Shown here in pieces: positions 1-64,000 of a stretch of 64,000 nt of DNA; within the stretch, counting starts at the first letter, position 1, and every line of letters starts with the position of its first letter. Source of the stretch: Escherichia phage EscoHU1. A program made the translations under genes and the position numbers. The notes beneath the pieces are model-generated. The model did not search any database and had not been told where the DNA came from. It saw nothing but the letters and a program-made list of their open reading frames with translations. The DNA lies in sequence record NC_133119.1; one strand, written 5' to 3'.

Positions 1-61
1 GCCCAGAGGTTCCCTAGATGAGAATGAGTCTCATTACCGCCCCGGTACTTAGCAAGCTAAT

Positions 62-96
62 AGTCACACCATGTTATCATTACACAGTGTGACTAT
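62..96. other. Hairpin at window left edge (8-bp stem AGTCACAC/GTGTGACT, 15-nt loop) followed by T-run on plus strand
   Basis: Inverted repeat read directly; function unknown. Confidence 0.3.
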
Positions 97-110
97 TTTA
101 TTTTTAATTG

Positions 111-845
111 TTAGGCAACTTTTAATTTATCAATGAATTGTTGCGGCGTGGTACTATATTCCGCGCGTTCTTCCTCGGTCATACCTTCCCAACACATTTT
201 TAAACGTTCGGCTAGGAATTGATAATCGTTATCATCATCTAACGATTCATCAATAAAGGTTTCACCGATCAATGTTACCCCGATTGATAGGATATCGTTA
301 ACGGCTTGAGCGTCCAGCGTTTTAAATCCAGCATTTGCCGCCGCCGATAATACACCTTTATGATCATCAATCATTGTAAAATCAGCGTTCGGGTATAGCT
401 GTTTAAACAGTTCAAAGTAATAAGATTTATATACAGCGTCTTTGCTGTGGTATATTTCGCTAACCTTATCCGCATCAAAGTATTTATGCAAAGTATCGCG
501 GGAAAATACGCGAATATTACTATTTCCGCGCCCTCTTAGACTTTGTTTACGCAAGAAATAATAATCAGATTTACCCATTAAGCGAGCGGTACAAATAAGG
601 TTTAAGGTATTGGGATCATTCATACATTGGCGCATATATTCAACCAATGGTAATAAGGAATCCTGCATAATTAATTCATGTTTGCAGGCTTCGCGGGAAT
701 ACTTAACTAAATCTAAATTCCCGTTATCGTCAAAGCAAGGCGCTACACGATGGAAAGAATTTATAATCGTTCCGTCTAAATCCCAAATCATAACGCGGGA
801 AATATGCGGGAAAGTGTGGGTAATATTCATGTTGACTTGATTCAT
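111..845 (-). CDS. dmp: 5'-deoxyribonucleotidase (HAD-family phosphatase), T5 dmp-like
   Basis: 244 aa ORF; HAD motif IWDLDGTI near N-terminus; size and leftmost position match T5 dmp. Confidence 0.75.
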   Translation of the reverse strand: MNQVNMNITHTFPHISRVMIWDLDGTIINSFHRVAPCFDDNGNLDLVKYSREACKHELIMQDSLLPLVEYMRQCMNDPNTLNLICTARLMGKSDYYFLRKQSLRGRGNSNIRVFSRDTLHKYFDADKVSEIYHSKDAVYKSYYFELFKQLYPNADFTMIDDHKGVLSAAANAGFKTLDAQAVNDILSIGVTLIGETFIDESLDDDNDYQFLAERLKMCWEGMTEEERAEYSTTPQQFIDKLKVA

Positions 846-932
846 TTGTTACATTCTCCATTTAAGGGATTTAGGTTAATTCAATCTTGCCAGCTAATTA
901 TATTAGATTAGCTGGCAATGTTCAATTAACTA

Positions 933-1325
933 TTAGAACGCCAGACCAAAAGCGAGAGCATCGGCGATAAAGCTAAGATCTTCACCATGTACACTAGAGC
1001 GAATCCCCGCGCAAGTGTAAACCATCGCGCTAGCTTCGGGATTGCAAACCGGACACGGCTTAACAACCGCAAACGCTAGACCGGATTTAAGCGCATCAAT
1101 AATAATTGTTTGCACTGTCAAAGTATCAGCGTAAACGCCTTTTGCTTTTGTATGGCTTGCCACTTTGCCGGTATCATAAGCAAAGGTAGTAACCTGCAAA
1201 GCGTCGTTATAATTCAGCAAATCAAAATTAACTTGCCCCGCTTCGACGTGGTAACGTTCGCCATTAGAATAAACTAGAACGATGGAAGAAGTAGCACGAT
1301 CAAAAGGAATGTTTTGGTTTTTCAT
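933..1325 (-). CDS. hypothetical pre-early protein
   Basis: 130 aa ORF, no overlap. Confidence 0.5.
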   Translation of the reverse strand: MKNQNIPFDRATSSIVLVYSNGERYHVEAGQVNFDLLNYNDALQVTTFAYDTGKVASHTKAKGVYADTLTVQTIIIDALKSGLAFAVVKPCPVCNPEASAMVYTCAGIRSSVHGEDLSFIADALAFGLAF

Positions 1326-1359
1326 GTTTATGACTCCAGATTATTTATATTTACGGGAT

Positions 1360-1638
1360 TTATTGAAAAAATACGTTTAAAGATAAATCAATTTTACGAA
1401 AGTATGTTTCGTCGCCGTCTTTCCTTTCTTGATTAAGGTAATCGCCTGTCATTACCTGAATAGAATCTTTTCCGAAAAAGATCATATTTTCGCCAATATT
1501 ACTATCCCATACGGCATACATTCCCGCGTACATCCCACGGGTAACTAAATAAACGAAACTATCAAAAGACATTTCAGACCATGCAATATCTTCTAAACAA
1601 TTGCTATCGGGGATAGATATATTAATTTTACTAGCCAT
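1360..1638 (-). CDS. hypothetical pre-early protein
   Basis: 92 aa ORF. Confidence 0.45.
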   Translation of the reverse strand: MASKINISIPDSNCLEDIAWSEMSFDSFVYLVTRGMYAGMYAVWDSNIGENMIFFGKDSIQVMTGDYLNQERKDGDETYFRKIDLSLNVFFQ

Positions 1639-1690
1639 TTAATAAACCTTTTATTAATGGCGGTATATTTCAACCGCCGATTAAATTTAA

Positions 1691-3355
1691 TTATGCAAAG
1701 AATTTACCGTTTTTGAAATCAATCAAAGTACGTTGCCCGTTTGCATAGGTAATTAAATGCGTTTGCGTCCAGCTTGACGCGCCCACGTTGTAACCCATAT
1801 CAAGCGACCCCGCCACGCCAGCGGTATAAACGCCGCCGTAAATGCTAGCCGTATGAGTATGACCAGTGTTAAGGCGTCCAAGTTTCTTAAACTGCTTAGG
1901 ATTGCCCCGACTGCCGTTAATGCCATTGTGACCATGTACGCCGCACTCAATGCCAGCGATTTTAAATGACTGGTCAGTAGTCAGGAAAATAGCGTTAAAT
2001 TCGCAACCTGCAACGTTTCTAAGCGCGTAATCTAGCACGTTAAAGGTATCATCCTTTTCAGCAATAGCGGCGTAAATCGCAGCGTTTAGACGGTGATACA
2101 ATTCCGCGTTTGCGGGATCGTCTTTAATGTTAGCGTTACGATCATCAAGCCAGCGTGAAAGAGCTAAATCATGGTTAGATTCCACAATGATTGTTTGAGA
2201 GAAATCACGCTCCATTGATTCTAATACGCGTCCAGTATCGATAAGATCATCAATAACTTTATCACGTCCTGCGGCGTACTGTTTAGCAAGGAATACACCA
2301 CTAGCGCGGTTGTGATGGTTGCGCGATGTAAAATCATGCACATCATGAATAAACTGATATTTAGGCTTGAGAATATCAAGCAAGCTGTTTTCACTAGCCC
2401 ATGATGCAACGGCGCAATCATCATCTAATTTTTCGGCGTGAATATCGCCATATTGCAAGCCTAGAACATGATCGGACGTTTTATAACATCCGGTAGGAGT
2501 AGCGCAAACATTCAAATCATAGAACATTCCGCTTTCATCCATTGTTTCAAGCTGGCGAACGAAAAATTCTCCGTCGTCGTCGAACTCCACCAGCAAAGCG
2601 CCGAAATTATGCAGAGCCTCAGCTTTTTGACCTGCTTTCTGCTGAATGTAGTTTTTAAGCGTAGCCGTTCCGGTTGAATACATACGGCGCACTACTTCAC
2701 CTTTTAACGCTGGCACACTTTCAGCGGTGATTTTAGCGTGACCTATTGCCAGCCCTTCAATATTTAAAGCCGTGGCGGTTTCTGCGAATCCTGAAAGCGG
2801 ATAATCTGCCGTTGGTAAAACGTTAATTTCAGCCATGAAAGCAAAGCGGCGGTTATTCAGGAAAACATTTTTATCGCAGATATATTTATCAAATGCGGGA
2901 TCGTATTTGATTCCTTCTGCACCTTCCCCGTTCTGGAATCCATTTTTATTATAAATGAATTTACTAATCAGCAATTCAGCACCGATATATTCAGCAAATT
3001 TTTCCAGACTTGCTAAAAAGTTTTTATGCGGGAAAGTATTATTTTGAATCGACGTTAGAATAAAACGGCGACCGGATTTAACTTCCCATTGTTCAACGGT
3101 ACTAGAAACAATTCCCGCCGCTTCGGGGCGATCATCATTTTTAATCGCCTTTTCAGCTTTTGCCGCTTTCGGTTTCGCTGGCTTGTTTGCTTCCAGCCAA
3201 TCACAAATCGCGGTTGAATGTTTCGGCGTATCATAAACAGCTTTTGAAATATCGTCGCAAACTTCCAATTTAGTAGCGCGTAAACGCTTACCGTAGAAAT
3301 TAAAATCAGCGGCCATTTTCAAAATTTGAGCTTGTTTTTCTGCGGAAATATTCAT
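1691..3355 (-). CDS. A1: A1-like pre-early protein (calcineurin-like metallophosphoesterase motifs)
   Basis: 554 aa ORF; GDIHAE and ESNHDL motifs; size and position match T5 A1. Confidence 0.7.
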   Translation of the reverse strand: MNISAEKQAQILKMAADFNFYGKRLRATKLEVCDDISKAVYDTPKHSTAICDWLEANKPAKPKAAKAEKAIKNDDRPEAAGIVSSTVEQWEVKSGRRFILTSIQNNTFPHKNFLASLEKFAEYIGAELLISKFIYNKNGFQNGEGAEGIKYDPAFDKYICDKNVFLNNRRFAFMAEINVLPTADYPLSGFAETATALNIEGLAIGHAKITAESVPALKGEVVRRMYSTGTATLKNYIQQKAGQKAEALHNFGALLVEFDDDGEFFVRQLETMDESGMFYDLNVCATPTGCYKTSDHVLGLQYGDIHAEKLDDDCAVASWASENSLLDILKPKYQFIHDVHDFTSRNHHNRASGVFLAKQYAAGRDKVIDDLIDTGRVLESMERDFSQTIIVESNHDLALSRWLDDRNANIKDDPANAELYHRLNAAIYAAIAEKDDTFNVLDYALRNVAGCEFNAIFLTTDQSFKIAGIECGVHGHNGINGSRGNPKQFKKLGRLNTGHTHTASIYGGVYTAGVAGSLDMGYNVGASSWTQTHLITYANGQRTLIDFKNGKFFA

Positions 3356-3463
3356 AACTAAATCAACTCCTATAAAGGGATAAATATTAATACTGGCAAT
3401 ATTGCCAAATATAACGCCTTGCCTGAAGTGAGGACAATTTAAAAGGCGTTATAATTTGCAATA

Positions 3464-3709
3464 TTATTCTAGAATTGGCATAAGACTAGAACTAAACCCG
3501 CAACTAATAGCCAGCGTTAAAAATATAATCGCCAGATATTTTTGTTTATTAGCTTGACGTTTAAACATATCAGCGGCATAAGCTGAATTAATGCCGATAA
3601 TAGAGATTATATATTTGCCGTAATTAAATATAAATATAGCGGCAACTATAAATAAACCTAAAATAAACGCTTCACTAGGAAAGAAAATCATTTTAATAAC
3701 TCCGGTCAA
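3464..3709 (-). CDS. small hydrophobic protein
   Basis: 81 aa ORF with two hydrophobic segments. Confidence 0.4.
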   Translation of the reverse strand: MTGVIKMIFFPSEAFILGLFIVAAIFIFNYGKYIISIIGINSAYAADMFKRQANKQKYLAIIFLTLAISCGFSSSLMPILE

Positions 3710-3720
3710 AGGGAAATTAT

Positions 3721-3740
3721 AGCGGGGAATATTCCCCGCT
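3721..3740. terminator. hairpin AGCGGGGAATATTCCCCGCT between minus-strand genes
   Basis: Perfect palindrome; same motif family as 7003-7023. Confidence 0.4.
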
Positions 3741-3749
3741 AATTAAAAT

Positions 3750-4166
3750 TTATTCACCTGCGGCCTGTTTCACTTCCTCCGCTACGCCTAACAATTGCGC
3801 CACGGCTTCCAGCGTTTCCAGTTTTGCACTTTCCAGACTTGCCAGATCATCAGCGTCTTTAATAACGCCAGCATCAATGGCATGTTTAGCCATAACGCGC
3901 ACATAGTGAGCTTTACGGACACTAGACCCGCCGCCAACTTTACGCGGTTTATCGCTTTTCTGGTACGCTTTTGCGCTTGTCAGTTTAGAACGTACAGACA
4001 CCGGACTAGCAGCGCCAACGGCGGCGGCAATTTCTTTTAAGCCGTCACTATTCGCAAACTCAATCCCGCTTTTAGCGACCATTTCAGAATACATAGAAAC
4101 AGCCTTTTCGGTGTTTTCTTCGTTCCAAGAAAATTTTGCGGTTTTTTCGGTTTTAACGTTAGACAT
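3750..4166 (-). CDS. A2: A2-like pre-early protein
   Basis: 138 aa basic/acidic ORF directly downstream of A1; size matches T5 A2. Confidence 0.55.
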   Translation of the reverse strand: MSNVKTEKTAKFSWNEENTEKAVSMYSEMVAKSGIEFANSDGLKEIAAAVGAASPVSVRSKLTSAKAYQKSDKPRKVGGGSSVRKAHYVRVMAKHAIDAGVIKDADDLASLESAKLETLEAVAQLLGVAEEVKQAAGE

Positions 4167-4266
4167 AATTTAATACTCCATTCAATTATTAATTAAGGGA
4201 TTATGATTAACTAATGTTAATCCATATATTCCCCATATTTCAGGGGAATATAAAAGTAACACTAAT

Positions 4267-4518
4267 TTATGCTATGGCTTGCCATTTATCATCTTTCTGA
4301 ATGACCTTTACAACGTCGCCAGATTTAACACGGACGTTATAAATCGGCTTGCCGTTGTTGCTACGTTCCGTTTCCGCGTAAACCGCTTCGATTTTATCGA
4401 AAGGATCAAGCGCCGCACCTTTGATACGTTCGGCTTTTCCGGTTAATTCATCAGTTTTAGTTACAAAAGGAATGAAAACAGATTGACCTACTTTCGGCGC
4501 GGTAATAACGTTTTGCAT
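4267..4518 (-). CDS. hypothetical protein
   Basis: 83 aa ORF. Confidence 0.45.
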   Translation of the reverse strand: MQNVITAPKVGQSVFIPFVTKTDELTGKAERIKGAALDPFDKIEAVYAETERSNNGKPIYNVRVKSGDVVKVIQKDDKWQAIA

Positions 4519-4682
4519 TTTTAATACTCCGGTTTATTGGGGATTATTCCACAATAGCGCCTCGATACTTTGAAACGCTATTAGATTATAATCCGCTAGG
4601 AGTTAGCCTAAACATTACCGTTATCCAAATTTTTAAAGAGCAGTTACTACGGGGAACATCTTAAAACCTATCGGCTAGCGTG

Positions 4683-4901
4683 TCAAGCGTTTTTTAAACT
4701 TTTTTCGATTTGATGTGAGTTATATAAATCAATCATTATATTACGCCACACCATTTCCAGCCCTTGTTGCTTGCCTTTCTTGTATTGCTTGAATCTGTAT
4801 TTTACAGATCGTTGCGCTACTGTCAACAAATTTTTTGTTCTGCTATCCAGTGGGCTAGCAGGTTTCGCACTAATCACTAAAGCGTTTTTTGATTTGATCA
4901 T
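4683..4901 (-). CDS. hypothetical basic protein
   Basis: 72 aa ORF. Confidence 0.3.
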   Translation of the reverse strand: MIKSKNALVISAKPASPLDSRTKNLLTVAQRSVKYRFKQYKKGKQQGLEMVWRNIMIDLYNSHQIEKSLKNA

Positions 4902-5287
4902 TATCGTCGATTCCTTATATTATATAAGTTTACCGCCGATAGGCTTTAAGATATTCCCTAATTTTTAAAGAGCATGGCGGTAAACTTCCCCGCCGTTGTA
5001 GTCTGGCCTTTCGTTTCCGTCTTGCCGTCCTACGAGATAAATAATAGGTTATTCCCGAAAATGGCGCAAGCATATTTTTGTAAAGAAACGTAAAGAAAAC
5101 CACTACTCGCAAACGTCCAGCGGCGCACTAAATTTAATGAAACGGGCGCGCGAATAACACCAAAACAACCATTTTAGCAAGTAATTTTTTCATTTATATT
5201 TGCTTTGCCCTACTTGACAAAATCTAAAATCCTCGTGGTGAGGTTTTCTCGGTGTACCCCTTATGATTGCCTATCTTTTCCTTTGAG

Positions 5288-5319
5288 GCGCTTAGAATCG
5301 CTTACAGAGCGTTTTAGAC
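5288..5319. repeat. 32-bp repeat copy 1 (GCGCTTAGAATCGCTTACAGAGCGTTTTAGAC)
   Basis: Near-identical copy at 9065-9096. Confidence 0.6.
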
Positions 5320-5647
5320 CCTGTTAATAACTTATACAAAAAGCAAAAATGAAATTTAATGAATTATCCACTTGATTTTTCAAAAAAGTATTTTCTGCTG
5401 TTATTTTTCATTGACAAATAAGTTTAGGCGTGTATCAGACCCTTAGCAGACTAACAATCGCTAGGATGATAATCACGCTGGTGGATTGTAACAGCCGAAA
5501 CAGTTAGCAGACTATTAATACTCTAAAAACCTATTAGCCAACTAACTATTTCATATTATATAATATACTTATAAATTAAAGAGAAATAATAACTATAAGA
5601 AACTATCGGCTAAGTGAGAACCACTATCATTTAGGTTATTCACAAAG

Positions 5648-5656
5648 TTATCCACA
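5648..5656 (+). promoter_or_regulatory. DnaA box TTATCCACA
   Basis: Perfect 9-mer consensus. Confidence 0.5.
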
Positions 5657-5696
5657 GCACAAAATAACTTGACGCAATAGGCGACGTTTTGGCGAC

Positions 5697-5705
5697 TTAT
5701 CCACA
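5697..5705 (+). promoter_or_regulatory. DnaA box TTATCCACA
   Basis: Perfect 9-mer consensus, 49 bp from the first. Confidence 0.5.
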
Positions 5706-5725
5706 GACTTATGTACAGGTTATCC

Positions 5726-5745
5726 TACTGTATAAATATACAGGG
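5726..5745. promoter_or_regulatory. LexA-box-like palindrome (CTGT-N8-ACAG core)
   Basis: TACTGTATAAATATACAGGG; core CTGTATAAATATACAG fits the SOS box. Confidence 0.45.
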
Positions 5746-5992
5746 TAGAATGGTAGCAGTAACAACCGCAATCAAATTTAAGCGGCCTAAAACGCGTTCT
5801 AAGCGGTTTTTCAGCATTACCCCTTATTATAATAAAGCCTTGTGTACGCTTACAGAGAGCTAGAAATAGAAAACGCGCGGTTAGCACAAAAATAGGCAGT
5901 AGGCAAGGAATAAAAAACCTTTTCTTTTTTCTTGCCCCTAGCGAACAAATATCTATATCATTCACTCACCGATTAACGAGGGAGACAAAGAA

Positions 5993-6994
5993 ATGTCTAC
6001 TGTAAGAATTGCAGTACCAACAAACGCAACTATTATTAAAGGTAGTTTGCGCAACCTGCTAGATGGTAGTAGTGCGGCAAGTATTCAGCACACCGCCGCA
6101 ATGGTTGAAAAAATTCACGAGGATATTTTAGATAATAATGATACTCATTATTCAGTCGATGATTTCACGCTATTACTAGACCAGACAAGGGCGCTAGTAA
6201 TTTTCAACCGTGATTATCACATTTTCCGTAATAGTCGTGGAACTGATATTGATTTTATCATTGTTGGTTATAGTGAGTCTCATAATGGTTACATTGCGCG
6301 ATTATATAACGTGCAAGAAAAAGAGCAGGTAACAGCAACAAAAGTAAATAGTATCAGGCTTGATAGTGTCGGGTCGTTATTAAATAGTATCTGGCGCGAA
6401 TTATCGTCAAGCTATAAAGGCGCGGATAGTGACGCAATCGAAACAACTGGCGTATTGTGTTTTGAACGCGCTAGCGGTAACATGTTGATTCCTGACGATT
6501 ATTTAGGGTACGGGAATGAATCAAACGTTGCAAACGCTGGATTTACATTAAAACCGCTTGACAACGTAGCAAAACAGGCTGTAGAATCTCAAACTTCAAG
6601 CGCAAATGCGCAAACTACTGAAAATAAAGGAAATATTATGTCTAAAGTATCTTCTATCGTTGCTGCTAATAAATCCGCCGTTGTAAACGCTGCTAAATTG
6701 GAAGCGGGTAAAATTGCACTGACTCAAATCACAAAAGTAGCGGCGAAAAAAGCGCCGTTTATGATTAAAGGGTATATTGATACGCCGATTGGTCGCGTAG
6801 TGATCGCTAACCTGCTGAGTGTAGCGGTTGACCAGTACGCCCCGACTAATGCGAAAGCGAAAGCGGTAGCAGGCGCGGCAATGGAAGCGGCAATGTTGGA
6901 AATGGTACAGAGTTTCAATATTGCGGAAATGATCGATGAAATGGTAAAAGGTATTGACATTTCTACTTTTACCAATAACACCGAAAGCGAGTAA
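5993..6994 (+). CDS. hypothetical protein (plus-strand gene in terminal-repeat region)
   Basis: 333 aa ORF; GAGGGAGA RBS 8 nt upstream of ATG. Confidence 0.55.
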   Translation: MSTVRIAVPTNATIIKGSLRNLLDGSSAASIQHTAAMVEKIHEDILDNNDTHYSVDDFTLLLDQTRALVIFNRDYHIFRNSRGTDIDFIIVGYSESHNGYIARLYNVQEKEQVTATKVNSIRLDSVGSLLNSIWRELSSSYKGADSDAIETTGVLCFERASGNMLIPDDYLGYGNESNVANAGFTLKPLDNVAKQAVESQTSSANAQTTENKGNIMSKVSSIVAANKSAVVNAAKLEAGKIALTQITKVAAKKAPFMIKGYIDTPIGRVVIANLLSVAVDQYAPTNAKAKAVAGAAMEAAMLEMVQSFNIAEMIDEMVKGIDISTFTNNTESE

Positions 6995-7002
6995 TAATAA
7001 CT

Positions 7003-7023
7003 AGCGGGGATTATTTCCCCGCT
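7003..7023 (+). terminator. rho-independent terminator
   Basis: AGCGGGGA-TTATT-TCCCCGCT hairpin then TTTACTATTT. Confidence 0.55.
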
Positions 7024-7059
7024 TTACTATTTCCCTGCTAATTAATAGGAGACTAATTA

Positions 7060-7554
7060 ATGTCAGAAGAAAAATATGGCTTTTCGCTAGAAAGTGTGAA
7101 TGAAGCTAAACACGATATGATCGTTTTAGTTGATTGTCATACTGGTTATTGCGGGGAGGGCTGGACGGAAGAACATTTTGTTCCCGCTGGCTGTGATCTG
7201 GATGCTTTCGCAAACGAACACGCATATGATAATGCTTCTCGTTTCGGTAGCGATGGGGAAGAAGATGAAGAAACAGGGGAATGGATTGAAAATGATAATG
7301 TATATGCGAGTCTTTATCATTATCAATTGAGTAAGTCCGGTACTTATGTAAATGGCGGCGATCCTATTAATATCGTTATGAAACTAATTATTAAACACGG
7401 TGGCGCGGAAATAATTGGTAACAAGGCGTTATTATACGCAAACCGATTAAAACAGCTTGTTTATATTCCTGATAATTCCCGTTGGGATGAATATGCCGTT
7501 TTACAGAAAGAATTAAAACGCTGTTTCGGCGTGGAAGCATTAGAAATAGTCTAA
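7060..7554 (+). CDS. hypothetical acidic protein
   Basis: 164 aa ORF. Confidence 0.5.
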   Translation: MSEEKYGFSLESVNEAKHDMIVLVDCHTGYCGEGWTEEHFVPAGCDLDAFANEHAYDNASRFGSDGEEDEETGEWIENDNVYASLYHYQLSKSGTYVNGGDPINIVMKLIIKHGGAEIIGNKALLYANRLKQLVYIPDNSRWDEYAVLQKELKRCFGVEALEIV

Positions 7555-7663
7555 TGTAAAGTTTTGTAAAGGTCGCTTTAATCGGCGGCCTTTTTTGTTA
7601 TAATGCCTTTACACCGAAACGGTGGATTGAAAATTTTCCCAAAATTTTTTGGAGGCGTTAAAA

Positions 7664-7894
7664 ATGGTTGCTTTCTCTTCTTCTGACTCTCTTTTCACTG
7701 GTAAAGGTTGGGTATCTAATCGCTGGATCATTGATCAAATGGTTTCGGAATTTGGGATAGGTAAAACTTATGTTACTATTCAGGCGCTTTATGATAATGA
7801 TCAGATTGACCAGCAAACCGCCGGATTTTTGCTGGACACGTTGAAATCAGAACATTGCACCAAAAAGCAAGCGGCAAAAATCGTTTTAATGTAA
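7664..7894 (+). CDS. hypothetical protein
   Basis: ATG preceded by GGAGG; start trimmed from track ORF 7649. Confidence 0.45.
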   Translation: MVAFSSSDSLFTGKGWVSNRWIIDQMVSEFGIGKTYVTIQALYDNDQIDQQTAGFLLDTLKSEHCTKKQAAKIVLM

Positions 7895-7947
7895 TTAATA
7901 ACGGGGCGTTACTTTCGCCCCTCATTCCCTAACTAGGAGTTAAGCAA

Positions 7948-8160
7948 ATGTTAAAGAATGTTTCCCTTGCCCGTTCTAAAGGTTTTAAGCTGGTGGATGT
8001 TAACACGTTCGAGCGTCCAGATTGTAAAATCGAATATGTAGCACGCAACAAAAACGCTTTCCGTGTTACAGAAAAGAAATTTGACAAGCGCGGAAATTTG
8101 GTAGCCGAAACGGTTAAACACTTTGCCACCTTTTACGCTGCGTTTCGTGGGGTGTTATGA
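7948..8160 (+). CDS. hypothetical protein
   Basis: 70 aa ORF with AGGAG RBS. Confidence 0.45.
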   Translation: MLKNVSLARSKGFKLVDVNTFERPDCKIEYVARNKNAFRVTEKKFDKRGNLVAETVKHFATFYAAFRGVL

Positions 8161-8269
8161 GATCCTTATATATTGCTCTAGCGTTTGCTACCGTTGGCGT
8201 TGTATGTTCCGTCGCCGCATTTGTTTTAAAAATGTACCTGATATTTTCCCAGCTTTAGGAGCTTGACAA

Positions 8270-8617
8270 ATGGTTATTTACGAGGGCAATCGTTTTGTTG
8301 CTAATTGCCGTCCGGCATTATTAGCAAACTATTTAAATCAGCTTTCACCAGTTTATAAAGGTGTGGTTAATATCTATGAAGGCAAAGCACATTATAAAAT
8401 TTCTGCCGTTGTCGCTCGCGAGCTTGCCTTTCAGTTTCTTACTTTTAACTCATGCGATATTCAGGTTATGGGTGAGTCATTAGTAGCAGAAAATGAAAAT
8501 GAATTTATTGACATTTTCCGCAAAGTATGTACCGAGCGCCTGATTATGAAAGGCGCATATATTCAATCAACCGCTGATAGTATTGAAACAGCGTTTCGAA
8601 AAATTGCATATGAATAG
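8270..8617 (+). CDS. hypothetical protein
   Basis: 115 aa ORF with AGGAG RBS. Confidence 0.5.
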   Translation: MVIYEGNRFVANCRPALLANYLNQLSPVYKGVVNIYEGKAHYKISAVVARELAFQFLTFNSCDIQVMGESLVAENENEFIDIFRKVCTERLIMKGAYIQSTADSIETAFRKIAYE

Positions 8618-8740
8618 CTGGTGGCGTAAAACGCAAAGTCACAAATCTAATAATACCGCTGGGAAACATTCCCAGCGTTTACGATTTGGTAATGGCTTCA
8701 CAATGATATTGATAATCATTCTCATTCTAGGAGCAATGGC

Positions 8741-8980
8741 ATGGCTGTAAGAATTTTACGATATGTAGAACGTAAAGAAACCGATATTATGCAGCATCAT
8801 TTAACTGATGCGCAATATGCGCAATTTTTAGAAATGCAGAAAAGCGGAGCTAGTACGGCGGCGCTAGGGGCGTGGATCAATTCAGTTTCAATATGTACGC
8901 ATTTTGATTCATACGGATATACGCCAGCCGAAACCGTCCAGATCTTTGACGACTACGAGAAGGAATACATAGCAGACTAA
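8741..8980 (+). CDS. hypothetical protein
   Basis: 79 aa ORF with AGGAG RBS. Confidence 0.45.
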   Translation: MAVRILRYVERKETDIMQHHLTDAQYAQFLEMQKSGASTAALGAWINSVSICTHFDSYGYTPAETVQIFDDYEKEYIAD

Positions 8981-8986
8981 TAATAA

Positions 8987-9008
8987 CGGGGCGCAACTAC
9001 CGGCCCCG
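8987..9008 (+). terminator. rho-independent terminator
   Basis: CGGGGC-loop-GCCCCG hairpin then CCTTTTCT. Confidence 0.55.
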
Positions 9009-9064
9009 CCTTTTCTGGCCTTCCTCAAATTTCCCCTTGTAAAATACCTCCTCCAAAAATAAAC

Positions 9065-9096
9065 GCGTTAGAATGCGTTACAGAGCGTTTTAGAGC
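9065..9096. repeat. 32-bp repeat copy 2
   Basis: Matches 5288-5319. Confidence 0.6.
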
Positions 9097-9124
9097 TATA
9101 TTAGAGCTATTCACTACACAGGAA

Positions 9125-9144
9125 TACTGTATAAATATACAGTA
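9125..9144. promoter_or_regulatory. LexA-box-like palindrome TACTGTATAAATATACAGTA
   Basis: 20-mer one base from E. coli SOS-box consensus TACTGTATATATATACAGTA. Confidence 0.5.
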
Positions 9145-9152
9145 GAATAACC

Positions 9153-9173
9153 TGTTGATAAGTCTGTTGATAA
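9153..9173 (-). promoter_or_regulatory. tandem DnaA-box-like 9-mers (TTATCAACA x2)
   Basis: TGTTGATAAGTCTGTTGATAA on plus strand; one mismatch to consensus each. Confidence 0.4.
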
Positions 9174-9264
9174 CGCCTCAAAATCGCTAGGATTTTGTCA
9201 GGTCAAATCGTGCTGTTAATAAACCTGTGAATAAATTAAATAACAGTGTTTCTCACTTCACTTT

Positions 9265-9415
9265 GTAAATGCGAGTCATTCTCGTTATCATTCGCGTTTC
9301 CCTTCCTAAATGCAAATCATTCTCATTCGTATTCCGGTAGTCAAATGATAACCATTCTCATTCGCATTCAACTTCTCAAATGCGAATCAATCTCATTATC
9401 ATTCGCATTTTGGCA
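9265..9415. repeat. about 4 direct repeats (~38 bp unit, AAATGCGAATCATTCTCATT...CATTCGC)
   Basis: Units start near 9269, 9310, 9343, 9381; each has internal TGCGAAT/ATTCGCA inverted repeat. Confidence 0.6.
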
Positions 9416-9447
9416 GGCAGGGCATTTTCATTTTGCCCTGCGCTTTT

Positions 9448-10049
9448 GTGCAAATCCGACATTTGCCCCCACGGATTACGTGCCAGCGTGCATGTGCGAA
9501 TCCGACAATTTTTGGTAGTGTGCAAATCCGATGGCAAATATTTTTTATATGTGCGAATCCGACAATGAATTTTCCTAAAAACTCCAGCAATCACGAGTGC
9601 GGCTCGATTCCTGTGGAATTAGCTAGAATATGCGCAGAACCGACAAGCGTTAAGGTGTGCGAATCCGACAAGATTTTTGTGACTTCGATGAGAGGGTGTG
9701 TAATTGTGTGAGTTTGTGGGAGAGTTGATGCAGCGAGAGAAAATTAGAGGAGAAACTGGAGGGTGCAGCTGTGGTGGCGTGAAACGCCTGGTTTGCTGCG
9801 TTTTTGGGGATAATGTGGGATGTTTTGGGATAATTGGGCATGGAGCGAGATAAAGTGAAATTTTATTAGCAAAATGGGGCAAAATCGCTTGACAAGTGAA
9901 AATTCCTGTGGCTCTAAAAACTCAGGCAAACATGGGCCTTCGGCCCGAAATAATGCTGCTATTTTCAGTGTTCATAAAAACTTTGGAGACTCCTATCAAT
10001 GTGCAAATCCGACCATAAATTTCTAGAAACACAGTGTGCAAATCCGACA
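9448..10049. repeat. iteron array: 14-mer GTGCRAATCCGACA in at least 8 copies (presumed first-step-transfer / injection-stop region)
   Basis: Copies at 9448, 9494, 9519, 9551, 9633 (variant), 9657, 10001, 10036; irregular spacing. Confidence 0.65.
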
Positions 10050-10445
10050 GTAATTTCCAGACTGACAAGAGTCAATTATTTTTCCTAGAAATAACCGCCC
10101 TCCCTATAACCGCCCTGTATTAAACCGCCTATTGCTGGAGTTTCTAGGAACATGAAAACCGCCTGAGTTGGCGAGAGAAACAGATTTAAAGTTTAGTGTA
10201 AACTCTAGAGTTAGTGCTCAACTATTCCTAGAAACTTAGGAGTCTAGAGGAAAGTATTGTGCCATCCTAGCAGATGAGCGGCAACCGGTGTATCATCTTG
10301 AACACAAATATTGCCTTTAAATATTATAAGGTAAGTAAAAGTTAATATACCCCCATTTCATGAGAGTTAGCCCCTCTAGGCGCGTGCGATTTAGTACTAT
10401 CATTTTGGTTCTCGTGAGAAAGAACATATTCTAGAACCACTCCTG
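10021..10445. repeat. dispersed TTCTAGAAA-like palindromic motifs
   Basis: Copies near 10021, 10085, 10143, 10235, 10431. Confidence 0.35.
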
Positions 10446-10596
10446 ACGTCGGAACCTATCAATGTTTTTCTTTGAGAAATGCTATTATAATCTACGGCCT
10501 AGAGGTAAAAACAAGTTGATGTTTTTAATCTATGAGATTATTATAACACATTATTCTCACGAATGTCAAGCATATTTCGTTACTTTTAAATTTTTG

Positions 10597-11325
10597 TCAT
10601 GAGTTTGGAGTTGGGTAAATTTTTATGCAACCTTGACTTAATAGATATTCTTCTGCCTCCACAGCCTTAACGTTGAATATCTCTTTTGCTCCATCGAATT
10701 TATAATGGTTAGCAAATTTGTTCTCGAAGAATTTATGTGCTTGATGCTCTAGTTTATAAGCAAGTTCTTTCGATCCTTTCTTATATTGATAGATACCAAA
10801 TACTTCCATATCTTCGAAACCAGGCACACGCAGTTTATCATACTCTAGATTCTTAAACCTTTGATGTGGCTCTCTAGAAACTCCAATCTTTGTCTTTAAT
10901 TTCTTCCTAGACTGATCTTTATTAGAGAAAATATAGAGATATGTAGGAAACTGAACATCCTCTTCTATTTCAGGTTTCTCTATAGGTGTGTTGAGGTTGC
11001 TTTCTCTAGCACATTGTAAACAGCCGTGCCCCTCTAAGTGGGATCTAGCAGTTTGCATAAAATAACCTTTATGCTTGTAACACCATATCTCTACTAGTTG
11101 GGTGGCTGTTTTATACTTAACTCTTTCGTACCCATATTCTTCTTTCTGGACTTTCAAAGCTTTCTTAATAAAGATAAGGTTTAATGCTTCTTGCTGGAAG
11201 TCTGGGTGAAGTTGTCTAATCTTTGTTATATTGGTAGAACCATTTGACTTCAAAAAGTTTTTAAGAGGAAACTTCCTGGCTTCCTCTCGTAGCTTTTCAT
11301 TTATCTCACTGCGTAAATCATCCAT
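10597..11325 (-). CDS. GIY-YIG-like (T5orf172-type) domain protein with N-terminal Cys/His motif
   Basis: 242 aa ORF; PTYLYIFSNKD...KIGVS resembles GIY-YIG/T5orf172 core; HLEGHGCLQCA. Confidence 0.45.
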   Translation of the reverse strand: MDDLRSEINEKLREEARKFPLKNFLKSNGSTNITKIRQLHPDFQQEALNLIFIKKALKVQKEEYGYERVKYKTATQLVEIWCYKHKGYFMQTARSHLEGHGCLQCARESNLNTPIEKPEIEEDVQFPTYLYIFSNKDQSRKKLKTKIGVSREPHQRFKNLEYDKLRVPGFEDMEVFGIYQYKKGSKELAYKLEHQAHKFFENKFANHYKFDGAKEIFNVKAVEAEEYLLSQGCIKIYPTPNS

Positions 11326-12043
11326 CTTTATTAACCTTTAGAATAACTCCTTTTGATGTCATGAAAAGGAATGTCGCTAAATAAGACGCTTCAGAGTTAA
11401 GGGAGGAATAATCCACATTTCCCCTAGGTCTAGTATCTTGTTCAGAGTCAAGAATTGTTGATACATCAAACTTAACAGACTTCGCAATTATTAGGGCTTG
11501 ATCTTGATCACGTAAGATCTCATAATGAGCTGCTAGCAGTGTTGGAGTAGCCTCAACATTGCTATCGATTATACTTAAGTGTAATTGTGCAAGTGTAGAT
11601 ACTATTCCTAGCTTTAGCTCAGACAATGATGAATATGGAGCTGCTGTGAACTTTTGAAGTCTAGGAAGATGGTCATACTCACATTTCTTCGGTGGGATCA
11701 TTAAGATGTTAGGATAACATTCTAATGCTGTCTTTGCTGATCCTTCCTTAAAACGTGGGAGTTCTATATCTGCAAATACATGATATGAATTAGCCGAGAA
11801 TCCTTTAATAGTTGGATCTACTGTTTGGATTAGGCGACGTAAACTTATGTAAGAAGCTGCTAAGGTAACTTCTTCGCAATCTTTATTATACTTAGGCTGT
11901 CCACTGGCGTCTAAGTATGCTGGATAAAATTCTGAACAAAATGCTACTGCATGGGCTTCTAATTCATTAAGTTCAGAGACACGTTTGCCGTTACAGCCCT
12001 TTGCGAGGCTGATAATTTCTGCTAAGTTCTTTTTAATACTCAT
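11318..12043 (-). CDS. hypothetical protein
   Basis: 241 aa ORF, 8-nt overlap with downstream gene. Confidence 0.5.
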   Translation of the reverse strand: MSIKKNLAEIISLAKGCNGKRVSELNELEAHAVAFCSEFYPAYLDASGQPKYNKDCEEVTLAASYISLRRLIQTVDPTIKGFSANSYHVFADIELPRFKEGSAKTALECYPNILMIPPKKCEYDHLPRLQKFTAAPYSSLSELKLGIVSTLAQLHLSIIDSNVEATPTLLAAHYEILRDQDQALIIAKSVKFDVSTILDSEQDTRPRGNVDYSSLNSEASYLATFLFMTSKGVILKVNKDG

Positions 12044-12651
12044 TAACGACCTCTACCAGCTTTATCTGCATCAATAGCTTCGAACACTTTCGTTAACATT
12101 TCTTCAAGCTCTCCTTCTTTGCTAGGATTGCTCAAACGGATAGTGTATGAATTCCTAGAAACTCCGGAGTCTTCTTGTGCTCCGCGATCTTTTGCAAAGC
12201 TCATCATTGCAACGCCAGCTTTATTACACTCGTCTACGCTAGATGCTTCCCCAAACTTATATGATTGTGTATTGCTTACCACGCCACCACAAGGAACATT
12301 GTGCAAATCCGACATTAATCTTTTATCAGAATTAGTCAGAGCAGTAATATGCCAAGGATCAGTACGAGGAATAGTTGTAGTACTCGGGCGGTTCACCTCA
12401 GTCTTCACAAGTTTGTATCCAGCATCGATTAGTGCATTAATCAGATTATCAGCTGGGATGCGAGCCGTGCCGAAGATCTTACGAGCATTCATGAGCTTAG
12501 CCTGAAACTCTTTACAAGCCTGAATATCAATGTGCAAAAACGACAGTTGCATAGATTTAAACTGTACTGTAGCAGTCAGATCTTTAAAGCTGTAATCCCA
12601 TGTATCAAGTTCATGATCTGCAACTACTTTAATGGTTTGTTGTGTAAACAT
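12043..12651 (-). CDS. hypothetical protein (iteron-like 14-mers inside coding sequence)
   Basis: 202 aa ORF; GTGCAAATCCGACA at 12301 and variant at 12532. Confidence 0.5.
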   Translation of the reverse strand: MFTQQTIKVVADHELDTWDYSFKDLTATVQFKSMQLSFLHIDIQACKEFQAKLMNARKIFGTARIPADNLINALIDAGYKLVKTEVNRPSTTTIPRTDPWHITALTNSDKRLMSDLHNVPCGGVVSNTQSYKFGEASSVDECNKAGVAMMSFAKDRGAQEDSGVSRNSYTIRLSNPSKEGELEEMLTKVFEAIDADKAGRGR

Positions 12652-12836
12652 TATCTATTCTCCGGTTTATCTAATAGCTTACGAGCTGCGATATTATGTT
12701 GTTTAATTTCTCGGTTAAGAATCTCATTCTCACTATTCAATTCTAGATTCTTAACATTGAGGCGACTGCATACAATTATCAAGCCTAGAATGGTTAAGAG
12801 TGAGCCACCTAGTAATACAAGAAGTAGTGTTTCCAT
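12651..12836 (-). CDS. small membrane protein
   Basis: 61 aa ORF with N-terminal TM segment. Confidence 0.35.
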   Translation of the reverse strand: METLLLVLLGGSLLTILGLIIVCSRLNVKNLELNSENEILNREIKQHNIAARKLLDKPENR

Positions 12837-12866
12837 AGCTTATCCCTTATTTTAGTATACACGAAA

Positions 12867-12890
12867 GGCCAGAACAATTAAGTCCTGGCC
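12867..12890 (-). terminator. hairpin GGCCAG-loop-CTGGCC after gene stop
   Basis: Inverted repeat; weak T-run. Confidence 0.35.
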
Positions 12891-12897
12891 TCTAGGA

Positions 12898-13281
12898 TTA
12901 GTGAAGTTGCTTGCCGTTTAAGGCCATATCAGCAGTTTCCAGAAGAGATTCGGTAATCTCACGAGAAACTAGATATTCATCAATTGAGTGGCGGCGTTTA
13001 AAGGCATAAGCATTAACAATCAGATCTAGAGCACCAAGAACATCATGAACAGTTACTTCTTCATCATTATCTAGCTCTTCTTGGGTAATCTCGATTAACT
13101 GGCCAACTGCCATTAAAAGCCCAAGAATATCTGCTGTTTCACTTGCCACCAGCGGATTAGCACATCCTACTGTAAGATCGAAAGCATGATTGACAATTGA
13201 CTGCCCATCAACGCTTCCTTCCTCAATCTGCTTCTCCAACTGCTTCATCTGCTCTAGCACTGGATTTTTCTTTTGTGTCAT
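12898..13281 (-). CDS. hypothetical protein
   Basis: Start moved to internal Met (MTQKKNPV) to reduce overlap. Confidence 0.45.
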   Translation of the reverse strand: MTQKKNPVLEQMKQLEKQIEEGSVDGQSIVNHAFDLTVGCANPLVASETADILGLLMAVGQLIEITQEELDNDEEVTVHDVLGALDLIVNAYAFKRRHSIDEYLVSREITESLLETADMALNGKQLH

Positions 13282-13690
13282 GGTAAAGATTTCCTGTATC
13301 AGTGGGAAGGAATGCCGATTGTGCCTTCGGCGGATGTTGTTTAGCAATCCAGTTGAGGATCAGTACACGGCTAGGAACGATATCGGTGTTATACCAGAAG
13401 TCATGAACCCAATGTCGTGCATCTTCGAACTTACCGAACTTATACGCTTTCTTAAACAGTTCAAAACCAAAACAATCAGGTGCAAAATCTACATCACGAT
13501 AAGGAATTACCTTAGAACCGGTGAGATCTTGAATCGCTGCGTTAATCTCTGTATGTGAGAACTTCGTCTCATGGAAAGTATTAAAGAAGCGGTAGTTAAA
13601 ACGTCCGTTCGTTTCGACAAACAACTGGATGAATAAATCATTAAATTGGCCATCAAACCAGTAATTCTGTAATCTTTGCAGTGCTGTCAT
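13223..13690 (-). CDS. hypothetical protein
   Basis: 155 aa ORF. Confidence 0.5.
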   Translation of the reverse strand: MTALQRLQNYWFDGQFNDLFIQLFVETNGRFNYRFFNTFHETKFSHTEINAAIQDLTGSKVIPYRDVDFAPDCFGFELFKKAYKFGKFEDARHWVHDFWYNTDIVPSRVLILNWIAKQHPPKAQSAFLPTDTGNLYHDTKEKSSARADEAVGEAD

Positions 13691-13887
13691 TTACGAACTC
13701 CATTTATTGCTGCGATAACGCCTTCATACATGAAAGGAAGAACTTGTGAAATGTGGAAATCTTGAACTGTCCAACCAGCTTCTTGGTACATAATGTTAAT
13801 GATTGCACAACTTAACATAAAGGCTGGTAGAACTATAAAGTAATCCCACGTTGCTTTCTGCAAGTTAGGGTTATAAAAATTAATCAT
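13687..13887 (-). CDS. small membrane protein
   Basis: 66 aa ORF. Confidence 0.4.
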   Translation of the reverse strand: MINFYNPNLQKATWDYFIVLPAFMLSCAIINIMYQEAGWTVQDFHISQVLPFMYEGVIAAINGVRK

Positions 13888-13987
13888 CTATTTTTAAGTC
13901 TCCGTATTACTTTGGCCTGCTCAACGATTATGAAAACGGCAACCACTAAACCGAAGATTAGGATTGCCGTAACAGTTGTTAAATCAA

Positions 13988-14320
13988 TCAAGGTAGACGC
14001 CAAACGTAATGGGCTGTCCAAAGTGTTTCTGGTTCATCGTCATGATGCATCACTAGGGACTCTGGAGAATAACTATTAGCCAGTTCTTTACGAACCATTT
14101 CACGTTCTTCACCAGTTTCAATATTTTTAACAATCACTTTCATATTAAGAGGGGTTAGCTCAGAAAGCGGTCGCCATAAGTCTTCCAGATCTGTTTTAGT
14201 TTTATTCTGGATGGATTGCAGGACTTCTAGTGTCTGTGGGTCTACGTTAATAAACCCACGTTCAGTAACAAAACCTAGAAACTCGTCCAGCAGGGTTAGT
14301 TCACTAAAATTAAGCTTCAT
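13988..14320 (-). CDS. hypothetical protein
   Basis: 110 aa ORF. Confidence 0.5.
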   Translation of the reverse strand: MKLNFSELTLLDEFLGFVTERGFINVDPQTLEVLQSIQNKTKTDLEDLWRPLSELTPLNMKVIVKNIETGEEREMVRKELANSYSPESLVMHHDDEPETLWTAHYVWRLP

Positions 14321-14555
14321 CTTTCAGAATATCCTCGATCATGTCAGAAGATTGCTGTAGTTCGTCTACAATGTGTTTAACGTCAGTTTTTGTTACTTTA
14401 CCGGCCAACATCGTGAACAGCATAGCAACGATGATGATTGGAACTGGCAGAACAAACAGTGCTACTTTACCAACGTTCTTTGGAGTCCAGGTGTGATACT
14501 TAGTAACCAGAATACCAACAATAACCAGATAAAAAGCTAAGATAATTAACATCAT
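14310..14555 (-). CDS. membrane protein
   Basis: 81 aa ORF, two TM segments. Confidence 0.45.
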   Translation of the reverse strand: MMLIILAFYLVIVGILVTKYHTWTPKNVGKVALFVLPVPIIIVAMLFTMLAGKVTKTDVKHIVDELQQSSDMIEDILKDEA

Positions 14556-14833
14556 TTCTTAATCTCCGTGATTACCTGAGCGCGCAGGACTTTAATAGGA
14601 AGTTTAGTGTTACCAACAAGAGTTTCAATATTCGTTAGCTTTTCTTTAAGGAGATCTGAGCGTCTTTGCGTGTCCTCGATATCTTTTTCAGCAGCTATAT
14701 ATTTTTCCCAAAGCGCATTGTTGGTGGCCTTCATTGCTTCCATATTTTTATTAGCATTAAGAATGCCAATGATTCCACCAATTGCTGCTAAAGTAGTGAG
14801 AACCAGCAATCCAATTAAAATTTCTGTAATCAT
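14552..14833 (-). CDS. membrane-anchored coiled-coil protein
   Basis: 93 aa ORF. Confidence 0.45.
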   Translation of the reverse strand: MITEILIGLLVLTTLAAIGGIIGILNANKNMEAMKATNNALWEKYIAAEKDIEDTQRRSDLLKEKLTNIETLVGNTKLPIKVLRAQVITEIKK

Positions 14834-15228
14834 TTAAATACTCCGTTGCCACATTCAATATATGGGCTTATAGTTCTATAAAACGTGATTTTTTCTAAAG
14901 ATTGGTCAATTGATTTACAAAATCTTTTGGCCTCTTCAATTTGATGCTTTATTTCTTCCAAGTCTTTCATAACGTGTGCATCTTTTACTTCAGCACCGGA
15001 ATATTTTGAGAGAGCTATATCAAACTCTGCTTGATTAAGCACAAGGTTTGCTTCTGCGAGCATTTTATTACGTTTTGCTTGTTCTTTGATTTCCGGGCTA
15101 ATGTACACTTGTTCAAGAGCTTCTTTCTTCTCATGCTGATTAAGCATGATGTCACTAACACCGAGTGTGATAGCTAGAGAGACTAGGGCATTCAGCCCTA
15201 GTACAAGTAAGAATTTTCCATTAGTCAT
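14830..15228 (-). CDS. membrane-anchored protein
   Basis: 132 aa ORF. Confidence 0.45.
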   Translation of the reverse strand: MTNGKFLLVLGLNALVSLAITLGVSDIMLNQHEKKEALEQVYISPEIKEQAKRNKMLAEANLVLNQAEFDIALSKYSGAEVKDAHVMKDLEEIKHQIEEAKRFCKSIDQSLEKITFYRTISPYIECGNGVFK

Positions 15229-15497
15229 TATTTCTTACCTTTCAGTTGCTTAACTTCACGCTCAAAAGATGCTGCACGACGTTCGGCAGTTGCTTGATGC
15301 TCTTTCGCAAAACGTGCTTCCTGTTTTGCGAGGTTGAATGCCATAGCATTCTTGTTCAGAGAATCGTACATCTTTTTCATTGCCGGAATAGACATCTTCA
15401 TGAGCTGACCTTCAAAACCCTGCATATCGAGGAGAATTGCCAGAACGTTAGCCATTTCAGTTTTAGTCATGTTTTCCATTAGAATTTCCTCTCTCAT
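15228..15497 (-). CDS. hypothetical protein
   Basis: 89 aa ORF, first gene after promoter. Confidence 0.5.
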   Translation of the reverse strand: MREEILMENMTKTEMANVLAILLDMQGFEGQLMKMSIPAMKKMYDSLNKNAMAFNLAKQEARFAKEHQATAERRAASFEREVKQLKGKK

Positions 15498-15511
15498 TAA
15501 TTTATGAACTT

Positions 15512-15540
15512 ATTATACAGAATTTTAAAGCTAAAAGCAA
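15512..15540 (-). promoter_or_regulatory. early sigma70 promoter (-35 TTGCTT, 17 bp, -10 TATAAT)
   Basis: Hexamers read on minus strand; A-rich upstream; RBS and ATG downstream. Confidence 0.7.
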
Positions 15541-15557
15541 CTGAATTTTTTATTTAC

Positions 15558-15989
15558 TTACCAATCGTTAACGAAACCTGAGAACTCAGAAGCAAATACT
15601 AACTCAAATTTCTCAGCAATTTCAGGATGATCCTTACAGATCAGTTCGATGCACTTCTCAGGTTCCATACCATCTTCTTCAGGATCACCGTAATACTTGT
15701 CCCAAAGATCATCAGGAATAACTTGCTCAGCTAGATCTTGGAAGTTCACTAACTGATAGCGTGGAGTATCCTCATTAATAAAGATCTCATGCAATTCCTC
15801 AGATACTTCTCCCTTATAATCGGAAATTAGCAGAGCATTGCAAGCAAAACATTCCCACATCATCAAACGCTCAGAAATCGGGTTCGATTTGTCTTGAACA
15901 TAGGACTGAAAGACTGCCTTAAAAGTAGATTTAACTTGCTCAAACTTATCTGCTGTTGCGATTAAAAGTGCTTTATCAATCTTTTGCAT
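15558..15989 (-). CDS. hypothetical protein
   Basis: 143 aa ORF. Confidence 0.5.
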   Translation of the reverse strand: MQKIDKALLIATADKFEQVKSTFKAVFQSYVQDKSNPISERLMMWECFACNALLISDYKGEVSEELHEIFINEDTPRYQLVNFQDLAEQVIPDDLWDKYYGDPEEDGMEPEKCIELICKDHPEIAEKFELVFASEFSGFVNDW

Positions 15990-16019
15990 TTTGATTCCTT
16001 CTCATCAATTTATAAAGTA

Positions 16020-16048
16020 ATTATACAGAAAACTAAGCATTTTAGCAA
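16020..16048 (-). promoter_or_regulatory. early sigma70 promoter (-35 TTGCTA, -10 TATAAT)
   Basis: 17-bp spacer. Confidence 0.7.
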
Positions 16049-16150
16049 ATGAAGTTTTAAAATAAAAGGCCTAAGCCTAGGCCCGTAAAGAAAGAGATAA
16101 GAACTACTATCCCTATTGCTATAAATATCTCACGAGCCATGCCATCAAAA

Positions 16151-16741
16151 TCAAACATTGATATCTCCTCTCAATACCGCTGCCACATCTTCATCGATTT
16201 GGAGTACTTCACCAGTAGTGCAGTTAACCACTTTATCATAGCTTGTGAATTTGCCAGACACAATATCCTCTAGAGGAATAGGAGTCTTGCTCATCTCAAA
16301 AGAGACGTTGATATAACGTGGGTCACGCACAGAATTAGTGTGCACATGTCCGTGAATGTTTAGCCTACCACGAAGTTCTGCTTCGTGCAATGGACAATGT
16401 GACAGCCAAAACTTCTTGCCACCACCTGTTTGCTTACCTAGAGCCTGAATATCATCATAAACGTCTACAAGATCTTTAATATGCAGACCCTGACGCTCAG
16501 CATCGTGGTTTCCCATAATTAGTTGGTTAGGCACGTTGTGGATAACCGACTTCAACTTGGCCAACCCTTCTCGCCCCACGGCACTATCTCCTAGCAGCAC
16601 AAGTTTTGTACGCTTGCCAATGTGCTTGGACAAAGTATCTAGGATATACTCATCGTGCTCTTTCATGTTCTTAAACCAGGGGCGAAAACGAAGAATCCCT
16701 GGGTGGTCTAAGTGGAGTTCACTCCAGAATTTAACTTTCAT
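16151..16741 (-). CDS. calcineurin-like metallophosphoesterase
   Basis: 196 aa; GDSAVG, GNHD, HGHVH motifs. Confidence 0.65.
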   Translation of the reverse strand: MKVKFWSELHLDHPGILRFRPWFKNMKEHDEYILDTLSKHIGKRTKLVLLGDSAVGREGLAKLKSVIHNVPNQLIMGNHDAERQGLHIKDLVDVYDDIQALGKQTGGGKKFWLSHCPLHEAELRGRLNIHGHVHTNSVRDPRYINVSFEMSKTPIPLEDIVSGKFTSYDKVVNCTTGEVLQIDEDVAAVLRGDINV

Positions 16742-16947
16742 TATTTATTCCTTACACATGTGGATGTAATAGTATAACTATCGTAGAATATACCTTTTGT
16801 GAGTCCAATTTGAATACTGGAATAATCTAGCTCACCTCCAGCTACATCACATAAGTGTTTTGTATCTTCTGCAGTAAATCTCATATTATCGTCGTAGGAA
16901 TCACATCCAGCTAGTATTAGTACTGATAATAGTAGTAATCTCTTCAT
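16741..16947 (-). CDS. putative lipoprotein
   Basis: 68 aa; signal peptide with LAGC lipobox. Confidence 0.5.
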   Translation of the reverse strand: MKRLLLLSVLILAGCDSYDDNMRFTAEDTKHLCDVAGGELDYSSIQIGLTKGIFYDSYTITSTCVRNK

Positions 16948-17315
16948 TACAGAACTTCCTCCGCATATTTATTCCAACCCTGACAATAACTACTAATACC
17001 ACGAAGTTTGAATATTTCATCATAAACCTCATGGTGCTCTTTCGCTTCTTGGTAGCCTTTGTCAACCTCTTCCTGTCGTGCTTGTTCAAATTCAACACGA
17101 TTCTCTAGCATCTTCCAGACTTCTTCGTACTCTGGCCAATCATGCTCTACTACGACTGTTTTAAGATCCTCTTTACCACGTTGTGCTCGACTATACCATA
17201 GTTTGGACAAGATATGCTCCAAAGTAGTAAAGTTACTTTGAGTGATATGCCCTAATTCTATGGCTTTCTCAATATCAGATAGCTTTATAACTACATAACG
17301 TTCTTCACGTTCCAT
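16947..17315 (-). CDS. hypothetical protein
   Basis: 122 aa ORF. Confidence 0.5.
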   Translation of the reverse strand: MEREERYVVIKLSDIEKAIELGHITQSNFTTLEHILSKLWYSRAQRGKEDLKTVVVEHDWPEYEEVWKMLENRVEFEQARQEEVDKGYQEAKEHHEVYDEIFKLRGISSYCQGWNKYAEEVL

Positions 17316-18193
17316 TATAGAATCCTCTGTACACCACAGCTATCATTTTTATCTGTGGTAAATGTCATGATTTTACCGGCTTCATCATTAAGTTGCGCAA
17401 CCGTCAACTGCCCGTTGAAAACACCGCCAGTATCGAGATAAACACGGTTCTTGTACAGAATTGGGTAAGGAACACCAGTGTGACCATGGAATACGAAATC
17501 TACACTTTCAACTTCTGGCACTTCCACAGTCAGTTCATCTTTAAATCCTGCATAACGCTGGAAATAGGGGTGCTCTGCACCTTGCTTAGACAGATGAAAA
17601 CCAATTTCCTGAATTACATCACGATCCCATAGATATGGCTCAATGTAATAACTAGGATGATCATTAGGATCATTTTCACTTGCAGCGATATGATCAATAA
17701 TATCGTCCCAATTAGGTGTATGTACATCTAATCCCGCATCTTTATATCGGAATGGTATTCCACCATGAACAACACCATATTTCTTGCCACGATGGAGTAC
17801 AGTCATGAATACTGGCATTTTAACTGCCATATCTTCTGCGATACCTTTAATTGTATCGGTATCCAGATCATTCATTGCCCACATTCCACCATTATACATC
17901 CAGTTGGCATAATCCCCGGCAATCATAAACTGATCATGGTTGCCACGAACGCTACGGAAGCGTGGGTTATATAAGAATTTGGCTAGAACCTGTAAGTTCT
18001 GCGGGCCACGGTCAATTAAGTCGCCAACACAGACAACATAGTCACGCTTTTCTTTATATCCTGCTAGTTTAAGAGCATCTTCCAGCATATCATTACAGCC
18101 GTGAATATCTCCTACGAAGAACAGGTTAACATCGTCTGGTACTACTAACATTTCGTGCAGGTTAAATTCTTTTTTCATTATCGAGTCATCCAA
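17315..18193 (-). CDS. Ser/Thr protein phosphatase (PPP family)
   Basis: 292 aa; GDIHG, GDLIDRG, GNHD motifs. Confidence 0.8.
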   Translation of the reverse strand: MDDSIMKKEFNLHEMLVVPDDVNLFFVGDIHGCNDMLEDALKLAGYKEKRDYVVCVGDLIDRGPQNLQVLAKFLYNPRFRSVRGNHDQFMIAGDYANWMYNGGMWAMNDLDTDTIKGIAEDMAVKMPVFMTVLHRGKKYGVVHGGIPFRYKDAGLDVHTPNWDDIIDHIAASENDPNDHPSYYIEPYLWDRDVIQEIGFHLSKQGAEHPYFQRYAGFKDELTVEVPEVESVDFVFHGHTGVPYPILYKNRVYLDTGGVFNGQLTVAQLNDEAGKIMTFTTDKNDSCGVQRIL

Positions 18194-18558
18194 TTAGTGT
18201 GTTTTTCAGCTTCTGTATCATTTGGCTCAAAGACAACGTGACAGTCTACTGCTTCCCAGAAAGATTGACGGATGATAGCATTTTGTTCTGCAATATCCAA
18301 TTCTTCCCATTCTTCAAGTGTTTCTAAATCTGTATCAACTTCGGTATCACAGCCCACCAGCCCCAAAGTAACAACAATAGTAACACGGCCTTCACGTTCT
18401 TCGGGATAAGCCTCAGCATATTCCCAAGCAGCCTGTTCAACATAGTATTCTTGCTCCGATTTAGACAAAGAGTTATACTTTTCTTCTGTGATTCCCATCT
18501 CTACAGCTCGAGTACCACAGACCACGTTGTTATGTATTATAAGATATGCGTAATTCAA
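18178..18558 (-). CDS. hypothetical acidic protein
   Basis: 126 aa ORF. Confidence 0.5.
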   Translation of the reverse strand: MNYAYLIIHNNVVCGTRAVEMGITEEKYNSLSKSEQEYYVEQAAWEYAEAYPEEREGRVTIVVTLGLVGCDTEVDTDLETLEEWEELDIAEQNAIIRQSFWEAVDCHVVFEPNDTEAEKHTNWMTR

Positions 18559-18589
18559 TGTGATACTCCTCTCATCAATTTATACATAT

Positions 18590-18618
18590 ATTATATCAAA
18601 ATTTTTAGCAGAAAGCAA
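18590..18618 (-). promoter_or_regulatory. early sigma70 promoter (-35 TTGCTT, -10 TATAAT)
   Basis: 17-bp spacer. Confidence 0.7.
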
Positions 18619-18628
18619 GTAATAAAAA

Positions 18629-18652
18629 ACCCAGATCAGCTAAGATCTGGGT
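18629..18652 (-). terminator. rho-independent terminator
   Basis: ACCCAGATC-loop-GATCTGGGT then T-run on minus strand. Confidence 0.55.
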
Positions 18653-18660
18653 TAGATTTA

Positions 18661-18951
18661 TTAATCTTCTGGATTATCTTCCAGGAAGTTTTTGATTGCA
18701 TCGTGCATAGTTTCTTTACGGAGCTGACGACCAATCAGAATGTGGTTGGCTTCCACACGACCATTAGGGAGACGATCTGCTAGAACTACTACAGGAACCT
18801 GACGAACGCCAAATTTCTGCATAAGTTCTGTGTTATCAGTCTCTTTATGAACTTCTAGACTGTAGTCCTGTACTACTTTATCAAATACAGGCTCGAACAT
18901 TTTGCACGGATTGCAGGTAGATCCCTTTAATAGATATACTAATTTACTCAT
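18661..18951 (-). CDS. thioredoxin/glutaredoxin-like protein (CxxC)
   Basis: 96 aa; CNPC motif near N-terminus. Confidence 0.5.
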   Translation of the reverse strand: MSKLVYLLKGSTCNPCKMFEPVFDKVVQDYSLEVHKETDNTELMQKFGVRQVPVVVLADRLPNGRVEANHILIGRQLRKETMHDAIKNFLEDNPED

Positions 18952-19354
18952 GTTTATTAATGGCCTCCAAAAATGCCTTCATCACTTTAACAGTTGCAGT
19001 GCTAAGATCTAAGGTAGCACCTAAGCACTCAGATACAGCAGCCTGATAAGGGGCTTTTAGCCTGCCTTCCGGTACTTGTACTTTCTTATAGGTTTTCTTT
19101 TTGACTTTATCCAGCATCGTTTCAAGAACATTGAGAGGCAACTTCTGACCTTCAATATTCACGCCAAGCTCTTCCATTAGCATGGTATTTAAGTCAATAC
19201 GAGTAAGTTTCTTGCCCTTGCTAGACATACGAATTCCCGCCTTTTTCTCAAGTTTTGCACGCTCTGGTGAATCGAGGTCACGTAATGCGATGTTCAATTC
19301 ATACGGAGCCATATTGTAATGGTTAGCCATCTGAGTATAGTAACGATCTGACAT
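18944..19354 (-). CDS. hypothetical protein
   Basis: 136 aa ORF. Confidence 0.5.
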   Translation of the reverse strand: MSDRYYTQMANHYNMAPYELNIALRDLDSPERAKLEKKAGIRMSSKGKKLTRIDLNTMLMEELGVNIEGQKLPLNVLETMLDKVKKKTYKKVQVPEGRLKAPYQAAVSECLGATLDLSTATVKVMKAFLEAINKHE

Positions 19355-19397
19355 TTGTGAAACTCCTCTGATTCAATTTATACAAATATTATATAAA

Positions 19398-19426
19398 AAT
19401 TTCAGCGGAAAGTCAACTACTTTTTT
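19398..19426 (-). promoter_or_regulatory. early sigma70 promoter (-35 TTGACT, -10 TATAAT)
   Basis: 17-bp spacer. Confidence 0.7.
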
Positions 19427-19429
19427 ATA

Positions 19430-19846
19430 TTAGTGTGCTTGATGTGGGAATCTCTTCCTAACTAAGTACATAGTTATTGGATATATTGAATACATAAGTA
19501 TAGGGGAGAAAAGGGTGAAATAAGCCGTGACTCCCCCAGCTAACATTAGTGGTATCAATGCTAGAGTAAGGGCCATAAGAATCATACCGAATGAGACAGC
19601 CAGGGCTACTGTGATGCAGTTCTCTAACTCCATCCAAAGCCAACAATATTTCGTATTCCTCTGGCAGTTGCATTTGCAAACGCCGAATGTGCCCATAATT
19701 ATATACTCTAGCCCATGAACGACTTTCTTTAATGTATCATTTTGGGTAACTAGTGCGACAACAGTGAGAATTATCATTAAGATGAAAATTACTAGGCTTA
19801 TTTTCCATATTCCTAGTAATATCATGGTGAATAGTTCTGCAAACAT
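19430..19846 (-). CDS. multi-pass membrane protein (Cys-rich loop)
   Basis: 138 aa, 3-4 TM segments. Confidence 0.45.
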   Translation of the reverse strand: MFAELFTMILLGIWKISLVIFILMIILTVVALVTQNDTLKKVVHGLEYIIMGTFGVCKCNCQRNTKYCWLWMELENCITVALAVSFGMILMALTLALIPLMLAGGVTAYFTLFSPILMYSIYPITMYLVRKRFPHQAH

Positions 19847-19892
19847 GGCTTTCTCCTATCATTAAGTTTTTAAAGCCCCCTTTGCTTTAAAA

Positions 19893-19912
19893 GGCGGGAA
19901 TTACCCCGCCTT
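19893..19912 (-). terminator. rho-independent terminator after endolysin gene
   Basis: GGCGGG-AATTA-CCCCGCC hairpin then T-run on minus strand. Confidence 0.5.
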
Positions 19913-19921
19913 GATTTATTA

Positions 19922-20335
19922 TCAGACTAATTCTACGTGACCACCGTCGTAAGTACCACGATCGATCTCATCATGATAATCACCAGAACTATTCCAGTCG
20001 GCACCAAAACGAAGTTTGACACCAAGTTCCTTACCGGCTTGTTCAAAAGCCTTCTTAACAGCCCAAAATGCTTCCAGATCTTTCCAATCAATCTTTCCAT
20101 TAATATATGGTGCAAAATCGATAGCGTCTCCAGTTACATGCTTACTCTTGCTAGGGTCTTTCAAAAATGAAGTACCATTAGCAATGTTTTGGGCACTTTG
20201 TGCTACTGTACGAATACCCTGTACGATTGTGAAATCATATGGAGATAATTCTAAAGCCCTACGAGCTACCTTCTGTAGCTCGGGCTTAACAGTTGCTAAT
20301 TGTTTTTCGCTATTTTTACCAAATTTAAAACTCAT
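19922..20335 (-). CDS. lys: endolysin, L-alanyl-D-glutamate peptidase-like
   Basis: 137 aa; HVTGDAIDF and DGGHVE Zn-peptidase motifs; size matches T5 endolysin. Confidence 0.8.
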   Translation of the reverse strand: MSFKFGKNSEKQLATVKPELQKVARRALELSPYDFTIVQGIRTVAQSAQNIANGTSFLKDPSKSKHVTGDAIDFAPYINGKIDWKDLEAFWAVKKAFEQAGKELGVKLRFGADWNSSGDYHDEIDRGTYDGGHVELV

Positions 20336-20988
20336 ATAGATCTACCTAATGATCTTTGCTGCGGTGAGCAAAGCTTTGTTAAGTACTCATTAAATTGTTC
20401 CGAGTCAGCTGTATCTACGGGTTTATCCTTCCAGGCAATACCTATGTATCCAGCATAGATATTATTTAGGTTGAAATACGGACAAGTGTAGACGTAATTA
20501 AAAGTAACGTTCTTAAACGCGGGTATATTTGACCCCATATATTTATTTACTTTTACACTTAAATCCGAAGCATAGTTAAAGCCTTCCAGGTGACGTCTAT
20601 AAAGTTCAGACGTCTTGTTTACTGCTTTATCGGCCAAGTCAGCCCTATCCAATTGCGCATTGCTTTCCCATGCAATAATGTTCGAATAATCGTTTATAGC
20701 ATCGGGTTTATACTTGACTACAAAAACAGCATCCGCACCCGTCTGAGAGAAAAGAACCATGCTCTTTTCTCGTGCTACATTAGGAAAGTTATCTATCCTT
20801 TGGGTTTGAACATCCTGTAAAACCGCAGACGTGGAGAAAGTCTTTAAAAATGACATCACCTCGCTAGTGTTACTTACAAACAAGAAAATAATGACAGCAA
20901 CTAAGATAGTTAGCAGACGTTTTAGTAGCGAAGCTGGATCTTTCGCTTCTTGGAGCAGTACCGTTAATAGTTGTAGAAACTTTTCCAC
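20332..20988 (-). CDS. putative holin / membrane protein upstream of endolysin
   Basis: 218 aa with one TM segment; stop overlaps lys start. Confidence 0.45.
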   Translation of the reverse strand: MEKFLQLLTVLLQEAKDPASLLKRLLTILVAVIIFLFVSNTSEVMSFLKTFSTSAVLQDVQTQRIDNFPNVAREKSMVLFSQTGADAVFVVKYKPDAINDYSNIIAWESNAQLDRADLADKAVNKTSELYRRHLEGFNYASDLSVKVNKYMGSNIPAFKNVTFNYVYTCPYFNLNNIYAGYIGIAWKDKPVDTADSEQFNEYLTKLCSPQQRSLGRSI

Positions 20989-21112
20989 TTGTAACCTCCT
21001 CTAACCATTACCATTATACTAATTCTAGAGGAAAATTACAATGTGTTTTTAAAGATCACTTATGGAGCACAATTTTTTGTCGTTGTCAAGAAGAATTTTA
21101 GGCAAAAGAAAA

Positions 21113-21134
21113 GCCAGAGTCGTTAAACTCTGGC
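21113..21134 (-). terminator. rho-independent terminator
   Basis: GCCAGAGT-loop-ACTCTGGC then TTTTCTTTTG on minus strand. Confidence 0.55.
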
Positions 21135-21144
21135 TTAAAACTAC

Positions 21145-21744
21145 TTACACTTCTCCATGTTCTTCTGGGTGCGGAGCTTGAGCTTTACTATATTGCTCTT
21201 TGCGATAATTCGCCAAAATTTCAATACGCTTATTGATTTCTTTGCTGTTGAGGTAGATATTCTTATTCTCTTTTACCATGTCCTCGATCTCGTCAATAGA
21301 GAAGAACGGGAAGTAAACATCGAGCATCATATCTTCTACAAACTGGTTGTAAGATTCATAGGCTTTCTTGATTTCTTGACCTTTCTCACAGAATCCGCCA
21401 GAGAACGTATGCCCCATAAGCGTAGCATGTGGATGTACAACCCAACCGTGGCAAGACAGGAAGATTGTGCAGTAAGCAGAAGCACTAGGACCGAGCAGGT
21501 GTCCAATAACCGTTCCACGACAGTTAGCGATTAAGTTAGATAGTTGTGCAGCAGTATCAACGTAACCACCAGGCCCATTAATCATCAGATTAATTTCATC
21601 ATCTTCACCAGCCTGCATCAGTATCATGGATAGGTCACGATACTCATCCGGTGAGCCTAATTCTTCATCAAAGAAAAAGGTATATTCGTTAGATTGGCGA
21701 ACAGTGTGAAACAGGTTAGTCTTTTCTTCTTTCTTATTAGTCAT
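21145..21744 (-). CDS. ClpP-like serine protease
   Basis: 199 aa; GPGGYVD and GPSASA segments resemble ClpP/S14 fold. Confidence 0.5.
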   Translation of the reverse strand: MTNKKEEKTNLFHTVRQSNEYTFFFDEELGSPDEYRDLSMILMQAGEDDEINLMINGPGGYVDTAAQLSNLIANCRGTVIGHLLGPSASAYCTIFLSCHGWVVHPHATLMGHTFSGGFCEKGQEIKKAYESYNQFVEDMMLDVYFPFFSIDEIEDMVKENKNIYLNSKEINKRIEILANYRKEQYSKAQAPHPEEHGEV

Positions 21745-21756
21745 AGTGATCCTTAA

Positions 21757-22509
21757 TTATCCAACTAGTGGTTCTAGCTCTAAGTCACAGAAGTGATACA
21801 CATCGGTACGAAGTGCATCAAGTCCGTTGAAGGTATTCTCAAATTTATGAGAAATGTATTTTTCAGGAATACCGCTTTCAGACGGATGATCTGTCTCGAT
21901 GCGATACTTATTAGTAATACCAGATTCAACCTTAATAAGCATGGAATCCATATCTAGAGTATTGGTTTCCATGATTAGCTCTCCCTCATTGGGGAAACGC
22001 ACATCGGTAACGATTGCGACGTCTGGGTCGTCTTTATCGATGGATTGCTCCAGAATTATGAGCCAAATGCGTTCATGCACCAGCTGCCTTCCTAACTCAG
22101 TACCTACAAGCTGTAGCATTTTTCTTGGGGAGATAAACACGCTATACAGCGCATCATCAGCTTGCCCAATTAACTGCTGAGGATCAAGGTATTTTCCTTC
22201 AAAAATCGGCCAAACGTACGAGAAGTCCTCAAACTTATCGATACCATACTTAAACCATACGTCTCTAGCTCGCTCCAATTGAGATTGTGTGACCGTAAAC
22301 CATTGGTCAATCTCTTTTCCCCTGCGCTCTCCCAGAAACTCTGGAGTTACCCCGAGGATTACGGATGCAAGTTCGTAAACTGGTTTAGCAAAACTGTAAC
22401 GACGGGATAAACACGTTGGGAACGTGTCATTACACCAGTCAATCATTAATTCTGCAACGGTATCTTTTCCCGCACCAGCCTCACCATGTAAACCGACTAA
22501 TACTGACAT
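21757..22509 (-). CDS. dnk: deoxynucleoside monophosphate kinase
   Basis: 250 aa; P-loop GEAGAGKDT; size matches T5 dNMP kinase. Confidence 0.7.
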   Translation of the reverse strand: MSVLVGLHGEAGAGKDTVAELMIDWCNDTFPTCLSRRYSFAKPVYELASVILGVTPEFLGERRGKEIDQWFTVTQSQLERARDVWFKYGIDKFEDFSYVWPIFEGKYLDPQQLIGQADDALYSVFISPRKMLQLVGTELGRQLVHERIWLIILEQSIDKDDPDVAIVTDVRFPNEGELIMETNTLDMDSMLIKVESGITNKYRIETDHPSESGIPEKYISHKFENTFNGLDALRTDVYHFCDLELEPLVG

Positions 22510-22862
22510 TAATCTTTCCTATTTGTAATGGGTGGATAGTAAACTAAGCAACGTTTTTCTTGTAAATCTTGACGATAGAAGCAAACCATACCAGTCAGTC
22601 GTGAAATGTAAGAGTAAACTGCTTCCTCGCATTTTGCTTTTGCATTCCAATCTTTGTAAGGTACAACAACTACTACGCCATCTTCGCCATTTGTAGCTAA
22701 TTTCTTTTCGAATTTGAAATCAAAGCTACACGGCTGAAGTCCTTTAGGCCAGTCAACATGGGCTTGCTTTAACTCGTGTGAAGGCTCTGGTTTTATTTCT
22801 TCTGCACAGCCTGTGATTGTGATTGCGGCTGCGAGCAGTACTCCAAGTTTCCAGTTAAACAT
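22509..22862 (-). CDS. putative lipoprotein
   Basis: 117 aa; lipobox ITGC. Confidence 0.5.
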   Translation of the reverse strand: MFNWKLGVLLAAAITITGCAEEIKPEPSHELKQAHVDWPKGLQPCSFDFKFEKKLATNGEDGVVVVVPYKDWNAKAKCEEAVYSYISRLTGMVCFYRQDLQEKRCLVYYPPITNRKD

Positions 22863-23242
22863 GCTAATCTTTCCTCGAACTCCTTACTCTGCTTTTTAGC
22901 AATTAATGTAACCAATCCAGGCTTTGCAGCTATAATGTCTTGACGACTAAGTGCTTTATCAAGCTGACTAATTTTCTTGTCTAGATCTGCTTGGGAAACA
23001 TTATTCATTGTGAAATACTGATTCATACGAGTTTCACGAAGTTCACTCTCAGCTTTCACATTATTAAGGGAAGTCTCTAGGGACGTAATCTTTTTAGTAG
23101 CTACTGCAAGATCACCTGCTAGAGTCTCAACCTTATTTACTAAGTGATAAGCACCGAATCCGATGCCTATCGCTAGACCTGCTCCCAGGATATACCACTT
23201 ACCTTGCCATATTCCTGAAAGAAGTTTTTGTATCAAATCCAT
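22793..23242 (-). CDS. membrane-anchored coiled-coil protein
   Basis: 149 aa ORF. Confidence 0.45.
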   Translation of the reverse strand: MDLIQKLLSGIWQGKWYILGAGLAIGIGFGAYHLVNKVETLAGDLAVATKKITSLETSLNNVKAESELRETRMNQYFTMNNVSQADLDKKISQLDKALSRQDIIAAKPGLVTLIAKKQSKEFEERLACLTGNLEYCSQPQSQSQAVQKK

Positions 23243-23897
23243 GTGCTGCTAACCTGTCTTTATCTGATACGGTAATCATATCAGGCTCACCAGTTCCTAG
23301 TACACCGAAGATATACTGTTCGAGAACTTGGTGTAAACGGTATAAGTTACTTTCAATTTCCTGCCACGGAATACCTGACTGGTGGAAACGAATGTTTGTC
23401 TGAATTACGAAGTTACGAACATCATCGTTATCGTTCTTCTTAATACCTTTCACATATGCAATTGGTACGCGCAGTTCAGATAAGATACGTTCTGCTTTAG
23501 GTTTTGCTTCAACCAACATATCTCGCATGGTTTCACGAACATCACCACGATTCTTGTCTAGTAAGTAAGAACGGGCATGTAATCCCATTTCTTCCATTTT
23601 ATCAAATACAGCATCGATGTTGAACGTTTTGAAACTGAATGCCGGATGCCAGCAGGACAGCTCATGTAACCAGTAAACTTCACCTGCAATAAACAGCGGA
23701 TTTACTGAGTATTCGAAATCACCACGGAAGGATAAGGAACCTTCACGAAACACCTGACGATTATGAACAATATTCTTTTCTACATCGTCGGTTACTTTTA
23801 CTAGCAGCTCTTCAGTTTTACGCTCCCAGACACGATCTGGATCAAATAAACTATTCTGCAAATCGTATACATCATTGAACTTTGAAATGATTCTCAT
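23199..23897 (-). CDS. hypothetical protein
   Basis: 232 aa ORF. Confidence 0.5.
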   Translation of the reverse strand: MRIISKFNDVYDLQNSLFDPDRVWERKTEELLVKVTDDVEKNIVHNRQVFREGSLSFRGDFEYSVNPLFIAGEVYWLHELSCWHPAFSFKTFNIDAVFDKMEEMGLHARSYLLDKNRGDVRETMRDMLVEAKPKAERILSELRVPIAYVKGIKKNDNDDVRNFVIQTNIRFHQSGIPWQEIESNLYRLHQVLEQYIFGVLGTGEPDMITVSDKDRLAAHGFDTKTSFRNMAR

Positions 23898-23928
23898 AAA
23901 TTATCCTTTTGCCTCAATCTATAAACAT

Positions 23929-23957
23929 ATTATACAATACTTGTGGCATCTGAGCAA
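23929..23957 (-). promoter_or_regulatory. early sigma70 promoter (-35 TTGCTC, -10 TATAAT)
   Basis: 17-bp spacer. Confidence 0.6.
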
Positions 23958-23979
23958 CTGAAATTTTATTACAAAAATA

Positions 23980-24006
23980 GCCCAGTCGCAAAATTGCAGG
24001 CTGGGC
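23980..24006. terminator. hairpin terminator (GCCCAG-loop-CTGGGC)
   Basis: T-rich on both sides. Confidence 0.5.
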
Positions 24007-24042
24007 TTTGTCATTATTATTCTTGCTAGGAGGTGATTATCA

Positions 24043-24432
24043 TCACTCTTGTTTACTTAATTCTCTAGCACGACGTAGCGATCCAGCGGTTCTCCATAGT
24101 TTAATGTCGTCAACAACTTCTTTGTAGGGAGCAATAGTAAGACCTAGCGGCCCCGCTACCAACAGTCCAAAGAAACCAATTACACGCATGTAAAGCAAGC
24201 ATTCTTTGGGAGTCATTGACTGGACAGCCTGTCTTTCCTCAGCACTGTCGAACTCGTGTTCTTGATCGTCTAAACGTAGGTACTTAATAAACCATTCAGC
24301 AGAATATTCATCCAGATGACGAATAACTGCAATAGCATAGCCTAAACCAATAATAAACCATGCTGCTACAATGAATAAAATAAAGCTCATGATATCTCCA
24401 GTTAAAGTTGAGGTCAGCGACCAACTCACCAC
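24043..24432 (-). CDS. membrane protein
   Basis: 129 aa ORF. Confidence 0.45.
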   Translation of the reverse strand: MVSWSLTSTLTGDIMSFILFIVAAWFIIGLGYAIAVIRHLDEYSAEWFIKYLRLDDQEHEFDSAEERQAVQSMTPKECLLYMRVIGFFGLLVAGPLGLTIAPYKEVVDDIKLWRTAGSLRRARELSKQE

Positions 24433-24506
24433 TTACCGCACTAAGGGGCACGACTCCCTTATCCGTAACAGTTGCAGGTGACGCAACTCGGTCCTACGCG
24501 AGTTCT

Positions 24507-24791
24507 TTACTTGCTCTGCATTTCAGCGCGAAACTTTTTCATCTTACGAGTTTTACGGAAGAAGAAGTAAGTAGCTACTGGCCCGAACAAGGTGTCCATG
24601 ATAAGCATACCTGACATAATGAATTTGAACATCTTTTCATCGTCAAATTCTGCTAATTCTGGTGGACGATATTTGTTTATAACATAAAGAATAACATCTT
24701 TATTTTTAGAGATATACAGATCATCAATCAGGCTGTAAATCGCGACAACTGCACCAATAACAAACCACAAAGCAAATGGAGAGATAATCAT
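24507..24791 (-). CDS. membrane protein
   Basis: 94 aa ORF. Confidence 0.4.
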   Translation of the reverse strand: MIISPFALWFVIGAVVAIYSLIDDLYISKNKDVILYVINKYRPPELAEFDDEKMFKFIMSGMLIMDTLFGPVATYFFFRKTRKMKKFRAEMQSK

Positions 24792-25081
24792 TTAAGATCC
24801 TTTTCATCAATTAGAATAGTAACAAACAATGGTACACAACCTGGGCACAAATCTTTACCAAACTTTTCCATCACATCCCAAAGTGGTAAAGTAATCACAC
24901 CATTCTTAACTCTAGGATCTGTATACTCAGCTATTCGTTTATTTGCAAAATCAGTAGCTAAATCTGAGTTATGCTCGTAGCTATAATCAGTCCAGAATTT
25001 AACATGATCCTTTCTAAGATATTCTAGTACAGCATCAGTTGCTGGAATCTGTACTAGACTGTTGAGATTTAGCTCTTTCAC
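24788..25081 (-). CDS. hypothetical protein
   Basis: 97 aa ORF. Confidence 0.45.
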   Translation of the reverse strand: MKELNLNSLVQIPATDAVLEYLRKDHVKFWTDYSYEHNSDLATDFANKRIAEYTDPRVKNGVITLPLWDVMEKFGKDLCPGCVPLFVTILIDEKDLK

Positions 25082-25454
25082 GTTCTTCTCTCCGACGTTT
25101 GCGTTCTTTCATCATGTAAGCTGCTACAACTTCATGGTAGTAGTCGTTAATGTTACCTTCAGGCAAGAAATGCTTAATCGTTTCTAGCTGGCAGACAACA
25201 CGGTAAAGATGTTTATTTGGTAAACATAATTTCATGCCCATAACAAATCCAGAGAAGCCTGGAACACTGAACATGGGTTGGGCTTCTACGTTGCCCTCTG
25301 GATTGATACTAAGTTCAATCGAGATGCCCATTTTCATGCTATAAAGCTGACAGCCTTCACCCTTGCCAAATCTTGACCAAACAGTGAAGTCCTCATCTAT
25401 CTGATCTTGGATTTCTTCGACTGCATGTTTAATTCTAGGGTCTAAATTACTCAT
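25035..25454 (-). CDS. hypothetical protein
   Basis: Start moved to internal Met to limit overlap. Confidence 0.4.
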   Translation of the reverse strand: MSNLDPRIKHAVEEIQDQIDEDFTVWSRFGKGEGCQLYSMKMGISIELSINPEGNVEAQPMFSVPGFSGFVMGMKLCLPNKHLYRVVCQLETIKHFLPEGNINDYYHEVVAAYMMKERKRRREERERAKSQQSSTDSSN

Positions 25455-25812
25455 CTTCACCTTCAAAGCCGCAGTCATAACGGCAAGTAAAAGAATCAGA
25501 ACTATTAGTACGTTGAGTAGTGATTTCACCACGTTTACTAACAGTAATAGCCGGAGTAGAGAAGTTTTTATTAGTATAGATTTCTACTTTGCCATTACGT
25601 TCTTTAACATCACGTACTTTACCATATTCGGTGGTAATGCCGTTCTGCTGAACTTTAACATTACCATTTTTCATAGAAACTTTGGTAGATGCCAGAGAAC
25701 CGAAACTAACTGCTGAGATTACTAGAGCAATAATAAACTTATTCATCTTCATCGTCCTCTTTACAGTCACGGCATACATCATAATCATTGAAAGAATGTT
25801 CGTGAGCTTCAC
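25447..25812 (-). CDS. secreted protein (signal peptide)
   Basis: 121 aa ORF. Confidence 0.45.
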   Translation of the reverse strand: MKLTNILSMIMMYAVTVKRTMKMNKFIIALVISAVSFGSLASTKVSMKNGNVKVQQNGITTEYGKVRDVKERNGKVEIYTNKNFSTPAITVSKRGEITTQRTNSSDSFTCRYDCGFEGEDE

Positions 25813-26020
25813 ACCACCAAGAACAAGAATCGCACAAGAAAATTTCTGTTTTCTCTATTGCCTGTCCAAGCAGTTCGTCTGCTTCATCTTCTGTAATTTT
25901 CAAACTACAAACATCAGCAACACGTTTAACAATCATTTTACCTGCTTCATGATAAGACATACAAGTCCCAACAACATCATGCTCAAGTACGTGAACAGCA
26001 CAGTCTAGTCGAGTTTTCAT
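25739..26020 (-). CDS. Cys-rich acidic protein
   Basis: 93 aa ORF. Confidence 0.45.
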   Translation of the reverse strand: MKTRLDCAVHVLEHDVVGTCMSYHEAGKMIVKRVADVCSLKITEDEADELLGQAIEKTEIFLCDSCSWWCEAHEHSFNDYDVCRDCKEDDEDE

Positions 26021-26050
26021 TTCAAAGCCCTCTCATCAATTTATATAAAT

Positions 26051-26079
26051 ATTATATCAAAAGGAGAGGGTTTTAGCAA
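26051..26079 (-). promoter_or_regulatory. early sigma70 promoter (-35 TTGCTA, -10 TATAAT)
   Basis: 17-bp spacer. Confidence 0.7.
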
Positions 26080-26096
26080 ATGAATTATTTACGAAA

Positions 26097-26492
26097 TTAG
26101 TCGTAGCACCACCATAACCCACGCTTACGCAGATCATGATCGCGATTATAGTCGTAATTTTCTGGATCTTTCATCACACGATGAAGTTCGCGACGGTTTC
26201 CCTGACGAACCATTTTGTTAGAATGCCACTTAACATTCCTACTAACAGAATCCCACCAGTGCCCATCTTTCTTCTCGTTACGGATGATATTTTCCTGAAT
26301 CTCCTTCTCAATTTCATCCCAAGTTTTAGCCCATGCTTCATTGGATCGAACTTGATAATACTTCCACTGCTTACCATCCCTATCCGTGTAGATATACGGA
26401 ATACGGATATTAGTGCTATGAAAATTATAAGTAGAACGATGTGCATCACGCCAGTGACGATCACCAGATTGTTTACGATATGTACGGCTCAT
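26097..26492 (-). CDS. hypothetical basic protein
   Basis: 131 aa ORF. Confidence 0.45.
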   Translation of the reverse strand: MSRTYRKQSGDRHWRDAHRSTYNFHSTNIRIPYIYTDRDGKQWKYYQVRSNEAWAKTWDEIEKEIQENIIRNEKKDGHWWDSVSRNVKWHSNKMVRQGNRRELHRVMKDPENYDYNRDHDLRKRGLWWCYD

Positions 26493-26550
26493 ATTACCTC
26501 CATTAAGTCTTTTAAATTAACTTAATGTGGGCGAACTTCAAAATATAACA

Positions 26551-26736
26551 TCAGTAATCTCCGTTGTCGTTGTATACTACCCCACTGCTCGGGAGTTCTT
26601 CTACTGTCACATCCTCGAATTCTATAGAACTTCTATGGTTTCTAGCCAGTTCGATTGCTTCTTCTGCAGTTTCTGCAACGACAATAGCTGTACCACCTAA
26701 CCACAGGCCGCTATAGTTCACTTTAAAAATTTTCAT
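26551..26736 (-). CDS. hypothetical protein
   Basis: 61 aa ORF. Confidence 0.4.
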   Translation of the reverse strand: MKIFKVNYSGLWLGGTAIVVAETAEEAIELARNHRSSIEFEDVTVEELPSSGVVYNDNGDY

Positions 26737-26761
26737 TTCGAAAATCCTACATACAAGAAAA

Positions 26762-26789
26762 CCCCAGACTACTTATTCAATAGCTGGGG
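26762..26789 (-). terminator. hairpin terminator (CCCCAG-loop-CTGGGG)
   Basis: T-runs on both sides. Confidence 0.5.
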
Positions 26790-26800
26790 TTTATTATTAA

Positions 26801-27100
26801 TTAGATAATTTCGACAATATCCTGAGTTACAAAACCGTCGAATTCATCAGAGATACCACCTGTAAAGGTGATGCCCATAATCATTGCATCCATCTTTTTA
26901 ATCTCCGAGATTTTCATACCTGCTTTACTATTCTTATAGTATTTGCGAGGATTCCCACACATCCAACAAGAACAGATGCAAGGAGTGGTAGTGATAATGC
27001 CTAACCGCTTAGGACTTTCTTCATGTGGGAAGACTGTCCAATACTTTTTGCGATTGTTTTTCACACGTTGCCGGTGATGGCGTCTTAATGCTCGATCCAC
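26801..27100 (-). CDS. hypothetical protein
   Basis: 99 aa ORF. Confidence 0.45.
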   Translation of the reverse strand: MDRALRRHHRQRVKNNRKKYWTVFPHEESPKRLGIITTTPCICSCWMCGNPRKYYKNSKAGMKISEIKKMDAMIMGITFTGGISDEFDGFVTQDIVEII

Positions 27101-27181
27101 ACATTTCTCCTAAAACTTGGGAGATAAATGGAGTTTGCTCGACTACCTTGCGTAGCTGGGAGAAATCGTATCCAAACCCCA

Positions 27182-27550
27182 TTATATCGCCTGAGTAAAT
27201 GTACGACTAATAACGTCGTTCTGTTGTTCACGCGTCAATGCGTTAAATCGAACAGCATAGCCAGAGACACGGATGGTCAACTGAGGATATTTTTCAGGAT
27301 GTTTCTGTGCATCCAAAAGCTGATCACGGCTTAACACATTGACATTTAGGTGCTGACCACCCTCGACTTGAGGAACCACTTCCACATCTACAATGCGAAA
27401 GGCCTCAGGGTCAAAGTGAGGTGTGATACCTTCTAGATCTTCGACTAGAACTTTCTGTTTAAGTTCACCATCTTTAGAATATAGTTGAATGATCTGATTG
27501 TTATGAACAATGTTAATTACGCCAGACTTAAGACTTTGATATGCTTTCAT
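27182..27550 (-). CDS. grcA: autonomous glycyl radical cofactor (GrcA/YfiD-like)
   Basis: 122 aa; C-terminus [12 protein letters not shown]...[20 protein letters not shown] matches glycyl-radical domain; T4 Y06I is an analogous phage case. Confidence 0.8.
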
Positions 27551-27922
27551 TAGATCTCCCTGATGTTAGAATTTGGCTCAGCTTTTTGTTAACCCAGAAG
27601 CAAGATAAAAACTGGAAGGCAGGCTTGCTTATTATCTAATCACTAGCTACTGTTGGGGTGCTAGCATTCCGGTGAGATTGATGGTCTCGATTAGATAAAT
27701 AAGCACTGGAACTTTGATTTTAACGTTGCGATCTTCCAGGTCTGTTGCAACTACGTGATTGCTCACGCTAAGACAATGGCTATCTAAAGCCCTAGCTTCT
27801 ACATTTATACTCCTGGATAGCATGGAGTTGCAGTCTACTTCCTGCTGTCACGCCCGGCCATTTATAGAATGTGGACTCTCTTCTCAGCAGGATCTGGTAC
27901 AATGACCTGATCCTCTGTTTAG

Positions 27923-27995
27923 TAGTTAGTAGTGGATTTGAACCACTGTAGTCACTCCGTATGAAGGAGGTGCATAACCACTCTGCCAACTAACT
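27923..27995 (-). tRNA. tRNA, anticodon CAU (Met or Ile2); CCA not encoded
   Basis: Manual fold: acceptor AGTTAGT/ACTAACT, T-loop TTCAAAT, loop TTCATAC. Confidence 0.65.
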
Positions 27996-28001
27996 ATAAT
28001 T

Positions 28002-28077
28002 TGGTACTCCGACTTGGGATCGAACCAAGATTTGACGATTATCGGTCGCCTGTTCTAACCGTTTGAACTATCGGAGC
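28002..28077 (-). tRNA. tRNA-Ile (GAU), tentative
   Basis: Acceptor GCTCCGA/TCGGAGT, CCA encoded; loop CCGATAA (C33 unusual). Confidence 0.6.
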
Positions 28078-28078
28078 A

Positions 28079-28372
28079 TTACATCATTTCGTCTAAGTAA
28101 GAGGTATACTGGTATTTAGCTTCTCCAGTTTTATCTACTTCGACTTCTGTTCTAGGTACTTTTCGTACCAGACCATGAATCATCTTATAGTTAATAGACT
28201 TAGATGGTTCGTGATCTTTTGGAAATACTTGTTTAACCGTTACTACTTTGAAGCCTTCACGAGGTGTTAGCACAACAACTTGATCACCCTCTTTGATTTT
28301 CCAAGACTCAGGAAATTCGTAAGTGTAGCGTTGACCACCCGTTTGGAATACGACAGAAAGATAACGTTTCAT
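28079..28372 (-). CDS. hypothetical protein
   Basis: 97 aa ORF downstream of promoter. Confidence 0.45.
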   Translation of the reverse strand: MKRYLSVVFQTGGQRYTYEFPESWKIKEGDQVVVLTPREGFKVVTVKQVFPKDHEPSKSINYKMIHGLVRKVPRTEVEVDKTGEAKYQYTSYLDEMM

Positions 28373-28402
28373 TTGGTTTCCCTCTCATTAATTTATATAA
28401 AT

Positions 28403-28431
28403 ATTATAACAAGAAATAAGAGAGAAGGCAA
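28403..28431 (-). promoter_or_regulatory. early sigma70 promoter (-35 TTGCCT, -10 TATAAT)
   Basis: 17-bp spacer. Confidence 0.6.
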
Positions 28432-28446
28432 ATGAATTTTTAAATT

Positions 28447-28521
28447 TGGTGCTCCCACCAGGAATCGAACCCGGTTCAGATGCTTACAAGGCAACTGCAT
28501 CGCCAGCAATGCTTTAGGAGC
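28447..28521 (-). tRNA. tRNA-Thr (UGU)
   Basis: Full cloverleaf, loop CTTGTAA, CCA encoded. Confidence 0.7.
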
Positions 28522-28688
28522 AATAAACCCGTTATTTCAACGGAATTTCTTTTTCAAATACAGGAGACTTATCAGACATTACTGTCATAGCCAACTGTTG
28601 TAAGAATTCGAAGGAGAGTTTTAAACGTTCTTCACCCAACTCAACCTCAACGCACTTCATTTGTTTATCTACCTTTAGCTTTAGATTA

Positions 28689-28910
28689 TCAGCCATCTTC
28701 GGGTTCTCTTTGCTCAGCTATTGCTAGCCAGTCTGGTAAAAGAAACTTAGTACGAAATTCCTCATATGTTTCTTCTGGATGAAAACTATAGCCTTGCTTT
28801 TCATCATTTAATAAAACCGAACCATCTTCTTGCTCATAAGCTCGATATGTTTCACCAATAATTAAAACTCGTCTATTAGGGTTTTTATTACGAAACTCAA
28901 AAACGTGCAT
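28689..28910 (-). CDS. hypothetical protein
   Basis: 73 aa ORF. Confidence 0.4.
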   Translation of the reverse strand: MHVFEFRNKNPNRRVLIIGETYRAYEQEDGSVLLNDEKQGYSFHPEETYEEFRTKFLLPDWLAIAEQREPEDG

Positions 28911-28926
28911 AACGTTTCCTTATATT

Positions 28927-29001
28927 TGGTGCGGGATACGAGAGTCGAACTCGTGTCTACTGGTTGGAAGCCAGTTATTCTAGCCACTGAACTAATCACG
29001 C
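28927..29001 (-). tRNA. tRNA-Gly (UCC)
   Basis: Loop CTTCCAA, T-loop TTCGACT, CCA encoded. Confidence 0.75.
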
Positions 29002-29007
29002 ATAAAT

Positions 29008-29083
29008 TGGCTGGAGAAGGAGGAATCGAACCTACCATTAACGGAGTCAAAGGCCGTTGTGCTAACCGTTACACTACTCTCCA
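29008..29083 (-). tRNA. tRNA-Gln (UUG)
   Basis: U1:A72, G73, loop CTTTGAC. Confidence 0.7.
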
Positions 29084-29089
29084 AGTATT

Positions 29090-29165
29090 TGGCTGGGATG
29101 CCACGGATCGAACGTGGGACCTTCGGAGTCAGAGGCCGACGATCTGCCAATTGATCTACATCCCA
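29090..29165 (-). tRNA. tRNA-Gln (CUG)
   Basis: U1:A72, G73, loop CTCTGAC. Confidence 0.7.
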
Positions 29166-29172
29166 ATAATTT

Positions 29173-29373
29173 TTATTCTACAGGAACCGTGGCAATTGGA
29201 TCTGGTTCTTCTAGACGTTTACCATTATGATCAACACGAATAATACCACAACCTTCACAGATTACAACAGCACCATAGCCTTCTTTAACTTCAGCTTCTG
29301 TAATCAGACCAGAAAGATCACCAGTATCTTTGCCCCACATATCGATAGAGCATTCTTTGCAGAAATCAGCCAT
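29173..29373 (-). CDS. small Cys-containing protein
   Basis: 66 aa ORF. Confidence 0.4.
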   Translation of the reverse strand: MADFCKECSIDMWGKDTGDLSGLITEAEVKEGYGAVVICEGCGIIRVDHNGKRLEEPDPIATVPVE

Positions 29374-29397
29374 ATTTTAGTTCCTATATAAGTTAAT

Positions 29398-29472
29398 TGG
29401 TGCATCCTCAGGGAATCGAACCCCGATCGTAAAGTTCGTAGCTTTACATTCTTTCCATTGAAATAAGGACGC
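29398..29472 (-). tRNA. tRNA-Arg (ACG)
   Basis: Anticodon stem TAAAG/CTTTA, loop CTACGAA. Confidence 0.75.
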
Positions 29473-29478
29473 AATATT

Positions 29479-29555
29479 TGGGGTGGCTAGTGGAATTCGA
29501 ATCCACATAGGCCTGATTCACAATCAGGATCATTAACCAATTATGATATAGCCAC
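29479..29555 (-). tRNA. tRNA-His (GUG)
   Basis: GTGGCTATA...TAGCCACCCCA closely matches E. coli tRNA-His ends; loop TTGTGAA. Confidence 0.85.
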
Positions 29556-29588
29556 AATTGAAAACTCGCAGGGTTAGCGAAACCATCC

Positions 29589-29768
29589 TCAAATAGCATT
29601 TTCTAGAATACTAATCAAGTTATCTTCTATTGCACGAAGCTCAAGACGAGTACGAATTTTCAATTGTGGCGGCTCTCCGAAACTCATCACACTAACAACT
29701 AGTTGATTACACCTGTATTCTCGCCCAGGAAATTCTCTAGAAAGGTGCACCGTTACTCTTTGAGCCAT
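29589..29768 (-). CDS. possible small protein (59 aa, below ORF-track cutoff)
   Basis: ATG..TGA frame found by hand; weak RBS. Confidence 0.25.
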   Translation of the reverse strand: MAQRVTVHLSREFPGREYRCNQLVVSVMSFGEPPQLKIRTRLELRAIEDNLISILENAI

Positions 29769-29774
29769 TGAATA

Positions 29775-29905
29775 TCAAGAAGCAGAAGGACTTGAACCTT
29801 CACGAGATAGACCATTTATCTCAGCCTCGTTTTCGGGTATCTTATGAGGAGTGGATGTTCCCCTTACGCCCTTTAGGAAGCCCCGTCTACCGATTCCGGC
29901 ATACT
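29775..29905 (-). other. tRNA-like element (class-II-type D-arm and T-arm but no closable acceptor stem); pseudogene or stable RNA
   Basis: GCCGGAATCGGTAGACGG and GAAGGTTCAAGTCCTTC arms about 85 nt apart. Confidence 0.3.
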
Positions 29906-29913
29906 TCAAGATT

Positions 29914-30003
29914 TGGCAGAAGATAATGGAGTCGAACCATCACCATATCACTACAGCGGGCCGGTTTTCAAGACCGGTTACGTACCACTACGTCCTATCT
30001 TCT
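29914..30003 (-). tRNA. tRNA-Ser (UGA)
   Basis: 90 nt with long variable arm; ACCGGTCTTGAAAACCGG as in E. coli tRNA-Ser; G73. Confidence 0.8.
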
Positions 30004-30358
30004 ATTGTTCGTATATTACAAAGTTTACAGATTCAGAGTAATAACCATTACTAGAACCATGCCATTTAACGGTTACACAGCCTTTAGCTGTGGCAAACTT
30101 ATACCATGTATGGGTTACTGAATCCCAATCTTCTGTAGCGTGTGTGATTACTTCCTCTGCTTCTATGATTGGATAACCTAAAAGGTCATGTAAATCACCA
30201 ATAATATCATCTATATGAACATCTTCACAGCAGTCCTGCTCATGATAAAACTTATAGTTCTTACCATCAGTACAAATGAAGATAAGAGTATCTTGGTCTT
30301 GGCATACACTAGTAAAAATTTTGCCAAGCATTTCATTATAGATTGTCACTTCTGACAT
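30002..30358 (-). CDS. hypothetical acidic protein
   Basis: 118 aa ORF. Confidence 0.45.
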   Translation of the reverse strand: MSEVTIYNEMLGKIFTSVCQDQDTLIFICTDGKNYKFYHEQDCCEDVHIDDIIGDLHDLLGYPIIEAEEVITHATEDWDSVTHTWYKFATAKGCVTVKWHGSSNGYYSESVNFVIYEQ

Positions 30359-30380
30359 ATTAGTTTCCTAGTAAGTTGTT

Positions 30381-30470
30381 TGGCGGAAGAAGAGAGATTC
30401 GAACTCTCAAGCCGTTTTACCAGTCAGCCACTTTCCAAGCGGTTTTCGTCACCTATCGATTTGCTCTTCC
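30381..30470 (-). tRNA. tRNA-Ser (GGA), tentative
   Basis: 90 nt, T-arm GAGAGTTCGAATCTCTC, G73, CCA; loop TTGGAAA; D-arm atypical. Confidence 0.55.
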
Positions 30471-30644
30471 GTAGATCTCAGGATTAAATCATAAACTTCA
30501 TTAGCGGATACTGGAAGTATGAGATTATACATCTTTTGGTCATACCTCTGACCATACTCTATAAACACATACTCTTTAGTTAATGTATTAACAGCTAACC
30601 AGATATCAGTTATAGGAGTTTTCATCATGAGTTAATCCAATGTT

Positions 30645-30725
30645 TGGTAGGGATGGAGGGACTCGAACCCACACCCGAAGACTAGAACCTAAATCTAGCG
30701 CGTCTGCCAATTTCGCCACATCCCC
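30645..30725 (-). tRNA. tRNA-Leu (UAG)
   Basis: Leu-type D-arm GCGAAATTGGCAGACGC; stem CTAGA/TCTAG, loop TTTAGGT. Confidence 0.7.
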
Positions 30726-30732
30726 ATTTTAT

Positions 30733-30951
30733 TTAGTTAGAAATAAATAGTAACCCTGCAACAATGGAACCTATGCCACTGAATACCATTATCAGCATAG
30801 CTTCTAAGCTGATAAAGCGGACGTTATATGGAGCGCCCCAAGAATAATCAGTAAAGAAAGTTTTCTTTTCTTTAGCTAAATCTTTAATAGTTCTAAAATA
30901 GATAGCTAGTGCTAAAGCTGCAAGAACTACAGAGGCTGCTAAGAATACCAT
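30733..30951 (-). CDS. small membrane protein
   Basis: 72 aa, two TM segments. Confidence 0.4.
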   Translation of the reverse strand: MVFLAASVVLAALALAIYFRTIKDLAKEKKTFFTDYSWGAPYNVRFISLEAMLIMVFSGIGSIVAGLLFISN

Positions 30952-30969
30952 ATTATTTCCTTAATTTGT

Positions 30970-31045
30970 TTGGTGGAGTCACTCAGAATTGAACTGAGTT
31001 CCACTGCTTGCAAGGCAGTAAGTTTAACCAAATAACCTATGACCC
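30970..31045 (-). tRNA. tRNA-Ala (UGC)
   Basis: G3:U70 pair, loop CTTGCAA, 3' end GACTCCACCA. Confidence 0.8.
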
Positions 31046-31050
31046 CGAAT

Positions 31051-31129
31051 TTGGTGGAGAATAAGAGATTCGAACTCTTCTGATATCCTCGGTGCAAGCG
31101 AGGTGTCCACTCCAAGCAGACCCATTCCC
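31051..31129 (-). tRNA. second tRNA with anticodon UGC (Ala-like, enlarged D-loop)
   Basis: 79 nt; G3:U70; loop CTTGCAC. Confidence 0.55.
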
Positions 31130-31392
31130 CAAAATCTTTAAGTTTACTAAGGCTATTAGCTCGGTGTGCGTATTACCCTCAGACATTAGCCAGTAGAGGA
31201 TAACCGCTCTTCACAAACCCGATACACTATTCAGTTGCCGCTGAATCTAGTGGACTAATCTAGAACTTATTGCAAAGTATCCCCCGCCATTAGGGGTCTA
31301 ATTGCAATTGTGCTTTTTGGCAGCCAGTCCTAGGTCGAGCTAATACCTTAGTGAACTTTGATGAGGATTTCTCCTCATCAATTTATATAAAT

Positions 31393-31421
31393 ATTATAAC
31401 AAGAAATTAAGCATCAAGCAA
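31393..31421 (-). promoter_or_regulatory. early sigma70 promoter (-35 TTGCTT, -10 TATAAT)
   Basis: 17-bp spacer. Confidence 0.7.
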
Positions 31422-31773
31422 GTACATTTTTAGCGATTTCTTGTAGTTCCTTAACGTCGCTAACGAAAAGGTAATCAGAGCTTCCAGAGTGCATACTCTG
31501 CATAACCACACCATCCTCTGGTGCATCTTCCTTCAAAGTAAGTCCTAACCAGAACTTGGCAAAACTAGGTGTTACCTCACCTTGACTTGCCTTGAACACA
31601 TCGCCTTCTGTGATCTCTTGACCAGTAGAGAGTCCCATGTACGGTACGTTCAGATCAATATCTTTGTAGAATTCAGCTAGATCTTGTTCGAAGTCCCAAC
31701 CTTTAGAGATAGCGAACTCCATTGTTACATGACCGAAATAGCCTTGAACCTTGCTTGATAATTGCATTTGCAA
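31414..31773 (-). CDS. hypothetical protein
   Basis: 119 aa ORF. Confidence 0.45.
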   Translation of the reverse strand: MQMQLSSKVQGYFGHVTMEFAISKGWDFEQDLAEFYKDIDLNVPYMGLSTGQEITEGDVFKASQGEVTPSFAKFWLGLTLKEDAPEDGVVMQSMHSGSSDYLFVSDVKELQEIAKNVLA

Positions 31774-31792
31774 TTCCTTATTTTGAGTTAAT

Positions 31793-31866
31793 TGGTACTC
31801 GGTGATAGAATCGAACTATCGCAACCGCCGTGTAAAGACGGGGTTCTCCCATTAAACTAACCGAGC
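31793..31866 (-). tRNA. tRNA-Val (UAC)
   Basis: Stem CCGTC/GGCGG, loop TTTACAC, CCA encoded. Confidence 0.7.
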
Positions 31867-31999
31867 AAAAGACGTCCTATAATATAGGCTTCAACTACAA
31901 ATTCACAGAAACCTGCTAAAAACATACCTATTGTAAAATCGGCAGAGAATACATAGGAATCTTTTATTTTCTGCTTCATTAAGTAAAACCAGATAGTCA

Positions 32000-32317
32000 T
32001 TAAAATCTCTCCATTCTAAAGCCAATGAAGTAAGGTGCATTACATGGAACATGCTTAAGATCTTTAAGAGTAATTTTACGTCCTAAGCGTCGTTCCATAC
32101 AAGTGAAACATAGAACAATATCTTTGGGCTGCTCTTTTCTTATCTGATCCCATACCCAATCTTCAACCATACACATTTCATGGTATTGTTCACAGTCTCG
32201 ACAATAATGACACTGATGTTCTGGTACTTTTTGATTTTTAATACACAGTTCAGTAAAGCGTTTTCCTGCTCTGCCAGACATTTCTGATATTGTTTCTAGA
32301 ACTTTGTTAATATTCAT
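32000..32317 (-). CDS. Cys-rich zinc-finger-like protein
   Basis: 105 aa; CHYCRDC and CFTC motifs. Confidence 0.45.
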   Translation of the reverse strand: MNINKVLETISEMSGRAGKRFTELCIKNQKVPEHQCHYCRDCEQYHEMCMVEDWVWDQIRKEQPKDIVLCFTCMERRLGRKITLKDLKHVPCNAPYFIGFRMERF

Positions 32318-32334
32318 AACAAATTCCTTTAAAT

Positions 32335-32412
32335 TGGTTGACCGTCTGGGATTCGAACCCAGAACCTACGAGGTAAAAGCTCGGTACTCTTATCCAGTTG
32401 AGTTAACGGTCA
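32335..32412 (-). tRNA. tRNA-Lys (UUU)
   Basis: Loop CTTTTAC; T-arm CTGGGTTCGAATCCCAG. Confidence 0.7.
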
Positions 32413-32600
32413 ATTTAATACATGTATACTTCTTTAATAGAGTAGACTTTCAAGTAAGGATGATTAATACCAAATTCCGCCATCACTTCGTTTTCATCTT
32501 TACCGTAGTGCGCTAGTGGATACTTCTTACGATCTTTGCTAGAACGTAAATCACTTACCTTTAAACGAAATAATTTCATTTCGAAATCCTTCTATTAAAT

Positions 32601-32678
32601 TGGAAGCGGGTGCAGGAATCGAACCTACCTCTTTCTAGCTTATGAGACTAGCGATCTCTACCAGAGATCTAACCCGCA
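32601..32678 (-). tRNA. tRNA, anticodon CAU (Met/fMet/Ile2), 1:72 mismatch
   Basis: Loop CTCATAA; acceptor position 1 unpaired. Confidence 0.6.
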
Positions 32679-32684
32679 ATTATT

Positions 32685-32761
32685 TGGTCTCCAATGAAGG
32701 ACTCGAACCTTCAACCCCACCGCCCCAAACGGTGTACTCTAGCCAATTGAGCTAATCGGAG
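32685..32761 (-). tRNA. tRNA-Pro (UGG)
   Basis: C1:G72, stem CACCG/CGGTG, loop TTTGGGG. Confidence 0.8.
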
Positions 32762-32793
32762 AATATTCTTTGTTAACTCACTTTATAAAATAT

Positions 32794-32822
32794 ATTATAC
32801 AGACATTTAAGTATAATAGCAA
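32794..32822 (-). promoter_or_regulatory. early sigma70 promoter (-35 TTGCTA, -10 TATAAT) preceding tRNA-Pro
   Basis: 17-bp spacer. Confidence 0.7.
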
Positions 32823-32978
32823 ATGAGTTTTTAATAAATTTACTTATTGCGTAGGCCACCTGGAGGGTTCAAGCCCCACGGCTGACAAAGAAGTTTGCGA
32901 GACTTCTCTTAAATGCCAGAATAGACCCGCCGATCTATCGGAACCTACTCGATAAGTAAACTTTCATTTACTTACTTA

Positions 32979-33365
32979 TTATGTGCTGTGTATTTCTCGA
33001 TGACAATTCGCACACACTAAAATACATTTCTGTAATTCTTCTCTCAGCTTATCCCTGGAAATACCAGAGGATCTGAATTGACTAATATTATAGTCTTTTG
33101 AGTTTTCATCAATATGATGAAAATCCAGAGCTTGTTTGCATTTATTATACCCACAAATAGAACATTCTAATATAGGGAAGTATTCTGCAATAATAGAATC
33201 AACAGTTTCACGTCTTTTTGCATTTTCGCTAATCTTACATGTTGGCTTCCACTTTTGTTTACCCGAGGGATATATTCCATTAGTATAGAAATATTCCTTG
33301 GTTAGTGGGTGTTCCACACCACAGTTTTTACAAAACTTGTATTCCATAGCTCCTCGAACAGTCAA
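32979..33365 (-). CDS. HNH homing endonuclease
   Basis: 128 aa; DFHHIDENSKDYN...CANCHREIH. Confidence 0.7.
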   Translation of the reverse strand: MTVRGAMEYKFCKNCGVEHPLTKEYFYTNGIYPSGKQKWKPTCKISENAKRRETVDSIIAEYFPILECSICGYNKCKQALDFHHIDENSKDYNISQFRSSGISRDKLREELQKCILVCANCHREIHST

Positions 33366-33483
33366 TCTAGGCAGGACTTGAACCTGCTATCACTTGTGCG
33401 GATTTACGAGAACCATTCTTTCACTCGAATCGAACGAGCTTCTACCCTCGGCAAGCTGGTGCCCCCTCTCCACCACGCTAGAA
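33366..33483 (-). other. tRNA-like element with two T-arm-like hairpins, no canonical cloverleaf
   Basis: GCAGGTTCAAGTCCTGC and GCTCGTTCGATTCGAGT on minus strand. Confidence 0.25.
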
Positions 33484-33491
33484 TGTTTATT

Positions 33492-33567
33492 TGGTACACC
33501 CACTAGGACTTGAACCTAGAACCCTCCGCTTAAGAGGCGGTAGCTCTAACCATTGAGCTATGGATGT
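33492..33567 (-). tRNA. tRNA-Lys (CUU), tentative
   Basis: D-stem GCTC/GAGC, loop CTCTTAA, A73. Confidence 0.55.
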
Positions 33568-33678
33568 ATATTAGTCCATTGTACATCTACAAAAGAAACC
33601 CCATTTACCGCAGTGTGGACACTGTCCTCCAGAGTTTCTAGCAAAGGATTTGAACTTCATTCAACACTCCTTTAAAGT

Positions 33679-33755
33679 TGGCGCGACCGATGGGATTCGA
33701 ACCCACATTCTCTCCCGTGACAGGGGAGTACCATTACCAAGCCAGCCCCGATCGC
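33679..33755 (-). tRNA. tRNA-Asp (GUC)
   Basis: Stem CTCCC/GGGAG, loop CTGTCAC, G73. Confidence 0.8.
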
Positions 33756-33764
33756 ATAATTTGT

Positions 33765-33950
33765 TTACTCAGCTTTGAGTTTTTCGATAGCTTCCTTAAC
33801 CTCTTTTAGAGCTTCACGACGTGCATTCTGTTGCTGCATATCTTGTATTAACGTCAGTTTTTGGTTTTCAATTTCTTGATCCCAGACCTTAATATTATTA
33901 ATTAGATTATCACGATCAGCTTCTAGTCGAGCAATTGCACGAGTTGTCAT
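33765..33950 (-). CDS. small coiled-coil protein
   Basis: 61 aa ORF. Confidence 0.4.
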   Translation of the reverse strand: MTTRAIARLEADRDNLINNIKVWDQEIENQKLTLIQDMQQQNARREALKEVKEAIEKLKAE

Positions 33951-33977
33951 ATCTATTTCCTCAGTTGTTAATGAAAT

Positions 33978-34060
33978 TGGCGGGCCGTGTAGGATTCGAA
34001 CCTACGTTGTCTTTCGACATGGATTAACAGTCCACCGCCAAACCGCTTGGCTAACGACCC
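33978..34060 (-). tRNA. tRNA-Asn (GUU) with 13-nt variable arm
   Basis: Anticodon arm TGGACTGTTAATCCA as E. coli tRNA-Asn; G73; 83 nt. Confidence 0.65.
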
Positions 34061-34067
34061 TAAAATT

Positions 34068-34143
34068 TGGACGACCGCATGAGATTCGAACTCACATAAG
34101 GAGGTTTTGCAGGCCTCCGCCTAAGCCATTCAGCCAACGGTCG
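34068..34143 (-). tRNA. tRNA-Cys (GCA)
   Basis: Loop CTGCAAA, U73, 3' end GTCGTCCA. Confidence 0.7.
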
Positions 34144-34321
34144 ATTTATCTTGTTTTTCGAGATCAACGAACTCTAAATCGTTGAAGTCTCCTAGAGTAC
34201 GGGAGTAATAACCGTCTCCAGCATCATAGCCTGATTTACCACACTTACACATCTTAAACTCACGTAGACGTGTAAAGATATGTTCAGAGCCACAACACTT
34301 AAATTTAACTAACTTTTTCAT
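34130..34321 (-). CDS. small zinc-ribbon-like protein
   Basis: 63 aa; CxGS...CKC; 3' end overlaps tRNA-Cys by about 14 nt. Confidence 0.35.
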   Translation of the reverse strand: MKKLVKFKCCGSEHIFTRLREFKMCKCGKSGYDAGDGYYSRTLGDFNDLEFVDLEKQDKSTVG

Positions 34322-34560
34322 CCAACACGCTCCGGTAAATCTTCGAGTTTATATTGAGTAGCCACATTAGCAGCATCTAGTAACAAACCCATATGTTTAA
34401 GAATTCTAGTGATAGCCTCGCCTTCTGCTTCTTCTACAAAGCAACGTAGTTGCATGAAGTCAATACCACCATCCATACCAGAGAAAATGTTAAGTAAGCG
34501 AAGCATTACCAGCTTACGTTCTTTTAATTCTTGTTCTGTCATGTTGCTTCTCCAGTTCAA
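34318..34560 (-). CDS. hypothetical protein
   Basis: 80 aa ORF. Confidence 0.4.
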   Translation of the reverse strand: MNWRSNMTEQELKERKLVMLRLLNIFSGMDGGIDFMQLRCFVEEAEGEAITRILKHMGLLLDAANVATQYKLEDLPERVG

Positions 34561-34571
34561 TTTATGTAATA

Positions 34572-34600
34572 ATTATACAGAACTTTAAGCGGTTAAGCAA
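34572..34600 (-). promoter_or_regulatory. early sigma70 promoter (-35 TTGCTT, -10 TATAAT)
   Basis: 17-bp spacer. Confidence 0.7.
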
Positions 34601-34880
34601 CTACATTTTTCAGAAATATGATGCCTTTCTTTTTCTTCTTATATTTCCATGTTAATGGATTCTGTCGATTATGAACGCTTGAGATCTTTGTCTCGTCAAA
34701 GTTCTTCAGTACCATGTAATCACAGGCCAACTGTTCCAGTGGGATGTGATCTCCGTCAAAAGCATAAACATAAGGCTGTTGACTGGCACGATAATGATAT
34801 ACTTTGTTAATTCTGCGTTTCAGTGACTTATCCGCACAGTAAATAAAGAAGTTTTCAGGATGCATCAGCATCTCCTTCAA
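34593..34880 (-). CDS. hypothetical protein
   Basis: 95 aa ORF. Confidence 0.4.
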   Translation of the reverse strand: MKEMLMHPENFFIYCADKSLKRRINKVYHYRASQQPYVYAFDGDHIPLEQLACDYMVLKNFDETKISSVHNRQNPLTWKYKKKKKGIIFLKNVVA

Positions 34881-34882
34881 AT

Positions 34883-34957
34883 TGGTGCACCCCGTTGGTA
34901 ACGATCCAACCTCTCAAGCTCTTCAGGCAAGCGCTAATCCATCTCAGCTAAAGGTGC
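34883..34957 (-). tRNA. tRNA-Phe-like (GAA), two U-U mismatches in anticodon stem, non-canonical T-loop
   Basis: Acceptor GCACCTT/GGGGTGC + ACCA; loop CTGAAGA; T-loop ATCGTTA. Confidence 0.5.
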
Positions 34958-34963
34958 AAATAT

Positions 34964-35043
34964 TGGCAAACCTACTAGGACTCGAACCTAGACCGTACGG
35001 TTTTGGAGACCGACATGCTGTCCAGTAACACTCTAGGGATGCA
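34964..35043 (-). tRNA. tRNA-Trp-like (CCA), 5' acceptor strand does not pair
   Basis: TCGGTCTCCAAAACCGT arm, T-arm, G73-CCA like E. coli tRNA-Trp; 5' half aberrant. Confidence 0.4.
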
Positions 35044-35048
35044 GAAAT

Positions 35049-35125
35049 TGGCGTCCTGTGCGGGGATCGAACCCGCAAATCCTACCTTGAAAGGGTAGTG
35101 ACTTTACCAGTTTGTCTAACAGGAC
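35049..35125 (-). tRNA. tRNA-Glu (UUC)
   Basis: GTCCTGT...ACAGGACGCCA ends, loop CTTTCAA. Confidence 0.8.
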
Positions 35126-35132
35126 TTAAATT

Positions 35133-35223
35133 TGGTGTTGGATGATGGAGTCGAACCACCCGAGACCCTTCCGAGTCGGCAGATTTACAGTCTGCTTCGC
35201 TACCTCTACGATACTAATCCAAC
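35133..35223 (-). tRNA. tRNA-Tyr (GUA)
   Basis: 91 nt; anticodon arm GCAGACTGTAAATCTGC identical to E. coli tRNA-Tyr. Confidence 0.85.
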
Positions 35224-35348
35224 ATATTTGAATGAAAAGTAAGTCGGTTAAACTCAAGGTGGAATATTTCAGGAAATCCTGACTTTACCCCTAAAAGCAA
35301 CTCGCTTAGTTACTTCTCATTCAGATATGTTTTCCAAATTAGATAACT

Positions 35349-35377
35349 ATTATACCAAGTTTTGAAGGACTGAGCAA
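35349..35377 (-). promoter_or_regulatory. early sigma70 promoter (-35 TTGCTC, -10 TATAAT) preceding tRNA-Tyr
   Basis: 17-bp spacer. Confidence 0.6.
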
Positions 35378-35413
35378 GTCAAATTTTAAAGAACTTGCTC
35401 AGTGCTATATCAG

Positions 35414-35689
35414 TTACTCGAAGCTAGGAGTGACACTCAGTTTGAATGGAAGCTCGAACACTTCTTCATAATCATCATTGAGCGTAATTACACGACCTTC
35501 TAGCTTAGTCATGGTGATTTCGATATCAGCCCTTGCATCAGGAGCCATACCAGCTTCCACACATTTAGCTTTGACTTCCGGCAGAAGTTCTACATCGTAG
35601 AAATAAAGCCATTCAATCTCACCCTCCCAGCCACCCCAGGATTTACAAACAGCACTTTCAACACCAGTTGCAGTAACACGTTTTGACAT
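35414..35689 (-). CDS. hypothetical acidic protein
   Basis: 91 aa ORF. Confidence 0.45.
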   Translation of the reverse strand: MSKRVTATGVESAVCKSWGGWEGEIEWLYFYDVELLPEVKAKCVEAGMAPDARADIEITMTKLEGRVITLNDDYEEVFELPFKLSVTPSFE

Positions 35690-35719
35690 TCGTTAACCCC
35701 TTCATCAATTTATATAACT

Positions 35720-35749
35720 ATTATATCAGAAATCTTAAGTAAAAAGCAA
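35720..35749 (-). promoter_or_regulatory. early sigma70 promoter (-35 TTGCTT, 18 bp, -10 TATAAT)
   Basis: Hexamers read on minus strand. Confidence 0.65.
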
Positions 35750-35779
35750 GTACATTTTTAAAATTTCTGCTTGGAGGAG

Positions 35780-36052
35780 TTAAACTCCTGATTCTTCAGC
35801 CAGATCAAGCCCAACCAACGTGATTGCCATAATAGCTGCGCCATGTTCTTTCTCTCCTAGCTCTTTGGCTTGAGTGAGAATATTGAGGAATTGCTTTTGA
35901 AAATCTGCAACTTCTTCTGTCATGCCTGCTTCAGCAATAATTCCTTTCAGCATAAAGCGTTGTGCTGTAATTTCAGGATTAGCCATTTGTTTTCTCCAGT
36001 TATTTAGAATGTAAGCCAAACTTAGGATCATAGCGATCGTAAGTCGTACCAT
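35780..36052 (-). CDS. hypothetical protein
   Basis: 90 aa ORF. Confidence 0.45.
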   Translation of the reverse strand: MVRLTIAMILSLAYILNNWRKQMANPEITAQRFMLKGIIAEAGMTEEVADFQKQFLNILTQAKELGEKEHGAAIMAITLVGLDLAEESGV

Positions 36053-36137
36053 TAGTTGAAGCCTTGATGCTATGAAAACGACAGTACATAAATTTACGTA
36101 GTGCTTTCTTAATAGCTTTCATTTTATTTCCTTAATT

Positions 36138-36214
36138 TGGTAGGGGTGGTGGGATTCGAACCCACAAAACCCGAATTTTAAGTCCGGTACCTATGCCAAT
36201 TCGATTACACCCCC
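36138..36214 (-). tRNA. tRNA with anticodon UAA (Leu by anticodon) in class-I frame
   Basis: 77 nt; stem CCGGA/TTCGG, loop CTTAAAA, 5-nt variable loop. Confidence 0.6.
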
Positions 36215-36223
36215 ATGTAATCT

Positions 36224-36571
36224 TTAGAGTTCGTAACCCTGAATATATCGAGCAAAACCAGTAATCTCGAACTGAATTGCCCATGCTACTTCCATATGCT
36301 CAATCTTACTAAAATGAGCGTCAGACTGTTCTAGGAAATAACGAGAGATTATAGGGAACTCAATGTCAAAATCTTCCTTATCCATACCATAGAAGAAGTT
36401 TCCAGAAATATTACGAACTTCACGAAAGAAATCCTCAATCTGAAAATCCATCAGAGGATAAGTATATTCCTCTTTGCTATCATCCGTTTGGAAGAAGCGG
36501 AAATGCACAAGGCAAGAGCCAATCAGATTTACTGCTGGAGTAGTGTAAATATCCATGTTAACCTCGATCAA
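36224..36571 (-). CDS. hypothetical acidic protein
   Basis: 115 aa ORF. Confidence 0.45.
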   Translation of the reverse strand: MIEVNMDIYTTPAVNLIGSCLVHFRFFQTDDSKEEYTYPLMDFQIEDFFREVRNISGNFFYGMDKEDFDIEFPIISRYFLEQSDAHFSKIEHMEVAWAIQFEITGFARYIQGYEL

Positions 36572-36743
36572 TATCTAGAGAAATTCCAAATTCTGGATTA
36601 ATACCAGAACCATTACATGCTGCACATTCCCACTCTTCAAAACGCATATCGCCAGGTTCAGCATCATTAATAGTACCTGTTCCATGGCAGTGAGCACACA
36701 TGCACTCTTCTAGTTCTTGTTTAAGCTCTTGAAACTTAGACAT
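36558..36743 (-). CDS. small Cys-rich protein
   Basis: 61 aa; CAHCHGTG...CAACNGSG. Confidence 0.4.
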   Translation of the reverse strand: MSKFQELKQELEECMCAHCHGTGTINDAEPGDMRFEEWECAACNGSGINPEFGISLDIDRG

Positions 36744-36760
36744 ATAGTCTCCTAGTTAAT

Positions 36761-36838
36761 TGGTGGCTCCCGGAGGATTCGAACCTACCTACCTTTCGCT
36801 TATGAGGCGACGGCTCATACCAAATGAGCTTGAGAACC
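36761..36838 (-). tRNA. tRNA, anticodon CAU (third CAU species)
   Basis: Acceptor GGTTCTC/GGGAGCC, loop CTCATAA, CCA encoded. Confidence 0.65.
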
Positions 36839-36843
36839 AAATT

Positions 36844-36915
36844 TGGAGGAAGATGCCAGACTCGAACTGGCACACCGTGTCTCCACAGCTACTGGCTGTT
36901 TAGCAAACAGCTCCC
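36844..36915 (-). other. tRNA-like element (T-arm, acceptor, CCA) with truncated anticodon region
   Basis: GCCAGTTCGAGTCTGGC + ATCTTCC-T-CCA; only about 16 nt between D-arm and T-arm. Confidence 0.3.
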
Positions 36916-36951
36916 TTACCTTTAGGGTTAATCTTCCAAATTTATGAATAT

Positions 36952-36980
36952 ATTATATTAGAAATTTAGCTTCATGGCAA
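36952..36980 (-). promoter_or_regulatory. early sigma70 promoter (-35 TTGCCA, -10 TATAAT)
   Basis: 17-bp spacer; overlaps stop of upstream gene. Confidence 0.6.
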
Positions 36981-37431
36981 GAAAATTTTTCAAGTTTTCT
37001 GTATTCATTTCATCTAAATCCATGAGGGAAGTAAACCCATTTAGTTTTTTAGCAAACTTCTCACCAGCAGAATCATTATCGCCTACGGCTACTACTTTAA
37101 AAGGTTGTAATTTTAGCTGCTTTAGCAATGCTTTGCTAGGGGAAGATCCTAGCATTGCTAGTGCGGGATATCCCGCGTTGTGTAGTGCCACAGCTTTAAA
37201 TACAGATTCTGCAACTAATACTAGGTCTTCATTACCTGTAAGAGTTTCTAAACCCCATAGACATTGAGTAGAAGAATGCGTAAAATATTTAGCTTCAGAA
37301 GGACATTTTCCATGACCTTTAGCTGCACTAGGGTTATATGTTTGATATCCACGTAACATGCCAGAGAAATCATACAGTGGAACTGTTAACCATCCATGTG
37401 GAGAGCCAACAGTGATACTTACCACTATCAA
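36958..37431 (-). CDS. hypothetical protein (possible Toprim-like fold)
   Basis: 157 aa; LVLVAESV...VVAVGDNDSAGEKF. Confidence 0.4.
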   Translation of the reverse strand: MIVVSITVGSPHGWLTVPLYDFSGMLRGYQTYNPSAAKGHGKCPSEAKYFTHSSTQCLWGLETLTGNEDLVLVAESVFKAVALHNAGYPALAMLGSSPSKALLKQLKLQPFKVVAVGDNDSAGEKFAKKLNGFTSLMDLDEMNTENLKNFLAMKLNF

Positions 37432-37505
37432 AGCCCCTAGATAAAAGATGTTGTTTTAACTCGTCAACAGTCATATATGACTCCTATCTATAATTTATAG
37501 AATAT

Positions 37506-37534
37506 ATTATATAGAAAATTTCGGCATTAAGCAA
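37506..37534 (-). promoter_or_regulatory. early sigma70 promoter (-35 TTGCTT, -10 TATAAT)
   Basis: 17-bp spacer. Confidence 0.7.
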
Positions 37535-37542
37535 GTGAAATT

Positions 37543-37839
37543 TTACTGAACACTGCACTGATACACTTGTTTGATACGTGTCACTGACTTCTTAGTTGGA
37601 TTGATAGAAGAACCTTGCCACCAACGTGATTCTGAGCTGAGAACAGCACCAGGAACAGCTTGTTCTTTTGGCAGAACAATATCAAAACATTGCTCACCCA
37701 TATTATCTTTAATGTGTGACCAAATATCCAAAGTAAATCGTTCTAACTTATTACAAACCTGAACTTGACAAAGTTCCTGTTGCGGAGCAGCAAATACAGA
37801 AGTAGATACTAGAGTCAATGCAAGTACAATGCGTTTCAT
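37543..37839 (-). CDS. secreted protein (signal peptide)
   Basis: 98 aa; MKRIVLALTLVSTSVFAAP. Confidence 0.45.
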   Translation of the reverse strand: MKRIVLALTLVSTSVFAAPQQELCQVQVCNKLERFTLDIWSHIKDNMGEQCFDIVLPKEQAVPGAVLSSESRWWQGSSINPTKKSVTRIKQVYQCSVQ

Positions 37840-37869
37840 GTTTGATTCCTCTCTCGAATTTATAAATAT

Positions 37870-37898
37870 ATTATACAGAAATTTTCTATATTAAGCAA
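37870..37898 (-). promoter_or_regulatory. early sigma70 promoter (-35 TTGCTT, -10 TATAAT)
   Basis: 17-bp spacer. Confidence 0.7.
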
Positions 37899-37916
37899 GT
37901 GAAAATTTCTGTATAA

Positions 37917-37937
37917 TAGCCCTCGCTTAGAGGGCTA
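37917..37937 (-). terminator. hairpin terminator (TAGCCCTC-GCTTA-GAGGGCTA)
   Basis: Directly after PnuC-like stop. Confidence 0.45.
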
Positions 37938-37945
37938 TAACTACT

Positions 37946-38638
37946 TTATTTGTTAACGCGTACAAAGTATCCTTTATAGGCTCCAAGAATGGAGTTACCT
38001 AAGAATACTAGCCACATTGCTAGGATTGCATAAGATGCACCTGTAGATTGAGCAGTTACAAGCCAAATGTATACAGTACCAATGTTAATAGCAATCCAGA
38101 TCAGCCATTGTTCAGCATATTGCTTGACCATAAGCCACATAGCAATCACACTACCAACCGCAGTAAATGCATCGAGCATCGGGAATGGATCAGCTGTAGT
38201 AGCAAGGAAGCTACCGTAACCTAAAGTAGCTACTGCTAGAACCCCTAGAGTCAGCAAAGCTTGGGCTTTAGTCAGAATCTTAGTTGGAACATCTGGCAGA
38301 TTACTTGGCTTATTTTTATGCCATAAGTACATTCCGTAGAACTGCATAGGAACGTAGTACAATAGGTTTAATGCTGCGTTACCATAAAGATCTGCATTTA
38401 AAGCTGTAATACCATAGGTAAGAACACCAACTAAGCCCCAAATATAGTTGGAAACGCGTCCTTTTGCAACCAAAATAACACAAACTACGTTGGTTATCGC
38501 AGTAGCCCAATCTAGAGGTGTACCATTATAGTTAGCTAAACTAATGAAGGCAACCGCTATGAACAGCCACAGATATTCCAGAGGTTTCCAGTTTTTAAAG
38601 TCATTTACGAGATAGTTAGTCATATTAAAACTCTCCAA
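37946..38638 (-). CDS. pnuC: nicotinamide riboside/NMN transporter PnuC-like
   Basis: 230 aa multi-TM; family resemblance (WLFIAVAFISL...YGMYLW). Confidence 0.65.
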   Translation of the reverse strand: MESFNMTNYLVNDFKNWKPLEYLWLFIAVAFISLANYNGTPLDWATAITNVVCVILVAKGRVSNYIWGLVGVLTYGITALNADLYGNAALNLLYYVPMQFYGMYLWHKNKPSNLPDVPTKILTKAQALLTLGVLAVATLGYGSFLATTADPFPMLDAFTAVGSVIAMWLMVKQYAEQWLIWIAINIGTVYIWLVTAQSTGASYAILAMWLVFLGNSILGAYKGYFVRVNK

Positions 38639-39680
38639 CGTTAAAGTGATGAATCAGCCAGTCTACTGCGTTTACTGCTTCGTCCATACGAACTTTGTAG
38701 TCCGGGGAGTCGATGTAAACAGTACGCCCTTCAGGGAACTGATTTGGAAATTCTTTCTTCATCTGCTCGAACAGTTCAGAAGTAATTGAACGATCGGAGT
38801 TAATACGTAAACCATCATCTACCCACTTGACAGTAGGCGCTAGAACAATTACTAAATCGTAATGTTCTTCTTTTGCAATTGCTGTAACCACAGGGTTCTT
38901 ACGATGTTCATAAAGTCTGTGGTAGAACTCAGTAATAAAAGCATTTGTATCCACAAACATGATCTTATTTGCAGTACGTTCTGCTTCAAATTCTAGCTCT
39001 TTGTGTCTGAACGCAATTTTACTATAATCTTCGCTGGTAAGCAGATTTTCGTTACCAACTAGATCAACTTCACAATACGTTCGGCCATATTCTTCTACCC
39101 ACGAAGTGTTGTATAGCTTCGCAAGGTATTTTGTTAAAGTAGTCTTTCCCGAGCTTTCAGTCCCAATGATTACAACCTTACGCACGTAATCTTTACGAAC
39201 TACGCTAGGAAGAAACTCCCAATACTTCATAAGATCATTACGAATCATTGTAGCTGAGATTGGAACACGAGTCCGATCAGAATCTACAATATAATGACCA
39301 AACTTCGGCAGATATTTCTTATATTCTGCATCATAGTCTAGTTCGCTAGAGAAAATGGTGATCTCAGGCAAATGTCCATAATTTTCATTAAGGATTCTAG
39401 CATATTCCGGCCAACCATTCGGATATTCAGGAATATCATCTTCAATAATGTACTCTACCGAAACGTGCTCAATATCCGCGTAAGTTTGTTCTAACCAACG
39501 AAGTCGATTCTTTAACTGTAATACTTCCTGATCACGTGTGTTCTGCTTATCCAGCCAACGATTATCATGACTAACTACAACAATAACTCGTTCACACATA
39601 GTTGCTGCTGTGTTTATTAGGTTAATATGACCACGCGTTAATGGTGCGAACTTACCAATTACTAGACCAGTCTTAATCAT
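38625..39680 (-). CDS. nadR: NadR-like bifunctional NMN adenylyltransferase / ribosylnicotinamide kinase
   Basis: GKFAPLTRGH nucleotidyltransferase motif + P-loop GTESSGKTT; start set at MIKTGLVIGKF after GAGG RBS. Confidence 0.7.
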   Translation of the reverse strand: MIKTGLVIGKFAPLTRGHINLINTAATMCERVIVVVSHDNRWLDKQNTRDQEVLQLKNRLRWLEQTYADIEHVSVEYIIEDDIPEYPNGWPEYARILNENYGHLPEITIFSSELDYDAEYKKYLPKFGHYIVDSDRTRVPISATMIRNDLMKYWEFLPSVVRKDYVRKVVIIGTESSGKTTLTKYLAKLYNTSWVEEYGRTYCEVDLVGNENLLTSEDYSKIAFRHKELEFEAERTANKIMFVDTNAFITEFYHRLYEHRKNPVVTAIAKEEHYDLVIVLAPTVKWVDDGLRINSDRSITSELFEQMKKEFPNQFPEGRTVYIDSPDYKVRMDEAVNAVDWLIHHFNVGEF

Positions 39681-39710
39681 ATTTGATTCCTCTCTCAAAT
39701 TTATAAATAT

Positions 39711-39739
39711 ATTATACAGAGAATTTAGCATTCAAGCAA
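39711..39739 (-). promoter_or_regulatory. early sigma70 promoter (-35 TTGCTT, -10 TATAAT)
   Basis: 17-bp spacer. Confidence 0.7.
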
Positions 39740-39855
39740 TCGAATTTTTTAACTTTTTAGAGGAAAATCGCAGGGCACTTAAGGGTAGCAGATGAGTGGT
39801 GAGGACCAGAAATTGTTACCCCAATAAAAATCCGGGGGCAATTTTTAAAGACCCC

Positions 39856-39884
39856 TTGACATTTTCGCTGGGATAGGATAAAGT
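39856..39884 (+). promoter_or_regulatory. candidate plus-strand promoter (-35 TTGACA, -10 TAAAGT)
   Basis: 17-bp spacer; -10 is weak. Confidence 0.3.
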
Positions 39885-39945
39885 ATATGTTATGGATGAG
39901 TGATCAAAGAGACACACATTTTCTATATACTAGGAGGTGTCAAAA

Positions 39946-40974
39946 ATGACAGAAGAAGTAGCTAAGAAACCTGAATCTCTAAGTGAAGTAGCAGCAGAAC
40001 TGCATCGTCACGAAGAATCAGACAAGAAAAAGTGGGAAAAGCTTAAAGCTCAAGAGCGAGCTGACGAGCATCATTATCATCATCACCATCATGAACACTA
40101 TGAGGAAGATGATGAAGACGACGAAGAAGAAGATGAACATGAACATCATGGTTATCACAAATATGGAGAAAGAAAAATGCAAGAACCAGTAAACGTATTC
40201 ACTAACGGCTTCCCTGGCCTGATGGGTGGTTACCCAGCTAACGCAGGTGCTTTCGGTGGAGAAGGTATGGGTCTATTCGGAGCTATCCTAATCGGTGCTC
40301 TATTAACAGGCGGATTCGGTGGATTTGGTGGATTTGGCGGACGTGGAGCAGGTGCTGTGGCTGAATTAACTGGTGTAGAAACTGTTCTGAGTAACCAAAA
40401 TACGTCAAGTATCCTATCTGCAATCAATACTGCTCGTACTGAAGCTAACCAGGGAACTGGTGCTGTTCTAAGCGCAGTAAATGGTGTAGGTGCTGCAGGT
40501 GCTGCTAGCACTCAGCAGATTCTGACTTCTCTGTACGGTACTGGTGCTAACCTGTCCAATCAGATCTGTCAGGAAACTCGTAGCGTTATTCAGGGTCAGT
40601 TTGACCTGTCTCGCCAGATCGATCAGTCCTTCGCGGCTAACCAGATCGCTCGTGCTCAAGACAAGTTTGATGCTGCTCAGATCGCTTTCCAGCAGACTAT
40701 TCAGACTAACAACCAGTTCGCTGCTGTAGCTGCACAGGCGTGCGCTAACCAGAACGCTCTGGAACGTCAGATCGCTGAATGTTGCTGTGAACTTCAGACT
40801 GCAATCGCTGGTGTAACTACTGCGCGTATTCAGGATGAATTAGATGAATGCCGTCTGCGTGAAGCAATCGCTGCAGGTAATGGTGCTAATGGTCAGGTAA
40901 TCAACCAAATCGCTGTAAGTCTTGGTGCTATCACTCAGACTCTAGCTGGTCTGCAGGCTAAACTGCCGGCTTAA
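39946..40974 (+). CDS. low-complexity protein: His/acidic-rich N-terminus, Gly-rich segment, Q/A-rich C-terminus
   Basis: AGGAGG RBS then ATG (track's GTG start at 39937 trimmed); HHYHHHHHEHYEEDDEDDEEEDEHEHH; GGFGGFGGFGG. Confidence 0.55.
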   Translation: MTEEVAKKPESLSEVAAELHRHEESDKKKWEKLKAQERADEHHYHHHHHEHYEEDDEDDEEEDEHEHHGYHKYGERKMQEPVNVFTNGFPGLMGGYPANAGAFGGEGMGLFGAILIGALLTGGFGGFGGFGGRGAGAVAELTGVETVLSNQNTSSILSAINTARTEANQGTGAVLSAVNGVGAAGAASTQQILTSLYGTGANLSNQICQETRSVIQGQFDLSRQIDQSFAANQIARAQDKFDAAQIAFQQTIQTNNQFAAVAAQACANQNALERQIAECCCELQTAIAGVTTARIQDELDECRLREAIAAGNGANGQVINQIAVSLGAITQTLAGLQAKLPA

Positions 40975-40996
40975 TAATTAAGGGGAGGAGCCCATT

Positions 40997-41431
40997 ATGA
41001 GTAAATATGGTTTTGTGAACAACGGATTTAATCAACAAATGGGCTCCCAGCAGCCCGTTCCGGGTCTAGATAACCCTTACTTACAACAGTTGCAACAGCG
41101 TTTGGCAGAAGCACAAAATATGCAACAGCAGTTCCAACAACCTGGAACTGCTAACCCTATGCAGATGATGCAACAGCAAATGGTAGGGCAGCCGCAAATG
41201 CCTCAACAAATGCAGCCTCAGATGCAGCAAATGCAACAAATGCCTCAACAGCAGCAAGTTCAACAACTCCAACATCCGCAGGTATCTGCGGAAGGACAGG
41301 CTGTTCTAGCCCTTTTCGAAGACTTCGCTAAAACAGAGGATGGGAAGCAACTTGTATCGCTTATGGGTAAGTTTAACAGCTTCTGTCAGAGTCAGGTTGC
41401 AAAAGCTCAGAATGGGGGTAATAACTCCTAA
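40997..41431 (+). CDS. Gln-rich protein
   Basis: 144 aa; GGAGG RBS; long Q/M/P repeats. Confidence 0.5.
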   Translation: MSKYGFVNNGFNQQMGSQQPVPGLDNPYLQQLQQRLAEAQNMQQQFQQPGTANPMQMMQQQMVGQPQMPQQMQPQMQQMQQMPQQQQVQQLQHPQVSAEGQAVLALFEDFAKTEDGKQLVSLMGKFNSFCQSQVAKAQNGGNNS

Positions 41432-41440
41432 GGAGAAATT

Positions 41441-41635
41441 ATGTGTTGTAGAAAACCTGTGTCATGCTGTCCTATGCCTGTAGCACGTTGTTGCTCTCCA
41501 GCAATGTTTACACAAATACCGGTGTTCAATCCCTTTGCCTTTAAGCCTACTCTTATCCTGCCCCCTAGAGTAGATTTTCAGTCAAGATTGGTCTCCCGTA
41601 TGGGTGGTTGCTGTACACCGAGAGTATGGTTCTAA
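41441..41635 (+). CDS. small Cys-rich protein
   Basis: 64 aa; AGGAG RBS; 9 Cys. Confidence 0.4.
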   Translation: MCCRKPVSCCPMPVARCCSPAMFTQIPVFNPFAFKPTLILPPRVDFQSRLVSRMGGCCTPRVWF

Positions 41636-41648
41636 ACCAAAAAACAAA

Positions 41649-41673
41649 AGCCCCTACGTCTTTTGACTAGGGG
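41649..41673. terminator. bidirectional rho-independent terminator
   Basis: GCCCCTA-loop-TAGGGGC with T-runs on both sides. Confidence 0.65.
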
Positions 41674-41682
41674 CTTTCTTGT

Positions 41683-42213
41683 TTATAAATTTAAGTAATC
41701 TAGAGAAGGTATCACACCATCAAATTCTTCTAGGATAGCAAACTCTCCAGCAAATTCTTTCCTCATTTCGTTAGCTTTTGCTATCGCACTTCCAAGATCT
41801 TCGTAACCAAAAGATCCTCCTGATCTTTTAATACCTTCCTTATCTCTTATTAATACTCTCCATTTTTGCCTGTTCTTCTCCCAGCATACATTAGCATACC
41901 CAGACTTAGACTTTAATTTCTTATTTCTTTGATTTTGAGAATCTGTAGATTCTCTTAGATTGTCCCATGCATTATTATTTCTAATCCTATCTTTATGATC
42001 GACCATGCTAGGTAGGTATCCTTTTACATAAAGGAATGCTAGAACATGGGCTAAGTACATTTTTCCAGAGATCTGAATTCTGATATATCCATCAGATGTT
42101 AGGCTTCCCGCAATGCTGCCGGCCTTCTTGTTTCCTCTACTAACCTTATATGTAAACAATCCAGTTTCTTGATCATAGTCAAAAAGCTCTTTCAATTTTT
42201 CTTGAGTTAACAT
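41683..42213 (-). CDS. HNH endonuclease with AP2-like DNA-binding domain
   Basis: 176 aa; YLAHVLAF...VDHKDRIRNNNAWDNLR; C-terminal GYANVCWEK...RSGGSFGYEDLGSAIAKANEMR. Confidence 0.7.
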   Translation of the reverse strand: MLTQEKLKELFDYDQETGLFTYKVSRGNKKAGSIAGSLTSDGYIRIQISGKMYLAHVLAFLYVKGYLPSMVDHKDRIRNNNAWDNLRESTDSQNQRNKKLKSKSGYANVCWEKNRQKWRVLIRDKEGIKRSGGSFGYEDLGSAIAKANEMRKEFAGEFAILEEFDGVIPSLDYLNL

Positions 42214-42287
42214 AAGTTCCTTAAATACAGAAAAGCCCTGCGCTCTCCAGGGAACGCAGGGCTTACTTCAGAGATTACATGCTGGTA

Positions 42288-43232
42288 TTACTTATTACGC
42301 ATATCCATGATCATCTGGCCATCGTAACCAGTTCCCACTACTGTTTGCGGTACACCACCTTGGTATTTTTCAGCACGAAGCATTTCAACTTCCAGCTGCT
42401 TCCAACGAATCATTTCAGGAGTAATGGTACGTTGCAGAGCGGCGTTAGCTTCAGCTTCTTTCTTAGCTGCGTACAGTTTAGCATCTGCGTCACGTTCGTT
42501 AGCTACTGCCATGTTTTCACGAGCAGAGCGATCTGCTTCAGCTTGCTTAACTTTCTGCTGTGCTTCTTGTTCAACACGAGCCAGTTCAGCTTTTGCTGCG
42601 TTAACTTGTTCTTCACGAACTTTTGTGTTCTGTACCTGTTCCATAATTACCGGTGGCAGAGTAATATCCTGAAGGAATACTTGCTTAACGGTGTAACCAT
42701 AAGGGCGCGCATACTCTTCTACTTCTTGCTGAATAGCAGTTTGCAGTTGAGCCTGAATCTTAGCGTCGAACAGATCTTGTGCTTTTGGTACAGACTTACC
42801 AAACTCACGAATCGTAGATAGCATCTTCTCTTCAACGTATTTGTTAAGAGCTTGATCCTGAGTACCTGCGTTAACACGGTTCATAGGAGCTTTAGCTCCA
42901 TCAAACTGTAACATAACGGTAATGTCAACAGTAGACTTAAACTTATCCTGGCTAGGAACCTGAAGTTTATCCAGTTTCATAGAAATATCTTTCGTACTAA
43001 AAGTATCAAAAGAGGCTAATGGGTTAACAATATGGAAGCCTGGCAATACAGGATTCGGGCTAACTTTACCCAGGAAAGTTTGAGTCTTAACAGTACCATC
43101 CTGAACAACTGTATAGGAATTGAGAGCCAGAATAAGAGCACCAAGACCAACAGCAGCACCAACACCCCAACGTTTAATAGTACGAATTACTTTTTGCTCA
43201 GAAGTCAGTTCTTTAGTGTTTTTAGTAAACAT
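42288..43232 (-). CDS. SPFH/band-7 (stomatin/prohibitin/HflK-like) membrane protein
   Basis: N-terminal TM then SPFH-like core and long coiled coil; start moved to MFTKNTKEL to clear the tRNA. Confidence 0.65.
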   Translation of the reverse strand: MFTKNTKELTSEQKVIRTIKRWGVGAAVGLGALILALNSYTVVQDGTVKTQTFLGKVSPNPVLPGFHIVNPLASFDTFSTKDISMKLDKLQVPSQDKFKSTVDITVMLQFDGAKAPMNRVNAGTQDQALNKYVEEKMLSTIREFGKSVPKAQDLFDAKIQAQLQTAIQQEVEEYARPYGYTVKQVFLQDITLPPVIMEQVQNTKVREEQVNAAKAELARVEQEAQQKVKQAEADRSARENMAVANERDADAKLYAAKKEAEANAALQRTITPEMIRWKQLEVEMLRAEKYQGGVPQTVVGTGYDGQMIMDMRNK

Positions 43233-43265
43233 ATATTTCCTTTGTTTAGTTACAGTTAATAAAAT

Positions 43266-43340
43266 TGGCCGAGGTGACAGGATTCGAACCTGCATAAAGG
43301 AATTTAGAAGACTCCTGCCTATCCCTTAGACTACACCCCG
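43266..43340 (-). tRNA. tRNA-Arg (UCU)
   Basis: Loop CTTCTAA, T-arm GCAGGTTCGAATCCTGT, G73-CCA. Confidence 0.75.
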
Positions 43341-44199
43341 TTTAGGTATTTTTAAGAACTCTCGTAAAAGTCCATAAAAATACCCGACGGTAGGTAGGGT
43401 CAGCCCCCTCAGATTAAGCTCTGCAGCCCTTCCGTCAGACAATATCTTCCAGTTTAAGTCAGGGTGACTTTGTGGTTATGTTCTCCGTATGTGAAGAACT
43501 CGGTTAGGCTTAGGTCATGACTCCCAGCCTGCTGCTGCCGCTCAACAGGAATTATCGCGAATTACCTGTACTATTGGGCACCATTAGTGACATCTCTCAT
43601 GTCAGCATTTCCCACTCTCATATTCACGCGGTCTGTTAGAATCGCACCTCCGATTTTCGATGCGAAGCTGGATGCCTAGTCTCTAGGTTAAACGGGGCAC
43701 ACACTAGGCAGTGATCCCGAGTTCCGAGTTTGGTTGAGGCCGTCAGGTTTCCTCGTGGTTTAGCTGTTTCGATTCTAACCTAATACTGATCAGGCGGTGT
43801 ACCTCCTGAACCGTCATAGTATGTACTACAGCAGCGAATGCTTATCCGGTATAAGCCCGAGTTATCTGATTCTTTCCGACCGCAGGATTCGAACCTGCAT
43901 CTTCCACCAGTTACGGTTTGATATTACCGTTTATACTAGGACGGCAGTGTTATCACATAAGTCAGTTCGACACCCCACTAACATAAACTAGAGAAGAGTT
44001 TACGAGATTTCGGGACAGCTCCCGAGTTTTCCGCAGATTTTCAGTTCCCTATCAATAGCAATAAGCGTTAGCTCGTAGCCTCTCTCAGAGTACTTACTAG
44101 TCTCCAACTCACCGACTCTATTCAGTGGAATAGCTATCCTAGTAGGAATCACTAAACTCACTCAGCGTAATCGGCTCGCTGTTCTCTAATTTATGAATC
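43341..44199 (-). ncRNA. candidate structured non-coding RNA / long leader (GC-richer ORF-free island)
   Basis: About 860 nt with no ORF of 60 aa or more on the transcribed strand; immediately downstream of promoter 44200-44228; T-arm-like hairpin at about 43875-43895. Confidence 0.35.
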
Positions 44200-44228
44200 T
44201 ATTATACAGAATTTTGAAGCGTTTAGCA
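44200..44228 (-). promoter_or_regulatory. early sigma70 promoter (-35 TTGCTA, -10 TATAAT) reading into the ORF-free island
   Basis: 17-bp spacer. Confidence 0.7.
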
Positions 44229-44237
44229 AATCAATTT

Positions 44238-44681
44238 TTAATTAAATTCGCCAGCAACCTGAGCAGCAATGCCACCATCGTAACGACCAGGAAACTCTTC
44301 CTTAATCGCTTTCATCAGCATACCCTTTGTAATCCCAGGATTCAACTTAACTAATTCTGCAAAGTATTTGCGAATCTCAGAATCAGATAACTGAGGCGGC
44401 AGATACTGTTGTAGCCATTTGTTCAGTATATATTCATACTGAGCAGACTGCAAGCTATAATTATCAAGGTCTTGACCGTGAAGTTTAGCTTTCGTCTGAT
44501 TAATGCTTTTCAGTTGAGCTTTTAGATAAGATACAAACTGTTCAGAAGTAATGAAGTCTTTATCAACACGCTGAAGATCTCCGATTATGGTCTGGTAGCT
44601 TTTAGCTACTTCTTTATCAGAACCATCAACCTTAGATTCCTGCAAAGCCCTACGCAAAACATCTAGAATATTCTCTTCCAT
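44238..44681 (-). CDS. GatB/YqeY-domain-like protein
   Basis: 147 aa; C-terminus GMLMKAIKEEFPGRYDGGIAAQVAGEF. Confidence 0.5.
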   Translation of the reverse strand: MEENILDVLRRALQESKVDGSDKEVAKSYQTIIGDLQRVDKDFITSEQFVSYLKAQLKSINQTKAKLHGQDLDNYSLQSAQYEYILNKWLQQYLPPQLSDSEIRKYFAELVKLNPGITKGMLMKAIKEEFPGRYDGGIAAQVAGEFN

Positions 44682-44689
44682 TATTTAAT

Positions 44690-44851
44690 TCCCAGTGCTT
44701 GGTTAAAAGATTGTTCTGTCATAACTGCCGAGACTTTGGCGAAATCAAACTTCTTAGGGTTTGTAGTAATTTCAGCAACGTTAGTAGTTTTAACTGTTTT
44801 CGTAGTACGGATACCACGAGTATTAACACCAATAATTACAACTGATTTCAT
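44690..44851 (-). CDS. possible small protein (about 55 aa)
   Basis: ATG after GAGAGG RBS downstream of promoter 44883-44911; below ORF-track cutoff. Confidence 0.35.
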
Positions 44852-44882
44852 ATTTCGCTTCCTCTCATTAATTTATGAAAGT

Positions 44883-44911
44883 ATTATACAGAAATTTAAG
44901 TCTTTAAGCAA
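44883..44911 (-). promoter_or_regulatory. early sigma70 promoter (-35 TTGCTT, -10 TATAAT)
   Basis: 17-bp spacer. Confidence 0.7.
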
Positions 44912-44919
44912 TCGAATTT

Positions 44920-45387
44920 TTAAGTTTTCTTAACCACAGGCTTATAGAACGTATGACCTTGAATCTTCGTTGTTTTCTTAAACTTCTTTGTCCAGTACGG
45001 TTTATCTTTACCACTATGAAAGTATAACGCTCCATGTGTTGGATCTTGTGGTAAATCAACGTAGTATATCACTCTAGCTAAATTCTTAGCAACTTGCCAA
45101 GCCTCATCGGTTTTATCAACTTTTGGTCTCTTGGCCACCCAAGAGAACTGGTTAGACTGATATACTACTTTACAGTAAGAATCAGGAAAAGTACCAGAGT
45201 TAACACGGTTTTTAGTAACCTGTGCAACTGCGATCATTCCTTTAGTGCCCTCACCTCGTGCTTCGAAGTAGATGTTTTTTGCAATGCAATCAATCTGCTT
45301 TGAGTCGTAGGTCGCATGACTATTGAAGCTATAGGTTAGGGCAGCTATTAAAAGCAAAGCTGCCTTCATTTTATTTACTCCGGCCAA
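44920..45387 (-). CDS. secreted cell-wall hydrolase (SleB/CwlJ-like)
   Basis: 155 aa; signal peptide; YFEARGEG...AVAQVTKNR. Confidence 0.55.
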   Translation of the reverse strand: MAGVNKMKAALLLIAALTYSFNSHATYDSKQIDCIAKNIYFEARGEGTKGMIAVAQVTKNRVNSGTFPDSYCKVVYQSNQFSWVAKRPKVDKTDEAWQVAKNLARVIYYVDLPQDPTHGALYFHSGKDKPYWTKKFKKTTKIQGHTFYKPVVKKT

Positions 45388-45692
45388 TCGTACTCAATAC
45401 GATTAGGGCTTTCTTGATACCCTTCGTCTAGGAGATCATTACGCATGGTCTCTTTAGCTACTGGGTTCGAGGTTACTAGTACCACTTTCTTGGGTCTCTG
45501 ACCAAATTCTAGGAGTAAACGAAGAATTTGATAACCTTCCATACCATCTACAGCCAGATCGTTATCCATATAAACGAAATGACCGGTGGTATCGGTTTTA
45601 TTCAGAAACTCAACAGCGGCTTCGGGGGTTCGAATGATAATGTCCATTCCATGAAGGTTACGCACATCATCAATCAGAATATGAAAAATCAT
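45375..45692 (-). CDS. hypothetical protein
   Basis: 105 aa ORF. Confidence 0.45.
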   Translation of the reverse strand: MIFHILIDDVRNLHGMDIIIRTPEAAVEFLNKTDTTGHFVYMDNDLAVDGMEGYQILRLLLEFGQRPKKVVLVTSNPVAKETMRNDLLDEGYQESPNRIEYDWPE

Positions 45693-45722
45693 AATAGCCT
45701 CGTCTCATCAATTTAAAAATAT

Positions 45723-45751
45723 ATTATACAGAAAACTAAACTAATTAGCAA
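45723..45751 (-). promoter_or_regulatory. early sigma70 promoter (-35 TTGCTA, -10 TATAAT)
   Basis: 17-bp spacer. Confidence 0.7.
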
Positions 45752-46131
45752 ATACATTTTTAAATTGAGAGACTAGTAAACCGATAAACAGCCTAGAGGC
45801 GCCACAGGCCATATCTTATGAGCCATGTACCTTTGATCTAGGGTTTGAATCATCAACGAATACTTTGCATCTTTTAGCTTTAGAAGGTTAGAAGTTTGAG
45901 TTCTTTTAACTTTTCAGCTTTCATACTTGAGCGTTGATCTTTGAAGTTGTGTTGGTACTACCAACGACCGTTTTTACAGTTCAGCTTAAGAGGCTGGTGT
46001 AATAAACATAATCTCCAATAGATTATACTTTATAGTATGGTCAGCGGTCTTATTTAACCTCGTATTTCAACCGCTGCTGCGAGGTAAGATGCTTGGGCTT
46101 TCGTCTACCGATTTACTAGTCTTTTAAATTA

Positions 46132-46770
46132 TTACTCTACTTCGATGAAAGTAGAGGCGTTGGACTCAGACAGAACAAAGTCAACGTTAGTTGCAAAGTC
46201 CTGGTATTCTTCGTCGTGTTGCTTGATCAGCTTTTCTAGCTCCAGCGGATCGATCAGGAACGGAGTGTTCTTGAGTTCCAGCAGGTTAAGCTGCATCTTA
46301 ACTTCATCCTCGGAAGTCTTCTTGTCGCGGGTAGCCATGGTATCCTGCAGACGCTCATACTTGGCGTCAAACTGAGCCTTCTGAGTGTTAAACTTAACAG
46401 TAGCAGCATGGAACTGCTTACGCATGTTAGCCAGCAACTGAGCTTTGAGTTCCATAGAACGCTTAGCTTCGATTGCTTCCGCAACAGTCATAGAGCGAGA
46501 ACCGATCTCTACAACAGTTTCAGCATTGCTCTTGATCAGCGCTGCTTTCAGATGATCACGCTGGGTCATCATATCCAGCAGAGACTGGAAATCAGTTTTA
46601 ATACGAGTAGACAGAGCATCTACTTCGATTGCAGCACCAACGACAACTTGATTCTTGTCTTTACCTTCACCAACAGCAATCAAAAGCTGTTGTTCAGTAG
46701 CTTTACGGATTTTAGCTTCCAGAGACTTGATAGTTGCCAGAGCACGAGTTTTAGAGATACGAGTAGACAT
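46132..46770 (-). CDS. hypothetical coiled-coil protein
   Basis: 212 aa ORF. Confidence 0.5.
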   Translation of the reverse strand: MSTRISKTRALATIKSLEAKIRKATEQQLLIAVGEGKDKNQVVVGAAIEVDALSTRIKTDFQSLLDMMTQRDHLKAALIKSNAETVVEIGSRSMTVAEAIEAKRSMELKAQLLANMRKQFHAATVKFNTQKAQFDAKYERLQDTMATRDKKTSEDEVKMQLNLLELKNTPFLIDPLELEKLIKQHDEEYQDFATNVDFVLSESNASTFIEVE

Positions 46771-46824
46771 TATTTGCTTCCTTATATGAAGTTTGAGATT
46801 TGAATTTGTTTTAAAAACGGTCTA

Positions 46825-47007
46825 TTACAGACCGATTGCCAGCAGAGTGCGCAGAACAGTATCAGAACTGTTATCAATATTCGGATTGGCGCGATTCAGT
46901 ACGTTAAAGATTTTCTGGATGCCGGACTGACGTTCAGCCATATGACGCAGACCCAGGTTACGTTTTGCTACTTTACCATTTTTACGGACGTTTTTAGATA
47001 CTGGCAT
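46825..47007 (-). CDS. small basic protein
   Basis: 60 aa ORF. Confidence 0.35.
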   Translation of the reverse strand: MPVSKNVRKNGKVAKRNLGLRHMAERQSGIQKIFNVLNRANPNIDNSSDTVLRTLLAIGL

Positions 47008-47047
47008 AATTGTTTTCCTTTTGTTGTTCTCTCAAATTTATGAATAT

Positions 47048-47076
47048 ATTATACAGGATTTTGGAGCTGAAAGCAA
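47048..47076 (-). promoter_or_regulatory. early sigma70 promoter (-35 TTGCTT, -10 TATAAT)
   Basis: 17-bp spacer. Confidence 0.7.
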
Positions 47077-47077
47077 A

Positions 47078-47779
47078 TCAAATTTTGATTTTTTCGATCA
47101 TGACGGCTACACAATAACTTTCAACTAAAGCATCGAATGCTGGATCATGCTTCACAGGATAGATTCCATAACGAATGGTGTCCATCTTTTCCATTTTAGC
47201 TTTTGCCCAGCTAGCACCTTCGGCTTCTAGATCTTTATAGCTATAACCAGCTTGCATCCACTGATTACGGAAAGATCGAACGTTACCTAAGTTCCAGAAT
47301 TTCCACGGAACTATTTCTTCATGGGTTCCGGCATGGAACGTATTTGCAGAGTAGATTGTCATATCAAACTCTGGGCCATTGCCGTAATACAGAGCATTAT
47401 CTCCTAGAGACAATTCCATAATGTTCTGAGCCATAGAGAAGGCAGCATAATTAGAGCCTACGTCATTAGTGCAGTGATGCTTACCATCACGGAAGGCAAT
47501 CAGTTTAGGATTACGACCATTTAGAGCCTCCATAATATGGAGCGCAGATGGACTGTTTTTAGCTTGATCCATCCAGAATGCAATAGTAGAGGCAGTTACC
47601 TTAGCACCCGCATTAAGCTGATCTTGAACGTCTAGAGTAACGAATACCAGATCAGGATCTTTATCAATTCCGTGCATCGCTACAAAAGCGAAAGAAGGCA
47701 TTGCAATATGAGTAGTACCGCAATTTCCTGGAGTACCTAGAGATTCAATGTCCAGCATACCAAAGGGCTTGAATTTCAT
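47078..47779 (-). CDS. hypothetical protein, possible DEDD-type exonuclease
   Basis: 233 aa; N-terminal MLDIESLG motif; assignment tentative. Confidence 0.4.
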   Translation of the reverse strand: MKFKPFGMLDIESLGTPGNCGTTHIAMPSFAFVAMHGIDKDPDLVFVTLDVQDQLNAGAKVTASTIAFWMDQAKNSPSALHIMEALNGRNPKLIAFRDGKHHCTNDVGSNYAAFSMAQNIMELSLGDNALYYGNGPEFDMTIYSANTFHAGTHEEIVPWKFWNLGNVRSFRNQWMQAGYSYKDLEAEGASWAKAKMEKMDTIRYGIYPVKHDPAFDALVESYCVAVMIEKIKI

Positions 47780-47809
47780 AATTATGTCCTTTATTGTTGT
47801 AGAAAGCTA

Positions 47810-48022
47810 TTAAAGAGCTGTCTCTTTAATAGAATCCCACTGTTTGGGGTCTTTCAGAGGAAGTTCCTCTTCTTCAAACAGGTCTGTTCCATTTTCGTTA
47901 ACATCCCAGTTTTCTTCCATGATCTCTTCTAGAAGCTCATGTTTAGAAAGACGAGTGTAGTCTCTAGCAGATTTATGAGTGCTAGCACGATTAAAATCAT
48001 TCTTTGCAACGAAGTTACGCAT
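47810..48022 (-). CDS. hypothetical protein
   Basis: 70 aa ORF. Confidence 0.4.
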   Translation of the reverse strand: MRNFVAKNDFNRASTHKSARDYTRLSKHELLEEIMEENWDVNENGTDLFEEEELPLKDPKQWDSIKETAL

Positions 48023-48039
48023 AGTTTCTCCAAATAAGA

Positions 48040-48053
48040 GGGGCTTTCGCCCC
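48040..48053 (-). terminator. short hairpin terminator (GGGGC-TTTC-GCCCC)
   Basis: After stop of gene 48064-48279. Confidence 0.4.
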
Positions 48054-48063
48054 CTGATTTAAA

Positions 48064-48279
48064 TTACTTGCCCAGCAGTTTAAGGATATTTTCCTTAATA
48101 GTTTGAGCAGATTTTTCACTCTTATTGGTTTCAGCCAGTTTCAGAGCGAGTTCTTCCTGCTGTTTCTGAATATCAGCAGCAGTTTTCTGGTCAGCTTCAA
48201 TACGAGCTTGAAGTTCATCAGTAATAGTGGTAAAGGAAGCAACGATTTCAGTAACGGAACGTGGTTTCTTAGAGAACAT
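48064..48279 (-). CDS. small coiled-coil protein
   Basis: 71 aa ORF. Confidence 0.4.
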   Translation of the reverse strand: MFSKKPRSVTEIVASFTTITDELQARIEADQKTAADIQKQQEELALKLAETNKSEKSAQTIKENILKLLGK

Positions 48280-48315
48280 AAAAATATCCTTAATTAGTCA
48301 GAGAAAGAGTTAATA

Positions 48316-48331
48316 TATGGGGCTTTCGCCC
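48316..48331 (-). terminator. short hairpin (TGGGGC-TTTC-GCCCCA)
   Basis: After stop of gene 48341-48856. Confidence 0.35.
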
Positions 48332-48340
48332 CATTAATCA

Positions 48341-48856
48341 TTACTTCGCTTTACGCTTACGAGCAGGTTTAGCGGATTTACGCTCAGAAGCACCAGTAAA
48401 CTTAATACCGATACCATAGCACAGAGCGCGAACGTTGTCACGGCTATACTCTACACCGAAAATATTCGGTTTAACGGAGCCAAACTGTCCACGGGATTCA
48501 CGCATTACGTCAGCCATTGGCTTACGCTTCTGATTGACTGCTTTTTCATAGTCTTTCAGAGCCATACCGTTGCGGGCGAACATCTCAGCACCGCCGTTAA
48601 AGCTCAGAGTTACTGGTACAGACTTATGACCTTCACCTTTTATGAACACAACCTGCTTAGCAGTTGCGCGAGTAGAGTTCTTGGCCTTCGGCTTCTGGCG
48701 AACCGGAGCCGGAGACTTCAGGGCAGTCTGAGCCTGAGCATCAGTAGGATGCTTACGCAGATGACGTTCCAGACGAGTCTTACGATTGGCTTCGGTCTGA
48801 GTGAAAGTTTTAACTGCCGGAGCTGCCTGAGTTTTTGCGTTTTTCTGCTTAGCCAT
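48341..48856 (-). CDS. basic, probably nucleic-acid-binding protein
   Basis: 171 aa, Lys/Arg-rich termini. Confidence 0.45.
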   Translation of the reverse strand: MAKQKNAKTQAAPAVKTFTQTEANRKTRLERHLRKHPTDAQAQTALKSPAPVRQKPKAKNSTRATAKQVVFIKGEGHKSVPVTLSFNGGAEMFARNGMALKDYEKAVNQKRKPMADVMRESRGQFGSVKPNIFGVEYSRDNVRALCYGIGIKFTGASERKSAKPARKRKAK

Positions 48857-48894
48857 TATTTGTTTTCCTTTTTGTTGATCAATTTATGAGATAT

Positions 48895-48923
48895 ATTATA
48901 CGAAATTTTGAAGCGTTTAGCAA
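48895..48923 (-). promoter_or_regulatory. early sigma70 promoter (-35 TTGCTA, -10 TATAAT)
   Basis: 17-bp spacer. Confidence 0.7.
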
Positions 48924-48939
48924 ATGAATTTTTTAAAAA

Positions 48940-49218
48940 TTATCTGCCGATCATCTTAGCTTGTTCCTCACTGGAAACGTACTGATAACCACCCTTGTTA
49001 TATGCAGGAGCAGTACACAGTTTCTTGCGCTCAATTTCTTCTTGAGCTTTGCGTTCCCTTTCGGCTAATTCTTCATCTAGGTAAACTAGACGTTGCTCCG
49101 GAGGTGGTGGAAGCCTAGTTTCTGGCTCACCAATATTTGCCTTTCTGATCTGACGCGGAGATTGTGCGCGTTTTCTCAAAGGTTTAAATCCTAATGAGTT
49201 TGAGTTGTAAATTCGCAT
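48940..49218 (-). CDS. hypothetical protein
   Basis: 92 aa ORF. Confidence 0.4.
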   Translation of the reverse strand: MRIYNSNSLGFKPLRKRAQSPRQIRKANIGEPETRLPPPPEQRLVYLDEELAERERKAQEEIERKKLCTAPAYNKGGYQYVSSEEQAKMIGR

Positions 49219-49245
49219 AAAGCCCTCCTCACTTTCAATACGAAT

Positions 49246-49274
49246 ATTATACTAAATTCGAGGGCTTTAAGCAA
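49246..49274 (-). promoter_or_regulatory. early sigma70 promoter (-35 TTGCTT, -10 TATAAT) inside a 9-bp inverted repeat
   Basis: AAAGCCCTC...GAGGGCTTT flanks the -10. Confidence 0.6.
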
Positions 49275-49294
49275 GTGAATTTTTAAATTATTTA

Positions 49295-49783
49295 TTACAT
49301 CTCAGCAAGTTCTTGCTCAGTAATTACAGTATTGCATAGAGCATCAACTTCTTCGTTACCACGAATACCTGAGTGACCTTTAACCTTAACAAAGGTTGGG
49401 TTAGTATCATGGAAATTAATATACTGTTGAGTTAGTTTAAACGCTTCTTGCCAGAGTTCTAGATTAAGAGGAGTTTCACCATCTCCTTTCTTCCATCCTT
49501 TCTTCTGCCAAGACCACATCCAGCTTTCCATACCATTTTTGCAGTAAGCAGAATCAGTGTAGATAATTACTGGACGATTATCTTTCTTAGTAGACCAACG
49601 AAGAACTTCAACAATTGCAGTAAGTTCCATTTCGTTATTAGTAGTTTTATGGCTGAAGCCAGATTTAGAGCCAATACGATCATCATTATCATTATAGACA
49701 ACGAATCCCCACGCACCTAAACCAGGATTGCCCTTACATGCACCATCTGTATATATGTGGAAAACCGACATTATTTGCTCCAA
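49295..49783 (-). CDS. rnh: ribonuclease H (RNase HI)
   Basis: 162 aa; TDGACKGNPG, ELTA, TDS, KGHSG..NEEVD motifs. Confidence 0.8.
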   Translation of the reverse strand: MEQIMSVFHIYTDGACKGNPGLGAWGFVVYNDNDDRIGSKSGFSHKTTNNEMELTAIVEVLRWSTKKDNRPVIIYTDSAYCKNGMESWMWSWQKKGWKKGDGETPLNLELWQEAFKLTQQYINFHDTNPTFVKVKGHSGIRGNEEVDALCNTVITEQELAEM

Positions 49784-50040
49784 TCAATTTCAAGCCAAAA
49801 ACCTTCACGCTGCTCATACTTAGCTTCCACAACATAACCTAGTTTGCTAAGTTTTTGCATGACGCTATTTCTAGCATTTTCTGAATATTCAGTCAATCCC
49901 TGGATGTGACAGTTAAATTCTTTATCTTTGATGGCTTTGTCAATCTCTACGGCAATAAGTGACTCTAAGTCAATTACTTCCTTTTTAATACTAGCAATAG
50001 TATTTTGTTTTGCTTCTAAAGCAGATAAAAGAATAGACAT
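49771..50040 (-). CDS. hypothetical protein
   Basis: 89 aa ORF. Confidence 0.45.
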   Translation of the reverse strand: MSILLSALEAKQNTIASIKKEVIDLESLIAVEIDKAIKDKEFNCHIQGLTEYSENARNSVMQKLSKLGYVVEAKYEQREGFWLEIDWSK

Positions 50041-50294
50041 TATTTTTCACCTTCTATAATGACCCTAGTCGCTGGTGGAACTGGCGGCATAGGTGGGATA
50101 CGTGGATGACCTCTCTGTGCATCATTTGGTGCTCTTGGTGGTTCAAGTCTAATTGCCCTTAATTCCTTTTCTAGGAATTGTTCTAACGCCCGTTCTATGA
50201 AATGATCGAAAGGTAAATGGTAATACTGAGACAGAGCTAAGAACCTGCGTTCTTGACTTTGTGTTAAATAAACTTTCTTTTTAAAGAGTCCCAT
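50040..50294 (-). CDS. hypothetical protein
   Basis: Start set at MGLFKKK after GGAGA RBS; track ORF extends into promoter. Confidence 0.45.
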   Translation of the reverse strand: MGLFKKKVYLTQSQERRFLALSQYYHLPFDHFIERALEQFLEKELRAIRLEPPRAPNDAQRGHPRIPPMPPVPPATRVIIEGEK

Positions 50295-50318
50295 AAGTGT
50301 CTCCAATTTATAAAATAT

Positions 50319-50347
50319 ATTATATTTTAATTTCACTCAGTAAGCAA
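50319..50347 (-). promoter_or_regulatory. early sigma70 promoter (-35 TTGCTT, -10 TATAAT)
   Basis: 17-bp spacer. Confidence 0.7.
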
Positions 50348-50364
50348 ATGAAATTTAAATATAA

Positions 50365-50380
50365 TAGCCCCGAAGGGCTA
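50365..50380 (-). terminator. hairpin terminator (TAGCCC-CGAA-GGGCTA)
   Basis: Directly after thyA stop. Confidence 0.45.
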
Positions 50381-50386
50381 TTTGAA

Positions 50387-51241
50387 TTAGACTGTGAATG
50401 GGTATGCAATAGCAGGATGGTGTTCATAGCCACGAACAGTAAAATCATCTTTATTTACCCACGTTAATACATCATCCAAAGTTTGGATATTTGGATTGAT
50501 TTCTAAAGTAGGAGATGCAAAAGGTTCACGATCGAATTGCTTGTGTTCCAGCAGAACATTATACTGATCTTCATAGATATGAAGATTAATAATCTTTTGA
50601 CGAGCAATACCTGGCTTAAGACCTGTAATCTGTGCCATAATAGCTAGAAGTGCATAGCATTGCACCATATTAAATACTTGGCCCAGCAAGAAATCATTAG
50701 ACCTCTGGAAAGAGTTTAGGTATAGTGTATCACCTAAAATAGAGAATTGATGGGTATGCATACACGGACGTAGGCATCCTTTACGAAATTCCCCAGGGTT
50801 CCAAAAAGTTAAAATTTCTCCACGATCGTCAATCCCTCTTTTCAAATTATGATAGACTTTGGCTAACTGATCAAATACCATACCATCAGAATTAGTCCAA
50901 TGACGTCCTTGAACACCATAGACTCGTCCCATATCATCCTCGCCTTTACGGAATGGATTACCTAGCCAGGCAATATTTTCATTTGCATTAGCATTCCATG
51001 TATTAACACCAATAGCGCGGAATTGTGCTGCTGAGTCGTACCCACGGAGATATCCGATCATTTCCATTATTGCTTGTTTAGCAAATGCTTTACGAGTAGT
51101 TACTAGCGGCAGTTCTCCTGCTCCTACGTTAAAGGTAAAGTCTGCATCAATAATGGTTAGGCAACGAACCCCTGTTCTAGGATTCGTTACCCATACACCC
51201 TCTTCAAGAATACGTTTTCCAGTTTCAATATATTGCTTCAT
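50387..51241 (-). CDS. thyA: thymidylate synthase
   Basis: 284 aa; [10 protein letters not shown] and PCMHTHQF active-site region. Confidence 0.85.
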
Positions 51242-51768
51242 TTAAATATCACCAATTCTTGTAAGAATGAAAGCGTTTTATCTGCATTCTGTCCTGCCAC
51301 ATAGTCCATTCTAGTTGCCATTGAATTAGTTAAAGTAATATGATGATGCAGATGTACATCAGCAGATAATGGTGTGGCTGAAGTAATAGTAGAGATATAC
51401 GCCATATCTAGATGATTTTTGACATACATTTCAAGAAGCAGAGTTGCTCCCCCTAATACTACAGTTACCTCTTCCTTGAGAAAATCAGGCAGACGGTATC
51501 CAATGTTGCTTATGCGTGTAGCTGATCTTATAGAGTTCGGTAGTGGTCTATTTGCATAAATAAATAGGTCAGAATCTCCTAGTATTCTTTTTTGCAGAGT
51601 CTCAGGGAATGCTAACCAAGTTCCTGCTCCTACAATAATATTGTCAGGTGCCAGAGAATCCAATGTAGCATAGAAGATATCTAGTTCTTCTTTGAAAGAA
51701 CCCCAGGGGAGCTTACCATTGAGGCCGAACTCCCCATTCGGCCCAGTTGCATAGATTGCTGTTATCAT
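51238..51768 (-). CDS. frd: dihydrofolate reductase
   Basis: 176 aa; [19 protein letters not shown]-terminus; overlaps thyA start. Confidence 0.7.
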
Positions 51769-52913
51769 TAGAACATATCCTCAAATTCGTTGCCAAGATC
51801 TTTCAGAGTATCAGCAGAGGTTTCAGTTACTTGACCTACACGGTACGCTGCACCAATCTGAATCTCTTGTGGAGCAGGTTGTAAAGATGTAGTATCCAAC
51901 CAGTTCATAATCCACGGAATAGGGTTCTTAGTAATTACAGGTAAGTGGCTTGGCCATTCTACACCAATGTGCATAAATGCGTTACGTCCTACAAAGTAAA
52001 GGTATTCTTCAAGCAATTCTGCGTTCAAACCAATCAGACTGCGGCCTTTAAAGATAAAGTGGCCCCATTCAATCTCAGTTTTCAGAGTTTTTAGGAGTTG
52101 TGCTGGTGCTTTAGCTAATGCTTCATCTACCAGATCTTTATCAAACTGCTGGAACATAATCTGGATGATAGCTTTAGACATTTGAGTATGTAGAGCTTCA
52201 TCTTTAGCGATTAATTGCAGGTTCTTAGCAATACCTTGCAGAATATCGTTCTCTGCTAGAGCAAAGGTACATGCAAAGGATGCGTAGAACTGCATTGCTT
52301 CCAGACCGTAGATTGCAAAGTAAGCATCTAACAGCTTAGCCTGAGTTTCACGTTTAACTTCAGGGAACTCAGTTTCTGGATAAGTATTATCACCACGATG
52401 ATCACGTACTGCAAGGAAATACTGACCTAACAGATACAATTCATCAAACAGTTCAACAGAATCTGCGATACGTGCAAATGCTTCTTGGTTTTTAGTTACA
52501 GAATCAATAAATTCTGCTGGATCAGTCAGAACGTTACGAATAATATTACTATACGCACGGCTGTGCAGATCTTCGAAGTAGCTCCACTGCTTGAGCATAC
52601 CCTCCAATTCAGGACGGCTTACAAGCGGCATAATAGCTGCTTCAGGAGCACGGCTAATGAAAGAATCTGTTTGGGTCTGCCATGCTAAGTTCAGGAGAGT
52701 AATTTCCTGAATATCACGCGGGAGGTTTGGCCATTGTTTCTTATCGGCTTCCAGACTGATTTCAGTTTCAGTCCAAAATTGAGAACGTTGCAGAAGTGCT
52801 AGACGCTCAAGTTCAGGATGTGCTACACGAACGTAATCTGCGATACCAAGAGAATCGCCCAGGAAAAGGTCAGCGTTAGTATGATCCCAATTCAGGTTTA
52901 GTAAAGTAGTCAT
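51768..52913 (-). CDS. nrdB: ribonucleotide reductase small subunit (class Ia beta)
   Basis: 381 aa; position directly downstream of nrdA and family resemblance. Confidence 0.8.
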   Translation of the reverse strand: MTTLLNLNWDHTNADLFLGDSLGIADYVRVAHPELERLALLQRSQFWTETEISLEADKKQWPNLPRDIQEITLLNLAWQTQTDSFISRAPEAAIMPLVSRPELEGMLKQWSYFEDLHSRAYSNIIRNVLTDPAEFIDSVTKNQEAFARIADSVELFDELYLLGQYFLAVRDHRGDNTYPETEFPEVKRETQAKLLDAYFAIYGLEAMQFYASFACTFALAENDILQGIAKNLQLIAKDEALHTQMSKAIIQIMFQQFDKDLVDEALAKAPAQLLKTLKTEIEWGHFIFKGRSLIGLNAELLEEYLYFVGRNAFMHIGVEWPSHLPVITKNPIPWIMNWLDTTSLQPAPQEIQIGAAYRVGQVTETSADTLKDLGNEFEDMF

Positions 52914-52944
52914 TGATTTTCCTCTTTCTCACTATTTCAGGAAT

Positions 52945-52973
52945 ATTATAGCAAATCTGGTAGCGATTAGCAA
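52945..52973 (-). promoter_or_regulatory. early sigma70 promoter (-35 TTGCTA, -10 TATAAT) before nrdB
   Basis: 17-bp spacer. Confidence 0.7.
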
Positions 52974-52991
52974 GTAAAATTTCAAAGAAAA

Positions 52992-53011
52992 AGGAGACCC
53001 GAAGATCTCCT
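52992..53011. terminator. hairpin terminator (AGGAGA-loop-TCTCCT) with T-runs on both sides
   Basis: After nrdA stop. Confidence 0.5.
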
Positions 53012-53019
53012 TGTTTTTA

Positions 53020-55350
53020 TTATAACTGACAGCCTCCTGATGCACAGCCTACTGCTTCTTCACCAGCTCCACCACCATTTTCAGTATTAAAATTAGCATA
53101 ATACCAAGTTTTTATACCATACTTAACAGCGATCATGAAGTCACGAACTACTACTGGGCCTGGAATGATTTCATTCTCGAATTTAGAGTAGTCATAATAC
53201 GACTGGAAGCTTGAAGACTGATTCAGGAACTTCTGGTAAACAGCATTCCACTTAATATACTCTACCCTATCAATGTCATAAGCCAGTTTATAGCTCATTA
53301 ATGTATCCCAATCAGTTGCACCTGGAGCAATTGCAATTACTTTATTCACTGCACTACCCTTGATAGATACAATCTTACGAGGCGGTTCAATAGAGTTAGT
53401 AACACCTAGCAGTACAGAGGAACTTTCACCCGGCATCTGAGCAGTCAGAACGGAGTTACGCATACCATATTTCAGGATATCTGCACGTAGAGATTCCCAA
53501 TCCATTTCTAGATCTACAGTTACCAGTTCATCAACAGTTTTCTTGTACGTGTCGATTACCAGAGTTCCTTGTGAAGGCTTAGTACGATTAAACCAGTCAC
53601 ATGCACCTTGTTCTTTAGCCAGACGTACAGAGGCTTTATGCAGGAAGTAGGACAGCTTTTCAGCTTCACGGTGAATCCAGTTACGGGCTTCAACACCTTC
53701 GTAAGCCAAACCTTCTGCTGCCATTGCACCTGCTGCGTTCATCAGGCCAATACCAACGTTTCGACGTTTCTTAGCCGTGTATTCCATAGTTGGGAATGGG
53801 TAATCCTGAATCTCGATGATTGTATCAACGAATTTCAGAAGAATGTAGCAAGTTTTCTCCCATTCAGCCAGAGATTCCATACGACCTAGTACAACACCAC
53901 CTAAGTTACACAGAGATACTTCACCAATATCTTCTGGACGCATATCGTCTAACTGATCTTGGGTCTTATACAGCTCCGTAATGTGATGGAATGGACGGGT
54001 TGGCTGAGTAATTTCAACACAAAGGTTGGTCATACGAATCGGGTCAAGGAAGTTACCATGACGGTTAGATTCACCAATGTGATGAGCATACATACGCCCT
54101 GTTTCCATACGGATACGTAACCAAGTATCTAGGATTTCTTTTGCAGAGATTCTAGGAGCTGCTGGAATTGTTTTTCCTTCGTGGTCGATCTTTGTAAGAG
54201 ATGCCACACGTTTCTCCGCTGCCACGTAGATTTCTTCAAACTTAGCCTCATCTTCTCCATAAAACGCTTCATGAACTTCTGGTGCGTAGAAGTAGGACAT
54301 TAGCGTAATATCTTCGTTTTTCAGGTAACGTTTTAACAGAAGGTTGTTAAAGCTCAGAGAGTAATCCATCTTATCGATTTTATTCTCGTCTGTAGCACGT
54401 TGCTGCTTAACCTGCATCAACTGAATGATTTCAGGATCGAAGTATGGGTAAGACACAGTAGCAGAACCACCACGGGTTTGCTGAGTGTTAGCTTTTACTG
54501 ATCGGTCAATGTGTCGATAATATGGCAGTTTTCCGGAATGCGGGAATGCCCCATTTCGCACCGGATCAGCAATTGATCGGCTTTCAAGATGATACCCGAT
54601 TCCCGCTCTGGCCGCGACCATTTTGAATACGATGTGCTCGGCTGTGTCGATGCTGTCCAGTGTGTCAGTGGAATCCACGAGGCAGCAACTAGCAAATCCA
54701 CGGTCACTAGAGCGCAGACCAACCAGTGGCGGCGTAGGAACGTTGATTTTGTGGAGTGACATTGCGTTGTAGAGGTCGATTGCATCTAGGATTGTCCAGT
54801 TAGGTTGAGATAACATCGCCATTGCCATACCCATGTAGGCAAACTGCGGGGTTTCATAAATTTCACCAGTTGCAATATTACGACGGGAATACTTGTCGAA
54901 GAACTGTTTCAGTCCACCACTAGTGAATAAACGATCGCGATCATGATCAATAACTTGGTTCAGAGCGTCAAACTGATCATCGCTAATCCATGCACTCATG
55001 TCTTCCCAAGCGCCGACACGAACCATATGATCGTGGAAGAAACGCAGAGAAGGAGGTTCAAAGGAATCATATAGGCGTTTACGCATCTGCGCAAGACGTA
55101 ATTCCTTTGCTACAGTATCATATGCTGGGTTGTCTTTGATAAGACCTTCAGCGGCTTTAATTAACACATCTTGGAGTGTATCGGAGTCTACAACACCTTT
55201 GGGCAGATTTTTCAGGGCAGCCATAACTACGGCAGACCAACTTACGTCAGTATCTTTACATGCCCACGCAGCCCAATCATTGAGTTTTTCAGGAGCAAAG
55301 TCCTGAACAGTACCGTCACGTTTAATTACTTTTTCGATACGATGGCTCAT
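53020..55350 (-). CDS. nrdA: ribonucleotide reductase large subunit (class Ia alpha)
   Basis: MSHRIEKVIKRDGT start aligns with E. coli NrdA N-terminus; AAGGAAAG RBS; track's 35-aa extension trimmed. Confidence 0.85.
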   Translation of the reverse strand: MSHRIEKVIKRDGTVQDFAPEKLNDWAAWACKDTDVSWSAVVMAALKNLPKGVVDSDTLQDVLIKAAEGLIKDNPAYDTVAKELRLAQMRKRLYDSFEPPSLRFFHDHMVRVGAWEDMSAWISDDQFDALNQVIDHDRDRLFTSGGLKQFFDKYSRRNIATGEIYETPQFAYMGMAMAMLSQPNWTILDAIDLYNAMSLHKINVPTPPLVGLRSSDRGFASCCLVDSTDTLDSIDTAEHIVFKMVAARAGIGYHLESRSIADPVRNGAFPHSGKLPYYRHIDRSVKANTQQTRGGSATVSYPYFDPEIIQLMQVKQQRATDENKIDKMDYSLSFNNLLLKRYLKNEDITLMSYFYAPEVHEAFYGEDEAKFEEIYVAAEKRVASLTKIDHEGKTIPAAPRISAKEILDTWLRIRMETGRMYAHHIGESNRHGNFLDPIRMTNLCVEITQPTRPFHHITELYKTQDQLDDMRPEDIGEVSLCNLGGVVLGRMESLAEWEKTCYILLKFVDTIIEIQDYPFPTMEYTAKKRRNVGIGLMNAAGAMAAEGLAYEGVEARNWIHREAEKLSYFLHKASVRLAKEQGACDWFNRTKPSQGTLVIDTYKKTVDELVTVDLEMDWESLRADILKYGMRNSVLTAQMPGESSSVLLGVTNSIEPPRKIVSIKGSAVNKVIAIAPGATDWDTLMSYKLAYDIDRVEYIKWNAVYQKFLNQSSSFQSYYDYSKFENEIIPGPVVVRDFMIAVKYGIKTWYYANFNTENGGGAGEEAVGCASGGCQL

Positions 55351-55471
55351 TTGGCTTTCCTTTTTGTAGTTATCAGGATTTAGGAAATAGTTTACTTTAT
55401 TCTCAGTCATTTGGCAAATAAAATTTTCTGATAGAAAAGGCCCAAGTATTTTCATACCCAGGCCTTCTATA

Positions 55472-55714
55472 TTACCAGTCTAGTTTTTCGGCTTGATTAA
55501 TTACTTTTGCTTTCGCATTTGCCCTCAAAAGAATATCTACTGATGTTGAAAGTTCATTATAATTAAAAGGCCGATTTGGATTAGAGGCTACAATTTTCCA
55601 CGCTAGGGTAGTCTTAGGACTTTCTTCCCCTTCCTTACGTGTAATCATATTAGCAGCACTCAGTGAAGTACGGTGGATCTTAGTTTTGCGGTGCAGATGT
55701 ACGACGTTTCCCAT
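55472..55714 (-). CDS. hypothetical protein
   Basis: 80 aa ORF. Confidence 0.4.
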   Translation of the reverse strand: MGNVVHLHRKTKIHRTSLSAANMITRKEGEESPKTTLAWKIVASNPNRPFNYNELSTSVDILLRANAKAKVINQAEKLDW

Positions 55715-55715
55715 A

Positions 55716-56477
55716 TTACACCTTCCCCATATCCTTAAAGATATCGTAGAATGCTTTAGACTCTGGTGAGCGAACGTTGTCGATCAGTTCGATCATAGAG
55801 AAAGGGGAGTTTTCGTACTTCTCATAGACTTCCATAAGAAGTGCTAGACCTGAATCACCCTTGATGTCTTTCTGAGCTATATCCCCACAGATAATTAAAC
55901 GACAATCTTGTCCTACACGAGTCAAGAGACAGACCATTGCTTCAACGGAGATATTCTGAGCTTCATCGACAATTACATAGGAGTTGTTGAAAGTTCGGCC
56001 ACGGGCGTGTTCGATAGCCAGGAATTTGATTTTCTGACGTTCGACATATCCTTTGTAGGCGTGATCACCGATTGCCCATTTCATGCCATCGGCTATTGGT
56101 TCCAACCAAGGCTCTAGCTTTTCTGCTAGATCACCTGGGAGCATACCAAGAGATTTACCTAGAGGTTCGTTCGGACGCACGAGGATCACTTGCTCAATAT
56201 CTGAGTGAATGTCTACGAGTTCCTGAGCTGCAAGAACGGATGGGATAAAGGTTTTACCAGTACCTGGTTCACCGATACCCACAGTCACTGTGTTATTCTT
56301 GATCATATTGATATATGATTTTTGCTCACAGTTTTTACCAACTAGGGATTTAGCAACTGGATTGGCATAATCACCAGAGAAATCTGCTTGAATTACGTTA
56401 CTCTCGTACTTGTTGCCACGCTTTCTTGAACCATTGCGGTTCTCTCTTTTTTGACGTGCTTTTCCCATAAATAACAC
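55716..56477 (-). CDS. phoH: PhoH-like ATPase
   Basis: 253 aa; P-loop GEPGTGKT and PhoH-type downstream motifs. Confidence 0.8.
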   Translation of the reverse strand: MLFMGKARQKRENRNGSRKRGNKYESNVIQADFSGDYANPVAKSLVGKNCEQKSYINMIKNNTVTVGIGEPGTGKTFIPSVLAAQELVDIHSDIEQVILVRPNEPLGKSLGMLPGDLAEKLEPWLEPIADGMKWAIGDHAYKGYVERQKIKFLAIEHARGRTFNNSYVIVDEAQNISVEAMVCLLTRVGQDCRLIICGDIAQKDIKGDSGLALLMEVYEKYENSPFSMIELIDNVRSPESKAFYDIFKDMGKV

Positions 56478-56541
56478 TCCTATAGTGTACTTCGCTAACA
56501 GAGGATCAACAAAAAGATCTTGTTTATCAACTTACAAATAT

Positions 56542-56570
56542 ATTATACCAATATATGTGGTAGAAAGCAA
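56542..56570 (-). promoter_or_regulatory. early sigma70 promoter (-35 TTGCTT, -10 TATAAT) before phoH
   Basis: 17-bp spacer. Confidence 0.7.
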
Positions 56571-56762
56571 CTACAATTTTAAATAAGCCTATGATATTGC
56601 ATTTAAATAAAAAATTTGCTTGCTTTTATTGGGAAATGTATGGTACTAGATAATCATTTTATATCGCGTACACGGGGGCGTGATTATACTATTTTTAGTA
56701 GAGGTTGGCAAATAAAATTTTTTGACTCAGATCAATTTACAGAATGTTATAGTAAAATATTG

Positions 56763-56791
56763 TTGACATCCGCCTTCGAATGAGTTATAAT
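56763..56791 (+). promoter_or_regulatory. consensus sigma70 promoter (-35 TTGACA, 17 bp, -10 TATAAT) before nrdD
   Basis: Both hexamers perfect; AAGGAGAG RBS and ATG at 56821. Confidence 0.8.
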
Positions 56792-56820
56792 AGTAGTCTT
56801 AGTTAGAGAAGGAGAGTATA

Positions 56821-58695
56821 ATGAATCGCAATGAAGAACTAAAGTATAAAGGAATGCAGTCCTTGATTAGAAACTGCAAAGAAATTATCGAAGGATCAGC
56901 AGATGAAGAGCTACTCTTTAATAATGCGAACAAACCAAGTGAACGTTTCCCTACACAAAGGGATATGCTTGCAGGGGAATTGAGTAAATATCTGATTCTG
57001 GAAGAAATGCCAATCCAGATTCGAAATGCTCACATGATTGGTGATATTCACTTCCATGATGCTGATTACGCTGCGTTAGGTATGACTAACTGTTGCCTGG
57101 TTGCTTTGGAAGATATGTTGAAGAATGGTATGAAGGTTGGTAATGCTGAAATCAGTACACCAAACTCTATTACTACTGCGGCTGCTATCACAGCTCAGAT
57201 TATCACTCAGGTTAGCTCCCATCAATATGGTGGTACTTCTGTAGACCGATTAGATGAAGTACTGGCTCCTTATGTTCGTAAGTCTTATGATAAGAATCAT
57301 GCGTTTGCAAAGCGTTGGACTAAGGATGAAGCCAAAGCATCTGTAATGGCTACGGAAATGACTGAGAAAGAAGTTTACGATGCCTGTCAAGGTCTAGAGT
57401 ATGAAATCAATACGATGTTCAACTCTAATGGTCAGAGTCCATTTATTACCTTTGGTTTTGGTCTAGGAACTTCCTGGGAAGCACGTCTTGTACAGAAAGC
57501 AATCTTAGAAGTGCGTATGGATGGTTTGGGTATCAATAAACGTACAGCTATCTTTCCTAAACTGGTATTTGTTTTGCGTGATGGCGTAAATATGAAACCT
57601 GGTGATGTTAACTATGATATCAAGAAGTTAGCTATGAAATGTACTGCTGAACGTATATATCCTGACTACATCAGTTATGATAAGGTTGTAGAAGTTACGG
57701 GAGACTACAAAGTCTCTATGGGCTGTCGTTCATTCCTGGCTGCTGCGGAAGATGGTGAAACTTCTGGTCGTAACAACTTAGGCGTTGTTTCCGTAAACCT
57801 TCCTCGAATCGCTATCGAAGCGGAAGGAAATATTGATATATTCTTCGATCTGCTTGAGCTGCGTGTGGATACCGCGTTAAAAGCATTGGAGTGGAGGGTT
57901 GATCGCTTAAAATACATTCAAGCTAAAGCTGCGCCCATCCTCTATATGTCAGGAGCCTTTGGATTACGTCTGGGGCCAGATGAATATGTATTTGATCATT
58001 TCTACAAGCGTGCTTCTGTATCTCTAGGATATATTGGTTGCCACGAAATGTTGCAGCTCATGTTTGGTAAAGATGTAGATACAATGTCTGAGTCTTGTAC
58101 CAAGTTCGTTCAACGTGTGCTACAATATATGCGTGATCGTGCTGATCAGAAGAAGGAAGAGACTCAACTAGGGTATAGTCTGTATGCTACACCATCTGAA
58201 TCTCTATGTGATCGCTTCTGTCGCCTAGACCGTGAGTATTTCCCAGAGCATGAAGATATTCTGGCTAAAGGATATTACACTAATTCCCATCACCTTGATG
58301 TGGAACGTAAGGTTGCTCCAAATGTGAAGTTTGATTATGAGTCTAACTTTACTCCTATTGCTTCTGGTGGGTGCATTTCCTATGTGGAATTACCGGATAT
58401 GAAACGATTCCCTGATGCACTGGAATGGGTTATTAACTATGCTGCAAGTAAAGTTCATTACTTCGGTATTAATACTCCAGTAGACTCTTGTGGGGAATGT
58501 GGGTTCTTGGGTGAAACTATAGCTTCTGAGGATGGTTTCAAATGCCCAATTTGTGGCAATCATGATCCTGAGACTCTTGAGGTAACTCGTCGAGTTTGTG
58601 GATATCTTGGAAATCCAGGTGCTCGTCCATTTAACCCAGGTAAACAACATGAGGTTATGGGTCGAGTGAAACATCAGGACATTCGCGCTAAATAA
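56821..58695 (+). CDS. nrdD: anaerobic ribonucleoside-triphosphate reductase (class III)
   Basis: 624 aa; C-terminal Cys cluster and glycyl-radical motif TRRVCGYLG. Confidence 0.85.
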   Translation: MNRNEELKYKGMQSLIRNCKEIIEGSADEELLFNNANKPSERFPTQRDMLAGELSKYLILEEMPIQIRNAHMIGDIHFHDADYAALGMTNCCLVALEDMLKNGMKVGNAEISTPNSITTAAAITAQIITQVSSHQYGGTSVDRLDEVLAPYVRKSYDKNHAFAKRWTKDEAKASVMATEMTEKEVYDACQGLEYEINTMFNSNGQSPFITFGFGLGTSWEARLVQKAILEVRMDGLGINKRTAIFPKLVFVLRDGVNMKPGDVNYDIKKLAMKCTAERIYPDYISYDKVVEVTGDYKVSMGCRSFLAAAEDGETSGRNNLGVVSVNLPRIAIEAEGNIDIFFDLLELRVDTALKALEWRVDRLKYIQAKAAPILYMSGAFGLRLGPDEYVFDHFYKRASVSLGYIGCHEMLQLMFGKDVDTMSESCTKFVQRVLQYMRDRADQKKEETQLGYSLYATPSESLCDRFCRLDREYFPEHEDILAKGYYTNSHHLDVERKVAPNVKFDYESNFTPIASGGCISYVELPDMKRFPDALEWVINYAASKVHYFGINTPVDSCGECGFLGETIASEDGFKCPICGNHDPETLEVTRRVCGYLGNPGARPFNPGKQHEVMGRVKHQDIRAK

Positions 58696-58701
58696 TGAAT
58701 C

Positions 58702-58726
58702 AGCCAGGTTGCTAGTCGACCTGGCT
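58702..58726 (+). terminator. rho-independent terminator after nrdD
   Basis: AGCCAGGT-loop-ACCTGGCT then TTTTATTTTATTT. Confidence 0.7.
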
Positions 58727-58793
58727 TTTATTTTATTTGCTTTCGAGCTAAAACTTATGTATAATTGATTTATAAATTTGAGAGGAGAAAGCT

Positions 58794-59075
58794 ATGAGCG
58801 AATTGCTTCCGAAAGTAGATGTTTCCCATCTTGGAGAGCCTAGTGAAGAACGTAAGGCTCTAGATTGGTTGGGCGGATTTGATTATCGTCGTGTTGTTGC
58901 AACATGGAATGATAAGAAAGTTAAGAAGTTTCGGATACATTATGTAGGTAAAGACAAGTGGCTCTGGATTGATTATGAAGAATCGAAGGGGTCTACTAAG
59001 GCTGTGAAAATTTATCGTATGTATGGGTATTATTATGCTCACTGTGATAAGAATGAATTTACAGTACAGAACTAA
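58794..59075 (+). CDS. hypothetical protein
   Basis: 93 aa; GAGGAG RBS. Confidence 0.45.
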   Translation: MSELLPKVDVSHLGEPSEERKALDWLGGFDYRRVVATWNDKKVKKFRIHYVGKDKWLWIDYEESKGSTKAVKIYRMYGYYYAHCDKNEFTVQN

Positions 59076-59084
59076 GGAACAAGA

Positions 59085-59288
59085 ATGAAAAACGTAAAAC
59101 ATCTTAAGTATCGCTTAATTTACAACGGACGTATGGAAACAGAAGATCTAGCTCAGCTAGCGATCAATTCAGATGAAGTTACAGTTCGTGCTTTGTCCAT
59201 CGAGAAGCTGCGTGCTTCTTACGAAAATCGTATTATGGAATTGGAGGAAAAACTTTATGGACTTCTTGAATCAGAATCTAAAAAGTAA
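59085..59288 (+). CDS. hypothetical protein
   Basis: 67 aa ORF. Confidence 0.4.
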   Translation: MKNVKHLKYRLIYNGRMETEDLAQLAINSDEVTVRALSIEKLRASYENRIMELEEKLYGLLESESKK

Positions 59289-59451
59289 TTTAGAAAATAT
59301 GCTTATGGAGCAGTGGAATGCTGGGTATAATGCTGGAGTAGCTACCTGTATTGCTGGTTTGGATATGCTTATTAAGCAAGAGAAGGTTCGCCCAGAAGAA
59401 GCAATTCTGCTCCAAAATATCATCGAAGGATTCAAGCAAGGAATCGTATAA
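59257..59451 (+). CDS. hypothetical protein
   Basis: GGAGG RBS then ATG; stop overlaps Sir2-like start. Confidence 0.4.
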   Translation: MDFLNQNLKSNLENMLMEQWNAGYNAGVATCIAGLDMLIKQEKVRPEEAILLQNIIEGFKQGIV

Positions 59452-60302
59452 TGCGTAGACTAATCGTTGTTAGTGGTGCAGGTTTGAGTGTAGATAGTGG
59501 TGTTCGTGCTTTCCGTACTGATACTGCTAGTGGGAAATCCTTGTGGGATGAGTACGATCTAGAGGAAGTATGTAGCTTGCCTAACTTTGAAGCTGGCTTC
59601 CGTCGCTTCTGTGGTGAAGATGACCCTAACTACTTCAGTGCTCGTTTCCCTGGCATTGATGAAGATGGTAACGATCTGTATCTCAAGACTCATGAGTTCT
59701 ACAACATGCGTCGTCAGGAATTACAGACTGTTGAGCCTAACATTGCCCATCTGCGAATTGCAGAATGGTTCCAGCGTTATGGTGCGGATAGCGTGAAGAA
59801 CTTCACTACTAACGTTGATGACCTTCTGGAACGTGCTGGTATCCCTCGTGATGAAATCATTCACGCTCACGGGTACTTGAAAGAGGTGATCTATCGTCAG
59901 GGTCGCAACCAAATCATCGAAGATGTTGGGTATACTGCGATTGCCCCTGAGGATTACGAATGGGTAAAACCAAACGTAACATTCTTTGGTGAGACGGCTC
60001 CGTGGTATATGGGTCAGATTAACCTGTTTGATACACTTACTAGCAATGATATGGTTATTGTAGTAGGTTGTAGCAACCAAGTAATCGACTTCAACTGGGA
60101 GCTATTTCCTGCTGTATGTCGTGGAACTAAGATGATGGTTGTTAACCCACAAGTTCGTTATGACGAACAGCTTGAGTATGAGAAACGTGGTGTTACTGTA
60201 TGGCGTGCTGGAGCTGCCGAAGTTTTTGGTAACAAACAATTCATTGGCCAAGTTGAAGCTTTTATGGAAGGAACTATTTATGCACCAGAAAAGCATAGGT
60301 GA
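59451..60302 (+). CDS. Sir2-like (sirtuin-family) NAD-dependent enzyme, no obvious zinc ribbon
   Basis: 283 aa; GAGLSVDSGVRAFR, TTNVDDLLERAG, HAHG, VTFFGE. Confidence 0.65.
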   Translation: MRRLIVVSGAGLSVDSGVRAFRTDTASGKSLWDEYDLEEVCSLPNFEAGFRRFCGEDDPNYFSARFPGIDEDGNDLYLKTHEFYNMRRQELQTVEPNIAHLRIAEWFQRYGADSVKNFTTNVDDLLERAGIPRDEIIHAHGYLKEVIYRQGRNQIIEDVGYTAIAPEDYEWVKPNVTFFGETAPWYMGQINLFDTLTSNDMVIVVGCSNQVIDFNWELFPAVCRGTKMMVVNPQVRYDEQLEYEKRGVTVWRAGAAEVFGNKQFIGQVEAFMEGTIYAPEKHR

Positions 60303-60442
60303 TCTTTTAGTATGGCCGGACGGTAGTTGGTGCTACCGTTTCGAATTTGCTACCGATGACTTCTCATGGAAGAGTGATGATTTCTGTGTTATCTACGAAG
60401 ATACAGCAGAATGGAAAGAATTCCTGATTAAGGAGGGAGAAT

Positions 60443-60628
60443 ATGGTGAAGAAGATTTTTAAGGGTATCTGGAAAGGTCTAGTATGGTTTGTCAACCTAA
60501 TTGGTGTGATTACCATTTATTCTCTGTTCCTATCTGTTATATGGGGTAAAGGTGAACTGAAGGTTCCAGTTCCTTTTACTGATGAAGTTAAAGTCTGGAC
60601 GTGGGATGCTACTGGTGGAAATAAGTAA
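60443..60628 (+). CDS. small membrane protein
   Basis: 61 aa with TM segment. Confidence 0.4.
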   Translation: MVKKIFKGIWKGLVWFVNLIGVITIYSLFLSVIWGKGELKVPVPFTDEVKVWTWDATGGNK

Positions 60629-61121
60629 TACTCCTGTGATTTTCCTGGATATTGATGGGGTGCTCAATTCGAGCATCTCTCACCATCATGCCCCAGATAA
60701 TGAAAAGCTGTTCTTTGGCAGTGATTGGGTTTATAAACCATTACTCCAGGCTTTTCAGAACTTCCTTAAACCTTCTCCAATAATGATTGTTGGGGTATCT
60801 TCATGGTTTTCTGTACGAAACGAGATGGAGAACGTTCAGATTATGACCGGGCTCGGTTTGATCGATCGTTTCCTTGGTACAACAGATTTTACTGGAGGTG
60901 GTTTATCTCGAGGTAATTCTGTCTTACGTTTCGTAGAAAAACATAAGCTCAAGCATTGGTGCGTCCTAGATGATGCTGGTGCTATGATGTACCAATTTCC
61001 TACTGTTATTGTAAATGGCAGGACTGGAATAAACCTTCAAGATTTAAATGCTATCAGCTATATGCTGGAATTTAGTCCAGATCTTGAAATGTGTAAGGCT
61101 CTTCAGAAACTTAAGGTATAA
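60582..61121 (+). CDS. HAD-like hydrolase
   Basis: FLDIDGVLN motif; true start may be the internal Met at 60606. Confidence 0.45.
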   Translation: MKLKSGRGMLLVEISNTPVIFLDIDGVLNSSISHHHAPDNEKLFFGSDWVYKPLLQAFQNFLKPSPIMIVGVSSWFSVRNEMENVQIMTGLGLIDRFLGTTDFTGGGLSRGNSVLRFVEKHKLKHWCVLDDAGAMMYQFPTVIVNGRTGINLQDLNAISYMLEFSPDLEMCKALQKLKV

Positions 61122-61123
61122 GC

Positions 61124-61552
61124 ATGTTCAATAATATTTTCATGAAAGAGGTAAATCCTATGCTTCTCAACTTCTGGTGCTCTCTCCCTAATGGTATGTA
61201 TAATGAAACCATCAATCTGCTCAAGATTTGGTGTGAGAATAACGATATCTTCTTATCCTTTAAAGGCCCGCTAGAGGAAGCTCCGTGTATTGGAGTTAGC
61301 GTGGATTTAGGGGAGGGAGTAGAAGAGATTGTAGACTGGAAAGAACTCGATGAAATGGGTCTGGTTTTTGCCTTGAACCATAAGCTGTTTATGCCTGCAA
61401 ATCACCGTCTTATTGTAAATTATCGCACTGGTGAAGCTCCTGCTTTCCAGGTAAATGAACGTGAGGGCTGGTCATATTCGCCCGAGGAAGTAAATGAGGG
61501 GATTCAGAAACTTCGTCGTTTCGGATATATGATCCCAGGTTTAACTGCTTAA
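61124..61552 (+). CDS. hypothetical protein, tandem paralog A
   Basis: 142 aa; C-terminal half similar to next ORF. Confidence 0.5.
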   Translation: MFNNIFMKEVNPMLLNFWCSLPNGMYNETINLLKIWCENNDIFLSFKGPLEEAPCIGVSVDLGEGVEEIVDWKELDEMGLVFALNHKLFMPANHRLIVNYRTGEAPAFQVNEREGWSYSPEEVNEGIQKLRRFGYMIPGLTA

Positions 61553-61561
61553 GGAGGCAGA

Positions 61562-61957
61562 ATGGAACAAGTATTTTGGCGTCAGATAGATCCTAGTTTG
61601 GTAGAGCGTGCTGAGGGGCTCCTTGCACGTTGGTTGGGGGTTGACAAGGTTAGTGTAACATTTCCGTTTACTTCTGTAACAGACCCTAGTGTAGGTGTCT
61701 TTGTGGACGAAAATGAAGATGATGGTTGGGAAGCTGACTGGAATGAATTGTCCAGCATGGGCTTGATTGTTGCCCTCAACTTCTCTATATTCCATCCACG
61801 TGGCTTAGCCATTACACGTGACCCCGAAACTGGTGAATCCCCTTATCTTTTGCAAGTAGAAGATGATATTTGGGAGTACACCGAAGATATTCTCGAAGAA
61901 GCTAAAGGTCAATTAAATCGCATTGGAATCTATGTCCCAGGCCTAAATGATGATTGA
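61562..61957 (+). CDS. hypothetical protein, tandem paralog B
   Basis: 131 aa; GGAGG RBS; shares ...GL[IV][FV]ALN...[IM]PGL with previous ORF. Confidence 0.5.
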   Translation: MEQVFWRQIDPSLVERAEGLLARWLGVDKVSVTFPFTSVTDPSVGVFVDENEDDGWEADWNELSSMGLIVALNFSIFHPRGLAITRDPETGESPYLLQVEDDIWEYTEDILEEAKGQLNRIGIYVPGLNDD

Positions 61958-61980
61958 TTTTCATTAGCTCAATCCTGATT

Positions 61981-62001
61981 ACCGAGTCAAAATGACTCGG
62001 T
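61981..62001 (+). terminator. rho-independent terminator
   Basis: ACCGAGTCA-AAAT-GACTCGGT then TTTCTCT. Confidence 0.65.
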
Positions 62002-62062
62002 TTTCTCTGTGCTCAAGGACACTGATAGCACCTTCGGAAAAATTTTACTTGCAGGATGCTCA

Positions 62063-62075
62063 AAATCTTGATATA
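62063..62075 (+). promoter_or_regulatory. candidate extended -10 promoter (TGATATAAT)
   Basis: TG-N-TATAAT read directly; no clear -35. Confidence 0.35.
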
Positions 62076-62573
62076 ATATTTATATTGAATTGAGAGACAT
62101 TAGTAAAAATTGATTTTGCTAATTTTTCTTGTTTACAATCCGCAATACGGAACAGTTAGGCTGCCCCATTAAGGGTTGTTTTAACTATTACTAGTGTTTA
62201 TACTGCATTAGTTAATTATCAATTAAGTGATCTGCGTACCCTGAATTCGGAAAGGTAAATCCAAACCGTGCATATTTAGCTCGTTATATAGGCAGAGTTT
62301 TATATGGGGGTGCGAACGAAAAGAGCAGCGAATGGTGACACGTCCAGTAGCCACCTACCAATAGGATAGTGAGGGCAATCAGAATCGGCTTAGCGGCCAA
62401 TGACCTAGGTTCTGATCTGGATAAGAGTTAAGAGAGCGCAGCACTGAGGTATGATAACTTATTCATACTGCTTGATGATGATTAATGTTTGTGTAAATGG
62501 TAGTAATAGTTGTTCTATTCTTCTGAATAGTCCTAAAGAAAGATATCCGAATAACCAACATAGGAGTATTGTT

Positions 62574-64000
62574 GTGTTCTCAATCCTACAAGGTCACGCA
62601 GGATTTTCCAGAGATAAAGCCACTGGCATCTGGAAAGAGATCAAAGTGGAAGATTACACCTTTGCAAAGCGATTCTCTAAAGAGCATCCAGAAGGTAAAC
62701 CAGCTTCCATGCCCTTCAAATTTGATGTACTTGAAGAACTTGACCCGCAAAACCTTGCTGAAATGTTACCTATCATGCGTCGTCTTACCAAAGACCCGCA
62801 TATTGTAGCTATTCGTGGTAAATGTTTAGCCCCAAAAGATAATGTGCGTCGTACCAGGGGAAACTTTAACGTATCCAATCCTAGTCATATTATTGCTATG
62901 GACGTGGATGGTATTGTAGATACTGGTGGTTATGACAAGTTTAATCTTGTTGGCATGGCACGTCATATTATTAAGATGTTGAATAGTATTAGCGAGGATA
63001 TGTTTCCTCTTGATGCAGGGTTTATTGCCCATGCATCGTCTTCGGCTGGATTAAAACCAGGTATCCGAATGCACTTAATGCTAGAATCTAATGTCAAGGT
63101 AACGCAGGGACAGTTAAAGTTCTTATTTACATCTATCAATGACAGTAGTAAGCAAAAGTATGGCTTTGATATTGCTGACTTAGCTTATTATTCTTCTGTT
63201 CAGCTTCACTATTTTGCAGATCCCTTATTTGATGATGGTATAGTCGATCCGTTTAAAGCGGAGAATAAACCACGTCTTGTATATGTTAAGGGTTCGAAGG
63301 TGAATCTACCTAATAACCTAGTTGACTTTGAAACAACTAGAGGTGAGTTTAAAGAAGAGTTCTACTCCTTACTTGATCAAATTAAAGGCAAGAAGGCTGC
63401 ATCTGATAAAGTGGAAGAAACCATCAGCGAACTAGAAGAAGCTGAGGATGGAGTGTACCTGCGTATTATCCCAAAACTTTATCACAGAGCGTTAGAAGAT
63501 GGTGTTGACTTTACGTGGTTAGAACGTGAGATTAAACCAGCTTTATCTGAGTATATTGCGACTAAAGATAATAGTCGTAATATTCAAGATTACTTTAATA
63601 ACGGTCGTAAGCAGGCTCTCAAAGCCTTTGTAAATAACTCCAAACGTGAGATTCCACCAAACTTAAAAGGTGTACCATTAAAACGTCTAGACACAGATTC
63701 TCCACCAGAAGTTCCGTACCTGAAAATTAACATTGTACCCCCAAAAGGACATTTAACATTTGTTAAGGCAAGTCTTGGTACGGGTAAAACTACAGCAGTA
63801 ACTAAGTGGCTAGATGCAGGTGTTCTTCCAGGAAACTTTATTGCAATCACAAATACTAGGGCACTTGTATCTTCTAACGCGAAGAAATTCGGTGCTGGTC
63901 AGTATGATAAGTCAGTTGATATGCTGAACTTCAAACGTGGTGCCATTGATCGTATGTCTTCAACTATTCACTCTATCCATAAGTTCAAGAGCTTTGTGGG
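62574..64000 (+). CDS. replication protein, primase-helicase-like, N-terminal part (runs off window)
   Basis: Open frame from GTG after TAGGAG RBS to window end; Walker A LGTGKTT near 63780; start uncertain. Confidence 0.5.
   Translation, partial: MFSILQGHAGFSRDKATGIWKEIKVEDYTFAKRFSKEHPEGKPASMPFKFDVLEELDPQNLAEMLPIMRRLTKDPHIVAIRGKCLAPKDNVRRTRGNFNVSNPSHIIAMDVDGIVDTGGYDKFNLVGMARHIIKMLNSISEDMFPLDAGFIAHASSSAGLKPGIRMHLMLESNVKVTQGQLKFLFTSINDSSKQKYGFDIADLAYYSSVQLHYFADPLFDDGIVDPFKAENKPRLVYVKGSKVNLPNNLVDFETTRGEFKEEFYSLLDQIKGKKAASDKVEETISELEEAEDGVYLRIIPKLYHRALEDGVDFTWLEREIKPALSEYIATKDNSRNIQDYFNNGRKQALKAFVNNSKREIPPNLKGVPLKRLDTDSPPEVPYLKINIVPPKGHLTFVKASLGTGKTTAVTKWLDAGVLPGNFIAITNTRALVSSNAKKFGAGQYDKSVDMLNFKRGAIDRMSSTIHSIHKFKSFV

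What the first reader, a model, noticed from the sequence alone, without database searches (positions are those of the whole stretch)
29775..29905. Defective tRNA-like elements interspersed in the tRNA cluster
At least four loci (29775-29905, 33366-33483, 34964-35043, 36844-36915) have good T-arms and often an acceptor 3' strand with CCA, but lack a pairable 5' acceptor strand or a proper anticodon arm. They sit in tRNA-sized slots between bona fide tRNAs. They could be pseudogenes, processing punctuation for the polycistronic transcript, or small stable RNAs.
Basis: seen in the sequence. Interest (0 to 1): 0.5.

Follow-up and report, generated by a model that had tools for sequence, protein, structure and literature searches.

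The report
Known T5 tRNA-like stable RNAs
Two of the four flagged loci are ordinary tRNA genes, and the other two are this phage's copies of phage T5's already annotated RNA1 and RNA2: conserved small RNAs built on a tRNA frame, with a structured insert in place of the anticodon loop and no known function.

Summary
The window is a T5-like phage, 100% identical to Salmonella phage Sepoy at the first locus. All the tRNA genes lie on the minus strand.

- **Two loci are real tRNAs.** 34964-35043 is tRNA-Trp(cca). 36844-36915 is the 3' three-quarters of tRNA-Ser(gct), 36844-36937. ARAGORN and Rfam both call them.
- **Two loci are not tRNAs.** 29775-29905 and 33366-33483 are missed by ARAGORN and fall below the Rfam threshold. 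They are orthologues of T5 rna1 and rna2, annotated in NC_005859 as "tRNA-like stable RNA with unknown functions".
- **Both have a pairable 5' acceptor strand.**
- **Structure.** Covariation across T5-like phages supports a full tRNA frame: acceptor, D arm, "anticodon" stem and T arm, plus a long variable arm in RNA1. The anticodon loop is replaced by a structured insert of 48 nt (RNA1) or 55 nt (RNA2) with invariant loops. Neither RNA encodes CCA, whereas 27 of 28 true tRNAs do.
- **Not pseudogenes.** They are structured RNAs under selection, non-decoding and dispensable in the laboratory.

Function remains unknown. The elements are already known, so interest is modest.

The parts
29774..29912 (-). 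RNA1, the orthologue of T5 rna1. The tRNA-shaped body is 29777-29908, and a 3-bp helix extension pairs 29910-29912 with 29774-29776.
   Evidence: 81.4% identical to T5 rna1 over 145 nt. The covariance model built from 26 homologues scores it 166 bits. The proposed structure is 97.4% paired, with 16 of 38 pairs showing changes on both sides.
29902..29908 (-). RNA1 acceptor 5' strand (UGAAGUA). Position 29908 forms U.U with 29778.
   Evidence: Alignment columns 6-12 pair with 130-136. Five of the six inner pairs show changes on both sides across phages.
29883..29899 (-). RNA1 D arm, of tRNA-Leu type (CCG GAAUCGGUAGA CGG).
   Evidence: Nearly invariant in 26 sequences. It aligns to the D arm of the Rfam tRNA model. 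The best non-self hits of the RNA1 model are tRNA-Leu genes at 30-35 bits.
29829..29876 (-). RNA1 48-nt insert in place of the anticodon loop: an A-rich internal loop, a 3-bp helix, a second internal loop, and a 5-6-bp helix capped by the invariant 8-nt loop ACAUCCAC (29851-29858). It is closed by the 'anticodon' stem 29877-29881 / 29824-29828.
   Evidence: Helices 3, 4 and 5 are 95-100% paired, with 3, 2 and 3 pairs changed on both sides. The loop columns are invariant or nearly so.
29803..29823 (-). RNA1 long variable arm: a 7-bp stem with the loop AAUGGUC.
   Evidence: 99.5% paired, with 2 pairs changed on both sides. It carries the motif AATGGT-N0-5-TCTCGT, which RNA2 also has.
29785..29801 (-). 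RNA1 T arm (GAAGG UUCAAGU CCUUC).
29778..29784 (-). RNA1 acceptor 3' strand (UGCUUCU). It is followed by UGAUAUUC, not CCA.
33363..33485 (-). RNA2, the orthologue of T5 rna2.
   Evidence: 88.8% identical to T5 rna2 over 125 nt. Model R1 scores it 151 bits. The structure is 96.9% paired, with 15 of 36 pairs changed on both sides.
33478..33485 (-). RNA2 acceptor 5' strand. It pairs with 33363-33370, giving 8 bp with one U.U in this phage.
   Evidence: Seven of 8 pairs are changed on both sides between the E. coli/Salmonella phages and the Klebsiella phages.
33457..33475 (-). RNA2 D arm: a 5-bp stem with a G-rich loop.
   Evidence: Four of 5 pairs are changed on both sides.
33397..33451 (-). RNA2 55-nt insert in place of the anticodon loop, closed by the stem 33452-33456 / 33392-33396. 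It holds a second, internal T-arm-like hairpin (33423-33439, GCUCG UUCGAUU CGAGU) and the motif AAUGGUUCUCGU (33406-33417).
   Evidence: Anchored on its loop, the internal hairpin is 5/5 paired in all 18 sequences (GCUCG/CGAGU against UACGG/CCGUA). The flanking helix is 4/4 paired (AGAA/UUCU against GAGA/UCUC).
33371..33387 (-). RNA2 T arm (GCAGG UUCAAGU CCUGC).
34964..35040 (-). Genuine tRNA-Trp(cca), not a defective element.
   Evidence: ARAGORN. Rfam 35.2 bits, with two non-standard acceptor pairs. It encodes CCA.
36844..36937 (-). Genuine tRNA-Ser(gct).
   Evidence: ARAGORN. Rfam 47.1 bits. It encodes CCA.

Best explanation
The two real elements are the orthologues of T5 RNA1 (about 29774-29912) and RNA2 (33363-33485). 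They are structured, non-decoding small RNAs built on a tRNA frame.

Shown here:
- Each keeps an acceptor stem, a D arm, a 5-bp 'anticodon' stem and a canonical T arm. RNA1 also keeps a long variable arm and a tRNA-Leu-type D arm.
- The 7-nt anticodon loop is replaced by a structured insert of 48 nt (RNA1) or 55 nt (RNA2). Its stems covary and its loops are invariant.
- Neither RNA encodes CCA.

Inferred:
- They are transcribed with the neighbouring tRNAs, on the same strand. RNA1 begins a few nucleotides after the CCA of tRNA-Ser(tga), and RNA2 a few nucleotides after the CCA of tRNA-Lys(ctt). No good promoter lies in between.
- They are cut out by the host tRNA-processing enzymes: RNase P or RNase E at the 5' side, and exonuclease trimming at the 3' side.
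- The L-shaped tRNA core makes them stable.
- The inserted arm is the working part, probably a binding surface for a protein or RNA partner. It also keeps them out of decoding.

The partner and the biological role are unknown. The RNAs are dispensable for growth on laboratory E. coli, which suggests an accessory role such as host range or counter-defence.
For: **Identity.** The window is 100% identical to Salmonella phage Sepoy. It aligns to T5 rna1 at 81% and rna2 at 89%. The order RNA1, RNAI, RNAIII, tRNA-His is the same as in T5.

**RNA1 structure.** On 26 sequences the structure is 97.4% paired, and 16 of 38 pairs have changes on both sides. None of 500 shuffles reached the observed value. 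Slid controls gave 38-51% paired (the 18-sequence version is). RNAalifold recovers the same helices on its own, except for an alternative D hairpin built from invariant columns.

**RNA2 structure.** The structure is 96.9% paired, and 15 of 36 pairs have changes on both sides, with 0 of 500 shuffles reaching this. The inner hairpin and its flanking helix also covary.

**tRNA frame.** The Rfam tRNA model aligns the acceptor, D and T arms of RNA1 at 22.6 bits, with the anticodon arm looped out. The RNA1 model's best other hits are tRNA-Leu genes at 30-35 bits. The RNA2 model hits ordinary tRNAs at 12-36 bits with the insert deleted.

**Not decoding.** The residues at the would-be anticodon differ among close relatives: CUAAAG, CUAAAA, CGAAUA, CUAAUA, CUAACG. 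CCA is not encoded, whereas 27 of 28 tRNAs here encode it.

**Not coding.** No reading frame is open in all homologues. The best is 10 of 26 for RNA1 and 14 of 18 for RNA2.

**Breadth.** RNA1 is found in 491 phage records, including Klebsiella Sugarlandvirus and Pectobacterium phage DU_PP_V of the Mccorquodalevirinae. RNA2 is found in about 400.

**Dispensability.** The viable T5 deletion mutants T5-123 (deletion 29191-32442) and T5Mos (deletion 30661-38625) remove rna1 and rna2 respectively (PMC11464382; coordinates).

**Shared module.** AATGGT-N0-5-TCTCGT occurs exactly twice in the 64 kb, once in each RNA, against 0.05 expected.
Against: There are no expression or end-mapping data for this phage. 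The 'stable RNA' label comes from the T5 record, and I could not read the primary papers.

Folding energies of the single sequences are unremarkable (z = -1.15 and +0.59).

In RNA1 the acceptor helix continues for 3 more covarying pairs beyond a U.U/U.U loop. RNA2 has an extra pair at -1:73. T5 annotates ends that lie outside the canonical +1 and 73 positions. The mature ends may therefore not be the ones tRNA processing would give.

Most of the covariation rests on a few lineage contrasts: two or three Tequintavirus/Epseptimavirus types, Klebsiella phages, and DU_PP_V. The number of independent events is small.

Nothing tested points to a partner. Sequences complementary to the invariant loops are not enriched in the window.
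Confidence: 0.78

Rival explanations
1. They are decaying tRNA pseudogenes: tRNA-Leu-like and other tRNA copies disrupted by insertions and no longer under selection.
For: ARAGORN does not call them and Rfam scores them below threshold. The RNA1 frame resembles tRNA-Leu, so an origin from a tRNA gene is likely. They are dispensable in T5 deletion mutants.
Against: Compensatory substitutions keep every helix, including those inside the inserts. Insert loops and the nucleotides that form tRNA tertiary contacts are invariant over 26 sequences. The elements are retained in about 490 genomes across subfamilies. T5 annotates them as stable RNAs.
Confidence: 0.03
2. They are intron-containing tRNA genes, and splicing yields a functional decoding tRNA. 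tRNAscan's call of the RNA1 locus as 'tRNA-Phe(aaa)', 135 nt, in phage JLBYU43 implies this.
For: The insert sits exactly in the anticodon loop, flanked by a 5-bp stem. One public record annotates RNA1 as tRNA-Phe(aaa).
Against: The inserts are 48 and 55 nt, far shorter than the group I introns that interrupt bacterial and phage tRNA genes (established knowledge). No Rfam intron family matches. The would-be anticodon varies among near-identical relatives (AAA, AAU, AAC), which would switch amino-acid identity. Position 1:72 is U.U, the residue after the RNA1 acceptor strand is U where this phage's own tRNA-Leu genes have A, and no CCA is encoded. The insert itself is under structural selection.
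Confidence: 0.03
3. They are pure processing punctuation: tRNA-like minihelices whose only job is to recruit RNase P and so cut the polycistronic tRNA/mRNA transcripts. The excised RNA would be a by-product, as with plant mitochondrial t-elements.
For: They sit in tRNA-sized slots directly after tRNAs and before other small RNAs or ORFs. An intact acceptor stem plus T arm is the minimal RNase P substrate (established knowledge). They are dispensable.
Against: Punctuation needs only the acceptor/T minihelix. Here the D arm, the variable arm and above all the 48-55-nt inserts are conserved, with covariation and invariant loops. The two RNAs share a sequence module.
Confidence: 0.1
4. The loci encode small proteins. 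Several GenBank records place 'hypothetical protein' CDSs over them.
For: ORFs of 44-52 aa overlap RNA1 and ORFs of 31-65 aa overlap RNA2. CDS annotations lie over the match in several phages.
Against: No frame is open in all homologues: at most 10 of 26 for RNA1 and 14 of 18 for RNA2. The substitution pattern is paired-site compensation, not third-codon-position variation.
Confidence: 0.02

Closest known systems
Phage T5 RNA1 and RNA2 (misc_RNA rna1 at 30501-30644 and rna2 at 32959-33083 in NC_005859 / AY543070, 'tRNA-like stable RNA with unknown functions')
   Same: These are direct orthologues, at 81% and 89% identity. They lie on the same strand in the tRNA cluster. RNA1 has the same downstream neighbours: RNAI, RNAIII and tRNA-His.
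   Different: In this phage an HNH endonuclease ORF (32979-33365) separates RNA2 from the RNAIV homologue. The RNA2 D loop differs (GGAGAGGGGGCA against UGAUGGGGAAA). T5 rna3 has no counterpart here.
Phage T4 species 1 RNA (annotated rnaC in NC_000866), a small stable RNA at the end of the T4 tRNA cluster
   Same: The design is the same. It is about 140 nt, co-located with tRNA genes, with an acceptor-like terminal stem, a canonical T arm (CCGGG UUCGAAU CCCGG), a long variable-arm-like hairpin and a long arm where the anticodon arm would be. By my recollection its function is still unknown and it is non-essential.
   Different: No sequence or covariance-model similarity was found. Neither the RNA1 nor the RNA2 model hits the T4 locus. 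The T4 RNA shows no recognisable D arm in the predicted fold. Homology is therefore not shown, and this may be convergence or very old divergence.
tRNA-like domain of tmRNA
   Same: A tRNA acceptor and T-arm frame with a large insertion in place of the anticodon arm, processed by the tRNA enzymes.
   Different: There is no tag reading frame and there are no pseudoknots. A full D arm and an 'anticodon' stem are kept, and no CCA is encoded. ARAGORN reports no tmRNA and Rfam reports no tmRNA match.
Engineered 'tRNA scaffold' for expressing recombinant RNA in E. coli (Ponchon and Dardel; from my own knowledge)
   Same: It uses the same trick: the anticodon stem-loop of a tRNA is replaced by a cargo RNA. 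The chimera is processed like a tRNA and protected from nucleases by the tRNA fold.
   Different: It is a laboratory construct. Here the arrangement is natural and conserved, and the cargo's function is unknown.
Plant mitochondrial t-elements, tRNA-like processing signals
   Same: tRNA-like structures placed among genes that recruit tRNA-processing enzymes to define transcript ends.
   Different: t-elements need no conserved cargo. RNA1 and RNA2 carry conserved, covarying inserts, and T5 reports them as stable RNAs.

Membership tests
Canonical tRNA (Rfam RF00005 / ARAGORN) | Acceptor stem, D arm and T arm with the conserved tertiary-contact nucleotides (U8, A14, G18G19, T-loop UUCRANY) | tested here: met
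   RNA1 has all of them and they are invariant. RNA2 has the acceptor, D and T arms, but C rather than U at the position corresponding to U8 (sequence).
Canonical tRNA (Rfam RF00005 / ARAGORN) | Anticodon arm with a 7-nt loop and a conserved anticodon | tested here: not met
   The loop is replaced by 48 nt (RNA1) or 55 nt (RNA2). The would-be anticodon varies among close relatives.
Canonical tRNA (Rfam RF00005 / ARAGORN) | Detected by tRNA finders or reaching the Rfam gathering score of 29 bits | tested here: not met
   ARAGORN finds nothing at either locus. Rfam gives 22.6 bits for RNA1 and 12.5 bits for RNA2. By contrast, loci 34964-35040 (35.2 bits) and 36844-36937 (47.1 bits) pass and are tRNAs.
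Canonical tRNA (Rfam RF00005 / ARAGORN) | 3' CCA end, encoded in this phage's tRNA genes, and aminoacylation | tested here: not met
   27 of 28 tRNAs encode CCA, and RNA1 and RNA2 do not. Post-transcriptional CCA addition and charging cannot be tested with these tools.
T5 RNA1 / RNA2 tRNA-like stable RNAs | Sequence orthology to T5 rna1 and rna2 | tested here: met
   81.4% over 145 nt and 88.8% over 125 nt. The covariance models score window and T5 copies alike.
T5 RNA1 / RNA2 tRNA-like stable RNAs | Position within the tRNA cluster, on the same strand, with the same neighbours | tested here: met
   The order RNA1, RNAI, RNAIII, tRNA-His is conserved. RNA2 is in the same cluster but is separated from RNAIV by an inserted HNH ORF.
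T5 RNA1 / RNA2 tRNA-like stable RNAs | Accumulation as a discrete stable RNA in infected cells | not testable with these tools
   Only the T5 record's annotation is available. No RNA data exist for this phage.
tmRNA | tRNA-Ala-like acceptor, tag-peptide reading frame and pseudoknots | tested here: not met
   ARAGORN, which also searches for tmRNA, finds none. No Rfam tmRNA match appears at E<=10.
tRNA gene interrupted by a group I intron | Intron of a few hundred nt with the conserved group I core, in the anticodon loop | tested here: not met
   The inserts are 48 and 55 nt, and no Rfam intron family matches.
T4 species 1 RNA (rnaC) | Sequence or structure homology to the T4 RNA | tested here: not met
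   The RNA1 and RNA2 covariance models do not hit the T4 rnaC/rnaD locus. Only the overall design is alike.

The most novel reading that the evidence does not exclude
RNA1 and RNA2 are natural 'tRNA-scaffolded' effector RNAs. The tRNA frame gets them processed, stabilised and admitted to tRNA-binding machinery. The conserved inserts then bind a common host or phage factor. These inserts include the shared AAUGG...UCUCGU module, and in RNA2 a second T-loop 'elbow'. One possible role is as decoys or inhibitors of host tRNA-targeting immunity or of a translation factor. This would give the T5 (and perhaps T4) stable RNAs, unexplained for decades, a counter-defence or host-takeover role.
Probability: 0.15. 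Interest if true: 0.7.

Novelty: already known. Interest (0 to 1): 0.3.

Why it matters
The finding is half a misfold and half a rediscovery. Two loci are normal tRNAs. Two are the T5 RNA1 and RNA2 genes, which the T5 reference annotation has long carried but which most annotations of T5-like genomes omit or mislabel as 'hypothetical protein' or 'tRNA-Phe(aaa)'.

What this analysis adds is a secondary-structure model backed by covariation. It shows that both RNAs are complete tRNA frames whose anticodon loop is replaced by a conserved structured domain, that RNA1 derives from a tRNA-Leu-type gene, and that the two share a sequence module. So they are functional RNAs rather than junk.

Phage tRNAs are now known to counter host nucleases that cut tRNAs. 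That gives a concrete and testable lead on RNAs whose function has never been found.

Tried and rejected
- **Wider homologue searches.** I scanned viral contigs and metagenome contigs (9 loci) for motifs of the two RNAs. Only T5-like phages came back, with little new diversity.
- **Bacterial genomes.** A scan of one genome per bacterial species for the RNA2 motif gave 0 hits. A search of E. coli genomes with RNA1 gave no match. There are no host or prophage copies.
- **RNA2 in Pectobacterium phage DU_PP_V.** The RNA2 model found only tRNAs in the 14 kb around its RNA1. RNA2 is absent there or too diverged.
- **Antisense targets.** Sequences complementary to the invariant RNA1 loops are not enriched in the window: 7 against 4.3 expected and 4 against 6.2 expected, each count including the locus itself.
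- **RNA1-RNA2 loop pairing.** I looked by eye for complementarity between the RNA1 loop CAUCCAC and the RNA2 D loop. It does not covary, because the window's RNA2 D loop differs while the RNA1 loop is unchanged. I dropped it.
- **An alternative RNA2 helix.** CGAG/CUCG is broken by G-to-U changes in several phages with no compensation. I rejected it.
- **Other Rfam families.** Nothing other than a weak tRNA match came up.
- **Literature.** Six full-text searches found no paper in the held library that discusses the T5 stable RNAs. The 2018 deletion-mutant paper (PubMed 29512629) is not held.
- **Terminator reading.** The RNA1 T arm followed by a U-rich strand scores as a weak terminator-like site. 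It is the conserved T arm of a covarying tRNA frame, so I did not pursue this.

Full report
**Source and context**

The window comes from a T5-like phage. The stretch 29556-29913 is 100% identical to Salmonella phage Sepoy, and about 490 phage records carry close relatives. ARAGORN finds 28 tRNA genes, all on the minus strand. Twenty-seven lie between 27.9 and 36.9 kb and one at 43.3 kb. Rfam confirms most of them and adds two matches that ARAGORN missed.

**The four loci in the finding**

Two of them are ordinary tRNA genes.
- 34964-35040 is tRNA-Trp(cca) (ARAGORN; Rfam 35.2 bits against a threshold of 29). The Rfam alignment shows a normal cloverleaf with two non-standard pairs in the acceptor stem. 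This probably explains why hand folding failed.
- 36844-36915 is the 3' three-quarters of tRNA-Ser(gct), 36844-36937 (ARAGORN; Rfam 47.1 bits).
- Both genes encode CCA.

The other two loci are genuinely not tRNAs by software.
- ARAGORN is silent.
- A permissive Rfam scan of the whole cluster (E<=10) reports nothing there.
- In a scan of the element alone, 29777-29908 reaches 22.6 bits on the tRNA model. Acceptor, D arm and T arm align, and the anticodon arm is replaced by a 62-nt unaligned stretch.
- The second element reaches only 12.5 bits.

**What these two loci are**

The T5 reference genome (NC_005859) annotates eight misc_RNA genes in and next to its tRNA cluster. Among them are rna1 (30501-30644) and rna2 (32959-33083), both noted as "tRNA-like stable RNA with unknown functions".

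The window aligns to them directly.
- rna1 maps to 29767-29910 at 81% identity, and rna2 to 33361-33485 at 89%.
- The neighbourhood of RNA1 matches as well. It is followed by the homologues of RNAI and RNAIII (29557-29662 at 96%) and then by tRNA-His.
- The RNAIV homologue is at 32848-32948. It is separated from RNA2 by a 128-aa HNH endonuclease ORF that T5 lacks.

So the finding rediscovers two annotated T5 genes.

**Structure of RNA1**

I collected homologues from Tequintavirus/Epseptimavirus phages, from Klebsiella Sugarlandvirus phages and from Pectobacterium phage DU_PP_V of the subfamily Mccorquodalevirinae. I aligned 26 distinct sequences.

A structure I derived by eye, and that RNAalifold largely recovers on its own, has these parts:
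- A 6-bp acceptor stem, plus a U.U at 1:72.
- An extension of 3 further pairs beyond a U.U/U.U internal loop.
- A D arm of tRNA-Leu type (CCG GAAUYGGUAGA CGG).
- A 5-bp "anticodon" stem.
- A 7-bp variable arm.
- A canonical T arm.
- A 48-nt insert where the anticodon loop should be. It holds a 3-bp helix and a 5-6-bp helix capped by the invariant loop ACAUCCAC.

The support is strong. 97.4% of cells are paired, and 16 of 38 pairs show changes on both sides. None of 500 column shuffles reaches the observed values, and sliding the partners by 1-3 columns drops pairing to 38-51% (the 18-sequence version is). The D-arm pairs never vary, so covariation cannot choose between the tRNA-type D arm and the alternative hairpin that RNAalifold draws. 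I chose the tRNA type because it fits the Rfam tRNA model.

A covariance model of RNA1 finds tRNA-Leu genes as its best other hits, at 35.1, 34.3, 31.7 and 30.1 bits. The frame therefore most likely descends from a tRNA-Leu-type gene.

**Structure of RNA2**

The same approach on 17-18 sequences gives:
- An 8-bp acceptor stem, with 7 of 8 pairs changed on both sides between the E. coli/Salmonella phages and the Klebsiella phages.
- A 5-bp D stem, with 4 of 5 pairs changed on both sides.
- A 5-bp "anticodon" stem.
- A 4-nt variable region.
- A T arm.

Overall 96.9% of cells are paired and 15 of 36 pairs are changed on both sides. None of 500 shuffles reaches this, and slid controls give 28-43%.

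The 55-nt insert contains a second hairpin that matches the T-arm consensus (G-UUCGAUU-C). MAFFT and the model misaligned the Klebsiella copies of this hairpin by one base. When the sequences are anchored on the loop, the hairpin is 5/5 paired in all 18 (GCUCG/CGAGU against UACGG/CCGUA). A 4-bp helix flanking it is 4/4 paired (AGAA/UUCU against GAGA/UCUC). This part rests on a single lineage contrast.

The RNA2 model also hits ordinary tRNAs at 12-36 bits with the insert deleted, which confirms the tRNA frame.

**Properties that bear on function**

- *No CCA.* 27 of 28 true tRNA genes encode CCA followed by AAU or AUU. RNA1 and RNA2 do not.
- *No stable anticodon.* The residues where an anticodon would sit differ among near-identical relatives.
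- *No conserved ORF.* No reading frame is open in all homologues, even though several public records place CDSs there, and one calls RNA1 "tRNA-Phe(aaa)".
- *Shared motif.* AATGGT-N0-5-TCTCGT occurs exactly twice in the 64 kb, once in the RNA1 variable arm and once in the RNA2 insert, against 0.05 expected. I defined this pattern after seeing the sequences.
- *Co-transcription.* No good promoter lies between either RNA and the tRNA just upstream. This fits co-transcription.
- *Dispensable.* The viable T5 deletion mutants described in PMC11464382 remove rna1 (T5-123, deletion 29191-32442) or rna2 (T5Mos, deletion 30661-38625). Both RNAs are therefore dispensable on laboratory E. coli.
- *Confined to T5-like phages.* Scans of metagenomes, bacterial genomes and E. 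coli genomes found copies only in T5-like phages.

**Interpretation**

What is shown:
- The two elements are orthologues of T5 RNA1 and RNA2.
- They are structured RNAs under purifying selection.
- They have a tRNA frame with the anticodon loop replaced.
- They are not canonical tRNAs, not pseudogenes and not protein-coding.

What is inferred:
- They are released from the tRNA transcripts by the tRNA-processing enzymes.
- The tRNA fold gives them stability.
- The conserved insert is the functional surface.

The covarying extension of the RNA1 acceptor helix, and the ends annotated in T5, warn that the mature termini may not be the canonical tRNA ones. The role is unknown. An accessory or counter-defence role is plausible but untested. 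I found no antisense targets in the window.

**Comparison with known systems**

The closest known relatives are T5 RNA1 and RNA2 themselves.

Phage T4 species 1 RNA has the same overall design: a terminal stem, a long arm, a long hairpin and a T arm. Neither covariance model detects it, so homology is not shown.

tmRNA and intron-containing tRNAs were considered and fail their defining features. The arrangement works like the engineered "tRNA scaffold" used to express foreign RNAs in E. coli (my own knowledge).

**Verdict**

The elements are already known, though their function is not, so interest is modest.

Noticed in passing
window 43874-43945 (-), inside the RNAX homologue 43341-44000: A third orphan tRNA-like element lies outside the main cluster, upstream of tRNA-Arg(tct). 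Rfam scores it 29.3 bits on the tRNA model, just over the threshold of 29. Its D and T arms are good, its acceptor stem has two mismatches, and its anticodon arm cannot be aligned. ARAGORN does not call it. T5 annotates the whole 719-nt region as stable RNA 'RNAX'.
   Followed up: partly
window 34886-34957 (-): A tRNA-Phe(gaa) that Rfam finds at 33.4 bits and ARAGORN misses. It has an unusual T loop (AUCGUUA) and two mismatches in the anticodon stem. It corresponds in position to T5 tRNA-Phe.
   Followed up: partly
window 29557-29768 (-): The homologues of the T5 stable RNAs RNAIII (29557-29662, 96% identical) and RNAI (about 29663-29766) are overlapped by a 59-aa ORF (29589-29768), which other T5-like genomes annotate as a CDS. 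In T5 the same frame appears to stop early within the RNAI part. RNAI has a closing stem GGCUC/GAGCC followed by G-CCA, like a tRNA acceptor end. Whether this region acts as RNA, protein or both is open.
   Followed up: partly
window 32979-33365 (-): A 128-aa HNH endonuclease ORF starts right at the 3' end of RNA2 and separates it from the RNAIV homologue (32848-32948). T5 has no gene at this position. This looks like a homing-endonuclease insertion within the tRNA cluster.
   Followed up: no
window 27922-27995 (-): tRNA-Met(cat) is the only one of the 28 ARAGORN tRNAs with no encoded 3' CCA. All the others end in CCA followed by AAU or AUU.
   Followed up: no
window 29802-29816 and 33406-33417 (-): RNA1 and RNA2 share the motif AAUGGU(N0-5)UCUCGU, which occurs nowhere else in the 64 kb (0.05 expected). 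In both RNAs it runs from a loop into the 3' strand of a GAGA/UCUC-type helix. This suggests a common module or a common origin.
   Followed up: partly
L052 (Pectobacterium phage DU_PP_V) 7001-7143; L023 (Klebsiella phage GZ8) 8989-9132 and 13095-13233: RNA1 is conserved in a second Demerecviridae subfamily and in Sugarlandvirus, at different positions relative to particular tRNAs. In most of these records it is unannotated or annotated as a hypothetical protein. RNA2 was found in the Klebsiella phages but not in the DU_PP_V region searched.
   Followed up: partly

What the first reader, a model, noticed from the sequence alone, without database searches (positions are those of the whole stretch)
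33978..34060. tRNA-Asn with a 13-nt variable arm
The anticodon arm matches E. coli tRNA-Asn, but the variable region is 13 nt with its own short stem, giving an 83-nt class-II-like molecule with G73. A long arm is unusual outside Ser, Leu and Tyr tRNAs. It might alter synthetase recognition or be an insertion without effect.
Basis: seen in the sequence. Interest (0 to 1): 0.4.

Follow-up and report, generated by a model that had tools for sequence, protein, structure and literature searches.

The report
Phage tRNA-Asn with extra stem-loop
A T5-like phage encodes an asparagine tRNA with an extra conserved hairpin in its variable region, a design common in phages and almost absent from cells, which may help phage tRNAs escape host tRNA-cutting defences, though that role is untested.

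Summary
Window 34060->33978 (minus strand) encodes an 83-nt tRNA-Asn(GUU) with G73, an encoded CCA and a 13-nt variable region (GUC-GAAA-GAC stem-loop plus AAC). ARAGORN, Rfam and the MFE fold agree, and no fold gives a 5-nt loop. The window is a T5-like phage with a 28-tRNA array. The gene is >=99% identical in 206 phage records, and 533 records hold a full-length relative. Equivalent long-arm tRNA-Asn genes occur in T4-like, Phapecoctavirus and phiKZ-like phages and many uncultivated viruses: 53 distinct sequences, 46 distinct arms, strong stem covariation. Cells almost lack it (6 pattern hits in 185,579 species genomes, against 68 in IMG/VR). It is therefore a selected feature and not a neutral insertion. 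AsnRS identity elements (GUU, G73) are intact. The arm is shorter than this phage's Ser arms (18-23 nt) and the D arm is class I, so serine mischarging is unlikely. T5's own tRNA-Asn, which helps defeat the PARIS nuclease AriB, is an ordinary class I tRNA with a mutated cleavage site. This gene instead keeps the host's cleavage-site sequence. My best hypothesis, which is inferred, is that the arm sterically blocks host tRNA nucleases. I found no prior description.

The parts
33978..34060 (-). Whole tRNA-Asn(GUU) gene, 83 nt including the encoded CCA
   Evidence: ARAGORN; Rfam RF00005 at 59 bits; cloverleaf MFE
34054..34060 (-). Acceptor stem 5' strand GGGUCGU (nt 1-7), identical to E. coli tRNA-Lys(UUU)
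34037..34051 (-). D arm GCCA-AGCGGUU-UGGC: a 4-bp stem and 7-nt loop of class I type. A single C lies between G15 and G18, where host tRNA-Asn has U16-C17
34019..34035 (-). Anticodon arm GUGGA-CUGUUAA-UCCAU, with anticodon GUU at 34026-34028. Positions 36-41 read UAAUCC, identical to host tRNA-Asn, including the AriB cut site between 40 and 41
   Evidence: PMC12409363
34006..34018 (-). Variable region, 13 nt: stem GUC/GAC, GAAA tetraloop, then unpaired AAC (the final C is the likely partner of G15)
   Evidence: covariation in homologues
33989..34005 (-). T arm GUAGG-UUCGAAU-CCUAC
33982..33988 (-). Acceptor stem 3' strand ACGGCCC (nt 66-72 in standard numbering)
33978..33981 (-). Discriminator G73 (33981) and encoded CCA (33978-33980)
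34068..34143 (-). Upstream neighbour tRNA-Cys(GCA), 7 nt away, in the same syntenic slot as in T5 and other Markadamsvirinae
33679..33755 (-). Downstream neighbour tRNA-Asp(GUC), separated by a 61-aa ORF at 33765-33950

Best explanation
This is a genuine, expressed-type elongator tRNA-Asn(GUU) of a T5-like phage (Markadamsvirinae), sitting in the phage's tRNA array. It has a class I body whose acceptor and T arms resemble host tRNA-Lys and whose anticodon arm is host-Asn-like. An 8-nt expansion turns the variable loop into a 3-bp hairpin with a GNRA cap. I expect host AsnRS to charge it, because the anticodon and G73 are intact, and I expect it to read AAC/AAU as Asn. The extra arm is under selection. 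My preferred mechanism is that it acts as a steric anti-determinant: it keeps the phage tRNA out of the active site of host anti-phage tRNA nucleases that dock on the anticodon-stem / variable-loop / D-arm face. The PARIS effector AriB is one such nuclease. It cuts host tRNA-Asn between nt 40 and 41, three nucleotides before the variable region, while its second subunit reads the D loop. With the arm in place, Asn decoding would continue after host tRNA-Asn is destroyed. Shown here: the structure, conservation, covariation, restriction to phages, recurrence on different backbones, and intact Asn identity elements. Inferred: charging with Asn, and the whole nuclease-evasion role. The confidence of 0.4 refers to the nuclease-evasion mechanism. 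That this is a real, selected, structured phage tRNA-Asn I hold at about 0.9.
For: 1. The tRNA is real and structured.
2. It is under purifying selection. It is >=99% identical in 206 phage records, while the surrounding 901 bp is mostly 80-95% identical. 533 records hold a full-length relative.
3. The arm is conserved as structure and not as sequence. There are 46 distinct arms in 53 distinct genes, and the inner pairs covary. A second Epseptimavirus allele (EH3) in the same Cys-Asn slot has the arm AUCC-GCAA-GGAU.
4. It recurs in Demerecviridae, Straboviridae, Phapecoctavirus and phiKZ-like phages. For 14 of 32 long genes the nearest relative is an ordinary class I Asn, which suggests repeated insertion.
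5. It is phage-specific. The same pattern gives 68 IMG/VR stretches against 6 in 185,579 species genomes, and at least 2 of those 6 are phage-like tRNA arrays. No complete E. coli genome matched at E <= 0.01.
6. Asn identity is kept. All have anticodon GUU, G73 is present in 51 of 53, and the bacterial Asn hallmark U1-A72 is present in 34 of 53 (PMC9976931).
7. Defence context. Host tRNA-Asn(GUU) is an AriB target cut at 40/41, and T5 tRNA-Asn is needed for full rescue (PMC12409363).
8. In this window tRNA-Lys(UUU) reads UACCUC and tRNA-Thr(UGU) reads UAAGCA at positions 36-41, so both have lost the U39 that AriB needs. tRNA-Asn keeps the host UAAUCC, so if it is resistant the cause must lie elsewhere.
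9. T5's own Asn takes the other route: it has a 5-nt variable loop but reads UAAGUU at 36-41.
10. Precedent: T5 tRNA-Tyr resists retron-Eco7/Septu cleavage because of its distinctive variable loop (PMC13096335).
11. 10 of 36 viral loci with a long Asn also keep a short Asn(GUU). This fits diversification against nucleases better than simple codon supply.
Against: 1. No experiment has tested a long-arm tRNA-Asn. The one apparent natural test, Bas34, whose own Asn failed to rescue, is uninformative because that gene is a chimera with a broken acceptor stem.
2. tRNA-Asn is only a secondary, weakly cleaved AriB substrate.
3. This tRNA also lacks the host's U16. A U16C change alone impairs AriB cleavage of tRNA-Lys, so the arm may not be needed for AriB resistance.
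4. tRNA-Lys(UUU), a main AriB target and (from memory) also the PrrC target, never carries a long arm in the sample (0 of 58).
5. Other isotypes that do carry long arms (Cys, Trp, Ile) are not known nuclease targets.
6. GNRA-capped arms are ordinary in phage Leu and Ser tRNAs.
7. Class II synthetases approach tRNA from the acceptor-stem major-groove side (PMC7373986). From memory this is the variable-loop side, so the arm could cost charging efficiency.
8. The sampling pattern fixed the anticodon arm and T loop, so frequencies are biased, and there is no denominator for cellular genomes.
Confidence: 0.4

Rival explanations
1. The arm is a structural or folding aid with no link to defence. The extra GNRA-capped hairpin stabilises the tRNA core, or compensates for missing host modifications in the variable loop when phage tRNAs are made in bulk. 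The tRNA is otherwise an ordinary Asn tRNA that supplements supply.
For: GNRA-capped short arms are generic in phage tRNAs: 33 of 63 Leu and 28 of 80 Ser. Long arms in other class I isotypes are about 3 times commoner in phages that have a long Asn (22/313 against 14/588, p = 0.001), which suggests a lineage-level habit. The arm covaries, as a purely structural element would.
Against: The isotype distribution is strongly non-random. Asn, Thr, Ile, Cys and Trp carry long arms in 50 of 271 genes, against 7 of 589 for twelve other isotypes (p = 9e-20; without Asn, p = 1.5e-10). In this window only 1 of 28 tRNAs has the arm. Hosts manage without it. Many phages keep a short Asn next to the long one.
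Confidence: 0.25
2. The arm is a recognition handle for a phage-encoded factor, such as a modification enzyme, a tRNA-binding protein or a self/non-self marker. It would let the phage treat its own tRNA differently from host tRNA-Asn.
For: It is restricted to phages, the GNRA loop is conserved over changing stems (28 of 46 arms), and long arms cluster in certain phage lineages.
Against: No candidate partner was identified. The phage families that carry the arm (T5-like, T4-like, phiKZ-like) share few genes. Stem length (2-7 bp) and flanking nucleotides vary, which is loose for a specific protein site.
Confidence: 0.12
3. Identity switch. The extra arm together with G73, G1-C72, G2-C71 and C11-G24 makes the tRNA a SerRS substrate, so AAC/AAU are partly read as Ser.
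For: [quoted passage not shown] All are present here. Some other 'Asn(GUU)' genes found do have Ser-like bodies, for example L022 with a 7-bp arm and a class II D arm, and L125.
Against: The arm is 13 nt with 3 bp, against 18-23 nt in this phage's own tRNA-Ser genes. The D arm is class I, and the acceptor and T arms match tRNA-Lys and not Ser. 34 of 53 relatives have U1-A72, the Asn hallmark. Close relatives with near-identical proteomes carry a normal class I Asn in the same slot, so there is no sign of recoding. From memory, E. coli tRNA-Tyr, which has an arm of the same size, is not serylated until its arm is lengthened.
Confidence: 0.05
4. Neutral insertion, or a decaying or non-functional gene.
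For: A 3-bp hairpin in a single sequence is weak evidence; the fold z-score is only -2.3.
Against: The gene is identical in 206 records while the flanks diverge. All stems are intact and CCA is encoded. Compensatory changes occur in the arm and in the acceptor and T stems between lineages. A truly decayed copy (Bas34) looks quite different.
Confidence: 0.03

Closest known systems
Host (E. coli/Salmonella) tRNA-Asn(GUU), class I
   Same: The anticodon loop CUGUUAA is identical, the anticodon arm matches at 15 of 17 positions, G73 is shared, and positions 36-41 read UAAUCC in both.
   Different: The host has a 5-nt variable loop (AUGUC), U1-A72, and U16-C17 in the D loop. The acceptor stem matches at 3 of 14 positions and the T arm at 10 of 17. 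The phage tRNA's acceptor and T arms instead match host tRNA-Lys(UUU), at 13 of 14 and 15 of 17.
Phage T5 tRNA-Asn(GUU), an experimentally supported anti-PARIS tRNA (PMC12409363)
   Same: Same isoacceptor, same genomic slot between tRNA-Cys and tRNA-Asp in a Markadamsvirinae tRNA array, with G73 and an encoded CCA.
   Different: T5's is class I, with the 5-nt variable loop GGGUU, and its anticodon stem is mutated at the AriB site (UAAGUU, with a U-U mismatch). The window's keeps the host site and has the extra arm. The two are alternative alleles: 134 phage records hold the T5 type at >=95% identity, and 267 hold the window type.
Class II tRNAs (bacterial Leu, Ser, Tyr)
   Same: The variable region is longer than 10 nt and forms a stem-loop. 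GNRA caps are also common on phage Leu and Ser arms.
   Different: The anticodon belongs to a class I isotype, the D arm has a 4-bp stem and 7-nt loop, the arm is only 3 bp, and G73 excludes Leu and Tyr identity.
T5 tRNA-Tyr, whose distinctive variable loop gives resistance to retron-Eco7 / Septu PtuAB cleavage (PMC13096335, PMC11555353)
   Same: A phage tRNA from the same family in which remodelling of the variable arm is the stated basis of nuclease resistance.
   Different: That case modifies an arm that already exists and is itself the cut site. Here an arm is added to an isotype that normally lacks one, and resistance is untested.
Class II-shaped tRNAs with class I anticodons: nematode nev-tRNAs (from memory) and bacterial allo-tRNAs (PMC5389517)
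   Same: A long variable arm combined with an anticodon that normally belongs to a short-arm tRNA.
   Different: Those are Leu/Ser/Sec-type bodies charged according to the arm and not the anticodon, and allo-tRNAs have 8/4 or 9/3 acceptor/T geometry. This tRNA has a canonical 7/5 geometry, a class I body and full Asn determinants. A few other genes met in passing (L022, L125, L126) do look like that kind.

Membership tests
tRNA (Rfam RF00005) | Cloverleaf matching the covariance model above the gathering score | tested here: met
   59.0 bits against a gathering score of 29, full model 1-71, E 3.3e-10. ARAGORN also calls it.
tRNA-Asn (E. coli-type AsnRS identity) | Anticodon G34-U35-U36 | tested here: met
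   Anticodon GTT at position 33 of the gene. Identity set per PMC9976931.
tRNA-Asn (E. coli-type AsnRS identity) | Discriminator G73 | tested here: met
   G precedes the encoded CCA. G73 is present in 51 of 53 long-arm relatives.
tRNA-Asn (E. coli-type AsnRS identity) | Actually aminoacylated with Asn | not testable with these tools
   Needs in vitro charging or acid-gel/tRNA-seq of infected cells.
Bacterial tRNA-Asn (transamidation route) | U1-A72 pair, the GatCAB determinant | tested here: not met
   The window has G1-C72. This is irrelevant in AsnRS-containing enterobacterial hosts. 34 of 53 relatives do have U1-A72.
Class II (long-arm) tRNA architecture | Variable region longer than 10 nt forming a helix | tested here: met
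   13 nt, with a GUC/GAC stem and GAAA loop. Covariation supports the helix.
Class II (long-arm) tRNA architecture | Class II-type D arm (3-bp stem, enlarged loop) that orients the arm. This definition is from memory. | tested here: not met
   The D arm is GCCA-AGCGGUU-UGGC, a 4-bp stem with a 7-nt loop.
tRNA-Ser identity (E. coli SerRS) | G73 with G1-C72 and G2-C71 | tested here: met
   The acceptor stem is GGGUCGU/ACGGCCC with G73. Features per PMC9976931.
tRNA-Ser identity (E. coli SerRS) | Ser-sized long variable arm and Ser-type tertiary shape | tested here: not met
   13 nt with 3 bp, against 18, 19 and 23 nt in the window's three tRNA-Ser genes. The D arm is class I.
tRNA-Leu / tRNA-Tyr identity | Discriminator A73 | tested here: not met
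   The discriminator is G73. G73 is an antideterminant for LeuRS and TyrRS (table in PMC9976931).
AriB(PARIS)-resistant phage tRNA variants | Substitution at or next to the cut site (positions 39-41) | tested here: not met
   Positions 36-41 read UAAUCC, identical to host tRNA-Asn. T5 Asn, and the window's Lys and Thr, are substituted there.
AriB(PARIS)-resistant phage tRNA variants | Loss of the D-loop U16 read by the second AriB subunit | tested here: met
   A single C lies between G15 and G18, where the host has U16-C17.
AriB(PARIS)-resistant phage tRNA variants | Demonstrated resistance to cleavage or rescue of infection | not testable with these tools
   No published test of a long-arm Asn was found. 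The Bas34 copy is a broken chimera.

The most novel reading that the evidence does not exclude
Long variable arms define a phage-specific class of 'armoured' tRNAs. The arm has been added repeatedly to a particular subset of class I isotypes (Asn above all, then Thr(UGU), Ile, Cys and Trp) as a general structural counter-measure. It would either block host anti-phage tRNA nucleases sterically or mark phage tRNAs as self. That would add a second route of tRNA-based immune evasion beside the known point mutations in the anticodon stem-loop, and it would break the textbook rule that only Leu, Ser, Tyr and Sec tRNAs are class II.
Probability: 0.3. Interest if true: 0.8.

Novelty: new variant of a known kind. 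Interest (0 to 1): 0.55.

Why it matters
Phage tRNA arrays have recently been recast as anti-defence devices: they replace host tRNAs that are destroyed by PARIS, retron/Septu, OLD and Schlafen-type nucleases. So far, resistance has been explained by point substitutions around the cut site. This gene suggests a different, architectural solution, an added helix, that is widespread in phages and almost absent from cells. It appears in exactly the isoacceptor and phage family where a tRNA-Asn has been shown to matter against PARIS.

If the arm confers nuclease resistance, it gives a simple portable module for making nuclease-proof tRNAs for phage therapy chassis or synthetic biology. It would also be a new marker for predicting which host tRNAs are under attack. 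If it does not, it still shows that AsnRS, and probably ThrRS, IleRS, CysRS and TrpRS, tolerate a class II-like arm, which bears on tRNA identity rules and on tRNA engineering.

Tried and rejected
1. Origin from class II tRNA-Tyr(GUA) by A36U plus A73G. This was suggested by the GUC/GAC stem and Tyr-like D arms in phiKZ-type genes. Nearest-neighbour analysis with the anticodon loop and variable region masked gave Asn for 14 of 32, Cys for 8 and Tyr for only 3, so it is not supported as a general origin. For the window's lineage the body is closest to tRNA-Lys.

2. The GNRA cap as an Asn-specific signal. This is rejected, because GNRA is equally common on phage Leu and Ser arms.

3. Bas34 (SelmaRatti) as a natural experiment. 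The PARIS paper reports that Bas34's own tRNA-Asn does not rescue. Bas34 does carry the long arm, but its 3' quarter comes from another tRNA and the acceptor stem cannot pair, so it says nothing either way.

4. Searching E. coli genomes for a long-arm copy, for example in prophages, found none.

5. Searches of the held library of open-access papers and preprints for a prior description found nothing on a long-arm phage tRNA-Asn (and 'variable' searched within the PARIS, OLD and Schlafen papers). The PARIS papers never use the word 'variable'.

6. MAFFT on the bare 14-nt arm segments mis-registered them. I redid the alignment with constant anchors.

7. P2 OLD as the relevant nuclease. Neither OLD paper mentions Asn or the variable region.

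Full report
**What is there.** The window is part of a T5-like phage genome (Demerecviridae, Markadamsvirinae). The 901 bp around the finding match Salmonella phage STG2 at 99.4%, Stitch at 98.4%, and 453 phage records in all. ARAGORN finds 28 tRNA genes, all on the minus strand, between 27.9 and 43.3 kb. The gene in question lies at 34060->33978.

It reads GGGUCGU-UA-GCCA-AGCGGUU-UGGC-G-GUGGA-CUGUUAA-UCCAU-GUCGAAAGACAAC-GUAGG-UUCGAAU-CCUAC-ACGGCCC-G-CCA, 83 nt. ARAGORN calls it tRNA-Asn(GUU) at exactly the reported coordinates. Rfam's tRNA model scores it at 59 bits and places a 10-nt insertion in the variable region. The MFE and centroid folds are a perfect cloverleaf plus a 3-bp GUC/GAC helix capped by GAAA.

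**Comparison with the host.** E. coli tRNA-Asn was verified at 100% identity in 5,425 of 5,426 complete genomes, with a median of four copies. It is class I, with the variable loop AUGUC.
- The phage tRNA shares its anticodon loop, 15 of 17 positions of the anticodon arm, and G73.
- Only 3 of 14 acceptor-stem and 10 of 17 T-arm positions match.
- Those parts instead match host tRNA-Lys(UUU), at 13 of 14 and 15 of 17.
- No complete E. coli genome matched the long form at E <= 0.01.

**Is the arm selected?** Yes.
- The 83-nt gene is >=99% identical in 206 phage records and >=95% identical in 267. 533 records hold a full-length relative. The flanks are mostly 80-95% identical.
- A second allele in the same Cys-Asn slot of another Epseptimavirus (EH3) has the same acceptor stem but the arm AUCC-GCAA-GGAU-AAA.
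- Annotated relatives occur in Straboviridae: Serratia CHI14 has the same arm on a different backbone, and Klebsiella Roth51 has GUCA-GAAA-UGAC. They also occur in Phapecoctavirus (nepoznato, GUUC-GAAA-GAAC) and in phiKZ-like Pseudomonas phages (U-GGC-GAAA-GCC-CAUC).
- I scanned IMG/VR for GGACTGTTAATCC...GGTTCGAATCC with a free gap. Of 119 parseable genes in a row-capped sample, 33 had variable regions of 11-18 nt instead of 4-5.
- The long-gap version of the pattern matches 68 viral stretches, and that scan was not capped.
- Altogether there are 53 distinct long-arm genes with 46 distinct arms. G73 is present in 51 of 53. U1-A72 is present in 34 and G1-C72 in 19.
- On a loop-anchored alignment of 30 distinct tetraloop arms, the three inner pairs are 98-100% paired and use all four Watson-Crick types. 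The covariation score is 0.807, against 0.224 for shuffles (0 of 500 reach it) and 0.11-0.22 for slid partners.
- One caveat applies to that alignment: the loop anchor came from each sequence's own fold, which inflates the percentage paired but not the diversity of pair types.

**Phage-specific.** The identical long-gap pattern found 6 places in one genome for each of 185,579 bacterial and archaeal species.
- Two of the six are not tRNAs.
- Two lie in phage-like arrays of 10 and 23 tRNAs.
- Two are single genes in alphaproteobacterial MAGs whose bodies look Ser-like or Leu-like.

I could not obtain a denominator of short-arm matches in cellular genomes, and the pattern fixes the anticodon arm and T loop, so all frequencies are rough.

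**Identity.** Asparagine identity in E. coli rests on the three anticodon bases and G73, and it is transplantable into a tRNA-Lys body (PMC9976931). This tRNA looks exactly like that transplant. G73 is an antideterminant for LeuRS and TyrRS.

Serine identity depends mainly on a long arm plus G73 and G1-C72/G2-C71. The acceptor features are present here. However, the arm is 13 nt with 3 bp, against 18, 19 and 23 nt in the phage's own tRNA-Ser genes, and the D arm is class I. I therefore rate serine mischarging as unlikely (about 5%) but not excluded.

**Defence context.**
- A U39A change abolishes cleavage. The second subunit is modelled on D-loop U16-U17, and a U16C change impairs cleavage.
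- T5 tRNA-Lys, tRNA-Thr and tRNA-Asn together neutralise PARIS (PMC12409363).
- T5's own tRNA-Asn is a different gene from the one here. It is 78 nt, class I, with the variable loop GGGUU, and positions 36-41 read UAAGUU. That allele is present at >=95% identity in 134 phage records.
- In this window tRNA-Lys(UUU) reads UACCUC and tRNA-Thr(UGU) reads UAAGCA, so both have lost U39. tRNA-Asn keeps the host's UAAUCC.
- The Asn gene differs from the host only by one anticodon-stem pair, by the loss of U16, and by the extra arm, which begins three nucleotides after the cut site.
- The variable arm already has one precedent as a resistance determinant: T5 tRNA-Tyr against retron-Eco7/Septu (PMC13096335).

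This is the basis for my preferred hypothesis of steric protection. It is an inference.

The PARIS paper noted that Bas34's own tRNA-Asn did not suffice. I found that Bas34 (SelmaRatti, MZ501103) does carry the long arm, but its 3' quarter comes from another tRNA, so the acceptor stem cannot pair. That observation is therefore neutral.

**Broader pattern.** Among 1,068 distinct tRNAs in the first 120 viral loci, genes of 81 nt or more occur as follows.

| Isotype | Genes >=81 nt / total |
|---|---|
| Asn | 27/101 |
| Thr (all UGU) | 7/59 |
| Ile | 6/47 |
| Cys | 6/33 |
| Trp | 4/31 |
| Twelve other class I isotypes combined | 7/589 |
| Lys | 0/58 |
| Met | 0/63 |
| Gly | 0/60 |

- The contrast between the first five isotypes and the other twelve has p = 9e-20, and p = 1.5e-10 without Asn.
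- Most of these genes have 3-4 bp arms with GNRA loops, and they tend to co-occur in the same phages (22/313 against 14/588).
- Ten of 36 loci with a long Asn also encode a short Asn(GUU), often adjacent.
- GNRA caps are not special to Asn, since they are common on phage Leu and Ser arms.
- Conversely, about half of the viral tRNA-Leu genes have reduced arms, including both Leu genes in this window.

Phage tRNAs thus treat the variable arm as a freely adjustable module.

**Verdict.** The finding is real. It is not an artefact and not a neutral insertion. It is a structural variant of tRNA-Asn that is characteristic of phages.

I found no description of it in the searchable literature, although hundreds of GenBank records annotate the gene simply as tRNA-Asn.

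| Proposed function | My estimate |
|---|---|
| Protection from host tRNA nucleases | about 0.4 |
| Purely structural role | about 0.25 |
| Handle for a phage factor | about 0.12 |
| Serine mischarging | about 0.05 |
| Non-functional | about 0.03 |

Noticed in passing
window 36138-36214 (-) and 30645-30725 (-): Both tRNA-Leu genes have reduced variable arms. Leu(UAA) is 77 nt with a 5-nt variable loop (GUUUU) and A73. Leu(UAG) is 81 nt with a 9-nt variable region (UCUUCGGGU). This is a class II isotype built as class I, the mirror image of the Asn case. In the viral loci, 48 of 92 distinct tRNA-Leu genes are shorter than 81 nt.
   Followed up: partly
window 34886-34957 (-) and 43874-43945 (-): Two weak Rfam tRNA hits (33.4 and 29.3 bits) that ARAGORN does not call. 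The first sits where relatives have tRNA-Phe. It folds as a Phe(GAA)-like cloverleaf with a weak anticodon stem and an odd T loop (AUCGUUA). The second lies in the region corresponding to T5 'RNAX'.
   Followed up: partly
L130 (Escherichia phage SelmaRatti/Bas34, MZ501103) 17599-17681 and 19525-19612: Two chimeric tRNA genes that look like deletion products. One joins the 5' three-quarters of the long-arm tRNA-Asn to a Met-like 3' end, which breaks the acceptor stem. The other joins the 5' half of tRNA-His to the 3' half of a class II tRNA (88 nt). This probably explains published observations that Bas34's own tRNA-Asn does not protect it from PARIS.
   Followed up: yes
L022 6795-6883 (IMG/VR contig of 412 kb); L125 6272-6358; L126 2414-2497: These 'tRNA-Asn(GUU)' genes have bodies that look like class II tRNAs. 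L022 has a 7-bp variable stem, a class II D arm and G73, which is Ser-like. L125 (Caulobacteraceae MAG) is Ser-like. L126 (Devosia MAG) has the Leu-type D arm GGCGGAAUGGUAGACGC with G73. They could be charged according to the arm and not the anticodon, so they are candidates for AAY mistranslation or recoding.
   Followed up: partly
L019 4406-4492 (T5-like IMG/VR contig, 117.8 kb): A T5-like phage carries an 87-nt tRNA-Thr(UGU) with a variable arm GGA-GUAA-UCC. Thr(UGU) is a prime AriB and OLD target. The window's own Thr(UGU) is a normal 75 nt.
   Followed up: no
viral loci L001-L120: Long variable arms on class I isotypes are strongly isotype-biased. Asn, Thr(UGU), Ile, Cys and Trp carry them in 50 of 271 genes, against 7 of 589 for the other twelve isotypes. 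Lys, Met, Gly, Phe, Gln and Ala have none. They also co-occur within phages (L004, L060, L070, L075). Nothing I know of unites these five isotypes.
   Followed up: partly
window 32979-33365 (-): A 128-aa ORF with an HNH-like motif (CANCHREIH) is embedded in the tRNA array, as with the homing endonucleases annotated among T5's tRNA genes.
   Followed up: no
window 30971-31046 (-) and 31052-31130 (-): Two adjacent tRNA-Ala(UGC) genes with different bodies, the second with a 7-nt variable region (79 nt). There are also two tRNA-Gln genes, two tRNA-Lys genes and three CAU-anticodon genes. The array holds duplicated isoacceptors of divergent sequence.
   Followed up: no
L121 (phage T5, NC_005859) 16618-17052: T5.081, next to the tRNA region, is annotated 'tRNA amidotransferase'. 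I did not check whether the window has a homologue or what the protein is.
   Followed up: no

What the first reader, a model, noticed from the sequence alone, without database searches (positions are those of the whole stretch)
37946..39680. Phage-encoded NAD salvage pair (PnuC-like transporter + NadR-like NMNAT/NR kinase)
PnuC-like and NadR-like genes are adjacent and co-oriented, with a Sir2-like gene elsewhere in the window. Together they imply the phage manipulates host NAD+ pools. One reading is a counter-measure to NAD+-depleting abortive-infection defences; another is supply for an NAD-consuming phage enzyme.
Basis: partly seen in the sequence, partly recalled or inferred. Interest (0 to 1): 0.55.

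Follow-up and report, generated by a model that had tools for sequence, protein, structure and literature searches.

The report
Known phage NAD-rebuilding operon (NARP3)
This T5-like phage carries a two-gene unit that imports the vitamin precursor nicotinamide riboside and turns it into NAD+, and it is nearly identical to the published "NARP3" anti-defence system, so the finding is correct but already known.

Summary
On the minus strand, 38625-39680 encodes a 351-aa NadR-like enzyme with NMN adenylyltransferase and ribosylnicotinamide kinase domains and no HTH domain. 37946-38623 encodes a 225-aa PnuC-like transporter. The genes are 1 nt apart, with one T5 early-type promoter upstream and one hairpin downstream.

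The window is a T5-like phage of genus Epseptimavirus, about 96-97% identical to Salmonella phage Stitch. The two proteins are 99.4% and 97.8% identical to Bas30_86 and Bas30_87 of Escherichia phage TrudiRoth. Every residue mutagenised in that study is conserved.

Yan et al. (Sci Adv 2026, PMC13464706) named that pair NARP3. They showed NR import, NR->NMN->NAD+ conversion, and rescue of T7 and lambda from Sir2-HerA and DSR1 NAD+ depletion. Crystal structures are 9x6f and 9x6h. Osterman et al. predicted the operon in 2024, and at least 209 phage records carry it.

The link to the phage Sir2-like gene (59451-60302, real) is not supported: T5 has Sir2 and an NAD-dependent ligase but lacks this cassette.

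New here:
- The cassette is a 2.1-kb insertion relative to T5, bounded by repeated promoter-leader elements.
- It includes a third gene for a conserved secreted 98-aa protein (phrog_6894) that sits next to NadR/PnuC in three phage lineages. The association is facultative.

The parts
38625..39680 (-). nadR-like gene: a 351-aa bifunctional NMN adenylyltransferase and ribosylnicotinamide kinase without the HTH domain. It is the orthologue of Bas30_86.
   Evidence: TIGR01526 7e-81, PRK08099 3e-77 over profile positions 54-407 of 411, Pfam CTP_transf_like + AAA_28. It matches PDB 9x6f/9x6h at E=5e-241. It has 2 differences in 351 aa from TrudiRoth Bas30_86 (V73I, R260S). The motifs TRGH (15-18), ISATMIR (141-147) and Walker A GTESSGKT (173-180) are present, as are all 17 residues named in the paper's site descriptions or mutants.
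37946..38623 (-). pnuC-like gene: a 225-aa nicotinamide riboside transporter. It is the orthologue of Bas30_87.
   Evidence: PF04973 1.9e-43, TIGR01528 1.1e-34, phrog_1880 3e-74. It matches 4QTN at 2.2e-32. It has 5 conservative differences in 225 aa from Bas30_87. The NR-binding residues N45, Q94 and N180 are conserved.
39681..39757 (-). T5 early-type sigma-70 promoter plus leader for nadR-pnuC: -35 TTGCTT at 39739-39734, a 17-nt spacer, -10 TATAAT at 39716-39711, and a Shine-Dalgarno GAGAGAGGA at about 39696-39688.
   Evidence: Read from the sequence. The element is nearly identical to the region annotated as promoter P15a in T5, and blastn also matches it to the annotated P-N25 promoter. 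The function is inferred from the T5 annotation. The simple consensus scan did not list it, because the -35 matches only 3 of 6 positions.
37916..37938 (-). Hairpin directly after the pnuC stop codon, a putative terminator of the two-gene unit.
   Evidence: A 9-bp GC-rich stem folds at -17.1 kcal/mol, z=-4.5 against shuffles. The homologous site is annotated as a terminator in phage Stitch. The U-tract is weak, so terminator efficiency is uncertain.
37543..37839 (-). 98-aa secreted protein (phrog_6894, function unknown) with its own copy of the same promoter-leader (37840-37908). It was co-inserted with nadR-pnuC relative to T5 and is a possible accessory component.
   Evidence: It has a signal-peptide-like N-terminus and 4 invariant Cys, with no Pfam hit. 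T5 lacks it together with nadR-pnuC. Homologues lie next to NadR+PnuC genes that are only 34-40% identical to the window's, in three phage lineages: 10 of 28 small-protein loci and 9 of 35 NadR loci.
37471..37544 (-). Third copy of the promoter-leader element, upstream of the T5.076-like Toprim gene. It marks the left boundary of the 2.1-kb insertion (37545-39676) relative to T5.
   Evidence: In blastn against T5, window 36752-37544 and 39677-41680 abut in T5 at the P15a region. The three copies are aligned with T5 P15a.

Best explanation
The two genes are an orthologue of the published phage NARP3 system (NAD+ reconstitution pathway 3).

Proposed mechanism:
1. After second-step DNA transfer, host RNA polymerase transcribes nadR-pnuC from a strong T5 early-type promoter. 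This step is inferred.
2. The PnuC-like protein inserts into the inner membrane as a trimer and lets nicotinamide riboside (NR) in. This was shown for the 97.8%-identical Bas30_87.
3. The HTH-less NadR-like enzyme phosphorylates NR to NMN with ATP in its C-terminal P-loop kinase domain. This also traps NR in the cell. Its N-terminal HxGH nucleotidyltransferase domain then adenylates NMN to NAD+. This was shown for the 99.4%-identical Bas30_86.
4. The infected cell can therefore rebuild NAD+ from an external precursor, even while NADase effectors such as Sir2-HerA or DSR1 are destroying it, so phage replication continues. This was shown by heterologous expression and is inferred for this phage.

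The cassette is an accessory module that is absent from T5 itself.
For: - Family assignments come from four libraries and from PDB.
- Identity to Bas30_86/87 is 99.4% and 97.8%. Every residue named in the published binding-site descriptions or mutants is conserved: PnuC N45, Q94, N180; NadR K10, F11, S37, E80, P84, G89, F110, S112, D115, V139, I141, K163, D164, R167, K168, E230, D275 (residues listed).
- Both genes are under purifying selection against TrudiRoth: 13 synonymous vs 2 nonsynonymous codon differences in nadR, and 36 vs 5 in pnuC.
- The operon anatomy fits a single unit: a 1-nt gap, an internal SD, one promoter and one hairpin.
- Published biochemistry, crystal structures, NAD+ measurements, NR dose-dependence and plaque rescue are in PMC13464706.
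- NadR-PnuC linkage holds in 33 of 35 phage loci.
- Presence or absence among T5-like phages is cassette-like, as expected for an accessory anti-defence gene set.
Against: - No experiment has been done in a T5-like phage. The NARP3 authors state that native context was not examined.
- NARP3 depends on exogenous NR, with an EC50 of about 4-6 uM in M9 medium, so its benefit in nature depends on precursor supply.
- The NADase products ADPR and nicotinamide are not substrates, so the pathway does not recycle what the defence destroys.
- The host already has pnuC and nadR, so the phage copies may serve mainly to raise flux or escape NadR regulation. That is still the same mechanism.
- Promoter and terminator function are inferred from homology to annotated T5 features, not measured.
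Confidence: 0.88

Rival explanations
1. The module is general NAD+ provisioning rather than counter-defence. It raises NAD+ to feed phage NAD-consuming enzymes (the split NAD-dependent DNA ligase and the Sir2-like protein), or to sustain metabolism after host shut-off, whether or not any host defence is present.
For: The phage lineage encodes a Sir2-like protein with intact sirtuin motifs. By synteny with Stitch it also encodes a split NAD-dependent DNA ligase just beyond the window. Iyer et al. list NadR among phage NAD-synthesis genes (PMC9503650).
Against: T5 has Sir2 (T5.102) and ligA/ligB but no nadR-pnuC, so those enzymes do not need the cassette. The cassette is not linked to either gene: it is 20 kb or more away, on the opposite strand. 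The only functional data show a phenotype specifically under NADase defence.
Confidence: 0.1
2. The genes are passenger genes of bacterial origin that are non-functional or neutral in this phage.
For: Bacterial homologues exist for both genes, and the cassette is dispensable for T5.
Against: The reading frames are intact and all catalytic and binding residues are conserved. Synonymous changes strongly outnumber nonsynonymous ones. The operon has a dedicated strong promoter. It is conserved in at least 209 phage records and is linked in 33 of 35 phage NadR loci.
Confidence: 0.02

Closest known systems
NARP3 of Escherichia phage TrudiRoth (Bas30_86/Bas30_87; Yan et al., Sci Adv 2026, PMC13464706; PDB 9x6f, 9x6h)
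   Same: The gene order, lengths (351 and 225 aa) and 1-nt spacing are the same. Amino-acid identity is 99.4% and 97.8%, and all tested residues are identical. The downstream 98-aa gene is the same, and the phage genus is the same.
   Different: There are seven conservative substitutions in total. Upstream, this phage (like Stitch and T5) has the divergent T5.077-079-like genes and an HNH gene between nadR and the SPFH gene, whereas TrudiRoth has only about 260 bp there. Downstream, this phage also keeps a frameshifted T5.076-like Toprim gene.
Bacterial NadR and PnuC (E. coli/Salmonella NadR, H. influenzae NadR 1LW7, N. mucosa PnuC 4QTN)
   Same: The NMNAT and RNK domains and motifs are the same, as is the PnuC fold and family. 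From established knowledge of the bacterial NR salvage pathway, the logic is also the same: facilitated NR entry is pulled by phosphorylation.
   Different: The phage NadR lacks the N-terminal HTH repressor domain, as H. influenzae NadR does. It is far diverged from H. influenzae NadR (E=5e-55, against 5e-241 for Bas30_86). In the phage the genes are fused into one operon, whereas in E. coli they lie at separate loci.
NARP1 (Adps + Namat) and NARP2 (Nampt + NMNAT/Nudix) of Osterman et al. 2024
   Same: They are two-gene phage modules that rebuild NAD+ to defeat NAD+-depleting defences.
   Different: The chemistry and substrates differ. NARP1 uses ADPR plus nicotinamide, and NARP2 uses nicotinamide plus PRPP. 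This module needs imported NR and includes a transporter. The proteins have no NARP1/2-type domains.

Membership tests
NARP3 (phage NadR-like + PnuC-like NAD+ reconstitution operon) | A PnuC-type NR transporter with the NR-coordinating residues N45, Q94 and N180 (Bas30_87 numbering) | tested here: met
   PF04973 at 1.9e-43. N45, Q94 and N180 are present at identical positions, with 97.8% identity to Bas30_87.
NARP3 (phage NadR-like + PnuC-like NAD+ reconstitution operon) | A truncated NadR with NMNAT and RNK domains and no HTH, with intact site-1 and site-2 residues | tested here: met
   The PRK08099 match starts at profile position 54. All 17 residues named in the paper are conserved, with 99.4% identity to Bas30_86 and the 9x6f chain.
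NARP3 (phage NadR-like + PnuC-like NAD+ reconstitution operon) | The two genes are adjacent, co-oriented and co-transcribed | tested here: met
   There is a 1-nt gap, an SD for pnuC inside the end of nadR, a single promoter-like element upstream and a hairpin downstream. Co-transcription itself is inferred.
NARP3 (phage NadR-like + PnuC-like NAD+ reconstitution operon) | NR import, NR->NMN->NAD+ catalysis, and rescue of phage from Sir2-HerA/DSR1 NAD+ depletion | not testable with these tools
   This was shown only for Bas30_86/87 expressed from plasmids. It is inferred here from near-identity.
Bacterial trifunctional NadR (PRK08099 equivalog) | An N-terminal HTH DNA-binding (repressor) domain in addition to NMNAT and RNK | tested here: not met
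   The alignment covers profile positions 54-407 of 411 only, and no HTH Pfam domain is found. The protein is therefore a bifunctional NadR-like enzyme, not a transcriptional regulator, despite 'NadR transcriptional regulator' labels in several GenBank records.
PnuC family (PF04973 / TIGR01528) | A sequence match above the curated cut-offs and alignment to the solved PnuC structure | tested here: met
   148.9 bits against a cut-off of 27.3, and 120 bits against 42.45. The alignment to 4QTN covers residues 14-220.

The most novel reading that the evidence does not exclude
In nature the NARP3 module may be tripartite in some phages. The 98-aa secreted, disulfide-bonded protein encoded just downstream (37543-37839, phrog_6894) would then be a periplasmic accessory factor for NR acquisition. 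It might capture NR, or promote or protect periplasmic conversion of NAD/NMN to NR.

The evidence for a link:
- It was inserted together with nadR-pnuC relative to T5.
- It lies directly beside NadR/PnuC genes that are only 34-40% identical to the window's in three unrelated phage lineages (T5-like, ~360-kb jumbo phages, Vequintavirinae), with a different gene order in the T5-like phages.

The published two-gene description would then be incomplete for nutrient-poor natural settings.

Evidence against an obligate role:
- Two genes suffice in E. coli.
- Only 9 of 35 NadR loci and 10 of 28 small-protein loci show the association.
- Four further metagenomic contexts lack it.
- No fold or family match gives a functional clue.
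Probability: 0.15. Interest if true: 0.45.

Novelty: already known. Interest (0 to 1): 0.15.

Why it matters
NAD+ depletion is a common end-point of bacterial anti-phage systems such as Sir2-HerA, DSR and Thoeris. Phage pathways that rebuild NAD+ partly determine which phages can overcome them, which matters for choosing and engineering therapeutic phages. For this window the value is confirmatory. It shows another Epseptimavirus-like T5-type phage carrying an intact NARP3. It also defines the cassette boundaries and its promoter. The main experiment still missing is deletion in a native T5-like phage. The recurrent small secreted neighbour is a cheap, testable add-on.

Tried and rejected
1. 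A functional link between the pair and the Sir2-like gene was rejected. T5 has Sir2 and an NAD-dependent ligase without the cassette, and the two are 20 kb apart on opposite strands.
2. The longer ORF starts were rejected: ATG 39731 for nadR and TTG 38638 for pnuC. The nadR start at 39731 lies just upstream of the -10 hexamer, so it would not be in a transcript from this promoter. Relatives annotate the starts at 39680 and 38623, each with an SD.
3. The idea that the 98-aa protein is an obligate third NARP3 component was rejected. It is present at only 9 of 35 NadR loci and is absent from four further metagenomic contexts.
5. The consensus promoter and terminator scan gave no enrichment over shuffles and missed the T5-type promoter. 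Homology to annotated T5 promoters was used instead.
6. Two literature look-ups using the term 'T5' failed because of the 3-character minimum.

Full report
**What is there.** The stated span holds two co-oriented minus-strand ORFs.
- The downstream ORF is 37946..38638. Its likely start is the ATG at 38623, giving 225 aa.
- It matches Pfam NMN_transporter PF04973 (E=1.9e-43), TIGR01528 PnuC (1.1e-34) and phrog_1880 'PnuC-like' (3e-74).
- It aligns over residues 14-220 to the solved Neisseria mucosa PnuC, 4QTN (2.2e-32).
- The upstream ORF is 38625..39731. Its likely start is the ATG at 39680, giving 351 aa.
- It matches TIGR01526 (7e-81), the NadR equivalog PRK08099 (3e-77) and phrog_3462 (1e-153), and carries Pfam CTP_transf_like plus AAA_28 domains.
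- The PRK08099 alignment begins at profile position 54 of 411, so the HTH repressor domain of enterobacterial NadR is missing.

**Operon anatomy.**
- The nadR stop codon and the pnuC ATG are 1 nt apart. A GGAGAG Shine-Dalgarno lies inside the end of nadR.
- Upstream of nadR lies TTGCTT, 17 nt, TATAAT, followed by ATAAATTTGAGAGAGGAATCAAAT-ATG.
- This element is nearly identical to the region annotated as promoter P15a in phage T5. Blastn also matches it to the annotated P-N25 promoter. It is therefore a T5 early-type sigma-70 promoter with its leader.
- Promoter function is inferred from the T5 annotation. The generic consensus scan missed it because the -35 matches only 3 of 6 positions.
- Directly after the pnuC stop codon a 9-bp GC-rich hairpin folds at -17.1 kcal/mol (z=-4.5). 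The homologous site is annotated as a terminator in phage Stitch.

**Which genome.**
- The window is the left 64 kb of a T5-like phage (Demerecviridae, Markadamsvirinae, Epseptimavirus-like).
- It is 96-97% identical to Salmonella phages Stitch, Seabear and Sw2 over 25 kb.
- It carries 28 tRNA genes.
- The two-gene query finds 209 phage records, 201 of them over at least 80% of its length. Nearly all are Salmonella or Escherichia T5-like phages, and most are already annotated as NMN adenylyltransferase/NadR plus PnuC.

**It is a known, characterised system.**
- Against PDB sequences the NadR-like protein hits 9x6f/9x6h at E=5e-241. These are the crystal structures of Bas30_86 from Escherichia phage TrudiRoth.
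- I fetched TrudiRoth (MZ501109) and compared directly. NadR-like has 2 differences in 351 aa (V73I, R260S; 99.4%). PnuC-like has 5 conservative differences in 225 aa (97.8%).
- Codon differences are mostly synonymous: 13 vs 2 in nadR, and 36 vs 5 in pnuC.
- Yan et al. (Sci Adv 2026, PMC13464706) named Bas30_86/87 'NARP3' and reported the following:
  - Bas30_87 is a trimeric NR-binding transporter. Its N45A, Q94A and N180A mutants lose function.
  - Bas30_86 converts NR to NMN to NAD+ with ATP.
  - They defined the RNK site 1 and NMNAT site 2 and tested mutants of them.
  - The pair, but neither gene alone, restores NAD+/NADH and rescues T7 and lambda by 10^3-10^4-fold from Sir2-HerA. It also counters DSR1.
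  - Rescue depends on NR dose, with an EC50 of about 4-6 uM.
- All of those residues are present at the same positions in the window proteins, together with the TRGH, ISATMIR and Walker A motifs.
- The operon had already been flagged as a probable third NAD+ reconstitution pathway in BASEL T5-like phages by Osterman et al. (bioRxiv 10.1101/2024.02.11.579819). Iyer et al. listed NadR among phage NAD-synthesis genes (PMC9503650).

**Mechanism, and what is shown versus inferred.**
- Shown for near-identical proteins: NR binding and import, two-step NR->NMN->NAD+ synthesis, restoration of NAD+ pools, and phage rescue under NADase defence.
- Inferred here:
  - The window proteins do the same. This inference is very safe at 98-99% identity.
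  - They are expressed early, from the P15a/PN25-type promoter.
  - Their selective role in this phage is counter-defence.
- The last point remains untested in any T5-like phage. The authors state they could not examine NARP3 in its native phage.

**The Sir2 link and the rival reading.**
- A Sir2-like gene exists at 59451..60302 on the + strand (PF02146 1.4e-21, phrog_2162). It keeps the CobB-like GAGxS, TxNxD and catalytic His motifs.
- By synteny with Stitch, a split NAD-dependent DNA ligase lies just beyond the window.
- However, T5 itself has Sir2 (T5.102) and ligA/ligB and has no nadR-pnuC. The NAD-using phage enzymes therefore do not depend on the cassette, and there is no physical or transcriptional linkage.
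- I keep 'general NAD provisioning' as a minor rival (about 0.1). It is better seen as a possible side benefit.

**New anatomy from this analysis.**
- Blastn against T5 shows that window 36752-37544 and 39677-41680 are contiguous in T5.
- Window 37545-39676 (2.1 kb) is therefore an insertion relative to T5.
- The insertion reads, on the minus strand: [promoter-leader] nadR-pnuC hairpin [promoter-leader] 98-aa ORF.
- It is bounded by three copies of the same ~75-nt promoter-leader element, at 37471-37544, 37836-37908 and 39677-39757.
- This suggests the cassette was gained or lost by recombination between promoter repeats.
- Neighbouring content is mosaic. Stitch and TrudiRoth lack the T5.076-like Toprim gene. 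TrudiRoth lacks the divergent T5.077-079-like genes. Only this window has an HNH gene at 41683-42213.

**The third gene.**
- The co-inserted 98-aa ORF (37543-37839) has a signal-peptide-like N-terminus and four invariant cysteines. It belongs to phrog_6894, of unknown function.
- It is well conserved, at 50-67% identity across very different phages.
- In 28 loci carrying it, 10 have NadR and PnuC homologues within 0-3.5 kb. Those homologues are only 34-40% identical to the window's.
- Conversely, 33 of 35 phage NadR loci have PnuC nearby, and 9 of 35 have the small gene immediately beside NadR.
- The 9 fall into three lineages: T5-like phages (order nadR-pnuC-small), ~355-371-kb jumbo phages, and ~146-kb Vequintavirinae such as GAP31 (order small-nadR...pnuC).
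- The association is facultative:
  - Many members of the same lineages lack it.
  - RaK2, Aeromonas-type phages and four metagenomic contigs carry the small gene without NadR/PnuC nearby.
  - Two genes suffice in E. coli.
- Function could not be assigned:
  - BFVD returns only a family member.
  - Pfam gives nothing.
- The NARP3 paper does not mention this gene.
- I rate a genuine functional link to NR salvage at about 0.15.

**Verdict.** It is an ordinary member of a known, named system, so interest is low. The remaining open points are the native-phage deletion experiment and the role, if any, of the small secreted neighbour.

Noticed in passing
window 37543-37839 (-); loci L007, L010, L011, L014, L015, L017-L019, L047-L054, L061: A conserved 98-aa secreted protein with four Cys (phrog_6894, no Pfam family, no fold match) was co-inserted with nadR-pnuC relative to T5. 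It lies directly beside distantly related NadR/PnuC genes in three phage lineages, but in only 9 of 35 NadR loci. The NARP3 paper does not mention it.
   Followed up: partly
window 36958-37474 (-): The T5.076-like Toprim ('DNA primase') gene is frameshifted near codon 25 relative to T5. The ATG at 37474 and the 157-aa ORF from 37431 are in different frames. This is either a pseudogene or a sequencing error. The gene is absent from Stitch and TrudiRoth.
   Followed up: partly
window 41683-42213 (-): An HNH_3 homing-endonuclease-like ORF (E=2e-13) fills a segment (41681-42219) that aligns to none of T5, Stitch or TrudiRoth. In T5 the equivalent spot holds a bidirectional terminator and a mapped single-strand interruption.
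   Followed up: partly
window 39937-41635 (+): Three genes are transcribed divergently from nadR, and their function is unknown. They are a 345-aa protein with a His/Asp/Glu-rich N-terminus and a Gly/Ala/Gln-rich body (phrog_8119), a 144-aa Gln-rich protein (phrog_7894) and a 64-aa Cys-rich ORF. They are homologues of T5.077-079 and are missing in TrudiRoth.
   Followed up: no
window 60582-61121 (+), 61124-61552 (+), 61562-61957 (+): The gene that RefSeq labels as a second 'Sir2 (NAD-dependent deacetylase)' in T5 and Stitch is, by Pfam, a HAD_SAK_2 domain protein (E=4e-19), so the label looks like a propagated mis-annotation. It is followed by two DUF7415 proteins, all just downstream of the true Sir2-like gene.
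   Followed up: partly
window 37471-37544, 37836-37908, 39677-39757 and other early-region sites: A ~75-nt T5 P15a/PN25-type promoter plus leader cassette (TTGCTT-17-TATAAT...ATAAATTTGAGAGAGGA) recurs in front of successive early genes and flanks the NARP3 insertion. These repeats are plausible substrates for cassette gain and loss by recombination.
   Followed up: partly
window 27922-36937 and 43266-43340 (-): There is a cluster of 28 tRNA genes interspersed with small ORFs, typical of T5-like early regions. It includes two tRNA-Ala(TGC), two tRNA-Gln and three tRNA-Met/Ile(CAT).
   Followed up: no
L016 6896-7390; L010 5746-6684: In an Aeromonas-phage-type locus the phrog_6894 homologue lies about 2.6 kb from an Acb1 (anti-CBASS) gene. 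In a ~371-kb jumbo phage an ADP-ribosylglycohydrolase gene lies about 3.3 kb upstream of the small-NadR-PnuC trio. The small gene therefore tends to sit in anti-defence or NAD/ADPr neighbourhoods.
   Followed up: no
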